This document shows, in pieces, positions 1 through 59,649 of a stretch of 59,649 nt of DNA. The notes beneath the pieces were generated by a model, which saw only the letters and a list, made by a program, of their open reading frames with translations, did not search any database and was not told where the DNA came from. Each line of letters begins with the position of its first letter. Within the stretch, counting starts at the first letter, position 1. Made by a program: the position numbers and the translations under genes. The stretch comes from a virus (Duplodnaviria; Caudoviricetes). Where the stretch lies: positions 1-59,649 of IMG/VR virus record IMGVR_UViG_3300008262_000102; one strand, written 5' to 3'.

Positions 1-354
1 AATACGCCCCACCTCAGCAAAATGCTGTTGGGCATATGCGACCACATGGCCTTGACGCCAAAACCAGCTGTAATTACGCTCAGTATAAACAGGCAGCACA
101 TCACTGCCAATACGCACCATGCGAAGTTCGTCATCTAAGGTACCTACTCTTTCTACAAGTTTGCGAACTGATTCAATGTTTCTTACCATGAGATCCCATA
201 GTCTCTGCTCTGCTACATCAGCAGTCTGGCGTTTGAGCCAAGCCACTGTAGTTGACCCTGTATTGAGCTCACGGTCACGAGCATTGATTTTCATTCCGTC
301 AACTTCGGAAGGATCATTGATCCATTTGCAGGCAAAGCCTATACGATTAGTCAT
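1..354 (-). CDS. uvsE: UV-damage endonuclease UvsE/UvdE, N-terminal part (runs off window start)
   Basis: Manual translation from ATG at 354: MTNRIGFACKWINDP...LRMVRIGSDVLPVYT...; the RIGFAC and R.GSD.LP motifs match the UvdE family. Not in the ORF track because it is truncated. Confidence 0.8.
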   Translation of the reverse strand, partial: MTNRIGFACKWINDPSEVDGMKINARDRELNTGSTTVAWLKRQTADVAEQRLWDLMVRNIESVRKLVERVGTLDDELRMVRIGSDVLPVYTERNYSWFWRQGHVVAYAQQHFAEVGRI

Positions 355-577
355 TAGATAGTCCTGAAATAAGAAGTTCACGTTCTGTCATATATGCCAC
401 AGGTTGGATCCATCCATTGCCCCAACATTCATATAAAATCTTTTGATATTCAGCCGGGCATTTTTCACTTATCTCGAATCCTGCTCTTGGAGCAGTGACG
501 AACTTATCAACGATACGAAAACGAGCATCGTCTTGCTTGATTGTGAGAATTTGGCTGCGATGTGTACTAAATGTCAT
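347..577 (-). CDS. hypothetical protein
   Basis: 76-aa ORF overlapping the uvsE start, just downstream of a sigma70 promoter. Confidence 0.6.
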   Translation of the reverse strand: MTFSTHRSQILTIKQDDARFRIVDKFVTAPRAGFEISEKCPAEYQKILYECWGNGWIQPVAYMTERELLISGLSND

Positions 578-583
578 ACTACA

Positions 584-612
584 AGTATAACATCATTACC
601 GCCAGTTGTCAA
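584..612 (-). promoter_or_regulatory. sigma70-type promoter TTGACA-17-TATACT
   Basis: Reverse complement TTGACA actggcggtaatgatgt TATACT. Confidence 0.7.
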
Positions 613-1420
613 CTACAAACTTATCCTGAACATCCTGCGGATTTGGTTCACCGTGGAACACAGCAATGCTACAGTCCGCAGGAGGATGAACATCATGTCT
701 TACGGTTTTGAACTGCCTGCCGCCTTGCGCCACAGTGAGTTCGTCTCTGCTACGTATTTCCCATTTGTAACTCATAATCCATTCTCTAGGCCAAAACCTC
801 ATTCGATCTTTGGCTAATTTCCAAATCCAATCTTGATCTCCCTGCAACTTTTGAGCGTCTGATGGTTTCTGTTTGAATTGATCGTAGATGTAGCTTTGAG
901 TTCCATGAGTCCATGCCAACACTGAACTATTAAGATAGTTCCAACTGGGGAAAAATTTTCTGTTGAAGTCGTGAATGCCTATAAAACTATTATTGTGATA
1001 ACCTGCAAGTTTGTCTATGTTAGCATGTATAACCACATCGAGATCCATGTACAGTATCCTACCTTTGAGAGGTAAAGAAGAATCAAACATATGAACCTTG
1101 TGCCACCAACCTCTGGCATAGTTGGCATTTGGCTGATATATTTTACGCACTCCTGCGATATCATGTTGATCATCAGTGAGACAGGCAAATTCATAAGGCA
1201 CAGTGAGATGTCTTGCAATCATGTTACGCAGACGTTCAACATACTCTCTGTTGTACTTGTTACCGAATCTCACGCAGAGGACTGTGATTTTTGTGTTAGG
1301 ATCGTGGTCAGTGGGCAGCGATTCACCGACTACCGCACCCGGCATCGGATAACCATTTGCTTTGTAAAACCGCCTTTGTTCTTTAGACCAACCGGCTCTA
1401 TCTTCTTTTGACAATCGCAT
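596..1420 (-). CDS. glycosyltransferase, GT-A fold (GT8-like)
   Basis: LYMDLDVVI (DxD), GWWHK, GDQDWI and VFHGEPNP motifs. Confidence 0.75.
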
Positions 1421-2225
1421 CTATGGCTACCAGGTCTTTTAAGATATCGCTGAGATCATCTAACTTGATCATGTTAGGACCATCACTAGGCGCATTGTCC
1501 GGATCTTCATGGCATTCCATGAACAGAGTTGATACACACCCTGTGGCTACAGCAGCTCTCGCCAAGTACGGGACCATGGTCCTATCGCCGCCAGATCTTT
1601 CTCCCATTCCGCCAGGTTGTTGTACAGAATGTGTGGCATCAAAGACCACTGGATACCCGGTGCTTGCCATAATAGGCAAACTACGCATATCCACAACAAG
1701 ATTATTGTACCCATGAGTATATCCTCTTTCGCATAGCATGATGCGTTCATTGCCGGTTGAAGCAATCTTTGCCGCAACGTTTTTCATATCGTGGGGAGCA
1801 AGGAACTGTCCCTTCTTGACGTTGATTACACAGCCAGTTTCTCCTGCGGCCACCAACAGATCAGTTTGTCTACAAAGGAATGCAGGAATTTGTAAAATAT
1901 CAATGCCTGCCTCTGCACATTCTTTTGCTTGCCATGATTCGTGAATGTCTGTTAAAACAGGCACTCCGAACTGATGCTTGATCGAATTAAGAATATGTAA
2001 ACCTTCTTTGATACCCACACCTCGCTTGGTAGAAATACTACTTCGATTGGCTTTATCAAAACTGCTTTTATAGATCAAGGGAATACCAAGTAACGATGTG
2101 ATAGCAATTAGTCTAGCACAAGTTGCTTCTGCATGATCCTGACTTTCTATTTGACAAGGTCCTGCAATTAAAACAAACGGAAGGTTGTTACTGATAGCAA
2201 GTGAGTTGATGTTAAATGTACGCAT
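1398..2225 (-). CDS. kdsA: 3-deoxy-8-phosphooctulonate (KDO8P) synthase
   Basis: [47 protein letters not shown] and SDG motifs. Confidence 0.95.
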
Positions 2226-2233
2226 ATTATTAT

Positions 2234-2425
2234 TTACCAGTGTCTAATGGTGTTGGCAATAATAAAGCAACAGGTTATAACGTGAATGATAACCCAGAAT
2301 GTTTTAAAAAACAAAGCCCACCGGGCTTCTTTTAATGTGAGGATAGGAACATCCGGACGATCGTCATCTGTGTTTCCCATAAGGTGCCCGGTTGCCCGGG
2401 CCCATATGCGTTCAATACTATTCAT
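2234..2425 (-). CDS. small membrane protein
   Basis: 63 aa with a hydrophobic C-terminal segment; abuts queD. Confidence 0.6.
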
Positions 2426-2977
2426 TCAACACTCACGTATAACAGGAATATCGCCTTCGTATGTTGCTGAGTTGCCAGCGTGTTCAAATACTTCTACGCT
2501 TTTAATCCGGACAGTAGGATTTAGCGGATACCGATGATTGCCATTCTTTAGCAACCAATCCATCTTATCATAGCACATTTTAGCGAACAGTTCGCAACCA
2601 ACACCTTCTACAATACGTAGATCACAAACGCCTTGTCTGCGATAGGGTTCGGTTTGTACACGTTCTTGATTACCGTCGTGTTCTGGATTTGAACTCCAAC
2701 CAGCCATTTCTTTGAATCTATCCAACAGTGGATCATCATGTGCAATTACAGTAGTGTGGTCAAACATATGATCCGCCCACGTTTTGAAATCTTTTAGACC
2801 ACCGAAGTCCATGCCCCAATTCTTTTCATCTAGTGTATCGCATTCGAACACAAGTTTAATACCAATTGAGTAACCGTGTAGCAGTGAGCAATGACTGTGT
2901 GTGGCACGCCATTGTCTGAAGCAACAACTAAGACCTCTGTCGTTGCCGTAAGTTTTTGTTGAAAGAAATTTTGCCAT
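2426..2977 (-). CDS. queD: 6-carboxy-5,6,7,8-tetrahydropterin synthase / PTPS (QueD family)
   Basis: HCSLLHGYS, MDFGGLK, FDHT and VEVFEHAGNSATY motifs; SD AAGGAGA upstream. Confidence 0.85.
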   Translation of the reverse strand: MAKFLSTKTYGNDRGLSCCFRQWRATHSHCSLLHGYSIGIKLVFECDTLDEKNWGMDFGGLKDFKTWADHMFDHTTVIAHDDPLLDRFKEMAGWSSNPEHDGNQERVQTEPYRRQGVCDLRIVEGVGCELFAKMCYDKMDWLLKNGNHRYPLNPTVRIKSVEVFEHAGNSATYEGDIPVIREC

Positions 2978-3008
2978 CTCTAGTCTCCTTTATATAGGTA
3001 GCAAGTTT

Positions 3009-3055
3009 GATGACTGCAGAGTGTTTAAAGAGGGATGATGCCATAAAGTCCTCTG
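3009..3055 (-). promoter_or_regulatory. candidate H-type pseudoknot riboswitch (preQ1-I-like) in the queD leader
   Basis: AGAGG-ACUUUAUGGCAUCAUC-CCUCU-UUAAACACUCUGCA-GUCAU: P1 AGAGG/CCUCU, and loop AUGGC can pair with downstream GUCAU; lies between the promoter and the SD. Confidence 0.4.
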
Positions 3056-3075
3056 TGATACTGTGTGTATGTAAT

Positions 3076-3104
3076 ATTATATTACATTTCTATTTATAAT
3101 GCAA
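3076..3104 (-). promoter_or_regulatory. sigma70-type promoter TTGCAT-17-TATAAT with nested TATAAATA
   Basis: Reverse complement TTGCAT tataaatagaaatgtaa TATAAT. Confidence 0.55.
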
Positions 3105-3687
3105 TGAATTCCACATTATTTTTTTGCCATTCCGTTGGCATACACCATCCCTGTTTATTATAGATGACAAATTTTGTATTGGGGTAATGTGTGAATACCG
3201 CTGCAATTTGATAAATCCAATAGCTGGGATCCACTGCCTGTGCGCCCGATCGCGCATAGTTCACGGTGCCTTTATAGATATTATTCACAGTGTGGTCTAT
3301 CGGATACAGATCAAATCCGATCAGTATAACTTCTTCGTGCCCTAACACAGCTGCTAACAGCACAGCGTAGCCACCACTGCCCCAATGTTCTGCATGATTG
3401 ACTTTGGCTTCGCCTCGGGTAGGCACTTCAGGCAGTAGATGAACGTTTTTGTTTTTTCTTATTTTTCTGAAATAGTGATGCCAGTGATCACGTACATAGA
3501 TTTTTGTGTCTTTGGTATTGGGATTGGTTACAGCTTCTTCTGCCATCCTACGATCACAGCAGATCAAATGATCGACATTGAGATCTCTGTGTATGGCATT
3601 GCAGCCTATTAATGTATGTTGAGTGTATGTACTAACATCAACATGGCGTCTGCTTTCGCCATTGCCGATTACCAACGCCTGAGACAT
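3094..3687 (-). CDS. DUF115/MAF-like or sialyltransferase-like Rossmann-fold protein
   Basis: ALVIGNGESR...IGCNA...WGSGGYA...LIGFDL pattern. Confidence 0.5.
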   Translation of the reverse strand: MSQALVIGNGESRRHVDVSTYTQHTLIGCNAIHRDLNVDHLICCDRRMAEEAVTNPNTKDTKIYVRDHWHHYFRKIRKNKNVHLLPEVPTRGEAKVNHAEHWGSGGYAVLLAAVLGHEEVILIGFDLYPIDHTVNNIYKGTVNYARSGAQAVDPSYWIYQIAAVFTHYPNTKFVIYNKQGWCMPTEWQKNNVEFIAL

Positions 3688-4529
3688 TATTCAATTCTGC
3701 CGAATCCGTTCCAAATACCAGGACTGCCTGATTTAGTGCATACCCAACCTACGAACTTTCCTGGAGTTGGATAATTGTTCCATACTACATCGCCTTCATT
3801 AAACCCGCCGCTGCTAGGAGGTTCATTGCCGCTGAGGTGTAGTTTGTCATTGAATTTCAAAGCACCATTGACATGTAGACTGCTACGTGGATCAGCAGTA
3901 CCGACATTGATAGCTAGAGAACCTATAATAGAAACTTTAGTATCACCTGTGGCAGGGTTTCCGATGACTATGTTGCCGCCAGCTTTAATAGAAATTCTTG
4001 TTGTATGGTCAGTGCCTAGGTCTAAATCTGTGTAGTTGTATGTGCCAATCATAGCAGTGTTCAGTGATGATGCACCGATCACAATGTCTACGTTTTGATC
4101 TATGATATTCACAGCCGACTTAGGTTGGTCGGTACCCAGCCCTAGGCGATCGGTGTTGGGGTCATATATCAAATATTGATTTACACTTAACCCGCCATCT
4201 ACTATCAATCCTTTGAGATGACCGACTTCTCGAAGATTGCTTTTTGTTACAGTAGGTCCTAGTTCTTTTTCGTCTAGTACTTTGATGTTATTGATAGATA
4301 GAATTTTATTTTTTGCTAAATCGATGCTTTCGGAAACAAAAAATCTATCAGGATCGGTGTTGAACAAAAATTGTTTGTTATGTCCTTGGCCGCTCCAGAG
4401 TATACCCTTACCATTGATATCGCCTTTGATAACTATGTAAGGAAATTCAGCAGAGTTAATTTCTTGACCTTCTTGCAATACTTCTTGCAACAGGGCTGTT
4501 AGGGCATTTAATTTTTCTTGACTTGCCAT
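3687..4529 (-). CDS. putative virion fibre/structural protein (paralog of 4531..5625)
   Basis: Beta-rich; shares GKGILW.G.G..KQF, ELGPTVTKSNLREVG and GWVC..GSPG.W..FG.I with its neighbour; likely start MASQEK. Confidence 0.6.
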   Translation of the reverse strand: MASQEKLNALTALLQEVLQEGQEINSAEFPYIVIKGDINGKGILWSGQGHNKQFLFNTDPDRFFVSESIDLAKNKILSINNIKVLDEKELGPTVTKSNLREVGHLKGLIVDGGLSVNQYLIYDPNTDRLGLGTDQPKSAVNIIDQNVDIVIGASSLNTAMIGTYNYTDLDLGTDHTTRISIKAGGNIVIGNPATGDTKVSIIGSLAINVGTADPRSSLHVNGALKFNDKLHLSGNEPPSSGGFNEGDVVWNNYPTPGKFVGWVCTKSGSPGIWNGFGRIE

Positions 4530-4530
4530 G

Positions 4531-5625
4531 TTATGAATTTCCAATTTTACCGAACGGAGCCCACAGTCCCGGGGATCCGGTTTGAATACATACCCATCCT
4601 ACGTAGGAGTTCATTCTTGGTTCTATATTCCACACAATGTCGCCTTCGTTGTACGATCCATTTGTGGGATAAGTGCTGTCGTATTTTTGCAGTCTATTAT
4701 TGAATCTCACTGCACCGTTGACATGCAAATCGACTTCTGGATCTGGAGTTGACACTCTCACTGATAGCTTACCATGCACATGTATCTGTGCAGGAGCCAT
4801 TTTAGGATTACCTAATATAATGTTCCCGCTAGATGAAATGATTATTCTTGCAGTGTTGTCCGTACCTAATTCTAAGTTATGGCTGGCATATGTGCCAATG
4901 AATGCTTTTACAGTATCCTTGGTGCCGAGTACTATCTCTACACCGTCATCTAAAATACTAACAGCAGCATTAGGACTTTCTGTGCCTAGTCCTAGTCTGC
5001 TGGTGTTAGCATCGAACACCATAAACTGACCCACTGACATCCCACCATCTACTATCAGACCATTAAGGCGACCAACTTCTCGGAGATTACTTTTGGTTAC
5101 TGTGGGACCTAATTCTTTCTCATCAATTAGTTTGATGTTGTTGATAGTGACGCTTTTACCTCTAGCAAGGTCTATAGATTCAGATGAAAAGAATCTATCC
5201 GGACCAGAGTTGAATATAAATTGTTTGGTGTTGCCCTTCCCCGCCCACAGTAGACCTTTGCCGTCTAACGTGTCTCCCGAAAACGTGATAGGTACATCTT
5301 TTTCAAATTTGATGTCAGCACGTATCTCATCAACTTCTAGGATCTTGGTTTTGAGGATGCCCTGCACTGTGAGATTGTCGATGTTTTCCACAAACAGATT
5401 CTTAACAGTAACACCGTCGTTGTTCACAGTAAGCTGAGTTTTTACCGCAGTGTCTGTGATACCAGTACTGGAGAAGTTTTGTATTTTGCCACCTGAAATA
5501 TGATCACCTGACAGCGATCGGAATGGCATTTTCCGTGCGATTTCTTTGATATCCGGGCCAGCGGTTTGTGCGATTGCGTTGATTTCATCGCCTAGTGCGG
5601 CTAATAAATTATTGACATTGCTCAT
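4531..5625 (-). CDS. putative virion fibre/structural protein
   Basis: Tail-fibre-like beta repeats (RLGLGTESP, LHVNGA) and C-terminal GDIVWN...GWVC; ATAAATA late-type motif just upstream of MSNVN. Confidence 0.6.
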   Translation of the reverse strand: MSNVNNLLAALGDEINAIAQTAGPDIKEIARKMPFRSLSGDHISGGKIQNFSSTGITDTAVKTQLTVNNDGVTVKNLFVENIDNLTVQGILKTKILEVDEIRADIKFEKDVPITFSGDTLDGKGLLWAGKGNTKQFIFNSGPDRFFSSESIDLARGKSVTINNIKLIDEKELGPTVTKSNLREVGRLNGLIVDGGMSVGQFMVFDANTSRLGLGTESPNAAVSILDDGVEIVLGTKDTVKAFIGTYASHNLELGTDNTARIIISSSGNIILGNPKMAPAQIHVHGKLSVRVSTPDPEVDLHVNGAVRFNNRLQKYDSTYPTNGSYNEGDIVWNIEPRMNSYVGWVCIQTGSPGLWAPFGKIGNS

Positions 5626-5645
5626 AGTAATGTATTTATCCGCCA

Positions 5646-5673
5646 AAGAAAAAGCGGGCCGAAGCCCGCTTTT
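5646..5673 (-). terminator. Rho-independent terminator with cUUCGg loop
   Basis: AAAAGCGGGC-UUCG-GCCCGCUUUUUCUUU after the 5691 ORF stop. Confidence 0.85.
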
Positions 5674-5690
5674 ACTGAGAATTTACTTTG

Positions 5691-6866
5691 TTATTGTACT
5701 TTTAACAATATAGTATCTTCGTTGATCCTACCGTTGAGCTTGATATCCACAGCTTTGATATCGTCTAGGAACTTGCGCAACTGTACCTTACCCGCTGCCT
5801 TGAATTCTTTAAGCTGTTCTTCGGGCTTGCGCAGGGTCTTCTGTACACTTTTTATTGTATCAAACCCAATAATTGTGGTTCCCTTGACCCCAAGTTCATT
5901 GAATTCCGCAGCCATGTACTTGCCAATTTTACGTGTCTTGACGTTATAAATCCACAGTTCTTTGGTACCTATGATGTCTTGCGGGTTGATAGAAACCAAT
6001 TTAAGTGTTTCATCCTGCTTGAGGTACTTCATCTTAGCCACAACTTTGGCCTTGTCAGTGGGCTTCTTAGCACGAGGCTTTTTATTGACCTTGGCTTCTT
6101 GTGCCAGCATGTCACACGCTGAAAGGATTTCGCTATAGAACAGAGTGATCTTTTTCAGATTAGCCTTGCTCAAATGACTGTAACCTTCCTTCAACTGTTC
6201 GTCTTTGGTGGTAGCTGCTTCAACTAATTCTTCGTAGTTGCGAATATATAGATCTTTGATAATGCGAGCGTGAGCAGCTTTGGCCTGACGTCCACGTAGA
6301 AGATTCAGCAGTTTAAATGCTTTTGGATCAAACGATTCTGGATCTGTTTGAAACGCCTCAATAGCATCTTCGATTTCTTCAGTCATGCCTATTGCAACAT
6401 CACGCAGTCGTTCTTGAATACTAGGAGTATACACTGCGGGCTTAACTTCGACAGCACCATCTTCTGGCTCTGCTTCGTCGTGTTTGCCCTCTTCAATGAT
6501 CTTAGCAATAGACTTGCTTAACCATTCTGCGGTGTTACGACCTTCGTTGAAGTCTGCTCTTATTGCAGGCATGCCTCTAAGTAGATTGGCAGCGATAGCA
6601 CCTACGGTTGTGCCGCAACGGTTATCTTTGGTATTCTTAAAGGCTTTGATAATATCTTTTGGATAGTCCTGGCTGCTCATCCAATTAATAACCTTAGGTT
6701 TAAGTTCTTTACCGCTGGTTTCTAACCGGTAATAACTCATAGCCATACGGAAGTGTCGACTAAACTGATCAGCAGTCATGGTTTCGTGATCATCCCATTT
6801 CGGACTTAGATCACGTCCTTTGTTCTGGCGAATAGCAATGCTGGCTTTTTTCAGTTTGGTTACCAT
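5691..6866 (-). CDS. hypothetical phage protein, basic C-terminal domain
   Basis: Long ORF; likely start MVTKLKK (SD AGGAG, downstream of the promoter). Confidence 0.7.
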   Translation of the reverse strand: MVTKLKKASIAIRQNKGRDLSPKWDDHETMTADQFSRHFRMAMSYYRLETSGKELKPKVINWMSSQDYPKDIIKAFKNTKDNRCGTTVGAIAANLLRGMPAIRADFNEGRNTAEWLSKSIAKIIEEGKHDEAEPEDGAVEVKPAVYTPSIQERLRDVAIGMTEEIEDAIEAFQTDPESFDPKAFKLLNLLRGRQAKAAHARIIKDLYIRNYEELVEAATTKDEQLKEGYSHLSKANLKKITLFYSEILSACDMLAQEAKVNKKPRAKKPTDKAKVVAKMKYLKQDETLKLVSINPQDIIGTKELWIYNVKTRKIGKYMAAEFNELGVKGTTIIGFDTIKSVQKTLRKPEEQLKEFKAAGKVQLRKFLDDIKAVDIKLNGRINEDTILLKVQ

Positions 6867-6897
6867 AGAGTCACTCCTGTTGTTAAACAATACATAT

Positions 6898-6926
6898 ATT
6901 ATAGCACCAAACTGTGAGTTTGTCAA
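6898..6926 (-). promoter_or_regulatory. sigma70-type promoter TTGACA-17-TATAAT
   Basis: Perfect consensus. Confidence 0.8.
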
Positions 6927-7117
6927 CCATGTCCAAATCTCTTGATTTCGTGCAGATCACCATTCTCATCTTCTTGATACACAATGGCTTCCATAACACC
7001 CAATCCAAGATTGGCTTCTGCTATTTCCAACGCTTCTTTCCTGCTGCTGGTGGTTTCTACCAATTCTTCGTGACCGGCTTCATCCACTGCCCAAACTTCG
7101 TATAGTTCAAAGTTCAT
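6923..7117 (-). CDS. hypothetical protein
   Basis: 64-aa acidic ORF with SD AAGGAG. Confidence 0.6.
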   Translation of the reverse strand: MNFELYEVWAVDEAGHEELVETTSSRKEALEIAEANLGLGVMEAIVYQEDENGDLHEIKRFGHG

Positions 7118-7135
7118 GATACTAACACAATCTCC

Positions 7136-7693
7136 TTAAGTAAATTTTTCCCAATCTCCACCAGGCACTATTGCCCAGCCAAGACGCTGGAGATCATTCC
7201 GGATCTCGTCGGTAATACAACCTTCTGGTACGTATCCATTTGCAGGGCGATGATCTAATCCGTAGCCAGACTCGTCATTGCCAATGCCGCTACAATACCA
7301 ATCAATGTAGTCGCCTTCTTGTCGCATATCTGCCACAATGCCTCCAGCATATCTCCAAGAAGCTGACCAATAGTCTCTGTCTGGATCTTGTCTAAGGATA
7401 GGAACAACTTCCAATTTTATAAAATCGTTATTACATATGGCCGCATATACATTTTGGGCATAGGTTTCGCTGGCACGAACTTTTTCTAAAATCCACTCGT
7501 TACTGCGTAGATCGTATTCCATGTTGTTCTGTTGCCAAGCAGGATCGTTAATCTTGTTGGCATCGTCGATTTTAATCTGATCCCACATGTCAATGTAGGC
7601 TTGGTTAGGTTCTTCACCCTTTTCTTCAGCCCGTTGGATCGCACCTTCCTTTTGAAAGGTATGTCGGTTAGGACTGCTTGAAACTTTTGACAT
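7136..7693 (-). CDS. hypothetical protein
   Basis: 185-aa ORF in a packed operon. Confidence 0.7.
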   Translation of the reverse strand: MSKVSSSPNRHTFQKEGAIQRAEEKGEEPNQAYIDMWDQIKIDDANKINDPAWQQNNMEYDLRSNEWILEKVRASETYAQNVYAAICNNDFIKLEVVPILRQDPDRDYWSASWRYAGGIVADMRQEGDYIDWYCSGIGNDESGYGLDHRPANGYVPEGCITDEIRNDLQRLGWAIVPGGDWEKFT

Positions 7694-8033
7694 CTTTAAT
7701 TGCTTTCTTTAGAGTTTCTGCGTAATTAAGAGCCTGCTGTTCACTCATAATAATGTTAGCTTCGTACTTAACATAACCTTTGGTCAGCAGGATCCAAATA
7801 GTCTGCCAACGATTCAGACTCCACCATTGAGACTTCTGAGTCGTATAAGTTGTAACAGTGACGCCAGTGTCGTCTGCTTCGATCCAGACATTATGATCGT
7901 GGTCTGGATCTGTACATTCGCAAACAACTTGATATGACATCGCATCTCCCCAACTACTACGCTTAAGGATTCCTTGTGCAGGAATCTGAGGTTTAAAATC
8001 AGTTGAAGGTTTTAACATCATTTCTCCGTTCAT
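7668..8033 (-). CDS. hypothetical protein
   Basis: 121-aa ORF with a CxC...H motif. Confidence 0.6.
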   Translation of the reverse strand: MNGEMMLKPSTDFKPQIPAQGILKRSSWGDAMSYQVVCECTDPDHDHNVWIEADDTGVTVTTYTTQKSQWWSLNRWQTIWILLTKGYVKYEANIIMSEQQALNYAETLKKAIKDVKSFKQS

Positions 8034-8220
8034 ATATGCTTTGTACCATGCGTTGATAATCTTCTTCTAGCAACACGGTTTTATACATGCTGAGAGCCTG
8101 TGTAATCATGATACCTGCTATCTCGATATCTTTGTAGTCTTCCAACATCACAGCGGTAAACTGTAGATATTTGGCATAAAGGTCTTCAATGCTATGGTCG
8201 TTTTTATCTGCTATACTCAT
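7999..8220 (-). CDS. hypothetical protein
   Basis: 73-aa ORF in a packed operon. Confidence 0.6.
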   Translation of the reverse strand: MSIADKNDHSIEDLYAKYLQFTAVMLEDYKDIEIAGIMITQALSMYKTVLLEEDYQRMVQSIYERRNDVKTFN

Positions 8221-8221
8221 A

Positions 8222-9055
8222 TCAAGTCCACAGGCTTTCGCGAATCTTAATCAGTCGGATCATCATAGCTTCATCTTCTGCTTCGTAGGCCTTTTCGATC
8301 TTTGTAAGCAGTTTGTGTGCCTTGTCGCTGGCTTTACGATCAGCAGGATCTTTTGAGTTTAGGCTGGAAAACATACTGCCTGGATACTTCACACGCATGG
8401 CATCACAGTGAGCACTCCAGCCGCTTGCTTCATATGGATCGGGACGATTGCGATAGGTCACAGTCCACCAGGTATAAAGCTCTATAATTTCCTTAGCGGC
8501 TTTGGCCTGATAAGTTGGCTCTGCTTTATGCTTCTCGCCTTCTTCCAAAAATTCTTCGTTGGTTAATGTTTCAGCCCAACGTAGGTATTCCATGCCAGCT
8601 TCTGGACAACGCCATGTTCTCAAACGTAGCCATCCTTTGCGATACCAGGGAACATTGAACTTGGTCTTAGCATCATCACTCCAAATACAGTGATGCCATG
8701 CTTGTTCTATTTCAACAAAATCCACAAGCTCGTTGAAAAGACAAGGAAGAAAGCGATTGCCCACATCACGCCAAGTGCCCGGCGCAATATCTCGGGGATG
8801 GGCAGTAAGGGCATGGCTGCGAGTAATCCAGCGATTATTAATATAATAGCGAATGTCATTTAGTCGATCTGGTATGTAATAGACAAATTTTTGAAGGTGA
8901 TCCAACCCTTCTTCAGCGATCCAATAGCGGATAGGGTGAGATTTGGCTGAACTGGCATACCAGGCATCCCATTCTTCGCTGGTGCCGCACTTGAGCTTTG
9001 GCGTACCACGAAGCCAATCTGCAAATTTCGAACATGTCCAATAATGACTACGCAT
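8222..9055 (-). CDS. hypothetical protein (Trp-rich)
   Basis: 277-aa ORF, SD GAGG, downstream of a promoter. Confidence 0.7.
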   Translation of the reverse strand: MRSHYWTCSKFADWLRGTPKLKCGTSEEWDAWYASSAKSHPIRYWIAEEGLDHLQKFVYYIPDRLNDIRYYINNRWITRSHALTAHPRDIAPGTWRDVGNRFLPCLFNELVDFVEIEQAWHHCIWSDDAKTKFNVPWYRKGWLRLRTWRCPEAGMEYLRWAETLTNEEFLEEGEKHKAEPTYQAKAAKEIIELYTWWTVTYRNRPDPYEASGWSAHCDAMRVKYPGSMFSSLNSKDPADRKASDKAHKLLTKIEKAYEAEDEAMMIRLIKIRESLWT

Positions 9056-9091
9056 TTTTATTCCTCAAAGATTATACTGCCGAACACTTTA

Positions 9092-9120
9092 ATTATACAA
9101 TCTTTTAGAAAACCTGTCAA
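9092..9120 (-). promoter_or_regulatory. sigma70-type promoter TTGACA-17-TATAAT
   Basis: Perfect consensus. Confidence 0.8.
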
Positions 9121-9137
9121 GATGATTGTTTTTTGAC

Positions 9138-9521
9138 TCAAATTTTTCTCTGATAGCCTGCTAAATTAAGCATGATTGAATATTGTTCATAGGCCTTTTG
9201 CACAGCAGCGTTGGTATGCCTAATGTTTGCTTCTTCACGTTCCTTGTTCATTAAGGTTTCGAACATGTCAATTTCTCCTTGACTATGTCGTTGCCATTTG
9301 AAGAAACGACGTTCCATTTCTATCAGTGTTCGCAGTCGACCTTCTGGAATTTCTAAGGTAATGACCTGCTCAGTTTCAAACTCCACAATGTCATTGCGAA
9401 TAATATCAGCTCGGGATGGTTCTGTAAAGAAACGTGGAGGGTGATAACGTGCTCTACGTTTTTGGTCGTTGAGCACATTCACTTCATAGTTGCGACAGAA
9501 GTCTTTTAATTCGTCAGTCAT
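9138..9521 (-). CDS. hypothetical protein
   Basis: 127-aa ORF. Confidence 0.65.
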   Translation of the reverse strand: MTDELKDFCRNYEVNVLNDQKRRARYHPPRFFTEPSRADIIRNDIVEFETEQVITLEIPEGRLRTLIEMERRFFKWQRHSQGEIDMFETLMNKEREEANIRHTNAAVQKAYEQYSIMLNLAGYQRKI

Positions 9522-9527
9522 AGGATG

Positions 9528-11033
9528 TTAGGTGTTGGTGTCTGTTGGTGCTACAAAATTGTTAAAATAATCTAAAATTTCTTTATGGGAAACAAACTCA
9601 TTTGTCTGAACGTGTTCGGGGGACGTTAATATGTATGGAACATAGTAATCTTTCATGATATCATAATACTTAGACAAATCTACAAGTCTCAGACCATGTA
9701 ATACCTGCATCCAGCTTCTATCAGTGAACATACTGAAATCAATTTCGGGAGATTTTCCCTGATGTAGTTGTTCTAGAATTACTGCTAATCTTTCTGGAGG
9801 TGGGTAATTCTTTTGAAAGTCTCTCCAAAATTCAGTATCCTGTCGCTTGGTCATGTAGTGTAGATAAACAAATTCTAGTATGTTAGTGTTGCGATCGAGG
9901 CATCGCTTGTTAAGGTCTTCTTCGAACTTGAGGTCAGTGGTATTGAATCCATCACAATTTAAAAAATCAATAACATTCAACGCACTGACCCAAATGTTTG
10001 TGGCTTCCAACGGTTCTAAGAATCCTGCACTTAGTCCAACCGCCATGGAATTTCCCACCTTGGTCTTTTCATATGTGCCTGCTTCGAACTTAAAAATTTT
10101 AGGCACAGTAAGTTGTTGACCAAAAAATTCCTGTGCTTCTTCGAGAGCTTCTTGATCTGAACAGAATTTTGAATTATACACGTACCCGCATCCGTATCTA
10201 CCGTTTACAGGAATTCTCCATATCCAACCATTCTTCATACAGAATGCATCAGTCACTGGTGAAATGTTATTGTCGTGCTCGATGAAAAACGGCATCGCTC
10301 TGTCAAGACCACAGCTGTCTGCATAACTGTTCCATTTGACTTTGTGATGTTTTCCAATTACTAATCGAGCAAATCCTGAACAGTCAAATACAAAGTCGCA
10401 GGCTAATTCACTGTCATCATCTAAAATTATATGGGTAATAATGTTATCACCTCGGAATTCTTTAACTCGTGCATCTATATGATGTATGCCCTTGTTAGCT
10501 GCAAACTTTGATAGATACGTTGCTAATAGCCTTGCATCAAAATGCAAAGAAAACTGTCCGTGATGATTTAAAGGAAACGCATCAAGGGATGAATCTTTGT
10601 CTGTCCAGGTAAATGGTACACGATTTTCCTTTGACATTTTTTCATACACTGATAAATCTTGTGAATCGCTGTCAGCGATAGACGCTTGCAATGACAGCAA
10701 CTTGTCAATCAAGTTTTGATGTACAGGAATTGGATTATGAACTTCGTCTTTGTATATAAAACTATGGAAATAACTTTGTCCGTCGTTGTTCCAGTTGGCA
10801 AAATTAATTCCTAATTTGAATGTGGCCTTGCATTCTCTAATTAAATCTGTGATTGGAATGTCCAACATGTCGAGAATATTTGTTAAGAATGGCACGGAGC
10901 CTTCGCCAGCACCTAAAATACCAATTTCGCCACTTTCTATAAGTGTTACGTCATAGTGTGGATAGAATTTTTTAGCAAATAACGCAGTAAACCAGCCAGC
11001 GGTTCCACCACCGATTATATAAACTTTTTTCAT
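9528..11033 (-). CDS. flavin-dependent halogenase (tryptophan halogenase family)
   Basis: GGGTAG FAD motif, catalytic K in ATFKLGINF, DCSGF, WIWRIP (WxWxIP), GFLEPLEAT. Confidence 0.9.
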   Translation of the reverse strand: MKKVYIIGGGTAGWFTALFAKKFYPHYDVTLIESGEIGILGAGEGSVPFLTNILDMLDIPITDLIRECKATFKLGINFANWNNDGQSYFHSFIYKDEVHNPIPVHQNLIDKLLSLQASIADSDSQDLSVYEKMSKENRVPFTWTDKDSSLDAFPLNHHGQFSLHFDARLLATYLSKFAANKGIHHIDARVKEFRGDNIITHIILDDDSELACDFVFDCSGFARLVIGKHHKVKWNSYADSCGLDRAMPFFIEHDNNISPVTDAFCMKNGWIWRIPVNGRYGCGYVYNSKFCSDQEALEEAQEFFGQQLTVPKIFKFEAGTYEKTKVGNSMAVGLSAGFLEPLEATNIWVSALNVIDFLNCDGFNTTDLKFEEDLNKRCLDRNTNILEFVYLHYMTKRQDTEFWRDFQKNYPPPERLAVILEQLHQGKSPEIDFSMFTDRSWMQVLHGLRLVDLSKYYDIMKDYYVPYILTSPEHVQTNEFVSHKEILDYFNNFVAPTDTNT

Positions 11034-11041
11034 GCAATTAT

Positions 11042-12124
11042 TTATATGCTGTATTTTTGCATAATTTTTTTATAAACCTCAGGCTGTGCAGCTTTGGGAG
11101 CGCACAGTCCGCACCAGCAACTGGATTTATCACAGATAATATCTGGCAACGTGTTAGTTTCCAATTTTTGTTTGAGATCTTTTAATAATGCTTCACTGTT
11201 TTTGAGATACCCTAACACTCCGACTTTGCTGTCTAGGTTCATTCTACAGTCTTTATTAGTGAAAATTTCTCCAGTTGTTTGCCTTATGTACAGAAAGAAT
11301 CGATTAACTGAACAGGTCCAACCTTTGAATCTATTGTTTTTAATATAGGTAGTACCGCTGTCAACATCAGTACACAGTGTTTCGCCGCCACAACAGGCCC
11401 GACCCTTGGATGACAAATCAATACCGTTTTTAAAAAAAGATATTACCTTAGTGGTCATTGATACCTGTTTGGTTCCGGTTAGGAATTCAGATTGTTCGGG
11501 AGTGTAATTGAATTTAAAATTGGTCCACCCGTGATCTAGTTGGCGTGTGATATATTTCACATCGTTATTTTTACACCACTCAATTTGATCTAAACATACT
11601 TGCCATTTTTTAGGGTGCATGAGTACAGACACTTGGAAATTTTTATTGCTGTCTTTTAAATATTTCACATTTTGCCTAAACATATCCTGCTGCTTTACAA
11701 GGCTCTCGGAATGAAAACTCATGGTAAAGTAATCGACTAGGTCTGCAATTTTTTTCCAACGCTCTGGACTGGTTATGCCATTAGTAATTAAACCAATGTT
11801 AAGATTCCAATTATGATACAACGACTTTTTACTTTTTATATATTCAAGTATTTCTAAAATATGAGGATGGAAAATACTTTCTCCACCTTGTATATTCAAT
11901 GTAGCGAATCTAATATGATCCGGACGTGAACACATGTATAAATTCAAGTACTCCACAATAAAATCAACGGTGCTGAGACTGTCTTCCAAGCTAGGATGAT
12001 CTTGGCTGTTGTCATGACCGTCACCGCAGTAACTACAATCCAGATTGCATTTTAATGTAGATTCCCATGCTACCTGGAAAGAGTTATGAGAATTAGTTTG
12101 ATCTATGTAGTTGAAGTCGGGCAC
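11042..12124 (-). CDS. radical SAM protein with C-terminal Cys cluster (paralog of 19746)
   Basis: CNLDCSYC, GGE, C-terminal CxxxxCxCGLCxPK. Confidence 0.9.
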   Translation of the reverse strand: MPDFNYIDQTNSHNSFQVAWESTLKCNLDCSYCGDGHDNSQDHPSLEDSLSTVDFIVEYLNLYMCSRPDHIRFATLNIQGGESIFHPHILEILEYIKSKKSLYHNWNLNIGLITNGITSPERWKKIADLVDYFTMSFHSESLVKQQDMFRQNVKYLKDSNKNFQVSVLMHPKKWQVCLDQIEWCKNNDVKYITRQLDHGWTNFKFNYTPEQSEFLTGTKQVSMTTKVISFFKNGIDLSSKGRACCGGETLCTDVDSGTTYIKNNRFKGWTCSVNRFFLYIRQTTGEIFTNKDCRMNLDSKVGVLGYLKNSEALLKDLKQKLETNTLPDIICDKSSCWCGLCAPKAAQPEVYKKIMQKYSI

Positions 12125-12141
12125 AAGATTTGCTTATAAAA

Positions 12142-12825
12142 TCAGTGATTAACTGTTAAATTATCAGCCATAGGAAAGATTGTGGCGATGGCCTTGGCAC
12201 AGGCAACAGCTACCAGCTGATGTTCTTTCTGTGTGCCATTTGCCGAACGCAGTTCAATGAAGTGTATCCATGAACGCAGTGTGCCATTCATATACAAGCG
12301 GCTCACTGTGTTGCCTTCTGGTAATACTACACGAGCTTGTTCTTTGGCTATGCCTTTAGACACAGCCCATTCGTATGTTGACTTTGCAAGTTCAATGAGC
12401 TCTCGTTGTCTACGAGACCATTCTTCTTGTAACATTGTATCACCAATTGTTGGTTCCAACTCGACTGAGTTTTGTCTGTTCTTTGGATCTTGCTTTCGTG
12501 CTTCTCTAACCACAAACGAGAGATCTTTAGTAGGGTCAGCATATCGCTGGCTGAACTCTTGGAAGGCAAAGCTTCTGTGACGCAGGATCTGTCTGGCGAT
12601 ATCTCTAGTTGTGGTGATTTCAACGCAGGCTGAAACCATTTCCAAGGGACTCCAGTGTGCGTGTTTAACAAGATATCGTATAAGCTTCTCTGATGTCTCT
12701 GTATTGAGCTGGTTGCTTGGGTTGCTGACACGGGCGCAATACGCAATGAGTTCCTGCGCATCGTCGATGCCAAGGTCTGCAAATTCTGCGGTGGGCTGAC
12801 TATAGGATAAGAGTTTAACATTCAT
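12142..12825 (-). CDS. thyX: FAD-dependent thymidylate synthase
   Basis: HWSPLE, RQILRHRSFAFQEFSQRY, EQARVVLP motifs. Confidence 0.95.
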   Translation of the reverse strand: MNVKLLSYSQPTAEFADLGIDDAQELIAYCARVSNPSNQLNTETSEKLIRYLVKHAHWSPLEMVSACVEITTTRDIARQILRHRSFAFQEFSQRYADPTKDLSFVVREARKQDPKNRQNSVELEPTIGDTMLQEEWSRRQRELIELAKSTYEWAVSKGIAKEQARVVLPEGNTVSRLYMNGTLRSWIHFIELRSANGTQKEHQLVAVACAKAIATIFPMADNLTVNH

Positions 12826-13320
12826 TTAGGTTTCTTTCAAAATTTTCATTAGTTTTTCTTTTTCAAGAAGGTCTCGTTCCAGTTCTACATACTGCTCACG
12901 TAATTCCTGAAGTTGTTTCCAGCGTGACTCTAATTCCGGATTGGGTGTAAGGATAGCCAGTCGCTGTTCAATCTTGTCTATAGCTTCACTGAGACTCTTA
13001 CCTCCGATTTTGATATCAGCACCCTTCTTCATAGTTAACCCATCGGCATCTATATGCACAGTAGTAGGATTACTATTGATCGTATACCCCGCAGTACCGT
13101 TGGTGGTGTAGACATAAGGAGTAGTAATACTACCCGAGGTAATACCAACATTCGAAGTAAACGTACTAGGATCGAGGGTGATAGTGTCTGTGCCCATACT
13201 GGTTCCTATGTTATAGGAAGACCAATTTGGCACAGCACCATACCCACCAATGGTGCCAGCCGCACCACTGCCAACGAAGACAGTGTCCTGATTATGCTGA
13301 CTTTGCTTCTTTGCGGGCAT
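12826..13320 (-). CDS. hypothetical protein (Gly/Thr-rich N-terminus, coiled-coil C-terminus)
   Basis: 164-aa ORF. Confidence 0.6.
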   Translation of the reverse strand: MPAKKQSQHNQDTVFVGSGAAGTIGGYGAVPNWSSYNIGTSMGTDTITLDPSTFTSNVGITSGSITTPYVYTTNGTAGYTINSNPTTVHIDADGLTMKKGADIKIGGKSLSEAIDKIEQRLAILTPNPELESRWKQLQELREQYVELERDLLEKEKLMKILKET

Positions 13321-13486
13321 TTTTTTCTTCGGTGATTTCGTTGCGGCGAGCTTTAACTGCCTTACCTACTTCCTGAAGAGCTTTGCGGGCACGAGTTCCT
13401 GCGGCGTTATTACCTGCGGCAAATTTAGCATCCTCTGATAGAAACGCTTCCATTGCTGCTTTTAATTGTTCTACTGTGTTTGACAT
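13292..13486 (-). CDS. histone H1-like (Hc1/HctA-type) DNA-binding protein
   Basis: KFAAGNNAAGTRARKALQEVGKAVKARRNEI motif; start MSNTVE with SD AAGGA. Confidence 0.75.
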   Translation of the reverse strand: MSNTVEQLKAAMEAFLSEDAKFAAGNNAAGTRARKALQEVGKAVKARRNEITEEKNARKEAKSA

Positions 13487-13514
13487 GTTTTTTCCTTTGG
13501 TTAATGTTACTGCT

Positions 13515-14285
13515 TCATCCGGTTCTGATATGATTAATAAACCACCCAATCAAATCCCATTCTTTGGGACTTTTTTGAGTCGTATAACTACCAGCAGCCC
13601 CGTGATGATTGTTATGCCAACCTTCTCCTAAACTGATCAGGTTAGCTATCCAGCTGTTTGTGCTGAAATCTTTGGTGTCATAATTACGATACCCATGACT
13701 GTGACCTAACACATTTACCACACTTGTGGTGTTAAGTGCAATTGTAGCAGGTAAAGAATATAAAAACAACCCCATTATTGGATCTATGAAAAATAAAATA
13801 GTTACCGGTATCAATAACAATTTAAAATAGTTATCGTGAATCCATCTTTGAAACTGGTTTCTTGAAAGATCTTTTACATAGCTGATTGGAATTTTAACTT
13901 TAGGGGAGCCGTATCCAGTCCACACAGATAAAATACCTCTGAACGATAATTTTCCATTTCGATAAGAGCTGTGTGGGTCATTGGCTTGATCGGAAAATCC
14001 GTGATGTGATCGGTGTACAGCTACCCATGCAATCGGAGAACCTACTGTAGCGTATATACTTGTGATAGATAGAATTTTTTCTATAACCGGAGTTGTTGTA
14101 AACGACCGATGACTGAGTAATCTATGTAAGCCGACACTGATGCCAATAGGACAGAAAATCACAAACATCAAATACGAAAGTATCAGTAGATATAGTGGCC
14201 CAGTGGTCACCGCATAATAGATCGCAAATACAGACAACAACAAGTTGATGAATTGTATAGTTCTAATTTTTTGATTGGTAGTCAT
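13515..14285 (-). CDS. membrane fatty-acid (delta-9-type) desaturase
   Basis: His boxes HRLLSH, HRSHH and GEGWHNNHH plus transmembrane segments. Confidence 0.9.
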   Translation of the reverse strand: MTTNQKIRTIQFINLLLSVFAIYYAVTTGPLYLLILSYLMFVIFCPIGISVGLHRLLSHRSFTTTPVIEKILSITSIYATVGSPIAWVAVHRSHHGFSDQANDPHSSYRNGKLSFRGILSVWTGYGSPKVKIPISYVKDLSRNQFQRWIHDNYFKLLLIPVTILFFIDPIMGLFLYSLPATIALNTTSVVNVLGHSHGYRNYDTKDFSTNSWIANLISLGEGWHNNHHGAAGSYTTQKSPKEWDLIGWFINHIRTG

Positions 14286-14896
14286 GCTCCCTCTGATAAC
14301 TCTTGCCATTGATCGTGAGATAATATTGTGGGGTTCCATTCATCAAACAATCCTGCTCTTTGTTCATAGTAGACAAAATTTTGCCAACATTGTTGAACCA
14401 TCCACGGACAGGTTTGTATATATCCTTCTGGCTCGACCCACATGTTATTACTGGACTCACGCATCATCTTTTTCCAAAGATTCCACCAACCCTTGCCGCC
14501 TCGATTTCGATTCTGCATGGTAATGATATACAAGTCGTAATGATTTATATCTATCAACGGCTTTACAATTCTCTCGTGATGTAGTTTATAAGACTCGACC
14601 ATGTTGTGCCTACTGCATCTAAATTCAGGAAACAGGTAAAGTCGATTGGCCATGCGGGCGACATTATTTGGAAATTTTCCGTTGTTATAAACACCTGCCA
14701 TGATGATAGGTTTGTCAGTGGCCTTTTGGTAAACAACCACGTACCCGCTGTGATCTTTTATGATGAGTTTTTCTTTTGTATAGTTTTGTCGCAGCCAGTT
14801 ATCTTCTTCCAAGCAAATAGATCTTACTCGTTCGAATTCATCACAGGTATCATGATAGATAACATGGTATGTGTTTTCGTATGAAAAAACGCTCAA
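14282..14896 (-). CDS. hypothetical protein (possibly acyltransferase/GNAT-like)
   Basis: 204-aa ORF coupled to the desaturase by an ATGA overlap. Confidence 0.5.
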   Translation of the reverse strand: MSVFSYENTYHVIYHDTCDEFERVRSICLEEDNWLRQNYTKEKLIIKDHSGYVVVYQKATDKPIIMAGVYNNGKFPNNVARMANRLYLFPEFRCSRHNMVESYKLHHERIVKPLIDINHYDLYIITMQNRNRGGKGWWNLWKKMMRESSNNMWVEPEGYIQTCPWMVQQCWQNFVYYEQRAGLFDEWNPTILSHDQWQELSEGA

Positions 14897-14912
14897 ACTA
14901 TATCCCTTATAT

Positions 14913-15019
14913 TGGTGTGGTCGGTAGGATTCGAACCTACAAAGCGATGTCTAAGACGTTGCCCTTACCCAAATGCGTTTCACAACGGACCGGAGGTATG
15001 CCATTCCACTCACGACCAC
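14913..15019 (-). ncRNA. tRNA-like RNA with acceptor stem, CCA, D and T arms but no canonical anticodon loop
   Basis: GUGGUCG/CGACCAC-A-CCA; T arm GUAGG-UUCGAAU-CCUAC; D loop GGAAUGGCAUA; centre CGUU-GUGA-AACG plus a long variable arm; 107 nt. Confidence 0.65.
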
Positions 15020-15025
15020 TCATAC

Positions 15026-15054
15026 AGTATATAACCGTAAACGCAAAAGGTCAA
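15026..15054 (-). promoter_or_regulatory. sigma70-type promoter TTGACC-17-TATACT for the tRNA-like RNA
   Basis: -10 box ends 6 nt upstream of the RNA 5' end. Confidence 0.7.
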
Positions 15055-15082
15055 GCATTTTGTAGTTAAATACTGTCAGAAT

Positions 15083-16108
15083 ATGACGCACGACTTTACC
15101 AAGATACCTTTTGACCGCATAGTAAGATTTGGACAACGTACCATGCTGGACAGGCCACTGTTTAGTATCAGTTGGATTCTGGGACGCTTCTGTAACTACA
15201 ACTGTTCATACTGCTGGCCGTATGCCCGCAGTGATAAAATTGATTATCAACCATTTGAAGTATATACCAATGCCATAGATGAAATCAAATCACAGGCACG
15301 GGCTAATGGATTCAATGAGTTTCACTGGAGTTTCTCAGGCGGGGAGCCTACTGCTTATAAACAGCTGCCCCAACTCATGCGGTATATGCAAGACGATCTT
15401 CAAAGTCCGTACCAGAGCATACACATGACCACTAATCTTTCACCCGGATCTAAGTGGTGGAACACATGGTGTGCCAACACAGACATGGTACAACGTCGCA
15501 GTATCACAGCCAGCTTTCATGCAGAATTTGCCAAGGAGCAGGAGTTCGGAGACAAATGCCTGCAATTGATCTACGAGCGAGTACATGTCACAATAAATCA
15601 AGTAATGGTGCCTGACCAATTTTGGTCTTTGTATGAACGCTGCCAACGATTCCATGCTCGTGGAATTAATGTGACACTGAAACCTCAGAGTGATCCTACT
15701 GCCAGCGGCATTGTTCAAGGATACACTGATGAAATGATACACATCATGCAGACAGGGTTTCCACAGCAGTCAATAGACGGAGAACTTTATCAAATAGCTT
15801 TATATGATGACACCGGCGCAGAATATCTTTTTGATCAAGCAGAGAGATTTAATGCATTTGGATTTAATAAGTTTCAAGAATGGACTTGCAATAGCGGATA
15901 TCAAAGTGTTATAATAAGAAGTAACGAAGTGAAACGATCGTATAGCTGTCACGATCAGCCCTTGGGAACATTGACTCAGGGATTTAAATTGTTTAATAGT
16001 CCACAGAATTGTGAGACTGCCAATTGCGTGAGTTCGGCAGATTCTAAGATCCCAAAATGGAAAAATATACATTTTGCAAACAACAATGAAAAGAATAAAT
16101 CTATCTAA
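15083..16108 (+). CDS. radical SAM protein
   Basis: CNYNCSYC, SGGEPT, C-terminal Cys (twitch-like). Confidence 0.9.
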   Translation: MTHDFTKIPFDRIVRFGQRTMLDRPLFSISWILGRFCNYNCSYCWPYARSDKIDYQPFEVYTNAIDEIKSQARANGFNEFHWSFSGGEPTAYKQLPQLMRYMQDDLQSPYQSIHMTTNLSPGSKWWNTWCANTDMVQRRSITASFHAEFAKEQEFGDKCLQLIYERVHVTINQVMVPDQFWSLYERCQRFHARGINVTLKPQSDPTASGIVQGYTDEMIHIMQTGFPQQSIDGELYQIALYDDTGAEYLFDQAERFNAFGFNKFQEWTCNSGYQSVIIRSNEVKRSYSCHDQPLGTLTQGFKLFNSPQNCETANCVSSADSKIPKWKNIHFANNNEKNKSI

Positions 16109-16712
16109 TGATACTGTGGTAGACATACCAGATGGCCCTATTGGTATCAGTTGCTCTGGCGGCGTAGATAGTTCTCTATTGCTGTACATCCTTATGGCAA
16201 ATTGCACAGACACTATACACGTTTTTACTCTCTCAAACGACCGCAAGGGTCGGGCCAATGCAGTTATAGTTCCTAAAGTTATTGAACGATGCATTCAGCT
16301 CACTGGTAATTTAAATGTCATACAACATTCTTATTATGCAGCAGATCAAATAGAAAATACATTGTTTGATGTTCCGCGTGAGTATCTAAAAAACAAAACT
16401 ATCAACTGCATCTTTTTTGCAATCACGGCAAACCCACCCGCTGACGTGGTCTTTGCTGCACAAGGTTCAGAGCACAGTAATAGAGATCCGCTGACAATCA
16501 AAAAAGAAATCGAACACAACGGGTTTCTGTACCAACCGTTTGTAAACAAAGATAAAAAAACGATTGCAGAAATTTATAAACAATTGAATTTAATGGAAGC
16601 ACTATTTCCTGTAACACGTAGCTGTGAACAGGTAGGGAAATTAGAGTACTACGACCATTGCGGCAAATGTTGGTGGTGTGAAGAAAGACAATGGGGGTTT
16701 GGTCGTGTCTGA
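16086..16712 (+). CDS. QueC-like PP-loop ATPase (7-cyano-7-deazaguanine synthase family)
   Basis: SCSGGVDS PP-loop; TRSC...CGKCWWC Zn site. Confidence 0.7.
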   Translation: MKRINLSNDTVVDIPDGPIGISCSGGVDSSLLLYILMANCTDTIHVFTLSNDRKGRANAVIVPKVIERCIQLTGNLNVIQHSYYAADQIENTLFDVPREYLKNKTINCIFFAITANPPADVVFAAQGSEHSNRDPLTIKKEIEHNGFLYQPFVNKDKKTIAEIYKQLNLMEALFPVTRSCEQVGKLEYYDHCGKCWWCEERQWGFGRV

Positions 16713-18090
16713 TAAAGTTAAAAAATTTATTGAAATAGTAGAAAAGAAAACAGGTACTTCTACTTTTTGTGTGTTACCATGGATACACGTAGCCACACGC
16801 CCCAACGGCGATGCGAGATTGTGCTGTGGATCAAACGCCAGTCAGGCCACTAACGGCATCATGGACGCAGGCCTAGTAAAGAAAGAAGACGGTATTCCTG
16901 CAAATTTTGGCAAAGAGACCCTGCAGAGTGCATGGAATAACAAGTACATGCGAACAGTTAGAACTACCATGCTTGATGGAAATATTCCATCTAGTTGCTC
17001 TAAGTGTTTTGAAGAAGAATCAAAAGGTATTGTTAGCAAGCGTGTGTGGGAAACCTACTACTGGCACGAAGAAGGCACCGACCTTGCACAGTTAGTCAGA
17101 GATACAGAAGCCAACGGAGTAGTTCCACCGATGATACGGTATCTCGATCTGCGACTTGGTCATAACTGCAACTTAAAATGTGTAATGTGTACTCCGCACG
17201 ACAGCAGTAGATGGACGCAAGACTACGACAAACTGATCTCTAAAACAAAGAGTCCTATAATTCTACAACAGATTAATTGGGACAAAGACACGTTTGATAA
17301 CCAATGGTATGAAAAGCCGGAGCTCTGGGAAGAAATTTTTCAGCAGATTCCTAACATACAACAATTGTATTTTGCTGGCGGCGAGCCTTTGATGATCAAA
17401 GAGCATAGAAAGTTCTTAGAGGAGATCATTCGCAGAGGACATGCTGGCAATATCACAGTCCGATACAATTCCAACGGTGTGTTGGTTGACGATGACATCA
17501 TTGAAATATGGTCTAAGTTTCGAGAAGTTAGGTTTGCTTTCAGTATAGACGCTGTAGGTGATCGTAATCACTACATTCGATATCCTGTGAGTTGGGCAGA
17601 AACTGAAGCGGCATTAGAAAAACTCGATAATACACCAGACAATATCAAAGTAGGCATTGCCTGCGCTGTGCAAATTTTCAATATCAAACATATCATAGAC
17701 TTTGCCAAATGGAAAATACAAAAGAACTTTAAGAAAATAAACTTCTTTGAAGTATTTGGGATTCAAGCCGGCGGCGGCCTACTAAACATGCATATGCTTT
17801 ATATTCCTACCTTTCTTTCAGCACGTATTCTTTCTAAAGAAGATAAGATACAGTTGAGAAAAGATTTTGAGGAATTCAAACAATGGTTGTGGGACAACTA
17901 TAGACAGGATGACGACTTCTGGAAACACAATCCCAATGGGTGGAATCGTTGGGAAAGTATTTTAAAATTTGTAGAGGCTGAAGACCATACACAGCTGTTG
18001 CCGGATTTTAAAGAATATGTCAATAATCTAGACGGTATACGACAAACAAACGCCAAAGAGGTATTTCCGGAATTGGCACATTTACTATGA
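16705..18090 (+). CDS. radical SAM protein with N-terminal SPASM/twitch-like domain
   Basis: CVLPW...CC...CSKC domain followed by CNLKCVMC and AGGEP. Confidence 0.9.
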   Translation: MSDKVKKFIEIVEKKTGTSTFCVLPWIHVATRPNGDARLCCGSNASQATNGIMDAGLVKKEDGIPANFGKETLQSAWNNKYMRTVRTTMLDGNIPSSCSKCFEEESKGIVSKRVWETYYWHEEGTDLAQLVRDTEANGVVPPMIRYLDLRLGHNCNLKCVMCTPHDSSRWTQDYDKLISKTKSPIILQQINWDKDTFDNQWYEKPELWEEIFQQIPNIQQLYFAGGEPLMIKEHRKFLEEIIRRGHAGNITVRYNSNGVLVDDDIIEIWSKFREVRFAFSIDAVGDRNHYIRYPVSWAETEAALEKLDNTPDNIKVGIACAVQIFNIKHIIDFAKWKIQKNFKKINFFEVFGIQAGGGLLNMHMLYIPTFLSARILSKEDKIQLRKDFEEFKQWLWDNYRQDDDFWKHNPNGWNRWESILKFVEAEDHTQLLPDFKEYVNNLDGIRQTNAKEVFPELAHLL

Positions 18091-18680
18091 TGATTGATAC
18101 AGAACATTTACATCATTGGATGCAGGCCATACGGCAAAGTCCAGACCCTATGCGTACCATGGATGCTTTTTGGTCTGGGCAACTCAAGAGCAAAGAATGG
18201 CTGATTACAAACCTACGTAAGAATGTCAACAAATTTGTTAGTATAGATATCCACGGTGGGTGGGTAGGAGTATTGGCCAGTATGTTGTTTCAAAGCGATA
18301 TCTATATTACAAATATTCGCAGTGTTGACATTGACCCTACATGTGAACCTATTGCCACAATGATGAATAAGAAAGAGGAAATGGCTGGCAAATTCCGTGC
18401 AGTGACCGCAGACATGTGTGCCATTCGCAGTGATGCTGACGTTGTTATCAACACCAGCTGCGAACATATCACACAGGAACAATATGATCTTTGGTTAAGC
18501 GGCATGCCTTATAATACTTTATTGGTGTTACAGAGTAACAATTACGATATTCTAGAACATGTAAGAATTGCCAACGACCTCGACGAGTTTAAAACACAGT
18601 CTAAAATCAATGTGTTATGGGCAGGCGAATTAGAATTACCTCTATACAAAAGATTTATGATTATAGGACGCAATGTTTAA
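18087..18680 (+). CDS. class I SAM-dependent methyltransferase
   Basis: IHGGWVG, SVDID, INTSCEH. Confidence 0.75.
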   Translation: MMIDTEHLHHWMQAIRQSPDPMRTMDAFWSGQLKSKEWLITNLRKNVNKFVSIDIHGGWVGVLASMLFQSDIYITNIRSVDIDPTCEPIATMMNKKEEMAGKFRAVTADMCAIRSDADVVINTSCEHITQEQYDLWLSGMPYNTLLVLQSNNYDILEHVRIANDLDEFKTQSKINVLWAGELELPLYKRFMIIGRNV

Positions 18681-19749
18681 GTTTAACGAATTAAAAACAG
18701 TTCATTTAGAGATCAGCACACGTTGCCAAGCAGCCTGTCCTATGTGTCCTCGCAACTATAAAGGTGGATTAGAGAATCCCAACTTAAAGATAGCTGACTG
18801 GACCTATGACGACTTTGTAACGATCTTTGATAAAGAGACGTTGGCACAGTTAGAAGGAGTGTACTTCTGTGGTAACTTCGGAGATCCCATGATGAATAAC
18901 GATCTCATCCCCATGTGTCGGTATCTCAAAGATAATGCTCCACATATTGATTTAAGAATTCACACCAACGGCGGCGCAAGAAGTGCAGTTTGGTGGAATG
19001 ATTTATATTCCGCAATGCCGGAAAAACATGTTGTGGTGTTTGCGCTTGACGGATTAGAAGATACACATCACTTGTATCGAGTAGGCACTATGTATGAACG
19101 TGTGGTACACAATGCCAAATTGTTTATTGATGCTGGTGGCATAGCAGAATGGGTGTTTATTAAATTCAAACACAACGAGCATCAAGTAGAGGAAGCAGAA
19201 TCGAGATCAAAACGATTGGGATTTCAACGTTTCACTGTTAAGAATACTATTAGATTTATCGGGGAATTAAAATTTGCTGTGCTGGATAAAGAAGGTGATA
19301 CACTCTATTATCTAGAGCCCCCGACTACCAATCAAGTAACACTAATAGATGCCGAAACCATTAAGAACTTTAAAAAATGGTACTCAGAAACTTCAGTTGA
19401 TTGTTATGCATTATCTAAAAAAGAAATTTACATAGACGCACACAAGAATGTGTTTCCTTGTTGCTTTCTTGCATCAGCACCTTACAATCACAGCAGCTCT
19501 CAAAGTATCGTAGCCGATATTAAAAAACAAATCTTAGATCAATATTATGAACTTGTAACTGATCTAGGCGGCATTGAAAGTCTAAATGCAGTGGATCGAG
19601 GAATCAAAGGCATCATCGACGACGATAAATGGCAACAGGTATGGGAGCCATATTGGACTGACAAGAAATTAATAACCTGCGCTAGAGTCTGCGGTGTAAA
19701 CGATCTTTCTAAGCCCAATGATCAGTTTGTCACAAGGGTGACCAATTGA
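18673..19749 (+). CDS. radical SAM protein
   Basis: CQAACPMC, CGNFGDP, PCC...CARVC. Confidence 0.9.
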   Translation: MFKFNELKTVHLEISTRCQAACPMCPRNYKGGLENPNLKIADWTYDDFVTIFDKETLAQLEGVYFCGNFGDPMMNNDLIPMCRYLKDNAPHIDLRIHTNGGARSAVWWNDLYSAMPEKHVVVFALDGLEDTHHLYRVGTMYERVVHNAKLFIDAGGIAEWVFIKFKHNEHQVEEAESRSKRLGFQRFTVKNTIRFIGELKFAVLDKEGDTLYYLEPPTTNQVTLIDAETIKNFKKWYSETSVDCYALSKKEIYIDAHKNVFPCCFLASAPYNHSSSQSIVADIKKQILDQYYELVTDLGGIESLNAVDRGIKGIIDDDKWQQVWEPYWTDKKLITCARVCGVNDLSKPNDQFVTRVTN

Positions 19750-20828
19750 ATAAAATCTTTGCTATCACTCCTGTCAACGAAGATCCGTTTATTGTAACCT
19801 GGGATCTAGGACGGAGATGCAACTACGATTGCAGTTATTGTCCTGCCCATAGACATGATAATTTCAGTTCACATGCCAGTTTAGAACAATTAAAAGCTAC
19901 GACAAATTTCTTGTTTGATTACATTCTATTGGTTTCGCAGCATAGAAAAAACAAAGATTTTCATGTGAGCTTTACCGGTGGTGAGCCTACAGTTAATCCT
20001 GTATTCATTGATTTTGCAAAATACATTCGCAAAGAGTATGATGACACATACAAGAATGCGTTTAATCTAAAGCTCAGTCTAACCACTAATGGCGCGATGA
20101 GCGAAAAAACAGCACAGGCTGTGATTGAAAATTTTGATTATGTGACAGTTAGCTATCATGCAGAAGCCAAAGACTCAGTCAAGACCAGTGTTATTGATCG
20201 AATTAAATTTTTCAACAGCAGTGAAATTGGGGTCAAGGTAAATGTAATGTTTCATGCAGACTACTTCGATGAATGTAAGACAGTCTGTGAAAGATTATCA
20301 TCATGGGATGTAAAGTTCATCCCTCGACTGATAGGTGATGACCCTGACAGTAAGTCCAGTCAAGCACACTTGTACACTGATGATCACAAACAGTGGCTAA
20401 AACAAAACTGGAATATTGATATTACTCCTACTTCTAGACCATGTTGCGGTGGTAGAGAGTTTGGAGTTTGCAGCACTGCTGGTCAAGAAACAGCAAAAGC
20501 AGTAACTGATAGACAATTTAAGAATTGGCACTGTTCAGTTAATTGGTACTTTTTACACATAGAACAACAAACAGGATTGGTATATCATCACCAGACCTGT
20601 CAAGCCACACTCGACAGCAAACGAGGAAGCATAGGAACATTAACAGAATCAGATACTATTGTTGAAACCCTACGCGACCACTTGATTAATAAAACAATGC
20701 CGGTGATAACGTGTCCTAATAATCTCTGCGGCTGCGGCCTATGTACTCCAAAGAGTTCCGATAGGCAAAAATTAATGTCAGCTATGAAAGATGTAATGAT
20801 CAGCACAGAGATTTTTCACAATGTCTAA
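19746..20828 (+). CDS. radical SAM protein (paralog of 11042)
   Basis: CNYDCSYC, TGGEPT, CPNNLCGCGLCTPK. Confidence 0.9.
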   Translation: MNKIFAITPVNEDPFIVTWDLGRRCNYDCSYCPAHRHDNFSSHASLEQLKATTNFLFDYILLVSQHRKNKDFHVSFTGGEPTVNPVFIDFAKYIRKEYDDTYKNAFNLKLSLTTNGAMSEKTAQAVIENFDYVTVSYHAEAKDSVKTSVIDRIKFFNSSEIGVKVNVMFHADYFDECKTVCERLSSWDVKFIPRLIGDDPDSKSSQAHLYTDDHKQWLKQNWNIDITPTSRPCCGGREFGVCSTAGQETAKAVTDRQFKNWHCSVNWYFLHIEQQTGLVYHHQTCQATLDSKRGSIGTLTESDTIVETLRDHLINKTMPVITCPNNLCGCGLCTPKSSDRQKLMSAMKDVMISTEIFHNV

Positions 20829-21894
20829 TACTGTATGTGCATATCCGTGGGCTGGAGCGGCAGTAAGGCCCGACGGCACTATTCTTCCTTGCTGTAAATT
20901 TATACACAACAAAGAATTTGGCAATATCACAGACCAAGATCCCAGAAATTCCAGCGCATGGTCCGAGCTACGCAAGAGCATGTTAGCAGGAAATAAAATT
21001 GATAACTGTAAAACATGTTATAGAGATGAAGCCAGCGGAGTTGAAAGTCTAAGGCAACAGAGTTTAAAATTTTATCAACCAGTTGACACCAAGGCGCAGC
21101 CTCTCAAACAGTTAGAAGTCAGCTTTGACAATTTATGCAATCTTGCCTGTGTCATGTGTTCTGAAGAATTCAGTACTAAATGGCAGACAGAAAAATACAC
21201 TCACAGAAAAATCATAGCCACCGGTGTTATGGCGCATGGATTTGATTATACTTCTTGGGATTTAACCAAGGTCACGCATCTTAAAATAATAGGCGGCGAG
21301 CCGATGATGAGTCAAGAAAAATTTATCAAACTGCTTAGACAATTTGACTTAAAGAATCTTGAGGTAGCTGTTACTACAAACGGTACAATTTTACCAAATT
21401 TGGATCTTAAAACTCTATTAGAAACTTGTAAGAGTGTATCTTATAAAGTCAGTCTCGATGGAGTAGGAGAAATCAACGATTGGATTAGATGGCCAAGTAA
21501 ATTTTCTGTGATAGAAAATAACATCAACACTCTGGAACAATGGTGGGCAGGCACTAACGTTGATTTACAATTCCACACTGTGATTGGAATATATAATATC
21601 AATCATTTGCAAGACTTAGTGGATTTTGTAGTGAAGAAACCTGACTGGAACATTACCTGGAACTGGGTAACTACTCCTGCATGGCAATCAATATCAGTAG
21701 TAACGGACAAAGAAAATTTAAAAATACAATTACAAGAATTAGGATCAAAGTATGATCTTGATCCTAATCCCTTCTATATCAGTGTTGATAGGCTATGTGA
21801 TGAATCACAGTCCGATTGGCTCACTGCTGTAAAAGAAACCCAAAGACTGATTTCGGAAAGAAACGTAGTTCCTACAAATTTTAATGTAGGTTAA
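20821..21894 (+). CDS. radical SAM protein with twitch-like domain
   Basis: CAYPW...PCC...CKTC; CNLACVMC; GGEP. Confidence 0.9.
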   Translation: MSNTVCAYPWAGAAVRPDGTILPCCKFIHNKEFGNITDQDPRNSSAWSELRKSMLAGNKIDNCKTCYRDEASGVESLRQQSLKFYQPVDTKAQPLKQLEVSFDNLCNLACVMCSEEFSTKWQTEKYTHRKIIATGVMAHGFDYTSWDLTKVTHLKIIGGEPMMSQEKFIKLLRQFDLKNLEVAVTTNGTILPNLDLKTLLETCKSVSYKVSLDGVGEINDWIRWPSKFSVIENNINTLEQWWAGTNVDLQFHTVIGIYNINHLQDLVDFVVKKPDWNITWNWVTTPAWQSISVVTDKENLKIQLQELGSKYDLDPNPFYISVDRLCDESQSDWLTAVKETQRLISERNVVPTNFNVG

Positions 21895-23152
21895 CCCAAG
21901 CACTGCTGTCGTATACCTGCACTTTATTTGTGGCTGCAGGAGTAGTGCCCGATGTCATAAAAATCATCATACCAGCAGTTGGAGTCGGCACTAATGCGGT
22001 ACGAGCCGTGTCGTCGGCTACTACAGGAAGTTTTGGAGGTAACTGAAACTCTGTTGAAGTTGGTTTGAATCGTATGGTATTCGTAGCGTTTACTGTTAAA
22101 TCCATTCTCGCAGGCGGATTACTTCCAGGCGTTACTACACCGTCTACCACAACACTTAGAATAGATGACGGTTGAAATTGTGTACCATCGTATGCAGAAA
22201 AAGTAATACCTCCGACGAAATCTCCGTTTTGAACTATTGTCTGTGAAACAATCGATCCTCTGGATTTCTGAATAAGTATCGATGGGCCAAACGTAGCTGA
22301 GCTAATGAAAGCAGCTACGTTTAGAGTGGGGGTATTTGGAACACTACCGTCATGACTGCTAACAACGTTGACGCCGCTATCGGATATAAAGAGCGGATTA
22401 CCGGTTATTACAGATGCACCAGACAATGCAATGCCAGTAAGAGCCGCTGTTTTGGCGGTGTTATTGATAATAGTTGATGTATCTGTGGCTAACACATTAC
22501 CGGTGACGTTGGCAAACACTGGAGCAACGATTCTTCCATCAACACCGTCTACTAGAAGAGTAGACGAATCTGAAAATACACTGCCAGTGATATCGCCAGT
22601 AAACCGTCCTACAAAAGATTTGTCAATGGCATTAACCATCAAGCTGGAATCATCTGCAAAAATTGATCCGTTTACATCGCCGTCGACGTTTCCAGTAACA
22701 TTGCCAGTTAAGTTTCCAGTAACATTACCAGTTAAGTTTCCAGTAACATTGCCAGTTAAGTTTCCAAAAAATCCGTTAGAGGCATATATTTTTTCGTCAA
22801 TGGTATCTATCATAACCGACGAGTCATCAGCAAAAATAGAACCCTGCAATGCTGACGCATTAATTATGCCGTTATAGTTTGATAAATCTACAGATGCAGA
22901 TAAACTTGCGGTGGCATCGTTGTATGTGAACGTTATTCCTGAATGTACTCCGTTGCTGAACAGAGTGGCTGACGCATCTTGCGCATCTTCATTGGTATAT
23001 CCGGTAATTTGTATACCGCCGAGAGTACTGCCGTTTCCGACATATAATCTCTCAGCTCCTGGTGTCGTAACAAACAACAGCTCGCCTTGTGCAAGCGGCT
23101 GCGTCATTGCTAATCTTTCTGCATCAGTGCCTCTGCGAATCTGTAAGGGCAT
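21881..23152 (-). CDS. tail fibre / virion structural protein
   Basis: N-terminal MPLQIRRGT...GEL fibre-type module, GNLTGNVT and GSIFADDSS repeats; TAAATA late-type motif upstream. Confidence 0.75.
   Translation of the reverse strand: MPLQIRRGTDAERLAMTQPLAQGELLFVTTPGAERLYVGNGSTLGGIQITGYTNEDAQDASATLFSNGVHSGITFTYNDATASLSASVDLSNYNGIINASALQGSIFADDSSVMIDTIDEKIYASNGFFGNLTGNVTGNLTGNVTGNLTGNVTGNVDGDVNGSIFADDSSLMVNAIDKSFVGRFTGDITGSVFSDSSTLLVDGVDGRIVAPVFANVTGNVLATDTSTIINNTAKTAALTGIALSGASVITGNPLFISDSGVNVVSSHDGSVPNTPTLNVAAFISSATFGPSILIQKSRGSIVSQTIVQNGDFVGGITFSAYDGTQFQPSSILSVVVDGVVTPGSNPPARMDLTVNATNTIRFKPTSTEFQLPPKLPVVADDTARTALVPTPTAGMMIFMTSGTTPAATNKVQVYDSSAWVNLH
22688..22765 (-). repeat. 24-bp in-frame tandem repeat (3.25 copies, GNLTGNVT)
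   Basis: gtttccagtaacattRccagttaa repeated. Confidence 0.85.
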
Positions 23153-23253
23153 ATTTAACTCCTGGGTGTCATTGACTTCATAGTATATTTATACCTACTT
23201 ACGCAAACTGCTTTCAAGCAAATTTACAAGTAGGTAGGAAAAGTGCGTATATT

Positions 23254-24723
23254 TTAGTTGGCGTCAGCAAATTTCTGCAATAACGCCTTGTATTCCTGCA
23301 TCATTTCAGATTTTCTTAAATTATATTTGGCCCAATCAATGTCTCGCCACCTTGATTTTTGTATGGTGTCTGCGTCATCTAGCTGATAACTCAGCATCAA
23401 AAACAGATACCACGAATTAACGGTACCGAGATCCAAGGAGATATCGCTGAATCGCTGTGCAGTTTTTTCGGCAAATTTGCGATCCATGATAGAGCTTTTC
23501 CAGTACCCTACTTCGTCACTTAGTTCGTACCCGTATTTTTCATAGTTTTTATCGATATCACTCAAATAAAAATTACTAGGAGTAATAGCCAATGGCATCC
23601 ATATAGAATTGATACCGGAATTTATGAACCAATTAAAGCTCTCTTCGAGCTGTTCTGGAGTTTCGTACGGCAACCCTACTATCAGTGAACAGATGATCGA
23701 AATCTCTTGATTCCACAGGTCATAATACAATCTTGGAAGAAATTCCTTTATTTTGTTCTCAGCTAAACCTTTGCCTATAAACTTAGCTGTGCGGGGATTC
23801 ATGCTTTCAATTCCAAACGCTGCAGACTTCAACCCCATTTCTTTAAGTAGCGTGATTTGCTCTGGATGAGCGTAGAGCAGATCCAGCCTTAGATATGCTA
23901 CAAATTGTATACGAAACGGTAACGTTGTAAAAACTTCATGTAACAGTTCTAGTTTATAGGTAGAATCGTTGAAGGTATCATCACTGAACATGTAGTTAGT
24001 GGTACCAAACATTTCATAATTTCTAATCAATTCTTCTCTAATTAATTCTGGATCTCTGATATAATCGAATTTCTTTTTACCGTTTAACGGATAGGAGCAG
24101 AATTTACAATTAAAAATACATCCTCTACTGATTTCAATTGGCAGTGTTTCTTTAGGTAAAATACAATCGCTGGGTTCCCAGATATGCCTCATAGTCGATA
24201 CCTCGAGTAGCTGATGGTCTCCGTTGATAATTTCTTTATCATGTAATTTTGGATATATCTTCTTTGGACCGTATCTTAACCCGTTGAGATAATCTAATAC
24301 AACTACTTCTCCGTATCCTGTTACTATTACGTCAAATATATCATCCTCTTTGTACCAATTTATGTTTCCGCCACCGCCTATGATTTTAATTTTTTTATTT
24401 TTTGTTTTATAAAAATTTATAACCTTGCGTAATCTATCAGAAATTGTTCTTAACTTTTTATATGTAGAACTGATCATTTCGTCAGTTTGCGATTTCAAAA
24501 AGGTTGTGCTCACACATAACGCTAATGTATTATCTCCAGTAAATTTGTCTAATAACATAGATAGTTGATCAAAGTCAAATTCGTCGACAAAATCAATAAC
24601 CTGAGTTGTATACCCGTGTTGTCTTAAATGACTTCCTATGCGATATGCCCCGATAGCTCGCTGAAATTCATTGCCGGATATACCGGTGAGGATTATGACA
24701 TCAACTGCCATTGTAGATAACAT
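23254..24723 (-). CDS. cobalamin-dependent (class B) radical SAM protein
   Basis: N-terminal B12-binding region, EISRGCIFNCKFC, DDTFND, IVGLPYET. Confidence 0.85.
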   Translation of the reverse strand: MLSTMAVDVIILTGISGNEFQRAIGAYRIGSHLRQHGYTTQVIDFVDEFDFDQLSMLLDKFTGDNTLALCVSTTFLKSQTDEMISSTYKKLRTISDRLRKVINFYKTKNKKIKIIGGGGNINWYKEDDIFDVIVTGYGEVVVLDYLNGLRYGPKKIYPKLHDKEIINGDHQLLEVSTMRHIWEPSDCILPKETLPIEISRGCIFNCKFCSYPLNGKKKFDYIRDPELIREELIRNYEMFGTTNYMFSDDTFNDSTYKLELLHEVFTTLPFRIQFVAYLRLDLLYAHPEQITLLKEMGLKSAAFGIESMNPRTAKFIGKGLAENKIKEFLPRLYYDLWNQEISIICSLIVGLPYETPEQLEESFNWFINSGINSIWMPLAITPSNFYLSDIDKNYEKYGYELSDEVGYWKSSIMDRKFAEKTAQRFSDISLDLGTVNSWYLFLMLSYQLDDADTIQKSRWRDIDWAKYNLRKSEMMQEYKALLQKFADAN

Positions 24724-24729
24724 CGTAAA

Positions 24730-25299
24730 TCATCCTGCTTCACAAATAACCAAATGAATTCGCGGCTCCCAACCGCCATTATATACAAAGTGGTCTCTGG
24801 TTGTATCTACTTTATAAAAGTATCCATCTGCAGGAATATGATAACACTTTGCGGCCAATTGGTCGTCGACTACCTTTTCACCAAACAGTGCATTGGTATT
24901 GGTTTCAATAACCAAATGATATCTTTTTTCAAAATCAGCATGTATGCTAAGACCAGTTTTTGGCATTAATCGCATGAATCTAATTCGGCCAAATTTTGTG
25001 TTCTCGGCAGCTGACAATGCTTCTAAGACTTGTCTTGTATATGTAGGAGTATTGGGATTCCACAGTGAAAAGTCAGATTCTTTTCCTACAAACTCTTTTA
25101 ATTTTTTGTCATACAAACTACCCGAACTGTCTAGCCATATATCTTGTGCATCGGGTCTATGCGTGAGCCCTATTTGATTGCCTGGCATTAGTTTTTCTGG
25201 AGTCATAGCCGGCCAAGGATATATTGACAAGATTGCAGTTAGGTCTTGTTTTACTTTATCAATGTCGCAGCTTGACTCAGTTTTGGTTATAAAATTCAT
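24730..25299 (-). CDS. 2OG-Fe(II) oxygenase (Asp/Asn beta-hydroxylase-like)
   Basis: HAD...H...R.HL double-stranded beta-helix motif. Confidence 0.7.
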   Translation of the reverse strand: MNFITKTESSCDIDKVKQDLTAILSIYPWPAMTPEKLMPGNQIGLTHRPDAQDIWLDSSGSLYDKKLKEFVGKESDFSLWNPNTPTYTRQVLEALSAAENTKFGRIRFMRLMPKTGLSIHADFEKRYHLVIETNTNALFGEKVVDDQLAAKCYHIPADGYFYKVDTTRDHFVYNGGWEPRIHLVICEAG

Positions 25300-25985
25300 T
25301 CTAATCTCTCAAATGCCCAAAGTCGTTCTTCGCACCACCAACACTTACCGCAGTGCCCCTGTAAAAAATTTCTATCTTCGCAACTTCTAGTTAACGGAAA
25401 CAACGAATCTAATAATCCGTGTTCTTGATATAGCGCAGCTATATTTTTTTTAGTTATGTTAAAAAAAGGTTTGTATTCTAAAAATTCATATTCAACGCTG
25501 TTTTCACTTTCTATAAAATATCTAACAGTGTCTTTGACTAAATGAGATCCTCTTTTTAATTCAACATCTTCTAGTATACCCCATTGAAAGTTTTCTTGTA
25601 CTTCTCTTGGAGGATTAGTTGTTATACCAGAAAACAATGCTTGAAACAAATCTTGTCTAATATTTTCTCGATTCATCCTAGCAAACATTGATAGATAGTC
25701 TTCGGCATACCATCCTGTTGCTGGTGCAGGATATACTATATGTTCACTGAATATATTTTCAGCATCTAATAATTCGATAATCTTATTTTTAACAGGTATT
25801 GATTCAAATATATTTGGTCTCTTTTGTACAGTTAACGGTTGTATTTTTACAGGTATATTTTGTGTTTTGATTTCTTTGGCCATCAGATAACACAACAGCG
25901 AACTGTCGGCGCCACCGCTCATCCATATTCCTATGGTTTTAATTTTATTGCCAGCGGGCGTTGTTAATGGTATATCTAACTTCAT
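25296..25985 (-). CDS. QueC-like PP-loop ATPase (paralog of 16086)
   Basis: MSGGADS; TRSC...CGKCWWCEER. Confidence 0.7.
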   Translation of the reverse strand: MKLDIPLTTPAGNKIKTIGIWMSGGADSSLLCYLMAKEIKTQNIPVKIQPLTVQKRPNIFESIPVKNKIIELLDAENIFSEHIVYPAPATGWYAEDYLSMFARMNRENIRQDLFQALFSGITTNPPREVQENFQWGILEDVELKRGSHLVKDTVRYFIESENSVEYEFLEYKPFFNITKKNIAALYQEHGLLDSLFPLTRSCEDRNFLQGHCGKCWWCEERLWAFERLE

Positions 25986-26611
25986 ACTATTCTATACATA
26001 AGCCCTGCGTTCAGTCCTATTACCACTCTGGCTTCATCACTGGGATTCTTTTGTGTTTTGTGGTAGAGCCATCCGGGAAATAATACCAGTTTACCAGGCT
26101 TGGGTTCAACTATGTGATCAAAAAAGAATCTTCCTTGTTTGCTTTCGTCTGAATCATAATACGGCAGTCTACCTCTGATCATTTCGTTGGGATCCACTAA
26201 TACTAAACTGCCACGATCGGGAGAAGCATCTACATAAAACGAACCAGCTATTTCGTAGGGACTGTGATTGTGTTGAATAATGTTTCCGCCCTTGGGTGTT
26301 AGATTTGCCCACATGTGTACGATTTCAGGAGTGACAAATCTGCTGTAGTGCAACTCCTTCCAATAGGTTTCTACATGATGTTGAATCCAGTCTATCAATT
26401 CTTTGTGCTGCAATTTTTTATGTAGATCTCGATACATGCCTTCTTGTGTGCCCTCGAGACTATACGATTGATTAAACAGCCTATGCTTAGAATATAACTC
26501 TAAGTTTTGATTAAACAATGTCATGATGTCCGATAGCAGGACGTCCTTGATTACATCGTAATCTGGAAAATCAACTTCGTAAATTTGTACAGGAAATATA
26601 TTTTTTAACAT
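25982..26611 (-). CDS. putative 2OG-Fe(II) oxygenase (TIGR02466-like)
   Basis: MWAN...HNH...LFPGWLYH...R. Confidence 0.8.
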   Translation of the reverse strand: MLKNIFPVQIYEVDFPDYDVIKDVLLSDIMTLFNQNLELYSKHRLFNQSYSLEGTQEGMYRDLHKKLQHKELIDWIQHHVETYWKELHYSRFVTPEIVHMWANLTPKGGNIIQHNHSPYEIAGSFYVDASPDRGSLVLVDPNEMIRGRLPYYDSDESKQGRFFFDHIVEPKPGKLVLFPGWLYHKTQKNPSDEARVVIGLNAGLMYRIV

Positions 26612-27777
26612 TTGATCAAAGGAATAATAGATTTAGGTTTGGTTGTTTTCAACCAGTCTTCTTGAATAGTGAAATCGAATTCTGTAAATTCTTCCGGACC
26701 ATTCCAATGATGACTCCAATGGTCATGATTGAACGCCTCGTTGATTTTTCTATATCTGTATCGATCAGGAACGGTATCTTTAACCGGCATATTCATATTG
26801 GTATATGCATCTCTAGTAATTACCTGATGTACAAAATTTGTAATAGGACCATCGTAAAAATTGCACCAAGGCCCTGTTCGTAATTCTTCCATGTCTATAT
26901 TAGTAACATCTGGCCATTGTATTAATCGTAATTTTATATTTCCCCATTCCATCATAACATGATAGGGATTATCATCATACGTTCCGTATTGTACTTCGTC
27001 TCCTAACAGAGACTTCACTTTTTTAACAAGATTGCTCAGGTAACTGCGTTGCTTATCCAAGCTGCGTCCAATAAAACTTCCGCATCTTATTCTGTAGTGA
27101 CTAATTTTATCAGTGTTGATTGTCTGTATTTCTTTTAAAATATCTGATACATCTTCTAAACTTTCTATAGTGTATCCCACGTACCCGATCTCGTATCCGA
27201 CATCTAGCATGTTCTGTAAACCAGATAATTGTTTTTGATGTATAGTTTCGCCTTGGTAAGAATGATGATTCAACCCAAGACATAATTGTTTAAGACCTGC
27301 GTCATACGAATGTTGTGTAAATTCTTTATCTGCAAATTTAATGCCATTGGTTAATAGACTGAATTCTTCAAATCCTAAATCGTTGATACGGCTACACATC
27401 TCTATGAAATCTTTTCTAAGAGTGGCTTCAGCACCGGCAAACATAGGCATGCATTCTTTAGGGAAAGATTTTACTTGATCTACTATGAGATCTAGAGATC
27501 GATCTGTAACCTTGTTATCTGGTAAATGATAACAATGAGGGCAACTGAGTTGACATCGATCAGTGACTTCGAATATAACTTGATTGAACGTTGTAAAATC
27601 TTTTTTATGTTCAAGCCCGTAATAGAACTCAGGATCGATTTCTACAACACTGTCTATGACCCCGTGTTCCGGACAATTTTTCTTCATTAGAATTTGATTG
27701 TTATCTTCGTAGACAACAGCAGGTATGTGTCTGTAACAGTGGTCGCAGAGACTGATGGTTTTGTGTATGAGCAGCAT
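26605..27777 (-). CDS. radical SAM protein with N-terminal CxxC...CPEHG domain
   Basis: SLCDHC...KNCPEHG; CQLSCPHC. Confidence 0.85.
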   Translation of the reverse strand: MLLIHKTISLCDHCYRHIPAVVYEDNNQILMKKNCPEHGVIDSVVEIDPEFYYGLEHKKDFTTFNQVIFEVTDRCQLSCPHCYHLPDNKVTDRSLDLIVDQVKSFPKECMPMFAGAEATLRKDFIEMCSRINDLGFEEFSLLTNGIKFADKEFTQHSYDAGLKQLCLGLNHHSYQGETIHQKQLSGLQNMLDVGYEIGYVGYTIESLEDVSDILKEIQTINTDKISHYRIRCGSFIGRSLDKQRSYLSNLVKKVKSLLGDEVQYGTYDDNPYHVMMEWGNIKLRLIQWPDVTNIDMEELRTGPWCNFYDGPITNFVHQVITRDAYTNMNMPVKDTVPDRYRYRKINEAFNHDHWSHHWNGPEEFTEFDFTIQEDWLKTTKPKSIIPLIKC

Positions 27778-27825
27778 TTGTCAGATATTTATTAAAAGGT
27801 CAATGGGCCCTATAAATATTCCATC

Positions 27826-28401
27826 ATGCGCAGCTTTAAAAAAGTAGCTATTACCGGACATACCAGCGGAATAGGTCTTAACCTATTTGAGGTATTCTCT
27901 TCCAATGGTCACGAAGTAACAGGATATAGTCGACGCACTGGGGCAGACATTGAGGATCCAGATGTACGTAAACGCATCATAGATGAAAATGCAGATTGCG
28001 ATATCTTTATCAATAATGCCTATTCCCCAAATGGACAAACCAAGCTGCTCGAAGAATTAATATCACATTGGGACAGTCAACCAAAAAAAATAATAAATGT
28101 CAGCAGTAAATTGAGTTTTTTCGAGCTAGGCAAAGTTAGTGTTCTTGATGACTATATCAAACAGAAATCACAACAGAATGAAATTATACAACAGCGATTC
28201 AGCACAGCATACCCTCAAATAATGAATGTGGTTATCGGGTTGGTTGATACTCCTATGTCTGCGGTATTTCAAAGCCCGAAACTGGATCCGCAAACTCTAT
28301 CGGAATTTATATATAAAATGTCCATGGTCGATGACTTGTACATACAACAAGTCATCGTCGACGTTCCTGGGTTAGATTGGAAGAATATAAAAGGCCCTTA
28401 A
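27826..28401 (+). CDS. short-chain dehydrogenase/reductase
   Basis: TGHTSGIG, FINNA, YxxxK. Confidence 0.85.
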   Translation: MRSFKKVAITGHTSGIGLNLFEVFSSNGHEVTGYSRRTGADIEDPDVRKRIIDENADCDIFINNAYSPNGQTKLLEELISHWDSQPKKIINVSSKLSFFELGKVSVLDDYIKQKSQQNEIIQQRFSTAYPQIMNVVIGLVDTPMSAVFQSPKLDPQTLSEFIYKMSMVDDLYIQQVIVDVPGLDWKNIKGP

Positions 28402-28414
28402 CGCTCACATAAAT

Positions 28415-28945
28415 ATGTACATTATGGAAAATACTATGTGGGAAACGTTAGAAGAATTTGTCGAATGGTACAAAAAGGAAGGATTTCCAATCCGCCCTCC
28501 TTTTGAGGATCCTGTCTATGTCACAGACATCAGTTACAGCTATGTGCTTTTTAGACAAGGGCAGTACCAGGCCGAATTATATTTGGTGCGACCTAACACC
28601 AGCAGTCCTGATCACAATCATCCCGGTGTTGAAAACATTGTTATGATATGGGGTGGTGATATTCACACCAGACAAAACGGAAAACATCTAGATCTTACTA
28701 AAGAATATCAAACAGCATCAGAGACTGGTACTAACAGACTGTTTGGTGTGTGCGGAGAAAAATTAGATGATCGTGGTACTCATGCACTGATTGTTGGCGA
28801 TAAAGGCGGTGCGTTTCTAAGTTTAGAAAAATGGCCAGAAGGTGTAAAACCTAATAGTGTTACAATAAATTGGAGCGGTGATCCGGTAGATCCGGGTCAC
28901 TTAAAGATCATACAACCACTGGAAAAAACATATGAAATGGAATAA
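28415..28945 (+). CDS. cupin-fold protein
   Basis: HNHPGVE...H motif; paralog of the next gene. Confidence 0.65.
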   Translation: MYIMENTMWETLEEFVEWYKKEGFPIRPPFEDPVYVTDISYSYVLFRQGQYQAELYLVRPNTSSPDHNHPGVENIVMIWGGDIHTRQNGKHLDLTKEYQTASETGTNRLFGVCGEKLDDRGTHALIVGDKGGAFLSLEKWPEGVKPNSVTINWSGDPVDPGHLKIIQPLEKTYEME

Positions 28946-29423
28946 CTTAGACGAGTTTACTGCTTGGTATAAAGAAAACGGATATCCAATGAGACCGCCA
29001 ACTAAAGATCCCATCTATGTAACTGACCATACCTATAGTGCCATTGTTTTTCGAGAAGGAAGGTATCAGGCAGAATTATATCTGTTGGCACCAAATTGGG
29101 AAACACCGCAGCACGGACATCCCGGAGTTGATGCTAGAATAATTTTTTTAAACGGTACACTGTCGGGGTCATGTAACGGAGTTAGATTGTTAGATTCTAC
29201 ACCGATATGTGACGTGGCCAAAGAAGACGGGACCAATGTGTATATGGGAGCCGAACATCCGTTCAATGGCACTGATGTGCATTCGGTCTGGGCTGGTCAC
29301 AAGGGTGCTATGGTTATCATTACTCAGCATTGGGCAGAAGAATTAGAAATGACCAGTCAAAGCGTACACTACACCGGAGATGCAATTGGTCCTATACATG
29401 CCGACAGGCTGGGGCAAGTTTAA
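28932..29423 (+). CDS. cupin-fold protein (paralog)
   Basis: HGHPGVD...H; shares FRxGxYQAELYL. Confidence 0.65.
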   Translation: MKWNNLDEFTAWYKENGYPMRPPTKDPIYVTDHTYSAIVFREGRYQAELYLLAPNWETPQHGHPGVDARIIFLNGTLSGSCNGVRLLDSTPICDVAKEDGTNVYMGAEHPFNGTDVHSVWAGHKGAMVIITQHWAEELEMTSQSVHYTGDAIGPIHADRLGQV

Positions 29424-30067
29424 TGGCAGAAGTATTAGAAATATTTCCTACTACAATATACAAAGACTTTTATCCTGAATTTTATAAATTAAAAAACAAT
29501 TTATTTTCTAAACTGGAGAAAGTTTTTCAAGACACCGCAGACAATAACAATGCGTTCATGCGTGACGGAACACTTTGTAGTTACAATACCAATTCATACT
29601 TACACAAAGATTTTCCCGACGACACACAAGATGTAGTAAATTTTGTGGAACAGGCTGCAAAGCAATTTTGGAAAACCTGTAATTATCATGATGAATTAGA
29701 ACCGTATGTGTTTCAGGTCTGGGCTAACAGCACTCCTGAAGGTGGTTGGATTCATAGTCATTTGCACGGAAGCATGCCGTTCACTGCGGTGCTGTATGTC
29801 GATGCATCACCTGAACAAGGAAATTTAATTATAGAAAATCCCATGGATATGGTACTAATGACACAGCCTATCAGTCCAACGGTGAATTACCCCATGGTCA
29901 AAGAAATGCCTGTGCAATCAGGCGATCTAATTATGTTTCCTGGATATCTCAAACATAGTGTACGACCAAACACAATCGATAAGAACAGACTTATCTTAGG
30001 ATTCAATATAGGATGCAAAGGAAAATATTGGAACGGCCAATGGAATCACAGTCATGAAAAAAATTAA
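29423..30067 (+). CDS. putative 2OG-Fe(II) oxygenase (TIGR02466-like)
   Basis: Likely start MAEVLEIFP (TAATG overlap); WAN...HLH...MFPGYLKH...R. Confidence 0.8.
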   Translation: MAEVLEIFPTTIYKDFYPEFYKLKNNLFSKLEKVFQDTADNNNAFMRDGTLCSYNTNSYLHKDFPDDTQDVVNFVEQAAKQFWKTCNYHDELEPYVFQVWANSTPEGGWIHSHLHGSMPFTAVLYVDASPEQGNLIIENPMDMVLMTQPISPTVNYPMVKEMPVQSGDLIMFPGYLKHSVRPNTIDKNRLILGFNIGCKGKYWNGQWNHSHEKN

Positions 30068-31814
30068 AGTTTTTAGTTCAAATTGTTTGAGCGTTTGGTC
30101 CCAGCAGGTGTGCTATGTCACACCTATTAATTGGATTTTAAAACTGCATCATGTGAAATTCTCTTTGTCCAAAAACGAATACACATGGACTGAGCCTTAT
30201 TTTTTAATAGGGCCTGAATACTATGATCTAGAAGCTGCATACAATATGGTAGTTGAAGAGAACATCGATATAGTTGTATTCAGCATTTATATTTGGAACA
30301 AATATGAATTTTTAAAAATGGCAAAGTTTTTCAAGGAAAGAAATCCTAACCTCATAATCATAGCAGGTGGCCCAGAATTAGATGCTCATAGAGATGTTGA
30401 TTTTTTTGTCAAGCATAGCTTTCTAGATTATGTGATTTACGGTGAAGGTGAGATTGCGTTTTCAAGACTGTTGGATCATATTGCCGGGCATGAAGTTGAA
30501 CTGCTTAATGTAGTGTCGGCAGAGGGCGGAGTGAGCAATCACGAACCGGTGAACAAAAAAGACGAAATATTGAAATACAGTATATACATGGAATTTGAAG
30601 AAGAGATTGCTGCTTTTTTTAATACTTTTGTTGAGAAGAAGATCTTTTACGCATTGGCTTGGGAAACTACTAAAGGCTGTCCATATCTTTGTACTTTCTG
30701 TGACTGGAGCTCTGGGCTGCATCATAAAGTTCGAATATGGGGCAAAGATGAATTGATTCCGCCATGGAAAAAAGAACTCGATATGTTCAGCAGATTAGGG
30801 GTGCCAAGCATATACTGGACCAACCCCAACGTAGGGCTGTCTCATCAAGACACAGAAATTGTAGATTACATTTGTGATTTAAAGCAGACTGGTAAACATA
30901 CACCTATCTTTATCAGCACACAGTTCTCTAAGACCAAAAAAGAACATTCATACGGACTGTTGGATAAGATGCTAACGTATCAAGTTACAGCAGGGTTGAA
31001 ATTTGATTTGCAAGATCTAGATCCGGTTGTGTTAGATCTCATAGACCGACCTGAAATAGAATGGAATTATCATAAGACTCTGATTAGAAAAATCTTAGAC
31101 AAGCATAGTAAAGTAAAAGTGTGGGGCGAAAGAACCAACCCAGTCTGGTGTAATTTTATTTGGGGTCTGCCAGGGCAAACATTGAATCACATGCGAAGAA
31201 ACATGATAGAAAGTGGTGAGCTAGGAATGTTCCCCACACATCACATATTTGAACTGTTGCCTAATTCTCCAGCGGCTGCTCCGGAATATCAAGCAAAGCA
31301 CGGCATGAAAATTAAAAAGATATATTTGAATGTAGCCGACGGAGTGAAAATGCATCCAGGACCGATCTCAAGTCATTGGGCTAATGCTGTTGTAGAGCAT
31401 AACACACTGCCCAACAGGGATTGGTTCACCGGAGTTTTTATTTTTAATTTGTACGGAGCTCTTACAGATTACAGTGGAGTTATGTCAGATAATAGGGACA
31501 CGGGCCTTGGCAAAGAAGGAATATATTTTGATAATACCTTGGATATTTTACAAGATATAATTGATGCCAGCTATCAACATTTTATGAACACAGATAGAAT
31601 AGAAATATTTCACGGAAATCAAGCCTACGGATTTCAAAACTGGGTAGAAGCAAGACGTGATGGGTTAGCAGCATTGTTCAGTGACGATTCAAATAAAAAG
31701 CAGGATCTTATAACCCTGCTGAATTACAGCATCGACGAACATTTTGAACATGTGCATCATACAAAATATGGGTTGACACCTGAAAATTTGCAGAATTTTA
31801 TCGCTGAAAAATAA
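30054..31814 (+). CDS. cobalamin-dependent radical SAM protein
   Basis: FSIYIWN, AGGPE, GEGE B12-binding region; ETTKGCPYLCTFC. Confidence 0.85.
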   Translation: MKKIKVFSSNCLSVWSQQVCYVTPINWILKLHHVKFSLSKNEYTWTEPYFLIGPEYYDLEAAYNMVVEENIDIVVFSIYIWNKYEFLKMAKFFKERNPNLIIIAGGPELDAHRDVDFFVKHSFLDYVIYGEGEIAFSRLLDHIAGHEVELLNVVSAEGGVSNHEPVNKKDEILKYSIYMEFEEEIAAFFNTFVEKKIFYALAWETTKGCPYLCTFCDWSSGLHHKVRIWGKDELIPPWKKELDMFSRLGVPSIYWTNPNVGLSHQDTEIVDYICDLKQTGKHTPIFISTQFSKTKKEHSYGLLDKMLTYQVTAGLKFDLQDLDPVVLDLIDRPEIEWNYHKTLIRKILDKHSKVKVWGERTNPVWCNFIWGLPGQTLNHMRRNMIESGELGMFPTHHIFELLPNSPAAAPEYQAKHGMKIKKIYLNVADGVKMHPGPISSHWANAVVEHNTLPNRDWFTGVFIFNLYGALTDYSGVMSDNRDTGLGKEGIYFDNTLDILQDIIDASYQHFMNTDRIEIFHGNQAYGFQNWVEARRDGLAALFSDDSNKKQDLITLLNYSIDEHFEHVHHTKYGLTPENLQNFIAEK

Positions 31815-31846
31815 GATAAATAAACAGAACGTGACAGGACTAAACT

Positions 31847-32656
31847 ATGCTTCCTTATCAAAGATCTTATTTTATATCAACATTAACCGAAAAGCTAAAG
31901 CATTGGTATAGTCCAGCGGCTAAGCAAGAATTTTATCCTAACATTGATATCAAGCCCGCATTTGGCATACAACTGCTAGAAAATGGGTATTATTATCTAA
32001 GTGATACATATGTGTCTTACAATGATCTGACTAATGGACTTATTGTAAGACTCAACAAACATTCCGATAACAGCAAGAACTGGGAATGTTTTACAGAATT
32101 AAGCAAAGCTGAAAATTTCAAAACTGATCTGCCTGTTTATAGAGATTTTGTTTCTACCGCTGATTTCGGAATTTACGAATATGCAGAAATAAAAAGTCCG
32201 CACAGCCAGTACGGTGAAAATCTCTATGATACCATATTCAACAATACCATAGAAACATTTGAGACTAACCCCGACGTTTACTTAGACAAGGATTGGAATC
32301 CTCCTCTGCAATCATCTGAAATACTTGAAAATACCAAAGCTATTTTAGAATCATACATAGAACCATTTCAGCAGCTGGTAGTAGCAATTGCTGAGATCGA
32401 CAACAAATACCAGTCTGGGTTTCCAGAGTTTGAATTGTCTATAGTCAAGTCATTATATAAAGACTCTGTGGGATTTTTTTGGTCTGACATTGATCAATTG
32501 TCGTGGAATGATAGAATGACTCAGACAGTGTTTATAGATCAAGCATTGAAAGATTTATGGATCATTAGTGCGTTTGTTAGGGACTGCGGTCTGTTAACTG
32601 ATGATATGTTAGCTGAAATTCATGAAAAAGCGAGGACCACATGGCTGATGATTTAA
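31847..32656 (+). CDS. hypothetical protein
   Basis: 269-aa acidic ORF. Confidence 0.6.
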   Translation: MLPYQRSYFISTLTEKLKHWYSPAAKQEFYPNIDIKPAFGIQLLENGYYYLSDTYVSYNDLTNGLIVRLNKHSDNSKNWECFTELSKAENFKTDLPVYRDFVSTADFGIYEYAEIKSPHSQYGENLYDTIFNNTIETFETNPDVYLDKDWNPPLQSSEILENTKAILESYIEPFQQLVVAIAEIDNKYQSGFPEFELSIVKSLYKDSVGFFWSDIDQLSWNDRMTQTVFIDQALKDLWIISAFVRDCGLLTDDMLAEIHEKARTTWLMI

Positions 32657-32862
32657 ACAAATTTTATCTTAGAATCGAGGTCTATAATGGCGCACAAGAT
32701 AAGGTTTATAATACCGTGTGCCCAAGATCAATCATAGATAAATTTACACTTTATTTTGTAAACAATTACCCGAGAGATCATTATTTCAAGATGTATGATC
32801 TTGAAAATAATCTCAGATACGACAGCAGAATTCTAAAAGGTGATTACGCCCAATCGGTGTAA
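32641..32862 (+). CDS. hypothetical protein
   Basis: 73-aa ORF. Confidence 0.5.
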   Translation: MADDLNKFYLRIEVYNGAQDKVYNTVCPRSIIDKFTLYFVNNYPRDHYFKMYDLENNLRYDSRILKGDYAQSV

Positions 32863-33524
32863 TACACTTGTCCGTAGCAACCGTAATTAATTGCCATAAG
32901 CACACGTTCACTGTCGCTGGTGTTTGATCTACTGAAATGTTTCATCCATCCGGGAAACATCACCAATCTTCCATTTTTAACTTCGATCTCTTGATGGAAC
33001 CTTTTTGGTGTGCCTTTTACCTTGTTATACGGCGCTCTAGAAAGCACAAGTTCAGAAGGATCTTCTAAAACAAAATTACCTTTGTTTTCTGCATCAATAT
33101 AGAACGATGCAGCAATAGGAATTCCTGCATGATTGTGTGAGGCTGTAAACCCTCCTGGTGTTTGCCATACTCCCCACATCTGTAGTACATAGGGATGAAG
33201 AAGTTGATTATATGTCAGTTCATTCCAGTACTGCTTGCATTGCTCTCCTAACCAATCGTGCAATTTTCTCAGTGCTGGGTTTGATATGTTTTCCGGACTA
33301 TCTGGATTAGCAAAGTTTATAACATCATACATGATACCGTATTCTCCGCCGCGACACGGATGATCATGTACTTTGTCATAGGGATCGGTACCTGTAGTTT
33401 CTTTGGGATAATCTACTCCAAGAGTTTTTTTCACCTCTGCTTTGATCGAGTCTTTGATCTCATCGAAATTAGGATAATCCACAATGGCTACAGTGTGTGG
33501 AAATATTTGTTTATATTCTATCAT
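32844..33524 (-). CDS. putative 2OG-Fe(II) oxygenase (TIGR02466-like)
   Basis: HNH...MFPGWMKH...R. Confidence 0.8.
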   Translation of the reverse strand: MIEYKQIFPHTVAIVDYPNFDEIKDSIKAEVKKTLGVDYPKETTGTDPYDKVHDHPCRGGEYGIMYDVINFANPDSPENISNPALRKLHDWLGEQCKQYWNELTYNQLLHPYVLQMWGVWQTPGGFTASHNHAGIPIAASFYIDAENKGNFVLEDPSELVLSRAPYNKVKGTPKRFHQEIEVKNGRLVMFPGWMKHFSRSNTSDSERVLMAINYGCYGQVYYTDWA

Positions 33525-33532
33525 TATTTTCC

Positions 33533-34150
33533 TTAATATGGTCGAGCTTTATATTGCCAAGATAATCCGAAGTTGAAACCAAATGCTATTCTGTTTGAAG
33601 TAGATTTATTGGATCTGACATGATGCATGAGGTAGCCCGGGAACATTACAATTTTACCTGCTTCGGCAGTGATCTCTTCTGAAAACACATACGGTTTCTT
33701 TTGCCAGTCATAGGGCATGCGCTCTCTACAAAAGTGTGTAGGATCTTCAAGATGTAAATTTCCTTTGTTAGGATCTGCATCAAGATAAAACACACCGCCT
33801 ATGGCAATCGGAGTATGATTATGTGCAGCTGTGAATCCGCCTGGCGGAACATCATTGGCCCATAGTTGCAAGGTGTACGGTTCTTCTTGACTTGTTAGAT
33901 TCATATGGTTCCAATAAATTTTGCCATGATGATCGATAAAATCTACAATGTCTTTAAATTCAGATTTCAAGTGTAAATTAGGCAGTGTCCTTCTAAAGAT
34001 GGGTTCGCCGTCTTTGTCGTAATAATCATTACCCGGTGCCGTGTTGCCTTCAAAACTTTCTAATGCCTTTTTTATAAAGGACTGTTGCACCTTATCAAAA
34101 TCTAGATAGTGGGCTTCGTAAATTACAGTAGGAAATATAGATCTAAACAT
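33533..34150 (-). CDS. putative 2OG-Fe(II) oxygenase (TIGR02466-like)
   Basis: Likely start MFRSIFP; WAN...HNH...MFPGYLMH...R. Confidence 0.8.
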   Translation of the reverse strand: MFRSIFPTVIYEAHYLDFDKVQQSFIKKALESFEGNTAPGNDYYDKDGEPIFRRTLPNLHLKSEFKDIVDFIDHHGKIYWNHMNLTSQEEPYTLQLWANDVPPGGFTAAHNHTPIAIGGVFYLDADPNKGNLHLEDPTHFCRERMPYDWQKKPYVFSEEITAEAGKIVMFPGYLMHHVRSNKSTSNRIAFGFNFGLSWQYKARPY

Positions 34151-34892
34151 TTTTGGTCCATACACATCTATAACCCAGTACATCGTCTTGGTTATTATCA
34201 ATCCAAGGCACAATGGTATTTTTAAATTCGTGCATCTTAGGCTTGCATTTGAAGCTATCACTGATCTCGGCAACCGTATCTCTGTCTTTGAGTTTTCTCA
34301 CATCTAGTATCAATTTGCCGCCTGGCTTCAATATTAAATTAACTTTGTCCCAATAGATCTCTTTTGGGTAATGCATACACCATGAAAAATAAGAAGTAAC
34401 ACAATCGACAGATCCGGGCCACCAATCCTGTGGTTCTAACATGGATATTCGGTCACCTAATGACGAAGTTCTGTTCAAACAATCTTTAGTCGGTGCCCAC
34501 GAGTTGTAGTAAAAATAATTGTCAGTGTAATATACCCCAGGCTTATTATTCAGTTCTTCTCGGTCTATTAGGTATATTTTAGATTCTGGAAGGTATTGGG
34601 CCAGCAGTAGATCTATAATTCCTACCCCCGACCCTATATCTAAAACTGTTGAATTAGCAGGTATATCGAAGCCGCCAAGTTTGTATGTGATATCCCACAT
34701 GCTTTGATAGAATTTAGGAAACATTTCAAAGAACACTTGTTTGGAGAAAGGTCTCATTACTCCAAACAGCCCAGATTGCAGTGTGCTGTATCTAGCCAGA
34801 GTTTCTACGTCATCCCACCAAAGAGAAAGTTCACCCTTGTCTGTGTTGACAGTTAAATTGTAGGTGTTCCAGTCTTGGTTAAATTTATCCAT
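34143..34892 (-). CDS. class I SAM-dependent methyltransferase
   Basis: VLDIGSGVG, ILKPGGKLILD. Confidence 0.85.
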   Translation of the reverse strand: MDKFNQDWNTYNLTVNTDKGELSLWWDDVETLARYSTLQSGLFGVMRPFSKQVFFEMFPKFYQSMWDITYKLGGFDIPANSTVLDIGSGVGIIDLLLAQYLPESKIYLIDREELNNKPGVYYTDNYFYYNSWAPTKDCLNRTSSLGDRISMLEPQDWWPGSVDCVTSYFSWCMHYPKEIYWDKVNLILKPGGKLILDVRKLKDRDTVAEISDSFKCKPKMHEFKNTIVPWIDNNQDDVLGYRCVWTKNV

Positions 34893-35652
34893 TTCTAGTC
34901 CACATAAATCTACCACCAACAGGTGTGCCTTCTGAAGGTGCTGGAAGGTTATCTATATGGGCAGGCAGTTTTATGTCAAACCATTTAGCCACAGGTTCGG
35001 ATTTCATTTGTTTAGAGATCTCGCCAACAACATCTCGATCAGGTAATGTTCGAATATCCATGATAAGTTTGCCCCCTACTTTTAAGCTAGACATAACTTT
35101 TTCCCAATACGTTTCTTTTGGATAATGCCAACCCCATGATAGATAAGAAGTAATGCAATCGACCTGTTGTGGAAACTCATCACTCGGCCCCTGCATGATA
35201 AATCTTGAAGGATCTATTCCTGTTGCTGAAATGGCATCTTTCACAGGTTCCCAACTGTTGTATTCCGGATAATTTTGATCGTAGTACACGCCCTTTTGAA
35301 AATTGAAACCTTCTCTGTCTACAAGATAAAATTTACTATTAGGCAAATACGATGACAACAAAAGATCTATAACTGCTATCCCCGATCCGATATCGATGAT
35401 AACAGCATCGTCTGGGAGATTAAACAACCCTTGGTTGAATCTTGCATCCCAAAACATTTGATACCATCTTGGAAAATGTTCGTAGAAAGTCTGAAGGCTG
35501 TTTTTATCCTGAAGATATAACCCAGCCTGCATGTTCGACCACTTGGCTAGATTATCCGCGTTATTCCATTTTACATTCAACACTCCGCGGTCTGTGTTTA
35601 CACTCAGAGAATATTTTTGCCAATCTTCGATAAAGTCATTCATGCTCGACAT
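34885..35652 (-). CDS. class I SAM-dependent methyltransferase (tandem paralog)
   Basis: IIDIGSGIA, LKVGGKLIMD. Confidence 0.85.
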   Translation of the reverse strand: MSSMNDFIEDWQKYSLSVNTDRGVLNVKWNNADNLAKWSNMQAGLYLQDKNSLQTFYEHFPRWYQMFWDARFNQGLFNLPDDAVIIDIGSGIAVIDLLLSSYLPNSKFYLVDREGFNFQKGVYYDQNYPEYNSWEPVKDAISATGIDPSRFIMQGPSDEFPQQVDCITSYLSWGWHYPKETYWEKVMSSLKVGGKLIMDIRTLPDRDVVGEISKQMKSEPVAKWFDIKLPAHIDNLPAPSEGTPVGGRFMWTRNG

Positions 35653-35671
35653 GTGTAGTCCTTTGGGATAT

Positions 35672-36397
35672 TTAGTGTGGTAGTAACAGGGACTGAATTT
35701 TTCTTATGCTGTCTGTTGACACTGATAGAAAAAATTGATATGAATCTCCGTGCCCAACAGCGTCATGTACACGACTGGTATCGATCAAATAGATTCTACC
35801 AGATTCTACATTTCGCACTGAACTCATTTGATTTTCGTCTGTGTCCCAATATCTGATTTCTAAATTTTCTGCATTGGTAGTTCCCCACAACCGGAACCAA
35901 GGCGATGGAAGAATGGTATCTATGTGAGGTTTAAATTCTGCACCTGCTTGCCATTTCAGTATGTTGGATCGAAACCAATGATTTTTAAAAATTTCTAATG
36001 GTCGGAGTGATTCAATCTGCATCACTTCAGTTGGCGTAGTACAATCTGATTCAATTATAGGTTGGTTAGGAAATTTTTTATTCCACTCATACAACGACCC
36101 ATTAATTGGATCTTGACTTTTTAAAACCCCGTCTTGATTTACCAGTGCAATTCCTGATCTAGGAAGATGTATATGTTCTGAACCCCATTGTTCGAAATGT
36201 GAGTTAAATTTTACAATTTCTTTATGGAACAGCTCTACATTAATTTTAACAGATAATGGCGTTAAAAAATCTCTGTGCAGTGATATGTAATTTTCATTGT
36301 CAACAAATTTTGTTATTTGAGAATATTTTTTTCTTTGAGACTCTGATTGAAAAAACACAGTTCGAGTGTCGCTGATAATTTGCGCTGGATCAATCAT
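35672..36397 (-). CDS. 2OG-Fe(II) oxygenase-like protein
   Basis: PHID...DTSRVH motif. Confidence 0.6.
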   Translation of the reverse strand: MIDPAQIISDTRTVFFQSESQRKKYSQITKFVDNENYISLHRDFLTPLSVKINVELFHKEIVKFNSHFEQWGSEHIHLPRSGIALVNQDGVLKSQDPINGSLYEWNKKFPNQPIIESDCTTPTEVMQIESLRPLEIFKNHWFRSNILKWQAGAEFKPHIDTILPSPWFRLWGTTNAENLEIRYWDTDENQMSSVRNVESGRIYLIDTSRVHDAVGHGDSYQFFLSVSTDSIRKIQSLLLPH

Positions 36398-36860
36398 TAC
36401 ACCATCTCTTTATTTTAGAATAGACTTCTTGAAATGTATAATCAAAGATAGAGATTTTTAACATTATTCTTTCATGTTGATTATTAATGACCTTGTGAGG
36501 CACTGTGGTATCTAACAGCACAGCTTCGTAAAAATATTCCGCGTCACCAAACATGATAGGACTGGCATTCTCAGTTAACACAAAATTCAAACTACACAGG
36601 GTTCCGTTGTCCACATGCTCTGGTATAACAGCATGTGGTTGCAAATAATAAAATCTTGGCTTGCCTTTTATATCAAAGTCTTCCATGATTTTGTCTATGT
36701 AAGGAGTTGAACAGTGTCCGATTAACCAATCATTCAGCTGTAGTTCAGGGTATCTAGAATCAGTGTAAGCTACTGCTGTGTTTTTAATCAGATCAGCCTC
36801 ATGCAGCAATCTCTGTTTGTCTACTGCGTAGTTTAAATGAATAAGTGGTTTCATCAACAT
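36390..36860 (-). CDS. 2OG-Fe(II) oxygenase (Asp/Asn hydroxylase-like)
   Basis: PEHVD...PHKVIN...R. Confidence 0.65.
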   Translation of the reverse strand: MLMKPLIHLNYAVDKQRLLHEADLIKNTAVAYTDSRYPELQLNDWLIGHCSTPYIDKIMEDFDIKGKPRFYYLQPHAVIPEHVDNGTLCSLNFVLTENASPIMFGDAEYFYEAVLLDTTVPHKVINNQHERIMLKISIFDYTFQEVYSKIKRWCND

Positions 36861-36885
36861 ATTTAAGATAATAAAAAGAGTAGCC

Positions 36886-36912
36886 AAAAAAATAGCACCC
36901 GGAGGTGCTATT
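36886..36912 (-). terminator. Rho-independent terminator
   Basis: AAUAGCACC-UCCG-GGUGCUAUU followed by a U tract. Confidence 0.8.
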
Positions 36913-36914
36913 CT

Positions 36915-36947
36915 GCCCTTTTTGTAAAGCGCCTTAGGGCTGGCGCT
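36915..36947 (-). ncRNA. candidate compact H-type pseudoknot
   Basis: AGCGCC/GGCGCU stem; loop GCCCU pairs with downstream AGGGC across an A-rich linker. Confidence 0.45.
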
Positions 36948-36968
36948 AAAATAGGACTATGTCCTATG

Positions 36969-37577
36969 CTAATCTACCGAAGGACCATTGCCACTCTTAA
37001 AGCCGATACTGCCACCTTCTGCTTCAATACGCTTGATAACGTCCTCAAACAAGATTGGTGCAAAGTCTGGAGTTTGTTCTACACAAACGCAATGATAACG
37101 AACATCGGGCTCATCGCTGTATAAAATCTCTCCAGTCCTAGCATCAACACCACGGGCCTTCTTCACGCGGTTGGCGTGAGTGTGACCGTGAATGTTAACT
37201 CCAAACCGTCCTAAGCTATCGCTGTGTACAGGAATATGGCTTAAGATCATTCCGTTCATAACATGGTATGCTCGTAATTCTCTAAAGTACATCCTGTACT
37301 CATCATCGCGGAAGATGTCGTGGTTACCACGAATTAACACCTTGTCGCCGTTTAAACGAGCTAACGTCTTTAACGACTTTCGGTTAATAACAACGTCACC
37401 TAAGTGGTAAACTTTGTCAGTGGGCTTGACTCTGTCGTTCCACGCCTTGATCATGGCCTCATCCATTTCGTCTGGATCAGTCCACGGACGTAACTTGGTC
37501 ACTCCGTCGTTGCGAGTAAACTTACATACGCCAGTGTGACCAAAGTGCGTATCGCTTACTAAAAATACACTAGGCAT
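36969..37577 (-). CDS. calcineurin-like metallophosphoesterase
   Basis: SDTHFGH, HLGD, GNHD, HGHTH. Confidence 0.9.
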   Translation of the reverse strand: MPSVFLVSDTHFGHTGVCKFTRNDGVTKLRPWTDPDEMDEAMIKAWNDRVKPTDKVYHLGDVVINRKSLKTLARLNGDKVLIRGNHDIFRDDEYRMYFRELRAYHVMNGMILSHIPVHSDSLGRFGVNIHGHTHANRVKKARGVDARTGEILYSDEPDVRYHCVCVEQTPDFAPILFEDVIKRIEAEGGSIGFKSGNGPSVD

Positions 37578-37587
37578 AATGTTCTCC

Positions 37588-37839
37588 TTACATTTTTAAC
37601 ATAGCCATTGTGGCTGTTGATTCATTTTTAAACCCTACATAGTAAGGTCTTGCTGTATAGCCTAAAGTTCTATTAAACTTAGACTTACCCCAAAATGTTG
37701 AATCCCAACGCCATCCTTCTAAATCTTTTACAGCCTTTTCTACTCTATTTGAATCAGAACTAAATCTATCGATCAGAAAGGCAAAGCGATAGCCTCTGTG
37801 ATACAGATTGTGTCTGCGATCTAATTTTATTAACTTCAC
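37588..37839 (-). CDS. hypothetical protein (distant member of the 53.8-57.4 kb paralog family)
   Basis: C-terminal GFKNESTATMAMLKM; SD GGAGG. Confidence 0.55.
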   Translation of the reverse strand: MKLIKLDRRHNLYHRGYRFAFLIDRFSSDSNRVEKAVKDLEGWRWDSTFWGKSKFNRTLGYTARPYYVGFKNESTATMAMLKM

Positions 37840-37854
37840 TTTGCCCTCCTTTCA

Positions 37855-38025
37855 TTAATAAACCTCTTTGATAATTTTAAATTCAGTTTCAGGGTACTTT
37901 GTTTTAAAGTCTTCTGTTTTAACGAAATCGTTAAATTCTTTTGCATTAAAAAACATGCGATGAAATACTGACTTGTGATCCATTGTGGTTACTGTGAGGT
38001 AAACCGATTTTGCCTTGCCAGCCAT
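37855..38025 (-). CDS. small hypothetical protein (56 aa, below the ORF-track cutoff)
   Basis: MAGKAKSVYLTVTT...KEVY*; SD AAGGA; follows a promoter. Confidence 0.65.
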   Translation of the reverse strand: MAGKAKSVYLTVTTMDHKSVFHRMFFNAKEFNDFVKTEDFKTKYPETEFKIIKEVY

Positions 38026-38052
38026 TTGATTCCTTTCACTGTTTAATATATA

Positions 38053-38081
38053 ATTATAACATCAAAAAGAAACCCCGTCAA
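38053..38081 (-). promoter_or_regulatory. sigma70-type promoter TTGACG-17-TATAAT, -35 nested in the upstream terminator
   Basis: Reverse complement TTGACG gggtttctttttgatgt TATAAT. Confidence 0.75.
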
Positions 38082-38097
38082 CCGAAATCGACGGGGT
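38064..38097 (-). terminator. Rho-independent terminator
   Basis: ACCCCGUCGA-UUUCGG-UUGACGGGGU-UUCUUUUU. Confidence 0.8.
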
Positions 38098-38116
38098 GTA
38101 GCAAAGCCGCCACAGC

Positions 38117-38317
38117 TTACCAGTGTTCTACGCCCGACACTTCTAATTCAAACGAGCCTATACAGCCATTGATATTTTGTGCAAAAGTCATAGAAGTAAC
38201 AGAACCAATACCACTGGAATTGTCTTGTGTTAGTTCAAATGCTTGAACATCCGGAAACTTAGACAAAATGGCGGATATTCGCTCGATATCATTGCGATGT
38301 AAAATAACGGGTTTCAT
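38117..38317 (-). CDS. hypothetical protein
   Basis: 66-aa ORF with ATGA overlap. Confidence 0.6.
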   Translation of the reverse strand: MKPVILHRNDIERISAILSKFPDVQAFELTQDNSSGIGSVTSMTFAQNINGCIGSFELEVSGVEHW

Positions 38318-38874
38318 ATGTCACCTTCTCTTTCTCTACGTGCTCTGCGTTCTGCGGCCAGCATAAAGACCTTTTCGTTGTCGTTGGTCCATTCTACAGT
38401 CTTAGGCAGTATGATCCCAAACTCAGTAGTTTGACCGTTGATAGTATGAGGCTCATTCTCGTCATAGGTCCACCCCAGGGCCTTCATCATGCGATGCTTG
38501 ACTAATAGGTTAGGGCTACGAAACACTTCAGTATCTTCGAAGCCTAGCATAACACCAATCTCGCAGACAGCGCCCGAACGACAAACACCCGCTACACAGT
38601 GAACGACCACGTTCATTCGATTTTCCAATGCGTGTTGCAGAAGTCGAACAAGCTCGTTGGCCTGCTCTTGACTGCAACGCATGGCCTCTTCTAAGGCAAA
38701 ATCCTTTTCTTCAATGTCTAAAAATTGAAACTGATGAACTTCTTTGAATGTGTGCAAGGGAGTAGGAAAATCCCCAGGCGGATCTACGATTTGGATCAGC
38801 ATAGAGTTTACGCCCGCATCGAAATGAAACCCTTTGCGGATGTCACTGAGTGCTACGTTTTGAATCCATGGCAT
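38314..38874 (-). CDS. Cys-based protein tyrosine / dual-specificity phosphatase-like protein
   Basis: VHCVAGVCRS (HCx5R). Confidence 0.8.
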   Translation of the reverse strand: MPWIQNVALSDIRKGFHFDAGVNSMLIQIVDPPGDFPTPLHTFKEVHQFQFLDIEEKDFALEEAMRCSQEQANELVRLLQHALENRMNVVVHCVAGVCRSGAVCEIGVMLGFEDTEVFRSPNLLVKHRMMKALGWTYDENEPHTINGQTTEFGIILPKTVEWTNDNEKVFMLAAERRARREREGDI

Positions 38875-38884
38875 GATATTTTCC

Positions 38885-39103
38885 TTACAATCTATATGTC
38901 ACACGACCTTTGGTAAGATCGTATGGGCTAACTTCAATTTTTACTCTGTCGCCTAAGATAATTTTTATCTTGTGCTGTTTCAATTTGCCGCTGGTGTAGC
39001 AGGTAAGAATGTTAGGTAGATTGTCTACCTTGACCCTGAACATATTGCCGGGTAGTACTTCTTCAACTGCACCAGTTAATTCTATAAGATCACTTTTTGA
39101 CAT
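38885..39103 (-). CDS. infA: translation initiation factor IF-1
   Basis: 72 aa; [10 protein letters not shown]...SGK...[21 protein letters not shown]. Confidence 0.95.
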
Positions 39104-39551
39104 TTTTCTTTGACTTTACTTTGGCATCTGCCTTGTCGATGATTTGAAAAACCTTGTTGGCTAACACTCGCTCTTTACTAAAAGCTTCTACTTCCCAGGG
39201 CAGATCATAATAGTGTCCTCGGATTTTTTTGCCCATCCAAAATCTGCTATTTAGATTCTTCCCATGAGTAATCTGTCCTCGAGCATACTGCTTGACATGT
39301 ACCATTTCGTGTGCTAACGCGATAATTAATCGTTCAACATCAAGTGCAGTATCTATGCTCATACCTATGACTCTTGGTCCTAATTTAAACACGCTTCCTC
39401 GAAACCCCTCTTTAACACTCATCCCTCTTTCAGGAACCACTACCAACGAGTACCGACTGTTTTGTAATTTCAATTCATTTCGAAAAACTTGTAGGCAGGT
39501 TTCAACCAACATTTTGCTGGCGCTTTTTCTTGCCATAACTTGAATATCCAT
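39090..39551 (-). CDS. phage Zn metallopeptidase (HExxH)
   Basis: [10 protein letters not shown]...PWEVEA. Confidence 0.75.
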
Positions 39552-39574
39552 AAGAGCTCCTTGTGTGTTGCTTA

Positions 39575-39603
39575 ATTATACAGTCTCTTTTGAATATTGT
39601 CAA
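39575..39603 (-). promoter_or_regulatory. sigma70-type promoter TTGACA-17-TATAAT
   Basis: Perfect consensus. Confidence 0.8.
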
Positions 39604-39604
39604 G

Positions 39605-39678
39605 TGGTGCTCCAACCAAGAATCGAACTTGAAATACATCCTTACCAAGGATGCGTTATGCCATTTAACTATAGGAGC
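39605..39678 (-). tRNA. tRNA-Thr(GGT)
   Basis: Cloverleaf, CATCC-TTGGTAA-GGATG, CCA. Confidence 0.9.
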
Positions 39679-40246
39679 ATTCTATATCTGCTGCTAACAC
39701 AAAGCGATAGTGTTCGCTCTGCACTATGCCCGGGCGATGCCAGGTGTCGCTGGGATAAATGATCCAGTGGCCTTCGGCGGGTTTAATGAAATATTTTCCG
39801 TCTTGCTCTGCACCGTTGGGTGCTATCTCTGTGCCGCAATAGTCTCGATCTTTAACATCATTGGGAATATGCAGATAGTATATTCCGCTGAACATTTTAC
39901 TGTTTGGATTTTTTGGATGCCAGTGGTGATGCCATAAGTTGTCGCGATTTTCGGCACCCTGGAGATTTGTCATAAAACTCCAAGCCATCATTTCAGAGAC
40001 TTTTACTTCTCGTCCAAGATACATGAATACCGAGAACATAAAACTCATGCGGTATTTTAACCAAACAGCTTCTGGTCTAGCAAATATGTTTTCTTTGGTT
40101 TGGAATTTGGGACTATTGGTAAAGTAGTCACCATTGGTTATGATGTTAGTTACGATGCCGCAGGCAGCGATATCATCTTGCTCAGTGATGACACTGCGAA
40201 AATTAAATTTACGTACAAGTTCTGTTTGATCAACAACTGGCTGCAT
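39665..40246 (-). CDS. 2OG-Fe(II) oxygenase-like protein
   Basis: WHHH...SGIYYL...YPSDTWH...R. Confidence 0.6.
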   Translation of the reverse strand: MQPVVDQTELVRKFNFRSVITEQDDIAACGIVTNIITNGDYFTNSPKFQTKENIFARPEAVWLKYRMSFMFSVFMYLGREVKVSEMMAWSFMTNLQGAENRDNLWHHHWHPKNPNSKMFSGIYYLHIPNDVKDRDYCGTEIAPNGAEQDGKYFIKPAEGHWIIYPSDTWHRPGIVQSEHYRFVLAADIECSYS

Positions 40247-40254
40247 AGTGTCCT

Positions 40255-40328
40255 TGGAGCGGGATAAGAGAATCGAACTCTTGACCGAAGATTGGAAATC
40301 TGCTGTTTTACCATTAAACTAATCCCGC
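40255..40328 (-). tRNA. tRNA-Gly(TCC)
   Basis: Cloverleaf, loop TTTCCAA, TCCA end. Confidence 0.9.
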
Positions 40329-40352
40329 ACTATTTTACTTATCAACTGACCA

Positions 40353-40429
40353 TGGTCGGAGTACAAGGATTCGAACCTTGGACCTCCTGGTCCCAAACCA
40401 GGCGCACTACCAGGCTGTGCTACACTCCG
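40353..40429 (-). tRNA. tRNA-Pro(TGG)
   Basis: CCTGG-TTTGGGA-CCAGG, CCA. Confidence 0.9.
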
Positions 40430-40431
40430 AA

Positions 40432-40659
40432 TTATTCTACTTTTTTAAGATATTCTTTGCCTATCTTGCCTGCCTGTACGTCTAACAAGGCGCTAACAGG
40501 AGCATTGAGTTGAGTAGCATGTCCTGCTGCCTTGTGCCTACGACTAAGCTCTCTAGCTCTTACTGTAGCAATTAACACCAGATCGAATCTACTACCACCT
40601 ACTTGTTCCACACACTTTTCTGTATCTATGCCGGGACCTCGGCTGTCAGTTAGTTTCAT
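40432..40659 (-). CDS. rpoZ: RNA polymerase omega subunit
   Basis: EKCVEQVGGSRFDLVLIATVRAREL...ALLDVQAGKI; start at MKLTD because the longer ORF runs into a tRNA. Confidence 0.85.
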   Translation of the reverse strand: MKLTDSRGPGIDTEKCVEQVGGSRFDLVLIATVRARELSRRHKAAGHATQLNAPVSALLDVQAGKIGKEYLKKVE

Positions 40660-40677
40660 TTTTGCCTTTGTAAAAAC

Positions 40678-40753
40678 TGGTTGCGGGAGTCGGAGTCGAA
40701 CCGACGATCTGGAGCTTATGAGACTCCCGAGATACCACCTTCTCCATCCCGCG
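40678..40753 (-). tRNA. tRNA-Met(CAT), initiator-like (C1:A72 mismatch)
   Basis: CGCGGGA...TCCCGCA-A-CCA; loop CTCATAA. Confidence 0.85.
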
Positions 40754-40757
40754 ATAA

Positions 40758-40891
40758 CTTTATAGAGGCTCTCTGTTGGAATCGAACCAAACTGCTTAAC
40801 TCCGTATCTTCCTTGCACTTTCAGTGGGTAGTCGACTTAGCACCTACTTGTGTTCTCAAGTGTAGTTAAACTTCAAAGAGCTTTTATAAAG
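40758..40891 (-). ncRNA. candidate stem-closed ncRNA with a tRNA-type T arm
   Basis: Terminal stem UUUAUAAAAGCUCUUUG/CAGAGAGCCUCUAUAAA; UUGG-UUCGAUU-CCAA; no CCA. Confidence 0.5.
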
Positions 40892-41097
40892 TGTCTAGCT
40901 ACTCACACCACATGAGCCCTAAACTGAGCGGTTACTCTGTCCATAACATTTCTTCTTCTGGAATGGCGTTATACCACACCCTAGGCAGTTTCCAGTATCC
41001 CCCAACGGGGACTGTGAGGTCAGGTCCTAGTGTACCCCCTGTTCTCTCGTTTCAGGGACGCTATTTCGTTAACGTAGAAATAGTAAGACGGGGTCTG
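40892..41097 (-). ncRNA. candidate structured ncRNA, family unassigned
   Basis: Non-coding and GC-enriched, several hairpins (CUAUUUC/GAAAUAG, UCCCC/GGGGA). Confidence 0.35.
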
Positions 41098-41673
41098 TTA
41101 CAGCAGGCCTTCAGCTTGTAGCGTAGCCACTGTGTCGTCGCTGAGAGGAACCTCAGTCTTGATGTTTAACTCCAATACTTCGTCGTTGAGCTGTTGCTTC
41201 TGTTTCTTGAGATTCAAGATTTCTGCCTTGGCCTGCAAGATCTGATCCTTGCTTAGGATAGATGTAGATACGGTGTCAGTATAACCGTAAATGCTACGAC
41301 GGCTGGTTTCGCCTTTGTCGTTCTTGATCTTTTCCAACTTGCCTTTGATTACATCCAACGAAATCATTTCGCTGCCGTTTGCAAACTGTTCCAACTGACC
41401 AATGCGTTTATCAATAAACGCTGCCTTGGCCAATGCTGTGTTAATGCCGCTGGCTGCATTGGCTGTGCCGACCAAGGCACGGATGTTGTACAGAGCCATG
41501 ATCAGTTTCTGTCTGCGAGCATCGTTAGATACTAATTCAGAGTTGGCCTTAGTGATGGCATCTTCAACATTCTGGAACTCGTTGAGTTCGAGATTGAAAT
41601 CAATTTTGATACTTTTTACAGTATCGTTGATGCTGTTCTGTACAGCGTTGGCTTTTCTCAGTGTGATATTCAT
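41098..41673 (-). CDS. helical protein resembling the DIP1984 family
   Basis: Coiled-coil architecture ending QQLNDEVLELNIKTEV, compared with DIP1984 IQELNWTTEL (recalled, not searched). Confidence 0.5.
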   Translation of the reverse strand: MNITLRKANAVQNSINDTVKSIKIDFNLELNEFQNVEDAITKANSELVSNDARRQKLIMALYNIRALVGTANAASGINTALAKAAFIDKRIGQLEQFANGSEMISLDVIKGKLEKIKNDKGETSRRSIYGYTDTVSTSILSKDQILQAKAEILNLKKQKQQLNDEVLELNIKTEVPLSDDTVATLQAEGLL

Positions 41674-41968
41674 TTTCTTCCTTTATTCAAACAACAATGA
41701 CGGGTCAGCGAAAGGTCAAGTAATAGACCGGACAATGTACAAACGAAAGGGTTGTAATCTTTCTTGACAATGTGCAAATAACAATACACAGAGGTCCATA
41801 TATTTCCGATTAACAAATGACATTCTATTAGGGATCGGATCACATAAACACGTTCCAAGTTTCAAGTTTGGATTGTAAGTTTGGAGTAAGCATGAAGCTC
41901 ACGCCTTTTCGTCTATCCTCTTCTACCCTTCGCCTCACCGGTTGAAGCATTACTGCCCCAACAAAACT

Positions 41969-41997
41969 ATTATACAACGTTCGACTTGATATGTCAA
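41969..41997 (-). promoter_or_regulatory. sigma70-type promoter TTGACA-17-TATAAT followed by a ~290-nt untranslated leader
   Basis: Perfect consensus. Confidence 0.8.
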
Positions 41998-42013
41998 GTC
42001 TTTTTGGTAATCC

Positions 42014-42089
42014 TGGTGCCGGTTGTCGGATTCGAACTGACCACATCCGCCTTACAAGAGCGGCGCTCTACCTAATGAGCTAAACCGGC
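42014..42089 (-). tRNA. tRNA-Thr(TGT)
   Basis: CCGCT-CTTGTAA-GGCGG, CCA. Confidence 0.9.
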
Positions 42090-42142
42090 ATTAAAAATGA
42101 CATACTACTTATCCTATTATACACCATATGTCAGGGTGAATT

Positions 42143-42218
42143 TGGTGGAGGTGACAGGACTCGAACCCGCTACCTACTGCTTGCAAAGCAGCCGCTCTCC
42201 CAGCTGAGCTACACCCCC
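42143..42218 (-). tRNA. tRNA-Ala(TGC)
   Basis: G3:U70, loop TTTGCAA, CCA. Confidence 0.9.
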
Positions 42219-42228
42219 AAATAACTAA

Positions 42229-42441
42229 TTAATCTCTAGTCGACGCAGTACCAGTGGGATTCTTCTGATATCCACCCGGACCAGCAGGTCTCTTTTCACG
42301 CTTAGGCTGAATAGCAGCACACAGTTCAGCATCGATACATGCACGTTTCCACGCACCACGTTGATGTGCATCTTTGAACTTGCCTGTGGCTAAACTGATC
42401 TTAAGCAGCGAACTCATTCTATAATTTGGACCTGGTTTCAT
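42229..42441 (-). CDS. small basic hypothetical protein
   Basis: 70 aa, SD GAGGA. Confidence 0.6.
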   Translation of the reverse strand: MKPGPNYRMSSLLKISLATGKFKDAHQRGAWKRACIDAELCAAIQPKREKRPAGPGGYQKNPTGTASTRD

Positions 42442-42462
42442 ATATTTCCTCTTTTAAAAAAA

Positions 42463-42552
42463 TGGCGGAAGACCGGGGACTCGAACCCCGAAGACGTTTT
42501 AAAGCGACCGACGGTTTAGCAAACCGCTCCAATACCATTATGGGAGTCTTCC
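42463..42552 (-). tRNA. tRNA-Ser(GCT)
   Basis: Loop TTGCTAA, long variable arm, GCCA. Confidence 0.9.
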
Positions 42553-42559
42553 GTGTTGT

Positions 42560-42633
42560 TGGTACCTCGTGACAGAATTGAACTGCCGTGTCCGCTGTGT
42601 AAAAGCGGCATTCTACCATTAAATTAACGAGGC
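42560..42633 (-). tRNA. tRNA-Val(TAC)
   Basis: CCGCT-TTTACAC-AGCGG, CCA. Confidence 0.9.
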
Positions 42634-42635
42634 AA

Positions 42636-42708
42636 ACTATTCTGAAACACACTAAGTCTTAAAGTCCAACGATGAATTTACGACCAGCCTAATGTGTTTT
42701 AGAATAGT
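42636..42708 (-). ncRNA. candidate stem-closed small RNA (AACACA/UGUGUU stem family)
   Basis: ~16-bp terminal stem CUAUUCUAAAACACA/UGUGUUUCAGAAUAG. Confidence 0.45.
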
Positions 42709-43408
42709 GTTAAGACTGAGATTACATCTTAACCATAAGCACCTCTAGCATTACCGTACACCTTGCGAGCATACGTTCTCTAGACATCCACTAAGTCCAT
42801 ATCACTATGTAACCTAGTCTGCTTACAGTATCGCCGTTTTTAAAGACAGGCATTAGTCTTGTCGCTATGTGCTATTCTACACCATCTATCCCGTTAACCT
42901 TGCGAGCTATTCAGCGGCGCTAACCACTTACGAAACTTCCAGTATAAACTAATGTTACCTTGCGAGCTTCATTAGACTTGATTGTGTTGCCACTCAAGTA
43001 TTAGATACTTTTCACACATAACCGAGGCAGTCTTTGCATTTTTGTTGATAGTTGGGATCGAACCAACAGTCTATTTCTTAAAAGGAAATCGCGCTACCAT
43101 TACGCTATATCGAACCTACCGCGATGAGCTGCCTCTGTTGCTGAATAATCTTTTGAACTACCCAATACAACTCACCACATACCTTTTGCCTCGCGAGCTA
43201 CTCAGTGATGTTTCACGATCGGTGTACTGTATTACTACAGCCCACTAACCTCCACCGGTCTTATCAGTGAACGCTACCTCGCGGTAGTGAGCAGGCTTGT
43301 TTACGTGAACCATTTCTGGCGCTGGTATGTAGGCATTCCAGCTTTGGGTGTGTCGCCACACTTATTCTTCGTAGACGGCAAGCCGCCTACAGGACAATAA
43401 ACTGCCCT
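42709..43408 (-). ncRNA. large structured ncRNA, probably GOLLD RNA
   Basis: ~700 nt without a credible ORF inside a phage tRNA array; repeated GCUCGCRAGG GNRA-containing motifs (42761, 42898, 42958, 43189); 3' hairpin loop UGUAAUCUCAG complementary to internal CUGAG. Family assignment is from recalled features, not a covariance search. Confidence 0.7.
43043..43115 (-). tRNA. tRNA-Lys(TTT)-like module embedded in the large ncRNA (no CCA, bulged acceptor)
   Basis: D arm GCGU/GCGC, ATTTC-CTTTTAA-GAAAT, T arm GTTGG-TTCGATC-CCAAC. Confidence 0.7.
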
Positions 43409-43424
43409 TAAATTCTTTACCATT

Positions 43425-43579
43425 AAAAATAACATTAGACCCTATGGGATCAAGCATATTTCTGAGTGGAGTTCGATGCTCCTCATAAGCCATTGCTCAC
43501 GGTTATATCAGAAGAGTAAGATGGCCCTATTCTTCATGAGACTGTGCGTCCACAGACGATTCCCGTCAATGCTATTTTT
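43425..43579 (-). ncRNA. candidate stem-closed small RNA
   Basis: Terminal stem AAAAAUAGCAUUGAC/GUCUAAUGUUAUUUUU with internal hairpins. Confidence 0.4.
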
Positions 43580-43581
43580 AA

Positions 43582-43665
43582 TGGTGCCCCAGGAGAGACT
43601 CGAACTCTCACGCCTTGCGACATCGGCTTCTAAGACCGACGTGTCTACCATTCCACCACCGGGGC
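43582..43665 (-). tRNA. tRNA-Leu(TAG)
   Basis: Loop CTTAGAA, variable arm, CCA. Confidence 0.9.
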
Positions 43666-43682
43666 AAAATTACTAACCTAAC

Positions 43683-43694
43683 TTTTTAAAGAAC
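43683..43694 (-). promoter_or_regulatory. boxA-like Nus antitermination element
   Basis: GTTCTTTAAAAA between the promoter and tRNA-Leu/large ncRNA (rrn boxA consensus TGCTCTTTAACA). Confidence 0.5.
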
Positions 43695-43721
43695 GTTTAA
43701 CTAATTTCTTAGTATGTGTAT

Positions 43722-43750
43722 ATTGTAACATCATATTTAAATGCTGTCAA
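43722..43750 (-). promoter_or_regulatory. sigma70-type promoter TTGACA-17-TACAAT
   Basis: Near consensus. Confidence 0.75.
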
Positions 43751-43758
43751 CCTTTATC

Positions 43759-43833
43759 TGGCACCGCCTACAGGAATCGAACCCATATTCAAGAGGTAGA
43801 AGCTCTTTGTATTATCCATTATACTAAAGCGGT
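43759..43833 (-). tRNA. tRNA-Arg(TCT)
   Basis: AAGAG-CTTCTAC-CTCTT, GCCA. Confidence 0.9.
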
Positions 43834-43834
43834 A

Positions 43835-43918
43835 TGGTGCGAGAGACGGGACTCGAACCCGTATGCCTTTCGGCGGCAGATTTTAAGTCTGCTGTGTATA
43901 CCATTCCACCACTCTCGC
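43835..43918 (-). tRNA. tRNA-Leu(TAA)
   Basis: GCAGA-CTTAAAA-TCTGC, variable arm, CCA. Confidence 0.9.
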
Positions 43919-43927
43919 ATTATTCTG

Positions 43928-44152
43928 TTATCTACGTGATGCACCAATACGACTAGATTTATTCCAGTCATATGCTACACCATCAGGACATTGACCGTCC
44001 TGAATACTATCAACTCCAAACACACCACAAACTTCAAATTCAGGTCCGTTGATAGTTACAAAAATTCCTACAGTTTTGGCGAATGCCATTGCTTCGTTTA
44101 GAGTTGGGCACGAATTTAATGGTAGCCCGTTTTTGCTTATTATTTCATACAT
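43928..44152 (-). CDS. hypothetical protein (possibly leaderless)
   Basis: ATG 7 nt downstream of the -10 box. Confidence 0.6.
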   Translation of the reverse strand: MYEIISKNGLPLNSCPTLNEAMAFAKTVGIFVTINGPEFEVCGVFGVDSIQDGQCPDGVAYDWNKSSRIGASRR

Positions 44153-44158
44153 GCGTGT

Positions 44159-44187
44159 ATTATACATTCTGTTGCTGATGTTGTCAA
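44159..44187 (-). promoter_or_regulatory. sigma70-type promoter TTGACA-17-TATAAT
   Basis: Perfect consensus. Confidence 0.8.
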
Positions 44188-44199
44188 CAACTATTTTAT

Positions 44200-44275
44200 T
44201 GGTGCCGCCCCTAGGGATCGAACCTAGTTCCTCGGTGCTTCAAACCGGTGCAATGACCACATTTGCTAAAGCGGC
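44200..44275 (-). tRNA. tRNA-Phe(GAA)
   Basis: Loop TTGAAGC, CCA. Confidence 0.85.
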
Positions 44276-44278
44276 GTT

Positions 44279-45322
44279 TTAATTGATCCAATCGACCATT
44301 TCAGCCATTCGTCTACGATATTCCGAAACAAATGGTTCTTTAACATAGGGTATGTATGGGTTGGTCTGTACAAAGTTATAATCGTGTTGCATTCTGTAAC
44401 ACATTCTGTTTGTTATACCACCCAATCTTCTATGTAACGTAATAGAATTATCAAATAAACATAAGTCTGTATCTGATTGATACCAATGATCATACATGTA
44501 TTTTTCTACAAATAATTCATTTTGTATTTTATCTAATAATTTTTTAGATTCTATATCAGACATTCCTTCGATCTTACTAATCGTGTTCACACTTATATGC
44601 AGTCCTTTGTGTCCCCCAGGACTGGTTACGATCAACGGGATTCTCGAATCGTCTACTGGACACATATTTTTCTGCATTATAGAATCTTGTTCTTCTATAA
44701 GTCCGGGATTTATTCTTCCTGGAGTGAACCGGTGAAGCAGTACCATTTCATCTAGCTCACTTCTAAAACTCTCACTTAATGATTCATAATAATCAACCGT
44801 GGTCAAAAAGCCAGTGGCACTTCCTACTACACCCGATCTACCTAACAGCGACACTCCGGGAGTAAAACACAAATCTCCCGATTCGTTGCTATGCCACAGT
44901 AACTCTCCTTCGGCAAACATTCCCAAAGGGTCACCGCTGGGATCTTTCATTCCAGTGACCTTCATTATAGAAGTTGGCTTTCCGTCTTCGATGAGCATGA
45001 GTTTACTGGCAGATCTTAAAAATTTCTTATCATCATCATCTATGACGTTGGAATTTTCTAAAACTTTTTGAAAAATTTCACCTACGGAAACTCCATACTT
45101 TTTTTGTAATCTGTGCGCTTGATTTGTTCTCGGTAGCCCCAGTTTAAAAATTAATTCTTCGTACCTAAACGTGTTTAGATTTGTATTTCTTATAATAGTT
45201 ACTAATTTTTCTAGGTGCAATTTTCCTATCTCTTGCCATTCTTCGTTGGTTATATTATCAAAGTCAACATCGTCGATGAAGACCCCAAATCTCCCCAACC
45301 CTGGTATTTTACTAATTTTCAT
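44279..45322 (-). CDS. TauD/TfdA-family 2OG-Fe(II) dioxygenase
   Basis: LWHSNE, DHWYQSDTDLCLFDNSITLHRR...R. Confidence 0.8.
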   Translation of the reverse strand: MKISKIPGLGRFGVFIDDVDFDNITNEEWQEIGKLHLEKLVTIIRNTNLNTFRYEELIFKLGLPRTNQAHRLQKKYGVSVGEIFQKVLENSNVIDDDDKKFLRSASKLMLIEDGKPTSIMKVTGMKDPSGDPLGMFAEGELLWHSNESGDLCFTPGVSLLGRSGVVGSATGFLTTVDYYESLSESFRSELDEMVLLHRFTPGRINPGLIEEQDSIMQKNMCPVDDSRIPLIVTSPGGHKGLHISVNTISKIEGMSDIESKKLLDKIQNELFVEKYMYDHWYQSDTDLCLFDNSITLHRRLGGITNRMCYRMQHDYNFVQTNPYIPYVKEPFVSEYRRRMAEMVDWIN

Positions 45323-45370
45323 ATAATTCCCTCTCCATATTTATTAATTGAAATATCAGCGGGATAGACA

Positions 45371-46816
45371 TTAACAATTTTTCAAATGTTTTTTATATTC
45401 AAGTATCTTATTTTGAATTTTAACATGCACATCGGGATTATGTATTAAATCGATTAATCTTGTATTGAGAAGGTCTTTCCATGAACCAAGTCCCATTGCA
45501 GCACAATCCATTAGAGGCCAGCTATGGGCTGTGTTGCTTCTTTCTGTATTGAACTCTTTTGCTATGTTAGAGGCATCGTCAAAATTAGTCCAATCATTGG
45601 TCCAGCTATAGTTATTTCCTCTATCTAATCGATATCCATATTTTTCATAGTTCTTGTCGATGTCACTTTGATATCTCATTTTTGTTCGTATAAACAAAGG
45701 ACTCCAAATGGTGTTGAAATCATATTCTTGACACCATTCAAAACTTTTCCTACAACTATCAATAGTTTCATGCGGCAATCCAACAATAAACGAACAGATA
45801 AAATTAGAGCCATTGTCGGGATTGAAATGACTTTCTTTTAATTCTATAAGAAATTCTTTTATTTTTTCGCTATGAAAACCTTTTCCGACTGCTTTTGCAG
45901 ATTCTAGATTTAGACTTTCTACTCCAAAAAAACCGCTGCGTAATCCCATTTCTTTAAGCAAAGTGATTTGATCTCTATGTGCATGAAGCAGATCTAATCT
46001 AAGATAGGTTATAAAGTTTACCTTAAATGGCAAACTTGTAATAACTCTGTGTATCTTTTCTAGCTTTTCTGTACTGTCATTAAATGTGTCATCACAGAAA
46101 GTGTAATTGGTTACTCCAAATTTTTCATAATTTCTTATAAATTCTTCTCTTAAAAATTCATAGTCACGAATGTAATCTAATTTCTTTTTACCTGTTAACT
46201 GAAAATTGCAAAACTTACATTTGAAAATGCAACCTCTGCTAATTTCTATAGGTAACGTTTCTCCTGGAAAAATAACATCGTTATCTTCCCATTGATGTTT
46301 AAGATGCTCGATGTCTACAGGATAGTGTTCACCTTCTATAATTTTTGTACCCAGAGAAATATTCCAAATTGGTTTTTTCTTACCCACCAATGACAGAGCG
46401 TACTCTATTACAGAATTATCTGAGTATCCATGAAATACCGCATCAAAAATAGGATCTCCTATTTCTTGATGACTGTGTGCTCCACCTGAGATAAATTGAA
46501 TCTTTGGATGTAAAGATTTTATCTGTTTTAACACTTCTTTTAACGAGGCCGGCGTCCCTTCGCTAAACGTAGCATGCATCTGTGTCACATCTACGTGTTG
46601 AAAAAAGGTAGTGCTAACTCCGATGATCTTTGTATTATCTCCGATGAACAACTCGATGGTTTCTAACAGTTCATTGTTTGAAAAACTGTTTACCATAGGG
46701 ATAACTTGTACTGAAAACCCATTTCTTCTTAACGAGTCTGCTATTCTGTAAGGCCCTATTGTTTTAGCGAATGGCGCGACAGATAGATGAGTTAATAATA
46801 TCACATCATATTTCAT
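45371..46816 (-). CDS. cobalamin-dependent radical SAM protein (paralog of 23254)
   Basis: EISRGCIFKCKFC, DDTFND, IVGLPHET. Confidence 0.85.
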   Translation of the reverse strand: MKYDVILLTHLSVAPFAKTIGPYRIADSLRRNGFSVQVIPMVNSFSNNELLETIELFIGDNTKIIGVSTTFFQHVDVTQMHATFSEGTPASLKEVLKQIKSLHPKIQFISGGAHSHQEIGDPIFDAVFHGYSDNSVIEYALSLVGKKKPIWNISLGTKIIEGEHYPVDIEHLKHQWEDNDVIFPGETLPIEISRGCIFKCKFCNFQLTGKKKLDYIRDYEFLREEFIRNYEKFGVTNYTFCDDTFNDSTEKLEKIHRVITSLPFKVNFITYLRLDLLHAHRDQITLLKEMGLRSGFFGVESLNLESAKAVGKGFHSEKIKEFLIELKESHFNPDNGSNFICSFIVGLPHETIDSCRKSFEWCQEYDFNTIWSPLFIRTKMRYQSDIDKNYEKYGYRLDRGNNYSWTNDWTNFDDASNIAKEFNTERSNTAHSWPLMDCAAMGLGSWKDLLNTRLIDLIHNPDVHVKIQNKILEYKKHLKNC

Positions 46817-46870
46817 TAAAATACTTATCGCAGTTTTAACAACAGCTGTAAATTTTTAAAAGTAACATAC

Positions 46871-46971
46871 ATATCTAAACACACAAGCCACCGTCACTCT
46901 TTCAAGTATCGACAATGCCGCAGGCCAAGCCCTAAGAGTTACACTCGTTCTTTCACTGGTGTGTTTAGATA
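46871..46971 (-). ncRNA. candidate stem-closed small RNA (AACACAC/GUGUGUU stem family)
   Basis: Perfect 14-bp terminal stem AUAUCUAAACACAC/GUGUGUUUAGAUAU directly after the tRNA-Val CCA. Confidence 0.5.
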
Positions 46972-47045
46972 TGGTAGTTCCTACAAGAATTGAACTTGTG
47001 TCTTTACCATGTCAAAGTAATGTTCTACCATTAAACTAAGGAACT
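46972..47045 (-). tRNA. tRNA-Val(GAC)
   Basis: Loop TTGACAT, CCA. Confidence 0.9.
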
Positions 47046-47050
47046 ATACT

Positions 47051-47124
47051 TGGGGTGAAGCCGGGAATCGAACCCTGTCAAACTGATTCACAGTCAGTTA
47101 TGCAACCACTACATCAGCAACACC
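47051..47124 (-). tRNA. tRNA-His(GTG)
   Basis: ACTGA-CTGTGAA-TCAGT; G-1:C73; two U.U mismatches in the acceptor. Confidence 0.85.
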
Positions 47125-47130
47125 ATTGAT

Positions 47131-47205
47131 TGGTACCCCTGGATGGAATCGAACCACCGTCCCCACGTTCGTAGCATGGTATCCTATCCGTTGAACGACA
47201 GAGGT
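47131..47205 (-). tRNA. tRNA-Arg(ACG)
   Basis: Loop CTACGAA, CCA. Confidence 0.9.
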
Positions 47206-47210
47206 AAACT

Positions 47211-47285
47211 TGGCCGGGCTTGAGAGGATCGAACTCCCACCGTCGGTTTCGAAGACCGAAATGATATCCATTTCACCAAAGCCCG
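47211..47285 (-). tRNA. tRNA-Arg(TCG)
   Basis: TCGGT-CTTCGAA-ACCGA, GCCA. Confidence 0.9.
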
Positions 47286-47290
47286 ATATA

Positions 47291-47364
47291 TGGCAGGCGT
47301 GCTAGGGCTCGAACCTAGAATAACAGAGTCAAAGTCTGTGGTGTTACCATTACACTACACGCCA
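47291..47364 (-). tRNA. tRNA-Gln(TTG)
   Basis: ACAGA-CTTTGAC-TCTGT, GCCA. Confidence 0.9.
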
Positions 47365-47374
47365 ACATATTGAA

Positions 47375-47595
47375 TTTGTAAGCCTACGTCACGTTTATCG
47401 TAGATTTATTCAGGACTTACCGGCCGCCTAGCCTGACCTCGAGCACGATGGATATCACTTGGGTTTCCACCAGCGTAGTCTCCTTTACAGACCTCCGCAG
47501 TTCCCCGCGGGTGGGAGTTGAACCCATTTGCCTTTTGCGTCTAAGTACCTTCGAAGAATACTTTGAACGTGTTTCCACTTGCTGACGCTTACAAA
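47375..47595 (-). ncRNA. candidate Y-RNA-like (circularly permuted tRNA-mimic) ncRNA
   Basis: Terminal stem UUUGUAAGC.GUCA/UGAC..GCUUACAAA; inside: T arm, loop-closed GC stem, then D-like arm. Confidence 0.5.
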
Positions 47596-47598
47596 ACT

Positions 47599-47673
47599 TG
47601 GTGCCCCAGGAAGGAATCGAACCTCCGCACCCTGCTTACAAGGCAGGACCTCTACCACTAAGGATACAAGGGC
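47599..47673 (-). tRNA. tRNA-Thr(TGT)
   Basis: CCTGC-CTTGTAA-GCAGG, CCA. Confidence 0.9.
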
Positions 47674-47679
47674 AAAAAC

Positions 47680-47755
47680 TGGTCTCCCTACTTGGATTCG
47701 AACCAAGACCCTACGGCCCCAAACCGCAAATGCAACCAGATAACACTTTAGAGAG
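47680..47755 (-). tRNA. tRNA-Pro(TGG)
   Basis: Loop TTTGGGG, CCA. Confidence 0.85.
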
Positions 47756-47760
47756 ATAAT

Positions 47761-47835
47761 TGGTGGAGGCCGAGAGTATCGAACTCTTCTAGACATGATT
47801 CTTGCAAGGAACCACCGCAGCCCTCTGCTGCCCCC
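47761..47835 (-). tRNA. tRNA-Ala(TGC), atypical D arm
   Basis: G3:U70, loop CTTGCAA, D arm GCAG-AGGG-CTGC, no U8. Confidence 0.75.
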
Positions 47836-47849
47836 GAATTTAAAAATAG

Positions 47850-48004
47850 GTTTTCCGAGTGCCCAACTATCCTCCTGGGAGGACTCACTGGATTGTCTCG
47901 ACAGGGCAAGTTTATGCTACCGTCATAGCCGTCTGTGGTGTCATACAGCCGACCTAAACTGTACTAGGCTTGCGGGACTCAAACCCTGCGTCTATCTCAG
48001 AAAC
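47850..48004 (-). ncRNA. candidate stem-closed ncRNA with T-loop-like arm
   Basis: GUUUCUGAG/CUCGGAAAAC ends; GCAGGG-UUUGAGU-CCCGC near the 5' end. Confidence 0.4.
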
Positions 48005-48005
48005 T

Positions 48006-48080
48006 TGGTGGTAAAGGTGAGATTCGAACTCACACTGGGCACCGTATGAAGGTGTTGCACAACCATTATGCTACTTTACC
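48006..48080 (-). tRNA. tRNA-CAT (elongator Met or Ile2)
   Basis: Loop TTCATAC, CCA. Confidence 0.85.
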
Positions 48081-48207
48081 ATATGTTAACACACTCGGCT
48101 CCCCTTACAACCTTGTTCCTGTCAATTCAGGATGCACCTGGAATGAACCCAGCGGATCCCCTTGGTTGTTTGTATCTGTCAATTCAGATTGAAAGTGTGT
48201 TAGCATA
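48081..48207 (-). ncRNA. candidate stem-closed small RNA with twin CUG-AAUUGA-CAG hairpins
   Basis: Terminal stem AUAUGCUAACACACU/AGUGUGUUAACAUAU exactly fills the gap between two tRNAs. Confidence 0.5.
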
Positions 48208-48282
48208 TGGTAGGGGCACAGGGACTCGAACCCTGATAGACCGGTTAAAAGCCGGCTATTCTAGCCTTTGAATTATACCCCC
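48208..48282 (-). tRNA. tRNA-Lys(TTT)
   Basis: Loop CTTTTAA, CCA. Confidence 0.9.
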
Positions 48283-48285
48283 ATA

Positions 48286-48360
48286 TGGTCCACGCTCTGA
48301 GAATCGAACTCAGTTAGTCCGGTTAAGAGCCGGGTACTTCGCCACTAAAGTTTAGCGTGG
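48286..48360 (-). tRNA. tRNA-Lys(CTT)
   Basis: Loop CTCTTAA, CCA. Confidence 0.85.
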
Positions 48361-48446
48361 ATGGATCGTAAATATTTTCTTTTACGTGCCATCTAAGACC
48401 ATACGGGGGTCAAAGATGACACTAACGTTTACCTGAACGTTTCATG

Positions 48447-48575
48447 TCATTCTCCTTGTTTAATATTACGTTTTTGTGCTTGTCTTTCTGACTTCCAGAA
48501 GATTCGCTTCCAGTCCTTGAGGTGCTTCCACCATTGAGGACTCTTAGTAAGATTGCCTTGCTTTACATTCGCCAT
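48447..48575 (-). CDS. small basic Trp-rich protein (42 aa)
   Basis: MANVKQGNLTKSPQWWKHLKDWKRIFWKSERQAQKRNIKQGE*; SD AGGAG. Confidence 0.65.
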   Translation of the reverse strand: MANVKQGNLTKSPQWWKHLKDWKRIFWKSERQAQKRNIKQGE

Positions 48576-48589
48576 TGCTTTCTCCTATA

Positions 48590-48663
48590 TGGTTCCCAGA
48601 ACAAGAATCGAACTTGTAATGACCGGTTATCAGCCGATTGTTATACCATTTAACTATCCGGGA
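48590..48663 (-). tRNA. tRNA-Ile(GAT)
   Basis: Loop CTGATAA, CCA. Confidence 0.9.
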
Positions 48664-48669
48664 ATAATT

Positions 48670-48759
48670 TGGCGGAAGTGGTAGGATTCGAACCCACGGC
48701 CCCTTTCGGAACTTCAGTTTTCAAGACTGCTGCCTTAAGCCAGACTCAGCCACACTTCC
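48670..48759 (-). tRNA. tRNA-Ser(TGA)
   Basis: Loop CTTGAAA, long variable arm, GCCA. Confidence 0.9.
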
Positions 48760-48767
48760 TTAAACTT

Positions 48768-48848
48768 TGGTACCCCTGCCCGGACTCGAACCGGGATACA
48801 TAACACTCCTTTTGAGAGAGCTGCCTTTACCAATTTGGCCACAGGGGC
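48768..48848 (-). tRNA. tRNA-Leu(CAA)
   Basis: Loop CTCAAAA, CCA. Confidence 0.85.
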
Positions 48849-48850
48849 AT

Positions 48851-48928
48851 TGGAGTGTCGGGTCAGATTTGAACTGACGGTTTTACGGATTTGCAATCCG
48901 TTGCAATGGGCCTCTCTGCCACCGACAC
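48851..48928 (-). tRNA. tRNA-Cys(GCA)
   Basis: ACGGA-TTGCAAA-TCCGT, U73-CCA. Confidence 0.9.
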
Positions 48929-48932
48929 ATAA

Positions 48933-49024
48933 TGGTACCAGCGGAGGGAATCGAACCCTCTCAAGAACGCTAATCTGGCGCTAAAAGGTTTATAAAACCT
49001 CTCTGACTACCAAGTCTCGCTGGC
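48933..49024 (-). tRNA. tRNA-Ile(TAT), atypical (short D arm, long variable arm)
   Basis: GAGGT-TTTATAA-ACCTT; 92 nt; CCA. Confidence 0.7.
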
Positions 49025-49031
49025 ATATGAA

Positions 49032-49166
49032 TTTGTTTATCGTCACACAATGTCCAAGTCGTGCGCTGAACGTATCGACTACGTTTGCTACGGGCTTCAG
49101 GTACAGTAACAAGTGTCTTGGGCGACTCGCTACTCACATATGGGTAACCGTACACACATAAACAAA
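49032..49166 (-). ncRNA. candidate stem-closed small RNA
   Basis: Terminal stem UUUGUUUAU/AUAAACAAA between tRNA-Gly and tRNA-Ile. Confidence 0.35.
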
Positions 49167-49168
49167 AC

Positions 49169-49242
49169 TGGAGCGGGATAGGAGAATCGAACTCCTGACT
49201 AAACCTTGGCAAGGTTTCGTTTGACCATTAAACTAATCCCGC
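49169..49242 (-). tRNA. tRNA-Gly(GCC)
   Basis: AAACC-TTGCCAA-GGTTT, TCCA. Confidence 0.9.
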
Positions 49243-49245
49243 AAT

Positions 49246-49320
49246 TGGTACACGATACGAGAATCGAACTCGTCTTTCCGCCTTGAAAGGGCAGCGTCCT
49301 AACCGATAGACGAATCGTGC
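49246..49320 (-). tRNA. tRNA-Glu(TTC)
   Basis: Loop CTTTCAA, CCA. Confidence 0.9.
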
Positions 49321-49328
49321 AAATTGTT

Positions 49329-49402
49329 TGGCTACCCTCCAGGGACTCGAACCCCGACGAACAGTTTTGGAGACTGTCATGCTGCCATTACATTAGAGAG
49401 TA
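49329..49402 (-). tRNA. tRNA-Trp(CCA)
   Basis: ACAGT-CTCCAAA-ACTGT, GCCA. Confidence 0.9.
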
Positions 49403-49407
49403 ATATT

Positions 49408-49483
49408 TGGCTCCCCAGGGTAGGATCGAACTACCGACACCTTGATTAACAGTCAAGTGCAACTACCGCTGTGCTACTGGGGA
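49408..49483 (-). tRNA. tRNA-Asn(GTT)
   Basis: CTTGA-CTGTTAA-TCAAG, GCCA. Confidence 0.9.
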
Positions 49484-49489
49484 ATAAAC

Positions 49490-49565
49490 TGGCGCCTCGT
49501 AGGGGAGTCGAACCCCTGTATTCCGCTAGACAGGCGGATATAATAGACCGTTATATGAACGAGGC
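49490..49565 (-). tRNA. tRNA-Asp(GTC)
   Basis: TCCGC-CTGTCTA-GCGGA (U37), GCCA. Confidence 0.85.
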
Positions 49566-49569
49566 AATC

Positions 49570-49658
49570 TGGTGGAAGTGGTAGGATTCGAACCTACAAC
49601 GTTTCTTATGTGGCGGATTTACAGTCCGTTGCCTTCAACCAATTCAGCACACACTTCC
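49570..49658 (-). tRNA. tRNA-Tyr(GTA)
   Basis: Loop CTGTAAA, variable arm, CCA. Confidence 0.9.
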
Positions 49659-49912
49659 ATTATTTGTAAACACACTCTCCGCTATGCTTTTTGACACCGT
49701 CAAAGGGTGAAAGGAGAATGTGTGTATTAAAATATTCTAATAACGCCTGCTATGCAGTACTACGCTATGGGTGTAGCCGTCCCTATAGAATACTTTAATA
49801 CGCTGTAATTTTTCGCTCTAGAAGAAGAGTTTCATCCTACAGGCCGCCCGTTTGCTCTATGTTTTAAGTGCAGAGCGAGGACCTCGTTTCCTCTTTTTCA
49901 CACTTTGCGCTT

Positions 49913-50086
49913 TCAGTTTACACTAAACATCGGCAATTTTGCCAACGACTCGTGATACACTTTAGCACGATCGAACTTATCTTGAATAAGTTTTTGAAGT
50001 TGTTCTTTAGACATTTCTCCAAGAACACCTTCATAAGCCTGTTCAACAATACGTTCATTCAATTTTGCGTAATCTATCTGTTTCAT
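49913..50086 (-). CDS. small hypothetical protein (57 aa), first gene after the attenuator
   Basis: MKQIDYAKLNERIV...; SD AAGGA; the longer ORF-track start crosses the terminator. Confidence 0.6.
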   Translation of the reverse strand: MKQIDYAKLNERIVEQAYEGVLGEMSKEQLQKLIQDKFDRAKVYHESLAKLPMFSVN

Positions 50087-50099
50087 TTTTCCTTTGTTA

Positions 50100-50135
50100 A
50101 AAACAAAAAACCCCAGGGTTTTAATCCTAGGGTCC
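50100..50135 (-). terminator. attenuator (conditional Rho-independent terminator) upstream of the tRNA operon
   Basis: GACCCUAGG-AUUAAAAC-CCUGGGGUU followed by UUUUGUUUUU; the 5' arm GGACCCU is also complementary to AGGGUCC at 50180-50186. Confidence 0.75.
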
Positions 50136-50162
50136 TTGAAGTTTGTTGTGTTAACTTGTGTG

Positions 50163-50309
50163 TTACACGACAGTCCTCCGGACCCTTTGAATCTCTGGTG
50201 TACGATCATATGATAGACTTCCGCCATTAATCGATAACCAAGAACAGGCTATTACACCTGCCAGTTTGGGCATCGTATTAAATTGTTGATGTCTATTGAA
50301 CGATTGCAT
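50163..50309 (-). CDS. putative attenuator leader peptide (48 aa, all 20 amino acids)
   Basis: MQSFNRHQQFNTMPKLAGVIACSWLSINGGSLSYDRTPEIQRVRRTVV*; its 3' end forms the antiterminator arm. Confidence 0.65.
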   Translation of the reverse strand: MQSFNRHQQFNTMPKLAGVIACSWLSINGGSLSYDRTPEIQRVRRTVV

Positions 50310-50365
50310 TTTGCTTTCCAATTTACCTTTTCTTTATAAACAGCACCTTTGCTGCCTATGTGTTA

Positions 50366-50394
50366 ATTATAGCGCCTTTCGGCACACCTGTCAA
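50366..50394 (-). promoter_or_regulatory. sigma70-type promoter TTGACA-17-TATAAT (tRNA operon, proximal)
   Basis: Perfect consensus. Confidence 0.85.
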
Positions 50395-50464
50395 CCTCTT
50401 TTGTAATTTATTTTGTTGTATTTCTACAACACCTATGAACTACATTGTCTGCTAACTTGTTTCA

Positions 50465-50493
50465 ATTGTACATTTATTTAGCCAGGTTGTCAA
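50465..50493 (-). promoter_or_regulatory. sigma70-type promoter TTGACA-17-TACAAT (tandem)
   Basis: Near consensus, TAAATA in the spacer. Confidence 0.7.
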
Positions 50494-50549
50494 CCACTTT
50501 TTGTAATTCTGGCAAAAAAGTTTTGACTCTCTTCTAAACAACTGTGTGT

Positions 50550-50578
50550 AGTATACGACCTTTTTATTTAGCTGTCAA
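50550..50578 (-). promoter_or_regulatory. sigma70-type promoter TTGACA-17-TATACT (tandem)
   Basis: Near consensus, TAAATA in the spacer. Confidence 0.7.
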
Positions 50579-50617
50579 CTAAAATCTATATACTTTATGT
50601 GGCTTTTTTGCCACAGT

Positions 50618-50884
50618 TTATTCTGTGTCAGAGATACCAGTCTCACTGGAGATCAGTAAGTGCTTGCCAATCTCAAACAAGCCTATGCTACCAGGAAGGT
50701 CCAACGCACACACATGTATCTGTGTGATGCCATCTTCATCTATGCTGGCTGCTACGAACTCTGCGATCTCTCCACTCTGAACCATCAATCGCATTGCGTC
50801 AATGACATCGAGAAGATCTTGTTTGCGTTTAGCCTCGGCTTCTAGTTTTCCGCCTAATACAACTACTTTTGAATCTGTTTTCAT
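50618..50884 (-). CDS. hypothetical protein
   Basis: 88-aa ORF. Confidence 0.65.
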   Translation of the reverse strand: MKTDSKVVVLGGKLEAEAKRKQDLLDVIDAMRLMVQSGEIAEFVAASIDEDGITQIHVCALDLPGSIGLFEIGKHLLISSETGISDTE

Positions 50885-50891
50885 CTTGTTC

Positions 50892-51470
50892 TCACTCTAA
50901 AATATGATCAGCTATGCCTATGTCCAACACTTCTTGTGCGGTAAGGTACACATCCGATGGCGGCAGTAATTTTTTCTTGATTACCGATGGAGCAAGTCCA
51001 GTGGCTTCTTTGAGAATATTAATCATTTTGTCATTGCAGATATCATTTTCTTTCATAGTGGCTTTCAAATCATGATATTTGTTTTCCATGTTTTCTGAAA
51101 ATTGGTGACACATGAAACTGGTATTTTTAGCAGCATATCTCTGTCCTCGATCAGCGGCTGCAAAGATTAGAAAGGCAGCACTCATCACTGAGCCTATACC
51201 TATGCATCGAACCACATGAGGACTGGCCTGCATGACATCGATCAATCCAAACGCCTGATAGAGGTCGCCCCCTGTAGAATTTATATACAGAGTAAGAACT
51301 TTTTCTTTGGAGACGTCTAGATTTTCGCAGATCAGCCATTTGGCGCAGGCACCTACAGATTCTTCACAGATTTCACCGTTTAGAAAATACGTATTGTTTT
51401 CCAACAGTTTGAGATCAATGCGATCCTCGGCATTAAAATCTTCCAGTTTTCTCACTTTTTGCTCCATCAT
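50892..51470 (-). CDS. clpP: Clp protease proteolytic subunit (ClpP family)
   Basis: LYINSTGG, SVMSAAFLI (catalytic Ser), FMCHQ (His), DVYLTAQE...GIADHI. Confidence 0.85.
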   Translation of the reverse strand: MMEQKVRKLEDFNAEDRIDLKLLENNTYFLNGEICEESVGACAKWLICENLDVSKEKVLTLYINSTGGDLYQAFGLIDVMQASPHVVRCIGIGSVMSAAFLIFAAADRGQRYAAKNTSFMCHQFSENMENKYHDLKATMKENDICNDKMINILKEATGLAPSVIKKKLLPPSDVYLTAQEVLDIGIADHILE

Positions 51471-51512
51471 GTACTCTTACTTATGCTTTGTAATATTATA
51501 CTTTAATTACTG

Positions 51513-51896
51513 CTATAGACCAAAGAATACCCAACCAACCAAAAAGATATAGGTAATTTGATGAGCAAGCTGATCCAGCCCTAGCCAAAACCAAAATTTA
51601 TGGTCTGCGGGCGTATATTTGTATTTCTTATTAATGTTGATCTTAGCCCAATCGATATGATAGTGTGCTAGGAAATCTAAGAATGCTGTGATAATTCCTA
51701 TTACAGGATGTAACCAAGCAAAAGCCAAGAAGGTTCCGGCACTCTGCACAAGGCTGTGATAGATGCCGTGTTTTGCACCATAGATGCCTTTTTCTACAAC
51801 CATGCGATCTGTTTGCAGTGCAAAGTCTGCAATAAAGTGTTTTGTCTGCAGAATGAAGAAAACTATCAGTAGGGTTTCTATGTCTGTGAATGCCAT
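51513..51896 (-). CDS. DUF3307-family membrane protein
   Basis: KHFIADF.LQ, HYHIDW.K, LDQLAH. Confidence 0.75.
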   Translation of the reverse strand: MAFTDIETLLIVFFILQTKHFIADFALQTDRMVVEKGIYGAKHGIYHSLVQSAGTFLAFAWLHPVIGIITAFLDFLAHYHIDWAKININKKYKYTPADHKFWFWLGLDQLAHQITYIFLVGWVFFGL

Positions 51897-52147
51897 TGGC
51901 CGTCGCTCCAGTGTCTTGAATCGTAAAAATTAAAGTCTATGTTGACTCCGCACAGTCCGACACCTAGCTGTATACCACTGTGATCTTGTTTGGCAGTAAT
52001 GTTCACAGAGGCAGCAACGATGTCTGCACTGAGATAGATCTGCAGTTCCCAGAATTTATGTGCTATAGGAGTAATGCCGTGCCACACTCGAATATTTCGA
52101 AATCGATTCGAGCCGGGTATTCTAATATTAAAATTAAAATTAATCAT
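51878..52147 (-). CDS. hypothetical protein
   Basis: 89-aa ORF in a packed operon. Confidence 0.6.
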   Translation of the reverse strand: MINFNFNIRIPGSNRFRNIRVWHGITPIAHKFWELQIYLSADIVAASVNITAKQDHSGIQLGVGLCGVNIDFNFYDSRHWSDGQWHSQT

Positions 52148-52328
52148 TCGGCTGTTCTCGGAATCTGCTTAAAAAACTTTCCTCGTAACAACTGTATTCA
52201 CGATTAGAATCTTCGGGTGCATTTTCTTTGATATAATGAACCCAAGTATGCCCTTCTATCTCAATCACATGTATTACATGAAATTTTTGTCCGTTGTTGC
52301 CTTCCCACCTTGATCCCTCTTTGACCAT
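52140..52328 (-). CDS. hypothetical protein
   Basis: 62-aa ORF, SD AGGAG. Confidence 0.6.
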   Translation of the reverse strand: MVKEGSRWEGNNGQKFHVIHVIEIEGHTWVHYIKENAPEDSNREYSCYEESFLSRFREQPND

Positions 52329-52336
52329 AGCATCTC

Positions 52337-52744
52337 CTATTGTTTGAAAACCTCTGTCGATTCATTGTCGACGTTCTCAGTCATATGTAGCATAAATCTA
52401 TAGGCATCCCAGGCAGACTTGACTGAATGATTTTCACTGAGCTCGGTAGGGAACATATCTACCCAAACTGAGTTTTCTGGTTGACGATGGCGATGCAGGC
52501 CTTGTCTACGAGGCTGTAGTATTTTGTTTGTGCTCCACAATGCCAACGCCACTTCTTGGCATTTAGACTCATCTAAGCCGTAAAGATAATCGTCATCGCG
52601 ATACATGTATTGTTCTATTACATTCGCAAGTTGCGGTTCGTCATGTATAGAGGTAGCTGCAATGATAAATGCCACATCGTTGATGTCAACCGATCCCTTA
52701 ACGATATCGCGGACGCAACGTCCAAGGCTAAATCCTATTTTCAT
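52337..52744 (-). CDS. hypothetical protein
   Basis: 135-aa ORF with ATGA overlap. Confidence 0.65.
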   Translation of the reverse strand: MKIGFSLGRCVRDIVKGSVDINDVAFIIAATSIHDEPQLANVIEQYMYRDDDYLYGLDESKCQEVALALWSTNKILQPRRQGLHRHRQPENSVWVDMFPTELSENHSVKSAWDAYRFMLHMTENVDNESTEVFKQ

Positions 52745-52995
52745 TTTATTTCATCCGATGTTGTTATAAAGTCTTTAATAATTAGATTGAGAGCTTCAAT
52801 CCTGCGTATGTTACCTGTGACGTCTTCTGGATGTAACCAGTATCCGTCCGGGTTGTCCTCAGTCTTGGGATTCTTTTTCCATTGTGCTAATTCTTTCTTA
52901 AGATACGCACGATAGTCTTTGAGATTGAGACTGGTAATACGATCCGCAGTTTCACCATCAATCCACTGATAAGGTTTGTGTTTGGCTCTGCTCAT
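52741..52995 (-). CDS. hypothetical protein
   Basis: 84-aa ORF with ATGA overlap. Confidence 0.65.
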   Translation of the reverse strand: MSRAKHKPYQWIDGETADRITSLNLKDYRAYLKKELAQWKKNPKTEDNPDGYWLHPEDVTGNIRRIEALNLIIKDFITTSDEIK

Positions 52996-53219
52996 ACAAC
53001 ATGTCCTAACCCTGCATAGATTAGTTGATCCAATTCTGCTTGATAGTCTGCACGACCCATTCTACGTTTAAGCCAAATAGCTGTTAGCAAGTCTTTGGCA
53101 TCATACCCGCTGTCAACAGGTAGGGCACCACGTGACTCTAGTTCGTCCAACAAATCTTCAGTTTCGAAGTCGCCCAAGTCGACGTCTACTTCAACTTCTG
53201 TGTAAACTGTTTTATACAT
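52992..53219 (-). CDS. hypothetical protein
   Basis: 75-aa acidic ORF, SD GAGGA. Confidence 0.65.
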   Translation of the reverse strand: MYKTVYTEVEVDVDLGDFETEDLLDELESRGALPVDSGYDAKDLLTAIWLKRRMGRADYQAELDQLIYAGLGHVV

Positions 53220-53787
53220 GTTCTTCCTCGTCGCTGTTTAGGTGTTCGGGTTTGGTATGCAGATCGCAAGCAGTATAGATCCATCCGCCGCCGCGCCGTT
53301 CGCCGGGGTCACCACATTCTTCACAAGTAACTCCGCTCATTGCTTCTGCCAATGACACCATACCGCTGATATAGTCATCACCACCTGAATAGTAAAAACG
53401 CAGTGTGCCAAACTTTTCTTTAACTTGATCCAATGTTACTTGTGGAATAGCATCAGGTACTTGTCTAAAGTCTCCGGCAACAATTTCCGCAAGTCGTTTT
53501 TCTTTGTACGCAGGATCGATTGAATCTTTCATAGTTTCTTCAAACAGATCGAAGTTGCCTGCTTTGGCTTGCGTGGCCATTTCATTGTATTTGCGAGCAT
53601 ACTCACGTTGTTTGTCTTTCCAATCGATATGGTGCTGAATATTACCCATAAGCTGATTTAGAATATTGAACCAACCATCACCACATTCAAACCCCCAACA
53701 CATACAAGTTTCTTGCATGTTCTTATGGCGATTTACCATCATCTTTGGATACTTCTCGCAAAGCAATTTATCTAGTTCTTGTTTCAT
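53212..53787 (-). CDS. hypothetical phage protein (QVKEKFGTLRFY, CxxC)
   Basis: GFECGDGW, QVKEKFGTLRFY and CEECG motifs. Confidence 0.7.
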   Translation of the reverse strand: MKQELDKLLCEKYPKMMVNRHKNMQETCMCWGFECGDGWFNILNQLMGNIQHHIDWKDKQREYARKYNEMATQAKAGNFDLFEETMKDSIDPAYKEKRLAEIVAGDFRQVPDAIPQVTLDQVKEKFGTLRFYYSGGDDYISGMVSLAEAMSGVTCEECGDPGERRGGGWIYTACDLHTKPEHLNSDEEEHV

Positions 53788-53815
53788 TCTCAGTCCTTGA
53801 TAGCATACATAATAC

Positions 53816-53844
53816 ATTATAACATACTATTGATCGGCTGTCAA
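53816..53844 (-). promoter_or_regulatory. sigma70-type promoter TTGACA-17-TATAAT
   Basis: Perfect consensus. Confidence 0.8.
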
Positions 53845-54062
53845 CTGGTTTTCCATTTTAGTTGGAACAGAATAGCATCTTTTGGATCGTCGAATCTGTA
53901 TTCGGTAACAAAATCGTTTATGAGAGAAACATCTGAAACATCTTGTACATGATAGTCAACGAAACTAGAACACTGTCTACTGGCCCATGCTGCTGCTTCG
54001 GCAAAATATTCTTCAGCCTGTTCGTAGGGAATACCGGTATCGTTGAGATAGACTACTTTCAT
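53841..54062 (-). CDS. small paralog-family protein (C-terminal F-x-D-x2-DA-x2-F-x-LKW)
   Basis: YRFDDPKDAILFQLKW. Confidence 0.65.
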   Translation of the reverse strand: MKVVYLNDTGIPYEQAEEYFAEAAAWASRQCSSFVDYHVQDVSDVSLINDFVTEYRFDDPKDAILFQLKWKTS

Positions 54063-55087
54063 TTTAAATCGGTCCAAGAAAAATCGTAAATTTTGGATTG
54101 TAGCACATTTCCAAAATTGTCCTCCAAACCAATTTCGTATAGATCGTCCATTTGTTTAAGTTTCTTTATTATTTCTGTTTTATCTTCATTTAATTCTAAT
54201 TCCGCAACTCTAGGAAATCCCAGAGCCAAGCGAGGGTCATCTTTATCAAAATCATTTTGAGTTAACCAATCGAAGAATTCTGGGGGTTGATAGATTTTCT
54301 GATCGTTCAGAATTGGAAAAGAAACTACAAATTCTCCGGTAAGATATCGGTAACCACTTATGTTTTCTCTATCTATATATTCGTCTCGATCTCTAAAGGC
54401 TTCGATATGACGTTTACCTAATTGTGCATAATAGATGGTGATATCCCCCCATTGTGTATATTCACTAAAAGAGTTTAATTCATTTATCGATAATTCCTGC
54501 ACTTGTTTACCGGAGATATGATTTCCTTGAAAATTTCTACCCATTAAGCTGCCAAATATGTATTGATTTGTGTATTCAGGAAAACGTTGATTTATCTTTA
54601 TAGACTCTACTGCGCTTTCAATTTCGTGACAGAGATTATTAATTAATCGAATATGCTGTTTAGTGTGGTCGTCAGCGACATTCCACCATTTACTGGGATT
54701 CCAACTTTGCCCTATTAAGATTTCAAAATGATGATGTATGTCATTCATTAGATCTCTATAACTATCTGTTTGTAATTTTTCTTTAGAAAAAATCAAATCA
54801 ATTTTTTCATACCCTAAGGGAATCATTCCTTGATTGATCTGTTGTATAGAACAATTTATTTCATCGCAGAGAAAGTCTAAATTTCTTGGATTCGAACTAT
54901 CCCAAGATGTTATCCAACCTTTGAGACAATTGTCTTTTTCTATAGGATGATCTATTTTAAAAAAATTATAAGAAAATAATGTTAACCAAGTTTTAGCCAG
55001 AGCATTATCTAATACTTTAAAATTTAATCTATAAGGAGAAACTTTGTTTTGAGAGTTTCTTAGAACTAAAAATATTTTCACGCCCAC
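54059..55087 (-). CDS. hypothetical protein (AT-rich gene interrupting the paralog array)
   Basis: 342-aa ORF, NDIHHHFE...NNLCHEIE. Confidence 0.65.
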   Translation of the reverse strand: MGVKIFLVLRNSQNKVSPYRLNFKVLDNALAKTWLTLFSYNFFKIDHPIEKDNCLKGWITSWDSSNPRNLDFLCDEINCSIQQINQGMIPLGYEKIDLIFSKEKLQTDSYRDLMNDIHHHFEILIGQSWNPSKWWNVADDHTKQHIRLINNLCHEIESAVESIKINQRFPEYTNQYIFGSLMGRNFQGNHISGKQVQELSINELNSFSEYTQWGDITIYYAQLGKRHIEAFRDRDEYIDRENISGYRYLTGEFVVSFPILNDQKIYQPPEFFDWLTQNDFDKDDPRLALGFPRVAELELNEDKTEIIKKLKQMDDLYEIGLEDNFGNVLQSKIYDFSWTDLK

Positions 55088-55335
55088 CTCATGGCAAACA
55101 TAGCGGCATCTTGCTCATTTTGGAAATACCATGCTCGCCCGTTTGGATCACTGAGATCTCGAAACTTGTCTTGACAATTTTCCAAACACCAAGTTAGTTT
55201 CTGTGAAAAATCATCATCCCGTAGAGTGATCGAATGATACGATTCTAATAACTGCATCAATCTTTCATCAACCTTGAGATGCTCTTCTGCTTTCTGAGCC
55301 CGCAGAATTGTCACTGTGGGATTCGGATCTATCAC
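55078..55335 (-). CDS. small paralog-family protein
   Basis: WCLENC...WYFQNEQDAAMFAMRW. Confidence 0.65.
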   Translation of the reverse strand: MIDPNPTVTILRAQKAEEHLKVDERLMQLLESYHSITLRDDDFSQKLTWCLENCQDKFRDLSDPNGRAWYFQNEQDAAMFAMRWA

Positions 55336-55697
55336 TTTCCGTGCCTCAACAGATATTCTGTAAGTCTAGCACCTGACAGTTTGGCTCGAATCTCAAATCG
55401 GTATCCATATTGCAGTTGATCCGGAATTCTATACCAGCTGGGAGTTTCCACTGAGTGAGACATGACCCATTTTCCTTCTTCACTTTGTTGCCAGTTCCAA
55501 AGTGGTTCTGCAGCATACAGATCTGGATCTTCTACGTCGCCCATGGTAAACGAATGGACAACGACTTCTCGCACTTCCTCTACTCGATCGTTGATTATCA
55601 TATACCTGTATGTATCTTTTCTAGGTCCACGACCTAGATAACCTTGAGCAGGTTCAAATTGGTACCCTTTGGTTTTTATTACGGCCATTATGCCCAC
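55332..55697 (-). CDS. hypothetical protein (divergent paralog-family member)
   Basis: DVEDPDLYAAEP...LTEYLLRH. Confidence 0.6.
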   Translation of the reverse strand: MGIMAVIKTKGYQFEPAQGYLGRGPRKDTYRYMIINDRVEEVREVVVHSFTMGDVEDPDLYAAEPLWNWQQSEEGKWVMSHSVETPSWYRIPDQLQYGYRFEIRAKLSGARLTEYLLRHGK

Positions 55698-55945
55698 TTT
55701 AATATAAACATCAGCATATCTTGTTCTTCAACAAAATGAAATATGTATTTGGTATGATCGTTTCTACCTGCCCAGAACATTGTCCAAGCACCGTCGGTGT
55801 TGCCTACAGCTTCCCATCGTTTTCCAAACTGCGTTAGACACCAAGCGCCAGCGTCTCTATGTTTCTTAGCATCAATTAGAACATTGTGTTCTAGTTTTCT
55901 AAATGCTCTAAGGCCCCTGCGTCTTTGTGATGAGTTCATTTCCAT
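55688..55945 (-). CDS. small paralog-family protein
   Basis: WCLTQFG...FHFVEEQDMLMFILKW. Confidence 0.65.
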   Translation of the reverse strand: MEMNSSQRRRGLRAFRKLEHNVLIDAKKHRDAGAWCLTQFGKRWEAVGNTDGAWTMFWAGRNDHTKYIFHFVEEQDMLMFILKWA

Positions 55946-56199
55946 CTCAGGGTAAAATTCACAGCATCTACTTCAGATTCAAAGATAAAATCTGCACCTC
56001 TTCTTTCAAAGGGATTTTTACAATTTGCTGCCAACCAATGCGTGATATCCACCGCATGATTGTTGTCTGTGAATCTATCCAACATGACTCTGCGCCAACC
56101 CAACGATTTGAGCATTCCCCACATGACTTCTCGATCTATTTCACTCTGCATCTTTGTGCCGAGTTCATCTAAGATTTCTTTTTCTAGATCTCTTTTCAT
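55936..56199 (-). CDS. small paralog-family protein
   Basis: WLAANC...FIFESEVDAVNFTLRW. Confidence 0.65.
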   Translation of the reverse strand: MKRDLEKEILDELGTKMQSEIDREVMWGMLKSLGWRRVMLDRFTDNNHAVDITHWLAANCKNPFERRGADFIFESEVDAVNFTLRWK

Positions 56200-56202
56200 A
56201 CG

Positions 56203-56790
56203 TTAGCGCCACTTCATTACAAACATCAACCGATCTCGATCATCACGGAACCAGAACTTGCGATTGTTCATATACCAACGCTGTGCAGGACTAGGAGCCT
56301 TTTCTTCGGCCCAGATACTGGTACCTGCGATCTCACCAAATGTTTCGTGACACCAGTGTTCCATTTCTCGCCAACTTCCGCCCACTGGTTCCACGCAATA
56401 ATATTTCGAACCATACACTGTACCTTCACTGAGCTTAAGGTCTTCAACTGCACGGTTATGTATATCATCCCATAACCGCATGAAGGCCTGATTAGTCAGA
56501 TGACTCTTTCCAATTCCGCGGCCTGCCATGGTCAATATCAGCTGACTGGGTTTGACGCCTTGAATTTTATTCAGTACATTCATTTGCCAATCCGGTATCA
56601 TACGAAAGTACAAGGCGTGATAATGTTCTTCACGCCATAGGTCTTTGCAGTTGTTAATGCACCATGTGGCCATTTCTTCGATTTGATTACGTGTGATATT
56701 ATCAAAGTTCACACGATACGGGTAAACTGTTCTAACTCGTGTTGCTAGAATCTCATTGAGAGATCCAATTTTAATCTTGTCCGTTGCCAT
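56203..56790 (-). CDS. paralog-family protein, apparent fusion of two members
   Basis: Two WC..(N/T) motifs; C-terminal FWFRDDRDRLMFVMKW. Confidence 0.6.
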   Translation of the reverse strand: MATDKIKIGSLNEILATRVRTVYPYRVNFDNITRNQIEEMATWCINNCKDLWREEHYHALYFRMIPDWQMNVLNKIQGVKPSQLILTMAGRGIGKSHLTNQAFMRLWDDIHNRAVEDLKLSEGTVYGSKYYCVEPVGGSWREMEHWCHETFGEIAGTSIWAEEKAPSPAQRWYMNNRKFWFRDDRDRLMFVMKWR

Positions 56791-57091
56791 ATCTTAGAAG
56801 AAACATTGTGCGTTTCTGATCATCGTAGAAATCCAGTCGAACTGTATGCACATTCATCTTACCCTCAAACCAACCAGCAGGTTCCATATTATACCATTCA
56901 CCGTTGTCTGGCCGTTTCACATAGTCTGGGTCTTTGATATACTCTCTGTGATCACGCACAGTAAAGCCCAGAACTTCTTTCATTTTTGATCTAGAAAGAT
57001 AGACACTGGGCTTTTCCCGTTGTTTAATACGGTCAAGTACTGTGTCCCATTGACTAGGAGTCATAACTACAGGTTTACTCATCATAACCAC
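56771..57091 (-). CDS. small paralog-family protein
   Basis: LDFYDDQKRTMFLLRY. Confidence 0.65.
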   Translation of the reverse strand: MVMMSKPVVMTPSQWDTVLDRIKQREKPSVYLSRSKMKEVLGFTVRDHREYIKDPDYVKRPDNGEWYNMEPAGWFEGKMNVHTVRLDFYDDQKRTMFLLRYGNGQD

Positions 57092-57381
57092 TTTAATTGA
57101 AATAATGTTGCTTCTGTATCATCGCTGATGTAGACAGTCCACATAGGATCACCACTGTTAAACCGATGCGTGATATCTGTTGTAGGACACATTCTACTCA
57201 TCCACTCTTGAAATTCTTGATCATCGCTAGGATATACCCAACAGTACCAACCGCGAGGTACGAACGATTCTCCAAATTGATTACCTGGATTGATAGGTTT
57301 TGTACCATCATCGAATCTCCAATGATGTACTGATGTTTTGCGCATTTTTACCCATCCGCCTTTTACTGCTACTAATGTCAT
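57082..57381 (-). CDS. small paralog-family protein
   Basis: WMSRMC...VYISDDTEATLFQLKW. Confidence 0.65.
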   Translation of the reverse strand: MTLVAVKGGWVKMRKTSVHHWRFDDGTKPINPGNQFGESFVPRGWYCWVYPSDDQEFQEWMSRMCPTTDITHRFNSGDPMWTVYISDDTEATLFQLKWL

Positions 57382-57704
57382 TTCCAGGTACGATGATCTT
57401 CAGCCACCCATTCTACTCCGTCGTACTCGCCGATGTGCCAAGATACATCGCCGGGGATCTCCACTATCTTGAGCTTGGCATGACCGCCACTGGCAGCGGA
57501 GCCAAGTTCTTTGACTACCTTGACCAGATAGGGATCGTCTCTGGCCACATCACGATCATACCAACCAGGATCTGTGATACCTGCGAGTTTTTTGTATTCA
57601 TCACGAGCAAGATCACTGAGACCGAAACCGCCGTAGCAGTCGTTGATTACAATATATCGAACACCAGTCTTTAGATCATCTAAAAACTTTTGTGCATCGG
57701 TCAT
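57378..57704 (-). CDS. hypothetical phage protein
   Basis: VINDCYGGFGLS...RDDPYLV...YDGVEWV. Confidence 0.7.
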   Translation of the reverse strand: MTDAQKFLDDLKTGVRYIVINDCYGGFGLSDLARDEYKKLAGITDPGWYDRDVARDDPYLVKVVKELGSAASGGHAKLKIVEIPGDVSWHIGEYDGVEWVAEDHRTWK

Positions 57705-58270
57705 TTTTTACCTTTCTTTTTCTTACGTTTTTCTGTTGGTAGTGGAAAAGGAATATCGTTCAACATGCGATGTTGATCAATTGCCTCCTGTAGAGCAATC
57801 TCTACAAGCTCGTTGAAAGTGATATCACGGTCGTGTGCAATCTTCATATACTCTAACAGTTCTGCATCTTCGAAGTTTACTTCGATCTGTACACGAGTGT
57901 CATAGTCTTCACCATCACGAATAGCCAGTCCTTTTTGGATAAAGTCATCATCGACATCAAGGTCGATGTAATTGACGTCATCCCAGGCTTGGTCAAGATT
58001 AACATCACGTTGTCCCGCTTCTTGATCGTGAATTGATTTAAATTCAGGATTGATTAGTCGATAGGCACGATTACGAACATAGTCGTGTGCCTGTACTTCG
58101 TAGACTGTTTGATTCTTAGTGTCAAAGATAACTGTGAAACTATGACCATCCTGATCACCGTTCCAGGAGTCTAACATATGAGCGTCATGTCCGTAGCAAT
58201 TCCAACCGTAGCTGCTGCCTTCGGTGATACGGTAATCTACAAGTTCCATCCATTCTTTAAGAGAAATCAT
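57701..58270 (-). CDS. hypothetical protein (possible C-terminal ribbon-helix-helix)
   Basis: 189 aa; ...AHDRDITFNELVEIALQEAI. Confidence 0.65.
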   Translation of the reverse strand: MISLKEWMELVDYRITEGSSYGWNCYGHDAHMLDSWNGDQDGHSFTVIFDTKNQTVYEVQAHDYVRNRAYRLINPEFKSIHDQEAGQRDVNLDQAWDDVNYIDLDVDDDFIQKGLAIRDGEDYDTRVQIEVNFEDAELLEYMKIAHDRDITFNELVEIALQEAIDQHRMLNDIPFPLPTEKRKKKKGKK

Positions 58271-58294
58271 GATAATCCTTTCATTTGATGAGTT

Positions 58295-58323
58295 ATTATA
58301 ACACTAATTTTTCAGTTTGTCAA
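58295..58323 (-). promoter_or_regulatory. sigma70-type promoter TTGACA-17-TATAAT
   Basis: Perfect consensus. Confidence 0.8.
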
Positions 58324-58546
58324 TGTCTTTCTGTGGTTCAAACTTAGGTTCGTTAATAGTGTCTTCTGCGACAGTGAAACGCATTTTTGGATAGAGGCTT
58401 TCGTTTCTAAAAAACACCACGGTTACTGGTTTCCAATATTTGTGCAAGAGATTGTTAACCAGAACACACATAAACACCAATACCAATACACCTAGTGCAA
58501 ATAAAATACTGCCTATCAACCAATTTGCCATTTGTTCTGCTATCAT
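58304..58546 (-). CDS. single-pass membrane protein
   Basis: Hydrophobic N-terminal helix. Confidence 0.6.
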   Translation of the reverse strand: MIAEQMANWLIGSILFALGVLVLVFMCVLVNNLLHKYWKPVTVVFFRNESLYPKMRFTVAEDTINEPKFEPQKDIDKLKN

Positions 58547-58800
58547 TCTTCATCCTCGTGCAGTTGATTCTTAAAAAACTCAAGTTGCATAATCAAATCC
58601 TGTATACCTTCACGGTTCATGGTAAGTGTAGTATTCCCCATTTGAAATGCCATACGATTATCATCAGTTAATCCAAATGTATAATATACCTTAGATTTGG
58701 TTTCTTGCTTAGGAGGTTCGATATAGGGAACTGCTTCGGGCCGTGGAAAGGGTAGTACATTTTTGTACTCGGGCTTTTTAAACCAATCAAACATCTTCAT
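58543..58800 (-). CDS. hypothetical protein
   Basis: 85-aa ORF. Confidence 0.6.
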   Translation of the reverse strand: MKMFDWFKKPEYKNVLPFPRPEAVPYIEPPKQETKSKVYYTFGLTDDNRMAFQMGNTTLTMNREGIQDLIMQLEFFKNQLHEDEE

Positions 58801-58963
58801 CCTCTTTGTTTTCAGTTTCTAAAACAGGAAAGTACATCTTCTCGCCATCCCAACGCTGGCCGCACCAACACTCGCCAAGATCGTTTATGATACAACTACC
58901 TGTGCCGCAACAACGTTCATCTTCCATATATTCTCCTGCTGTTGTAAATTTTAAATCGTTCAT
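58787..58963 (-). CDS. small Cys-rich hypothetical protein (58 aa)
   Basis: MNDLKFTTAGEYMEDERCCGTGSCIINDLGECWCGQRWDG...; fills the gap between neighbours. Confidence 0.55.
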   Translation of the reverse strand: MNDLKFTTAGEYMEDERCCGTGSCIINDLGECWCGQRWDGEKMYFPVLETENKEDEDV

Positions 58964-58971
58964 ATATAATG

Positions 58972-59346
58972 TCAGCGAGATAACAGTTGATCAGCTTTAG
59001 CTATACTTGCAAGACGTTGTTCCTCAGTAAGTTCATCGCAACGACTTGAGTAGTCGGGCATACGCAGATAATTGGCACCTCTGGGATTACCAGTATTCAA
59101 ACTACGAAATGTATACCAAGTCACAAACACCATGGTCACAATGGCCACATGACCTAACATGTTATAGCCAATTGTCAACAGTTCTCCGATATACAGGCCA
59201 AATGCCAAACACCAAAAACAACTCAACATAATCATGGCCAGGTACTTGGTAGGATTAGGCACATTGGCCAAAGCGTTCCGATCTACATTTAGTAACGCAG
59301 GAAATGCTTTGAATACAATATAGATAAATTTTAGTACACTGAACAT
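58972..59346 (-). CDS. membrane protein
   Basis: Two hydrophobic segments; SD AAGGA. Confidence 0.6.
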   Translation of the reverse strand: MFSVLKFIYIVFKAFPALLNVDRNALANVPNPTKYLAMIMLSCFWCLAFGLYIGELLTIGYNMLGHVAIVTMVFVTWYTFRSLNTGNPRGANYLRMPDYSSRCDELTEEQRLASIAKADQLLSR

Positions 59347-59360
59347 GACTATCCTTTAGA

Positions 59361-59649
59361 TTACTTGTTCATCATTAGGGCGTTGAAGTTGCTAGGAACA
59401 ACAATAGTCTGCACTTGACCGTTCTTGATACCTTCTGAGATATTCAACATGGCTTGTGCTTGCATGAACTGAATACTTGCTCCGCTGTTGTTAGCCAATG
59501 CCGCCATACGACGGCTTTCAGCTTCAGCAGTCTTGACTTCAACTTCTTTCTGCTTGAGTTCATTCTTTGAGCGAACCAATGCGTTAGCACTTTCAACTAC
59601 AGAGTCTGCTGGCACAACATTACGAATCAGTACTTGGCTAATCATAATA
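59361..59649 (-). CDS. SPFH/band-7/prohibitin family protein, C-terminal part (5' truncated by the window)
   Basis: VLIRNVVP...coiled coil AEAESRR...TIVVP. Confidence 0.7.
   Translation of the reverse strand, partial: IMISQVLIRNVVPADSVVESANALVRSKNELKQKEVEVKTAEAESRRMAALANNSGASIQFMQAQAMLNISEGIKNGQVQTIVVPSNFNALMMNK

What the first reader, a model, noticed from the sequence alone, without database searches (positions are those of the whole stretch)
50100..50394. Pan-codon translational attenuator gating the phage tRNA operon: a candidate sensor of host tRNA depletion
Seen: a perfect TTGACA-17-TATAAT promoter, then a 48-codon ORF (50309-50163, absent from the ORF track), then an intrinsic terminator (50135-50100), then the tRNA operon. 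The ORF encodes all 20 amino acids with 38 distinct codons; about 33 are expected for 48 uniform draws from 61, and fewer under codon bias. Codons 12-39 are 28 consecutive codons with no repeat (roughly 0.002 by the birthday approximation, before correcting for post-hoc choice). It includes AGA, AGG, CGG, AUA, CUA and UUA. The ORF 3' end forms a long alternative hairpin: AGGGUCC-GGAG (50186-50176) pairs with CUUC-AA-GGACCCU, which sequesters the terminator 5' arm, and the hairpin extends through UGUCGUGUAAC/GUUAACACAACA across the UAA stop. Known: this is the logic of trp/his/pheST attenuators, which sense one amino acid through repeated codons. Inference: a ribosome reaching the stop melts the antiterminator and transcription ends. 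Stalling at any earlier codon allows read-through, so loss of almost any tRNA species (anticodon-nuclease defence or starvation) induces the full replacement tRNA set and the interleaved ncRNAs. I am not aware of this design having been described. The SD is modest (GGAAAG).
Basis: partly seen in the sequence, partly recalled or inferred. Interest (0 to 1): 0.92.

Follow-up and report, generated by a model that had tools for sequence, protein, structure and literature searches.

The report
All-amino-acid leader switch before phage tRNAs
An uncultured giant lake phage and well over a hundred relatives start their tRNA gene block with a tiny translated reading frame that is kept stocked with all 20 amino acids and ends inside a stop/go RNA switch, so they probably transcribe more tRNA whenever ribosomes read that frame too slowly.

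Summary
On the minus strand there is a perfect sigma-70 promoter (50394-50366) with two more upstream. It is followed by a 48-codon ORF (50309-50163), a long hairpin (50186-50129) and an intrinsic terminator (50132-50099). The hairpin shares ACCCU with the terminator. One correction: a conserved 57-codon ORF lies between the terminator and the first tRNA.

The element recurs in 180 viral loci (114 distinct ORFs). In 110 of 111 contexts with enough flank it sits upstream of a co-oriented tRNA array. Only the leader's frame is open in all 114. The stop lies 21-24 nt after the hairpin's 5' arm in 105 of 114. Thirteen versions are leaderless. The antiterminator covaries (A-U 81, G-C 22).

All 20 amino acids occur in 98 of 114 leaders and 19 in the other 16. 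Random windows of the same phages' genes reach 20 in 2-5% of cases. Residue positions wander, and substitutions show almost no third-position bias.

The best reading is a ribosome-mediated attenuator that gauges decoding of every amino acid. It is a new variant of a known kind. The nearest precedent is the mycobacterial whiB7 uORF. Nothing is shown experimentally. This scan had already noted the same element on other genomes.

The parts
50550..50578 (-). upstream promoter-like site P1 (TTGACA-17-TATACT)
   Evidence: Matches the consensus 11 of 12.
50465..50493 (-). upstream promoter-like site P2 (TTGACA-17-TACAAT)
   Evidence: Matches the consensus 11 of 12.
50366..50394 (-). promoter P3, perfect TTGACA-17-TATAAT; predicted start near 50359
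   Evidence: Matches 12 of 12. A promoter of at least 10/12 lies within 110 nt of the ATG in 107 of 114 distinct relatives, and 62 of these are perfect. The transcription start is inferred, not mapped.
50336..50359 (-). 5' terminal hairpin of the leader transcript
   Evidence: It is paired in the minimum-energy fold of the leader. In relatives the stem sequence differs but stays self-complementary (alignment). It is absent from the leaderless versions.
50314..50319 (-). weak purine-rich Shine-Dalgarno-like GGAAAG
   Evidence: Read. Relatives have GAGAAA or AAGAAA in an A-rich context. This is a weak match.
50163..50309 (-). leader ORF, 48 codons plus TAA, with all 20 amino acids and 38 distinct codons
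   Evidence: This is the only frame open in 114 of 114 distinct relatives. There is no Pfam, NCBIfam or PHROG match.
50193..50309 (-). 'gauge' part: codons 1-39, where a stalled ribosome would leave the antiterminator 5' arm free; it already holds all 20 amino acids
   Evidence: The geometry is inferred from a recalled ribosome footprint and unwinding reach.
50129..50186 (-). antiterminator hairpin: AGGGUCC 50186-50180 with GGACCCU 50135-50129; GAGG 50178-50175 with CUUC 50141-50138; apical hairpin holding the UAA stop
   Evidence: It folds at -24.4 kcal/mol, z = -4.8. The outermost pair is A-U in 81, G-C in 22 and G-U in 4 of 114. On the model-fitted alignment 94.4% of cells are paired and 9 of 15 pairs show double changes.
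50099..50132 (-). intrinsic terminator: stem CCCUAGG/CCUGGGG (50132-50126 with 50117-50111), 8-nt loop, U6GU5 tract 50110-50099
   Evidence: -11.6 kcal/mol. The fourth stem pair varies as U-G 26, U-A 23 and C-G 15 of 64.
49913..50086 (-). ORF2, a 57-codon conserved small protein of unknown function; it is the first gene after the terminator and has a good SD (AAAGGAAAAATG)
   Evidence: There are 76-77 distinct homologues that start 10-33 nt, mostly 16-20 nt, after the U tract in relatives, and their differences are enriched at third codon positions. No family match was found.
46972..49658 (-). first block of the tRNA array (21 tRNAs, Tyr to Val); the whole array, 39605-49658, has 34 tRNAs, 30 distinct anticodons and all 20 amino acids
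   Evidence: ARAGORN and Rfam. No promoter-like site above 9/12 was found on this strand between 50100 and 49659.

Best explanation
This is a ribosome-mediated (leader-peptide) transcription attenuator at the head of the phage's tRNA array.

Transcription starts at strong sigma-70-type promoters. A ribosome translates the 48-codon leader while RNA polymerase moves on. If decoding is fast, the ribosome reaches the last codons and the UAA. There it covers the 5' arm of the antiterminator (AGGGUCC-GAGG). The shared ACCCU segment is then free to form the terminator stem, and transcription ends at the U tract. If the ribosome is delayed anywhere in about the first 39 codons, or never loads, the antiterminator forms first. 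The polymerase then reads on into ORF2 and the tRNA genes.

The leader has no run of one codon. It is kept stocked with every amino acid, mostly in one to three copies. It therefore gauges the supply of all charged tRNAs, or overall decoding speed, rather than one amino acid. The product of read-through is a complete tRNA set, so the circuit would be a demand-driven feedback on tRNA supply.

Shown by sequence and comparison: the parts, their conservation, the open frame, the covariation and the composition bias. Inferred: translation, the direction of the switch, and what is sensed.
For: 1. Architecture in the window: promoter, ORF, and mutually exclusive antiterminator and terminator.

2. Family size. 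A peptide-based search gave 66 loci. Of 186 sources, 180 have at least 260 nt upstream. All 180 carry an ATG ORF ending 5-45 nt before GGACCC, giving 114 distinct ORFs.

3. Translation is indicated.
- Frame 0 is open in 114 of 114. Frames +1 and +2 are open in 10 and 0, and the reverse frames in 0, 17 and 2.
- The stop is TAA in 113 of 114.
- In 13 of 114 the -10 box ends 6-12 nt before the ATG, which gives a leaderless mRNA.

4. Geometry is fixed. The stop begins 21-24 nt after the first base of the antiterminator's 5' arm in 105 of 114.

5. The switch.
- The outermost antiterminator pair is A-U in 81, G-C in 22 and G-U in 4, with 7 mismatches, of 114.
- On a model-fitted alignment of 100 sequences, 94.4% of cells are paired against 87.6% in shuffles (0 of 500 as high). 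The covariation score is 0.251 against 0.138 (0 of 500). Slid controls give at most 55% paired.
- The two states are nearly equal in energy. The difference, antiterminator minus terminator, averages -1.08 +/- 1.68 kcal/mol.

6. Composition.
- All 20 amino acids occur in 98 of 114 and 19 in the other 16. Internal Met occurs in 111 of 114.
- Random windows of 724 long ORFs from the same loci give P(20) = 0.019-0.049. Uniform codons give 0.012-0.032.
- All 18 clusters at 50% identity have at least 19.
- In the gauge part alone (32-41 codons in 111 of 113) all 20 occur in 82 of 113 and 19 in 22. The null is 0.0016-0.013.
- Where another cluster has changed every reference position of an amino acid, that amino acid is present elsewhere in 139 of 146 cases. 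Background frequency predicts 113.1.
- Cys is present in 113 of 114, at a mean of 1.12 copies. It sits in 15 different columns among the 18 cluster representatives, where 0.50 presence is expected.
- A test that keeps all residues identical to the window type gives Fisher p = 5e-4.
- The neighbouring ORF2, used as a control, has 20 amino acids in 3 of 76, with a mode of 17.

7. The peptide itself is barely constrained. Differences by codon position are 0.32/0.32/0.37 in the largest cluster, with 7336 synonymous and 18645 nonsynonymous codon differences. ORF2 gives 0.29/0.23/0.48, with 3213 and 4704.

8. Link to tRNAs.
- 110 of 124 distinct contexts have a co-oriented tRNA 206-1198 nt after the terminator (median 423 nt). 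Thirteen of the other 14 have 556 nt of flank or less.
- There are no tRNAs upstream in 109 of 124.
- The best promoter-like site between the terminator and the first tRNA scores 9/12 or less in 74 of 110.
- The window's leader would engage 28 of the phage's 30 anticodon classes. The null is 21.25 +/- 2.11, P = 0.0013.

9. Precedent. In the whiB7 uORF attenuator, uORF composition decides which starvations induce read-through, and loss of the start codon gives constitutive expression (PMC10274678, abstract and section 7).
Against: - There is no experimental evidence for translation, termination or regulation.
- The Shine-Dalgarno sequence is weak (GGAAAG; GAGAAA in relatives).
- Many third codon positions are invariant, for example GAT CGY ACA CCA GAG ATT. 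The ORF interior also forms cluster-specific structures with some compensatory changes. So there is RNA-level constraint that the model does not explain.
- One clade of 5 distinct versions has only 16 amino acids in the gauge part, and no good promoter within 110 nt. Two other small clusters have 17-18.
- In 27 of 113 the terminator state is computed to be the more stable.
- 19 of 110 contexts have an 11-12/12 promoter-like site between the terminator and the first tRNA. One locus (L128) has no tRNA within 6.8 kb downstream.
- The loci were found through the peptide or the terminator arm, so those parts are conserved by ascertainment.
- The sequences are related, so the cluster-level P values are not fully independent.
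- The alignment was fitted to the tested structure.
Confidence: 0.6

Rival explanations
1. The RNA switch is the same, but it gauges general translation capacity or transcription-translation coupling rather than each charged tRNA. What it would sense is ribosome availability, initiation rate, or host shut-off as infection proceeds. On this view it acts mainly as an infection timer, and the all-amino-acid make-up is secondary.
For: - The switch responds to any delay, including failure to load a ribosome (geometry).
- Two modes of initiation occur in the family, with a leader and leaderless.
- A long-range helix pairs the start region with codons 35-37 in the largest cluster. This could limit translation to one round.
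Against: It does not explain why all 20 amino acids are kept while their positions wander. The counts are 139 relocated against 7 lost, and Cys in 113 of 114 at a mean of 1.12 copies. It also does not explain why the gauge part alone holds all 20 in 82 of 113.
Confidence: 0.15
2. It is an ordinary gene for a small functional peptide with its own strong promoter and terminator. The long hairpin is a 3' stabiliser, and its position before the tRNAs is mere synteny.
For: - The ORF is intact in all relatives.
- A motif S-x-[YN]-D-R-T-P-E and one Trp are widely kept.
- Metatranscriptome contigs from 4 studies cover the leader. Summed contig depth is highest between 50072 and 50340. This is weak support, because these are contigs and relatives pile up on the conserved part.
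Against: - Differences show almost no third-position bias, and nonsynonymous changes dominate. The neighbouring ORF2 behaves differently.
- The conserved motif is also conserved at synonymous sites, which points to RNA-level or codon-level constraint.
- The hairpin and the terminator exclude each other, are near-isoenergetic and covary.
- The genes downstream mostly lack their own promoter.
- There is no family match.
Confidence: 0.1
3. The terminated leader of about 260 nt is itself an abundant small RNA that acts in trans. This could be in addition to the cis switch, as described for rnTrpL of Sinorhizobium.
For: - The leader is strongly structured. The whole leader folds at -80.6 kcal/mol, z = -5.7.
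- It has a strong promoter and a terminator.
- Stretches such as GAUCGYACACCAGAG are invariant at the nucleotide level.
- Contig depth peaks on the leader in RNA libraries (weak).
- A precedent appeared in a search listing and abstract only (PMC6614838).
Against: - No target is known.
- There is no Rfam match at E <= 1.
- The internal structure differs between clusters.
- It does not explain the open frame or the composition.
Confidence: 0.08
4. The switch is set by a factor that binds the leader RNA directly, such as a protein, an uncharged tRNA as in T-boxes, or a small molecule. The ORF would then be incidental.
For: There are invariant nucleotide stretches in the ORF and a conserved central G+C hairpin.
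Against: - Rfam finds no T-box or riboswitch here at E <= 1.
- The open frame, the in-frame indels, the leaderless starts and the fixed stop position all need translation.
Confidence: 0.05

Closest known systems
whiB7 (wblC) uORF transcription attenuator of mycobacteria and other Actinobacteria (PMC10274678; abstract and section 7 read)
   Same: - A translated uORF lies in a 5' leader, with a terminator and an antiterminator.
- Ribosome stalling gives read-through.
- Many different amino-acid or tRNA shortages induce it (18 of 20 amino acids in their screen).
- The M. smegmatis uORF holds every amino acid but Cys.
- Removing Trp or His codons removes that response.
- Start-codon loss gives constitutive expression.
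   Different: - It is a cellular element that controls a transcription factor for drug resistance and alanine supply, not tRNA genes.
- By that paper, the uORF is enriched for Ala. The M. tuberculosis version lacks several amino acids, so full coverage is not kept.
- There is no sequence relationship. That is my judgement from the different hosts and sequences; no alignment was made.
Leader-peptide attenuators of enterobacterial amino-acid operons (trpL, hisL, pheL, leuL, thrL, ilvL; textbook knowledge, recalled; modelling paper PMC1183508 seen in a listing)
   Same: - A short translated leader.
- An antiterminator that overlaps the terminator's 5' arm.
- The position of the ribosome decides which structure forms.
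- A ribosome at the stop codon favours termination.
   Different: - Those leaders have runs of codons for one to three amino acids and control biosynthesis of those amino acids.
- They have a fourth segment (1:2 pairing), so that no translation gives termination. Here no such segment was seen in the fold, so no translation should give read-through.
Inducible long tRNA array (trn operon) of Anabaena sp. PCC 7120 (PMC8421152 and PMC10272220; abstracts read)
   Same: An extra, horizontally spread tRNA array is kept low and is induced when translation is impaired.
   Different: The control described there works through a ribbon-helix-helix repressor protein, TrcR, at the promoter. It is not a translated leader and terminator switch. 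It is cellular, not phage.
Antibiotic-responsive uORF attenuators of resistance genes found by Term-seq, and the pyrBI coupling attenuator (both recalled; not read here)
   Same: Generic ribosome stalling or transcription-translation coupling sets premature termination.
   Different: - The resistance leaders are short and respond to drug-stalled ribosomes.
- In pyrBI the leader ORF runs through the terminator, so close coupling prevents termination. That is the opposite sign to the one inferred here.

Membership tests
Ribosome-mediated (leader-peptide) transcription attenuators | A short ORF with a usable start signal lies in the 5' leader of the regulated genes | tested here: met
   The ORF has 48 codons, and 42-53 codons in 113 of 114 relatives. 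Its frame is the only one always open. The SD is weak, or the start is leaderless in 13 of 114. Translation itself is not shown.
Ribosome-mediated (leader-peptide) transcription attenuators | An intrinsic terminator lies between the leader ORF and the regulated genes | tested here: met
   There is a 7-bp G+C-rich stem followed by U6GU5. It is present in all 100 sequences aligned. Ascertainment partly explains this, because most loci were found through this arm.
Ribosome-mediated (leader-peptide) transcription attenuators | An alternative antiterminator pairing overlaps the terminator's 5' arm | tested here: met
   The two share ACCCU. Covariation is shown. The energy difference averages -1.08 +/- 1.68 kcal/mol.
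Ribosome-mediated (leader-peptide) transcription attenuators | The ORF is placed so that ribosome position chooses the structure | tested here: met
   The ORF overlaps the antiterminator's 5' arm and stops 21-24 nt after its first base in 105 of 114. The ribosome footprint used is recalled knowledge.
Ribosome-mediated (leader-peptide) transcription attenuators | Read-through responds to ribosome stalling in the leader | not testable with these tools
   This needs reporter, Term-seq or Ribo-seq experiments. RNA contigs that bridge the terminator exist, but they cannot show regulation.
Classical amino-acid operon attenuators (trp/his/phe/leu/thr/ilv type) | A run of regulatory codons for the cognate amino acid(s) | tested here: not met
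   There is no codon run. The window leader has 38 distinct codons in 48, with 28 consecutive different ones.
Classical amino-acid operon attenuators (trp/his/phe/leu/thr/ilv type) | The downstream genes make the sensed amino acid | tested here: not met
   Downstream are ORF2, which has no known family, and tRNA genes.
T-box riboswitch | Specifier loop and T-box antiterminator bulge (Rfam model) | tested here: not met
   There is no Rfam match on the leader at E <= 1 in 39000-51500.
whiB7-type multi-amino-acid uORF attenuator | A uORF of mixed composition whose residues define the starvations sensed, upstream of whiB7 | tested here: inconclusive
   The mixed composition is met and exceeded. 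The downstream gene differs. The functional dependence on composition is not testable here. No homology is claimed.

The most novel reading that the evidence does not exclude
The leader is a pan-tRNA gauge read largely with the phage's own tRNAs. It calls on 28 of the phage's 30 anticodon classes. The array would then regulate itself. It would also be switched on when any one tRNA species is lost, including when host anticodon nucleases or other tRNA-targeting defences cleave it. That would make it an inducible counter-defence that replaces the whole tRNA pool on demand.
Probability: 0.3. Interest if true: 0.9.

Novelty: new variant of a known kind. Interest (0 to 1): 0.8.

Why it matters
Why large phages carry tRNA sets, and how those sets are controlled, are open questions. 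In this clade the array appears to sit behind a translated test frame that samples every amino acid. That would tie tRNA transcription to decoding performance.

If true, it would be the first attenuator known to control tRNA genes. I found no published account of one in four full-text searches. It would also be a natural example of a sensor selected for complete amino-acid coverage. And it would be a compact part (about 260 nt, sigma-70 promoter) usable as a reporter of translation stress.

It also gives a direct way to test whether phage tRNAs respond to host tRNA-targeting defences.

Tried and rejected
Searches and tests that gave nothing, or that I set aside:
- Rfam on 39000-51500 at E <= 1 gave nothing on the leader. 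It found only tRNAs and GOLLD.
- PHROGs, Pfam and NCBIfam gave nothing for the leader peptide, ORF2 or the 88-aa ORF upstream.
- Among GenBank phage records, the leader region has no DNA match (blastn, E 1e-5) and ORF2 has no tblastn match. So no cultured relative is known in that collection. The tool says records of the same genome or a very near one may be left out.
- RNAalifold on the 64-sequence whole-leader alignment recovered only the terminator. On a 97-sequence ORF alignment it recovered nothing. MAFFT misplaces the variable parts, so I used per-sequence folds and a covariance-model alignment.
- I looked for one ORF-internal structure common to the family and rejected the idea. Clusters 7, 8 and 11 fold differently, and only a central G+C hairpin recurs.
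- I looked for a fourth, anti-antiterminator segment. None appears in the leader fold. I made no dedicated search across relatives.
- The GTDB scan found 6 contigs in MAGs labelled Mycobacterium, Actinomycetota, Polynucleobacter, Bacillota, Nitrospirota and 'bacterium'. The labels disagree, so I read these as mis-binned phage contigs and drew no host from them.
- Metatranscriptomes were held only as assembled contigs, with shares of 0.13-0.35 of the words. Contigs cover the leader and some bridge the terminator (X3 record 21, 49823-50285; X1 record 3; X2 record 14). Summed depth is highest on 50072-50340. Contigs cannot show ends, strand or level, relatives pile up on the conserved part, and DNA carry-over is possible. 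I therefore use this only as a weak hint, and I do not count parts without cover.
- Supplementary files of the papers were closed. The whiB7 uORF table (their Supplemental Table 1) may show how often other species' uORFs hold all amino acids, and I could not see it.
- I did not run a phylogeny-aware simulation of composition. The cluster-level tests are approximations.
Full report
WHAT IS THERE. The window is a 59.6-kb viral record that CheckV rates 16% complete, so it is a fragment of a very large phage genome. Everything described here is on the minus strand. Three sigma-70-type promoters stand in tandem: 50578-50550 and 50493-50465 (11 of 12 each) and 50394-50366 (12 of 12). From a predicted start near 50359 the RNA begins with a 24-nt hairpin (50359-50336). 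A weak purine-rich SD (GGAAAG, 50319-50314) follows, and then a 48-codon ORF (ATG 50309 to TAA 50165-50163).

The last seven codons and the stop lie in a 58-nt hairpin (50186-50129; -24.4 kcal/mol, z = -4.8, 0 of 200 shuffles as good). Its 3' arm GGACCCU (50135-50129) overlaps by ACCCU the 5' arm of an intrinsic terminator. The terminator is CCCUAGG/CCUGGGG (50132-50111, -11.6 kcal/mol) with U6GU5 (50110-50099). In the unconstrained fold of the 3' part the long hairpin wins and the terminator is not formed.

A 57-codon ORF with a good SD (50086-49913) lies between the terminator and the first tRNA (tRNA-Tyr, 49658). There are three promoters, not one. The second helix arm is 50178-50175. The array downstream holds 34 tRNAs with 30 distinct anticodons covering all 20 amino acids, and a GOLLD RNA.

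RELATIVES. A search of viral contigs with the 48-residue peptide gave 66 loci, all with an intact ORF of 46-52 codons. To avoid selecting on the ORF, I searched with a 19-letter nucleotide pattern from the terminator's 5' arm.

Of the 186 sources then held, 180 have at least 260 nt upstream of the arm. All 180 carry an ATG ORF whose stop lies 5-45 nt before GGACCC. There are 114 distinct ORFs, and 113 of them have 42-53 codons. They fall into 18 clusters at 50% peptide identity.

The GenBank phage collection has no match to the leader or to ORF2. Six MAG contigs with discordant taxonomic labels carry the pattern, and I read them as mis-binned phage DNA. One copy was found per locus in 950 kb searched with a covariance model.

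IS THE ORF TRANSLATED? There is no direct evidence, but four features argue for it.
1. Over the ORF span, frame 0 has no stop in 114 of 114 distinct sequences. Frames +1 and +2 are open in 10 and 0, and the three reverse frames in 0, 17 and 2.
2. Length differences between relatives are in frame. This includes cases near the 3' end where single-base changes in and beside the RNA helix add up to three (alignment; peptides).
3. A promoter of at least 10/12 lies within 110 nt of the ATG in 107 of 114. In 13 of 114, from several clusters, the -10 box ends 6-12 nt before the ATG. The mRNA would then be leaderless, with the AUG at its 5' end. The rest have the 5' hairpin and an A-rich, weak SD.
4. 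The stop is TAA in 113 of 114. It begins 21-24 nt after the first base of the antiterminator's 5' arm in 105 of 114.

IS THE PEPTIDE THE PRODUCT? Probably not. Within the largest cluster (53 distinct sequences), pairwise differences fall on codon positions 1/2/3 as 0.32/0.32/0.37. There are 7336 synonymous and 18645 nonsynonymous codon differences. The neighbouring ORF2 has similar length and comes from the same genomes. At 60% identity or more it gives 0.29/0.23/0.48, with 3213 against 4704, as expected of a protein.

Where the leader is conserved (for example GAT CGY ACA CCA GAG ATT) it is also conserved at synonymous sites. That points to constraint on the RNA or on codon identity. No Pfam, NCBIfam or PHROG family matches.

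THE SWITCH. In 114 distinct sequences the outermost antiterminator pair is A-U in 81, G-C in 22 and G-U in 4, and mismatched in 7. The same T-to-C change improves the terminator's fourth pair, which is U-G in 26, U-A in 23 and C-G in 15 of 64.

On 100 sequences aligned to a covariance model of the antiterminator, 94.4% of cells form standard pairs against 87.6% in shuffles (0 of 500 as high). The covariation score is 0.251 against 0.138 (0 of 500). Nine of 15 pairs show changes on both sides, and sliding the partner by 1-3 columns drops pairing to 14.5-55%. The alignment was fitted to that structure, which favours it.

With each state enforced in turn, the antiterminator state is more stable by 1.08 +/- 1.68 kcal/mol on average. 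It is more stable in 86 of 113. Near-equal energies are what a switch needs.

THE COMPOSITION.
- All 20 amino acids occur in 98 of 114 distinct leaders and 19 in the other 16. An internal Met occurs in 111 of 114.
- Random windows of 42-48 codons from 724 long ORFs of the same loci contain all 20 in 1.9-4.9% of cases. They contain at least 19 in 12-22%. Uniform random codons give 1.2-3.2%.
- All 18 clusters have at least 19.
- The gauge part covers the codons at which a stalled ribosome would leave the antiterminator arm unpaired. It has 32-41 codons in 111 of 113. That part alone holds all 20 in 82 of 113 and 19 in 22. The null is 0.16-1.3% for 33-40 codons.
- The residues are not fixed in place. 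Cys is present in 113 of 114 at a mean of 1.12 copies. It occupies 15 different alignment columns among the 18 cluster representatives, where background frequency predicts presence in half.
- Where a cluster representative has changed every position at which the window type has a given amino acid, that amino acid is still present elsewhere in 139 of 146 cases. The expectation is 113.1.
- A conservative test keeps every residue identical to the window type and redraws the rest. It gives Fisher p = 5e-4 over 17 clusters.
- ORF2 as a control has 20 amino acids in 3 of 76, with a mode of 17.

Codon diversity is also high. The mean is 36.0 distinct codons, a ratio of 0.76 to length. Phage windows of 48 codons give 29.2 +/- 2.7, and ORF2 has a ratio of 0.56. 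Most of this follows from the amino-acid diversity. Given the peptide, the excess of synonymous variety is modest (Fisher p = 1e-4).

In the window, strict wobble rules assign the leader's codons to 28 of the phage's 30 anticodon classes. The null is 21.25 +/- 2.11, P = 0.0013. Three codons (CCC, GCC, TCT) have no phage reader under those rules.

The exceptions are one clade of 5 with 16 amino acids in the gauge part and no nearby promoter, and two small clusters with 17-18.

THE LINK TO tRNAs. Among 124 distinct contexts, 110 have a tRNA on the same strand 206-1198 nt after the terminator (median 423). Of the 14 without, 13 have at most 556 nt of flank and one (L128) has 6.8 kb without a tRNA. 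There are no tRNAs upstream in 109 of 124.

The first gene after the terminator is usually ORF2, a conserved 48-58-residue protein of unknown function. It has 76-77 distinct versions, a strong SD, and a start 10-33 nt, mostly 16-20 nt, after the U tract.

Between the terminator and the first tRNA the best promoter-like site scores 9/12 or less in 74 of 110, 10 in 17, and 11-12 in 19. In the window none exceeds 9/12. So in most genomes the head of the array appears to depend on read-through, but not in all.

HOW IT MOST LIKELY WORKS (inferred). A ribosome with the stop codon in its A site should cover roughly 15-18 nt upstream. This footprint is recalled knowledge. That span includes GAGG and most of AGGGUCC, but the ribosome does not reach GGACCCU, which lies 23-35 nt downstream. 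The antiterminator cannot then form, the terminator can, and transcription stops.

A ribosome held up at any of about the first 39 codons leaves the 5' arm free, and so does a leader that is not translated. That arm is made before the terminator's 3' arm, so the antiterminator forms first and the polymerase reads through. No upstream segment pairs with the 5' arm in the leader fold. Unlike the trp leader, then, no translation should mean read-through.

The leader samples every amino acid, so a shortage of any charged tRNA, or a general slowing of decoding, would raise transcription of ORF2 and the tRNA set. Plentiful tRNA would shut it down. This would be a demand-driven loop.

In the largest cluster, a long-range helix pairs the start region with codons 35-37. 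It could limit the leader to one round of translation. This is speculation.

EXPRESSION. Only assembled contigs of metatranscriptomes were available. In four lake or freshwater runs from four studies, contigs at 90-100% identity cover the leader. Several bridge the terminator into the downstream region. Summed contig depth is highest over 50072-50340. Contigs cannot show ends or levels, relatives pile up on conserved sequence, and DNA may be present. This is a hint only.

WHAT IS KNOWN. Four full-text searches found no account of a leader-peptide attenuator before tRNA genes, or of a leader kept complete for all amino acids.

The closest published system is the whiB7 uORF attenuator. I read the abstract and section 7 of PMC10274678.
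- The M. smegmatis uORF holds every amino acid but Cys.
- Knock-down of genes for 18 of 20 amino acids induces it.
- Removing Trp or His codons removes the matching response.
- Start-codon loss is constitutive.
- That uORF is Ala-rich, the M. tuberculosis version lacks several amino acids, and it controls a transcription factor.

The Anabaena trn operon shows that an extra tRNA array can be induced by translation stress. There the control is through the repressor TrcR (abstracts of PMC8421152 and PMC10272220).

The classical trp/his-type attenuators share the logic but have codon runs and a fourth RNA segment (recalled). I therefore class this as a new variant of a known kind. The mechanism class is established. 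The target (tRNA genes), the setting (a phage) and the evident selection for complete amino-acid coverage are new.

EARLIER NOTES OF THIS SCAN. Look-ups made after my own analysis showed that first readers and follow-up agents had described the same element on many other genomes, with the same reading. Those notes gave me the whiB7 and Anabaena leads, which I then read myself. They are not independent evidence.

A note on this same window says that 23 tRNAs from the attenuator to tRNA-Phe cover all 20 amino acids. ARAGORN lists 22 there, without Ala. The whole array covers all 20.

VERDICT. Confidence in the attenuator reading is about 0.6. Interest is 0.8.

Noticed in passing
window 49913-50086 (-), and about 76 distinct homologues in loci L008-L186: ORF2 is a conserved 48-58-residue protein with a shared motif around HTL[ST]-x-E/D-Q-x-K/R-K-L-I-x-D/E-K-x-E-R-A. 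It is always the first gene after the terminator and has a strong SD. It has no Pfam, NCBIfam or PHROG match and no match in GenBank phages. It may be co-regulated with the tRNAs.
   Followed up: partly
loci L086, L103, L155, L165, L183, L087, L070, L115, L156, L131, L099, L080 (alignment): In several divergent clusters the -10 box ends 6-12 nt before the leader ATG. The 5' hairpin and SD are absent, so the leader would be a leaderless mRNA.
   Followed up: partly
window 42713-43178 (-): A GOLLD RNA (Rfam RF02032, 203.5 bits, full length) sits inside the tRNA array, with tRNA-Lys(UUU) at 43043-43114 lying within its span.
   Followed up: no
window 48933-49024 (-): ARAGORN calls a 92-nt tRNA-Ile(UAU) here. 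Rfam scores it best as tRNA-Sec, at 35.7 bits, below the gathering score of 47. It is an unusually long tRNA-like gene.
   Followed up: no
window 9528-11033, 16678-18090, 23254-24723, 26605-27777, 30054-31814, 44279-46816: There is a dense set of auxiliary enzymes: a tryptophan-halogenase-family protein, five radical-SAM proteins (two with B12-binding domains, one with SPASM) and a taurine-dioxygenase-like protein. The last is 46-50% identical to proteins of Prochlorococcus phages. Two of these genes split the tRNA array.
   Followed up: partly
window 50193-50210 (-), and the same stretch in relatives: GAUCGYACACCAGAG, encoding D-R-T-P-E just before the antiterminator, is almost invariant even at synonymous sites across most clusters. 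The attenuator model does not explain this. It could be a pause signal, a binding site or a codon-level constraint.
   Followed up: partly
loci L109, L110, L120, L123, L163: This clade has a leader with only 16 different amino acids in the part before the antiterminator, and no promoter of at least 10/12 within 110 nt of the ATG. It may be a derived or differently driven version.
   Followed up: no
L187 (273-kb contig labelled Mycobacterium MAG) and L188-L192: The 19-nt terminator-arm pattern occurs on contigs binned into MAGs of five different phyla. These are probably giant-phage contigs that binning carried into bacterial bins.
   Followed up: no
window 50892-51470 (-) and 50618-50884 (-): A ClpP-like protease (PHROG 94, head maturation protease, E 1e-25) and an 88-residue ORF without family lie just upstream of the three tandem promoters.
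   Followed up: no
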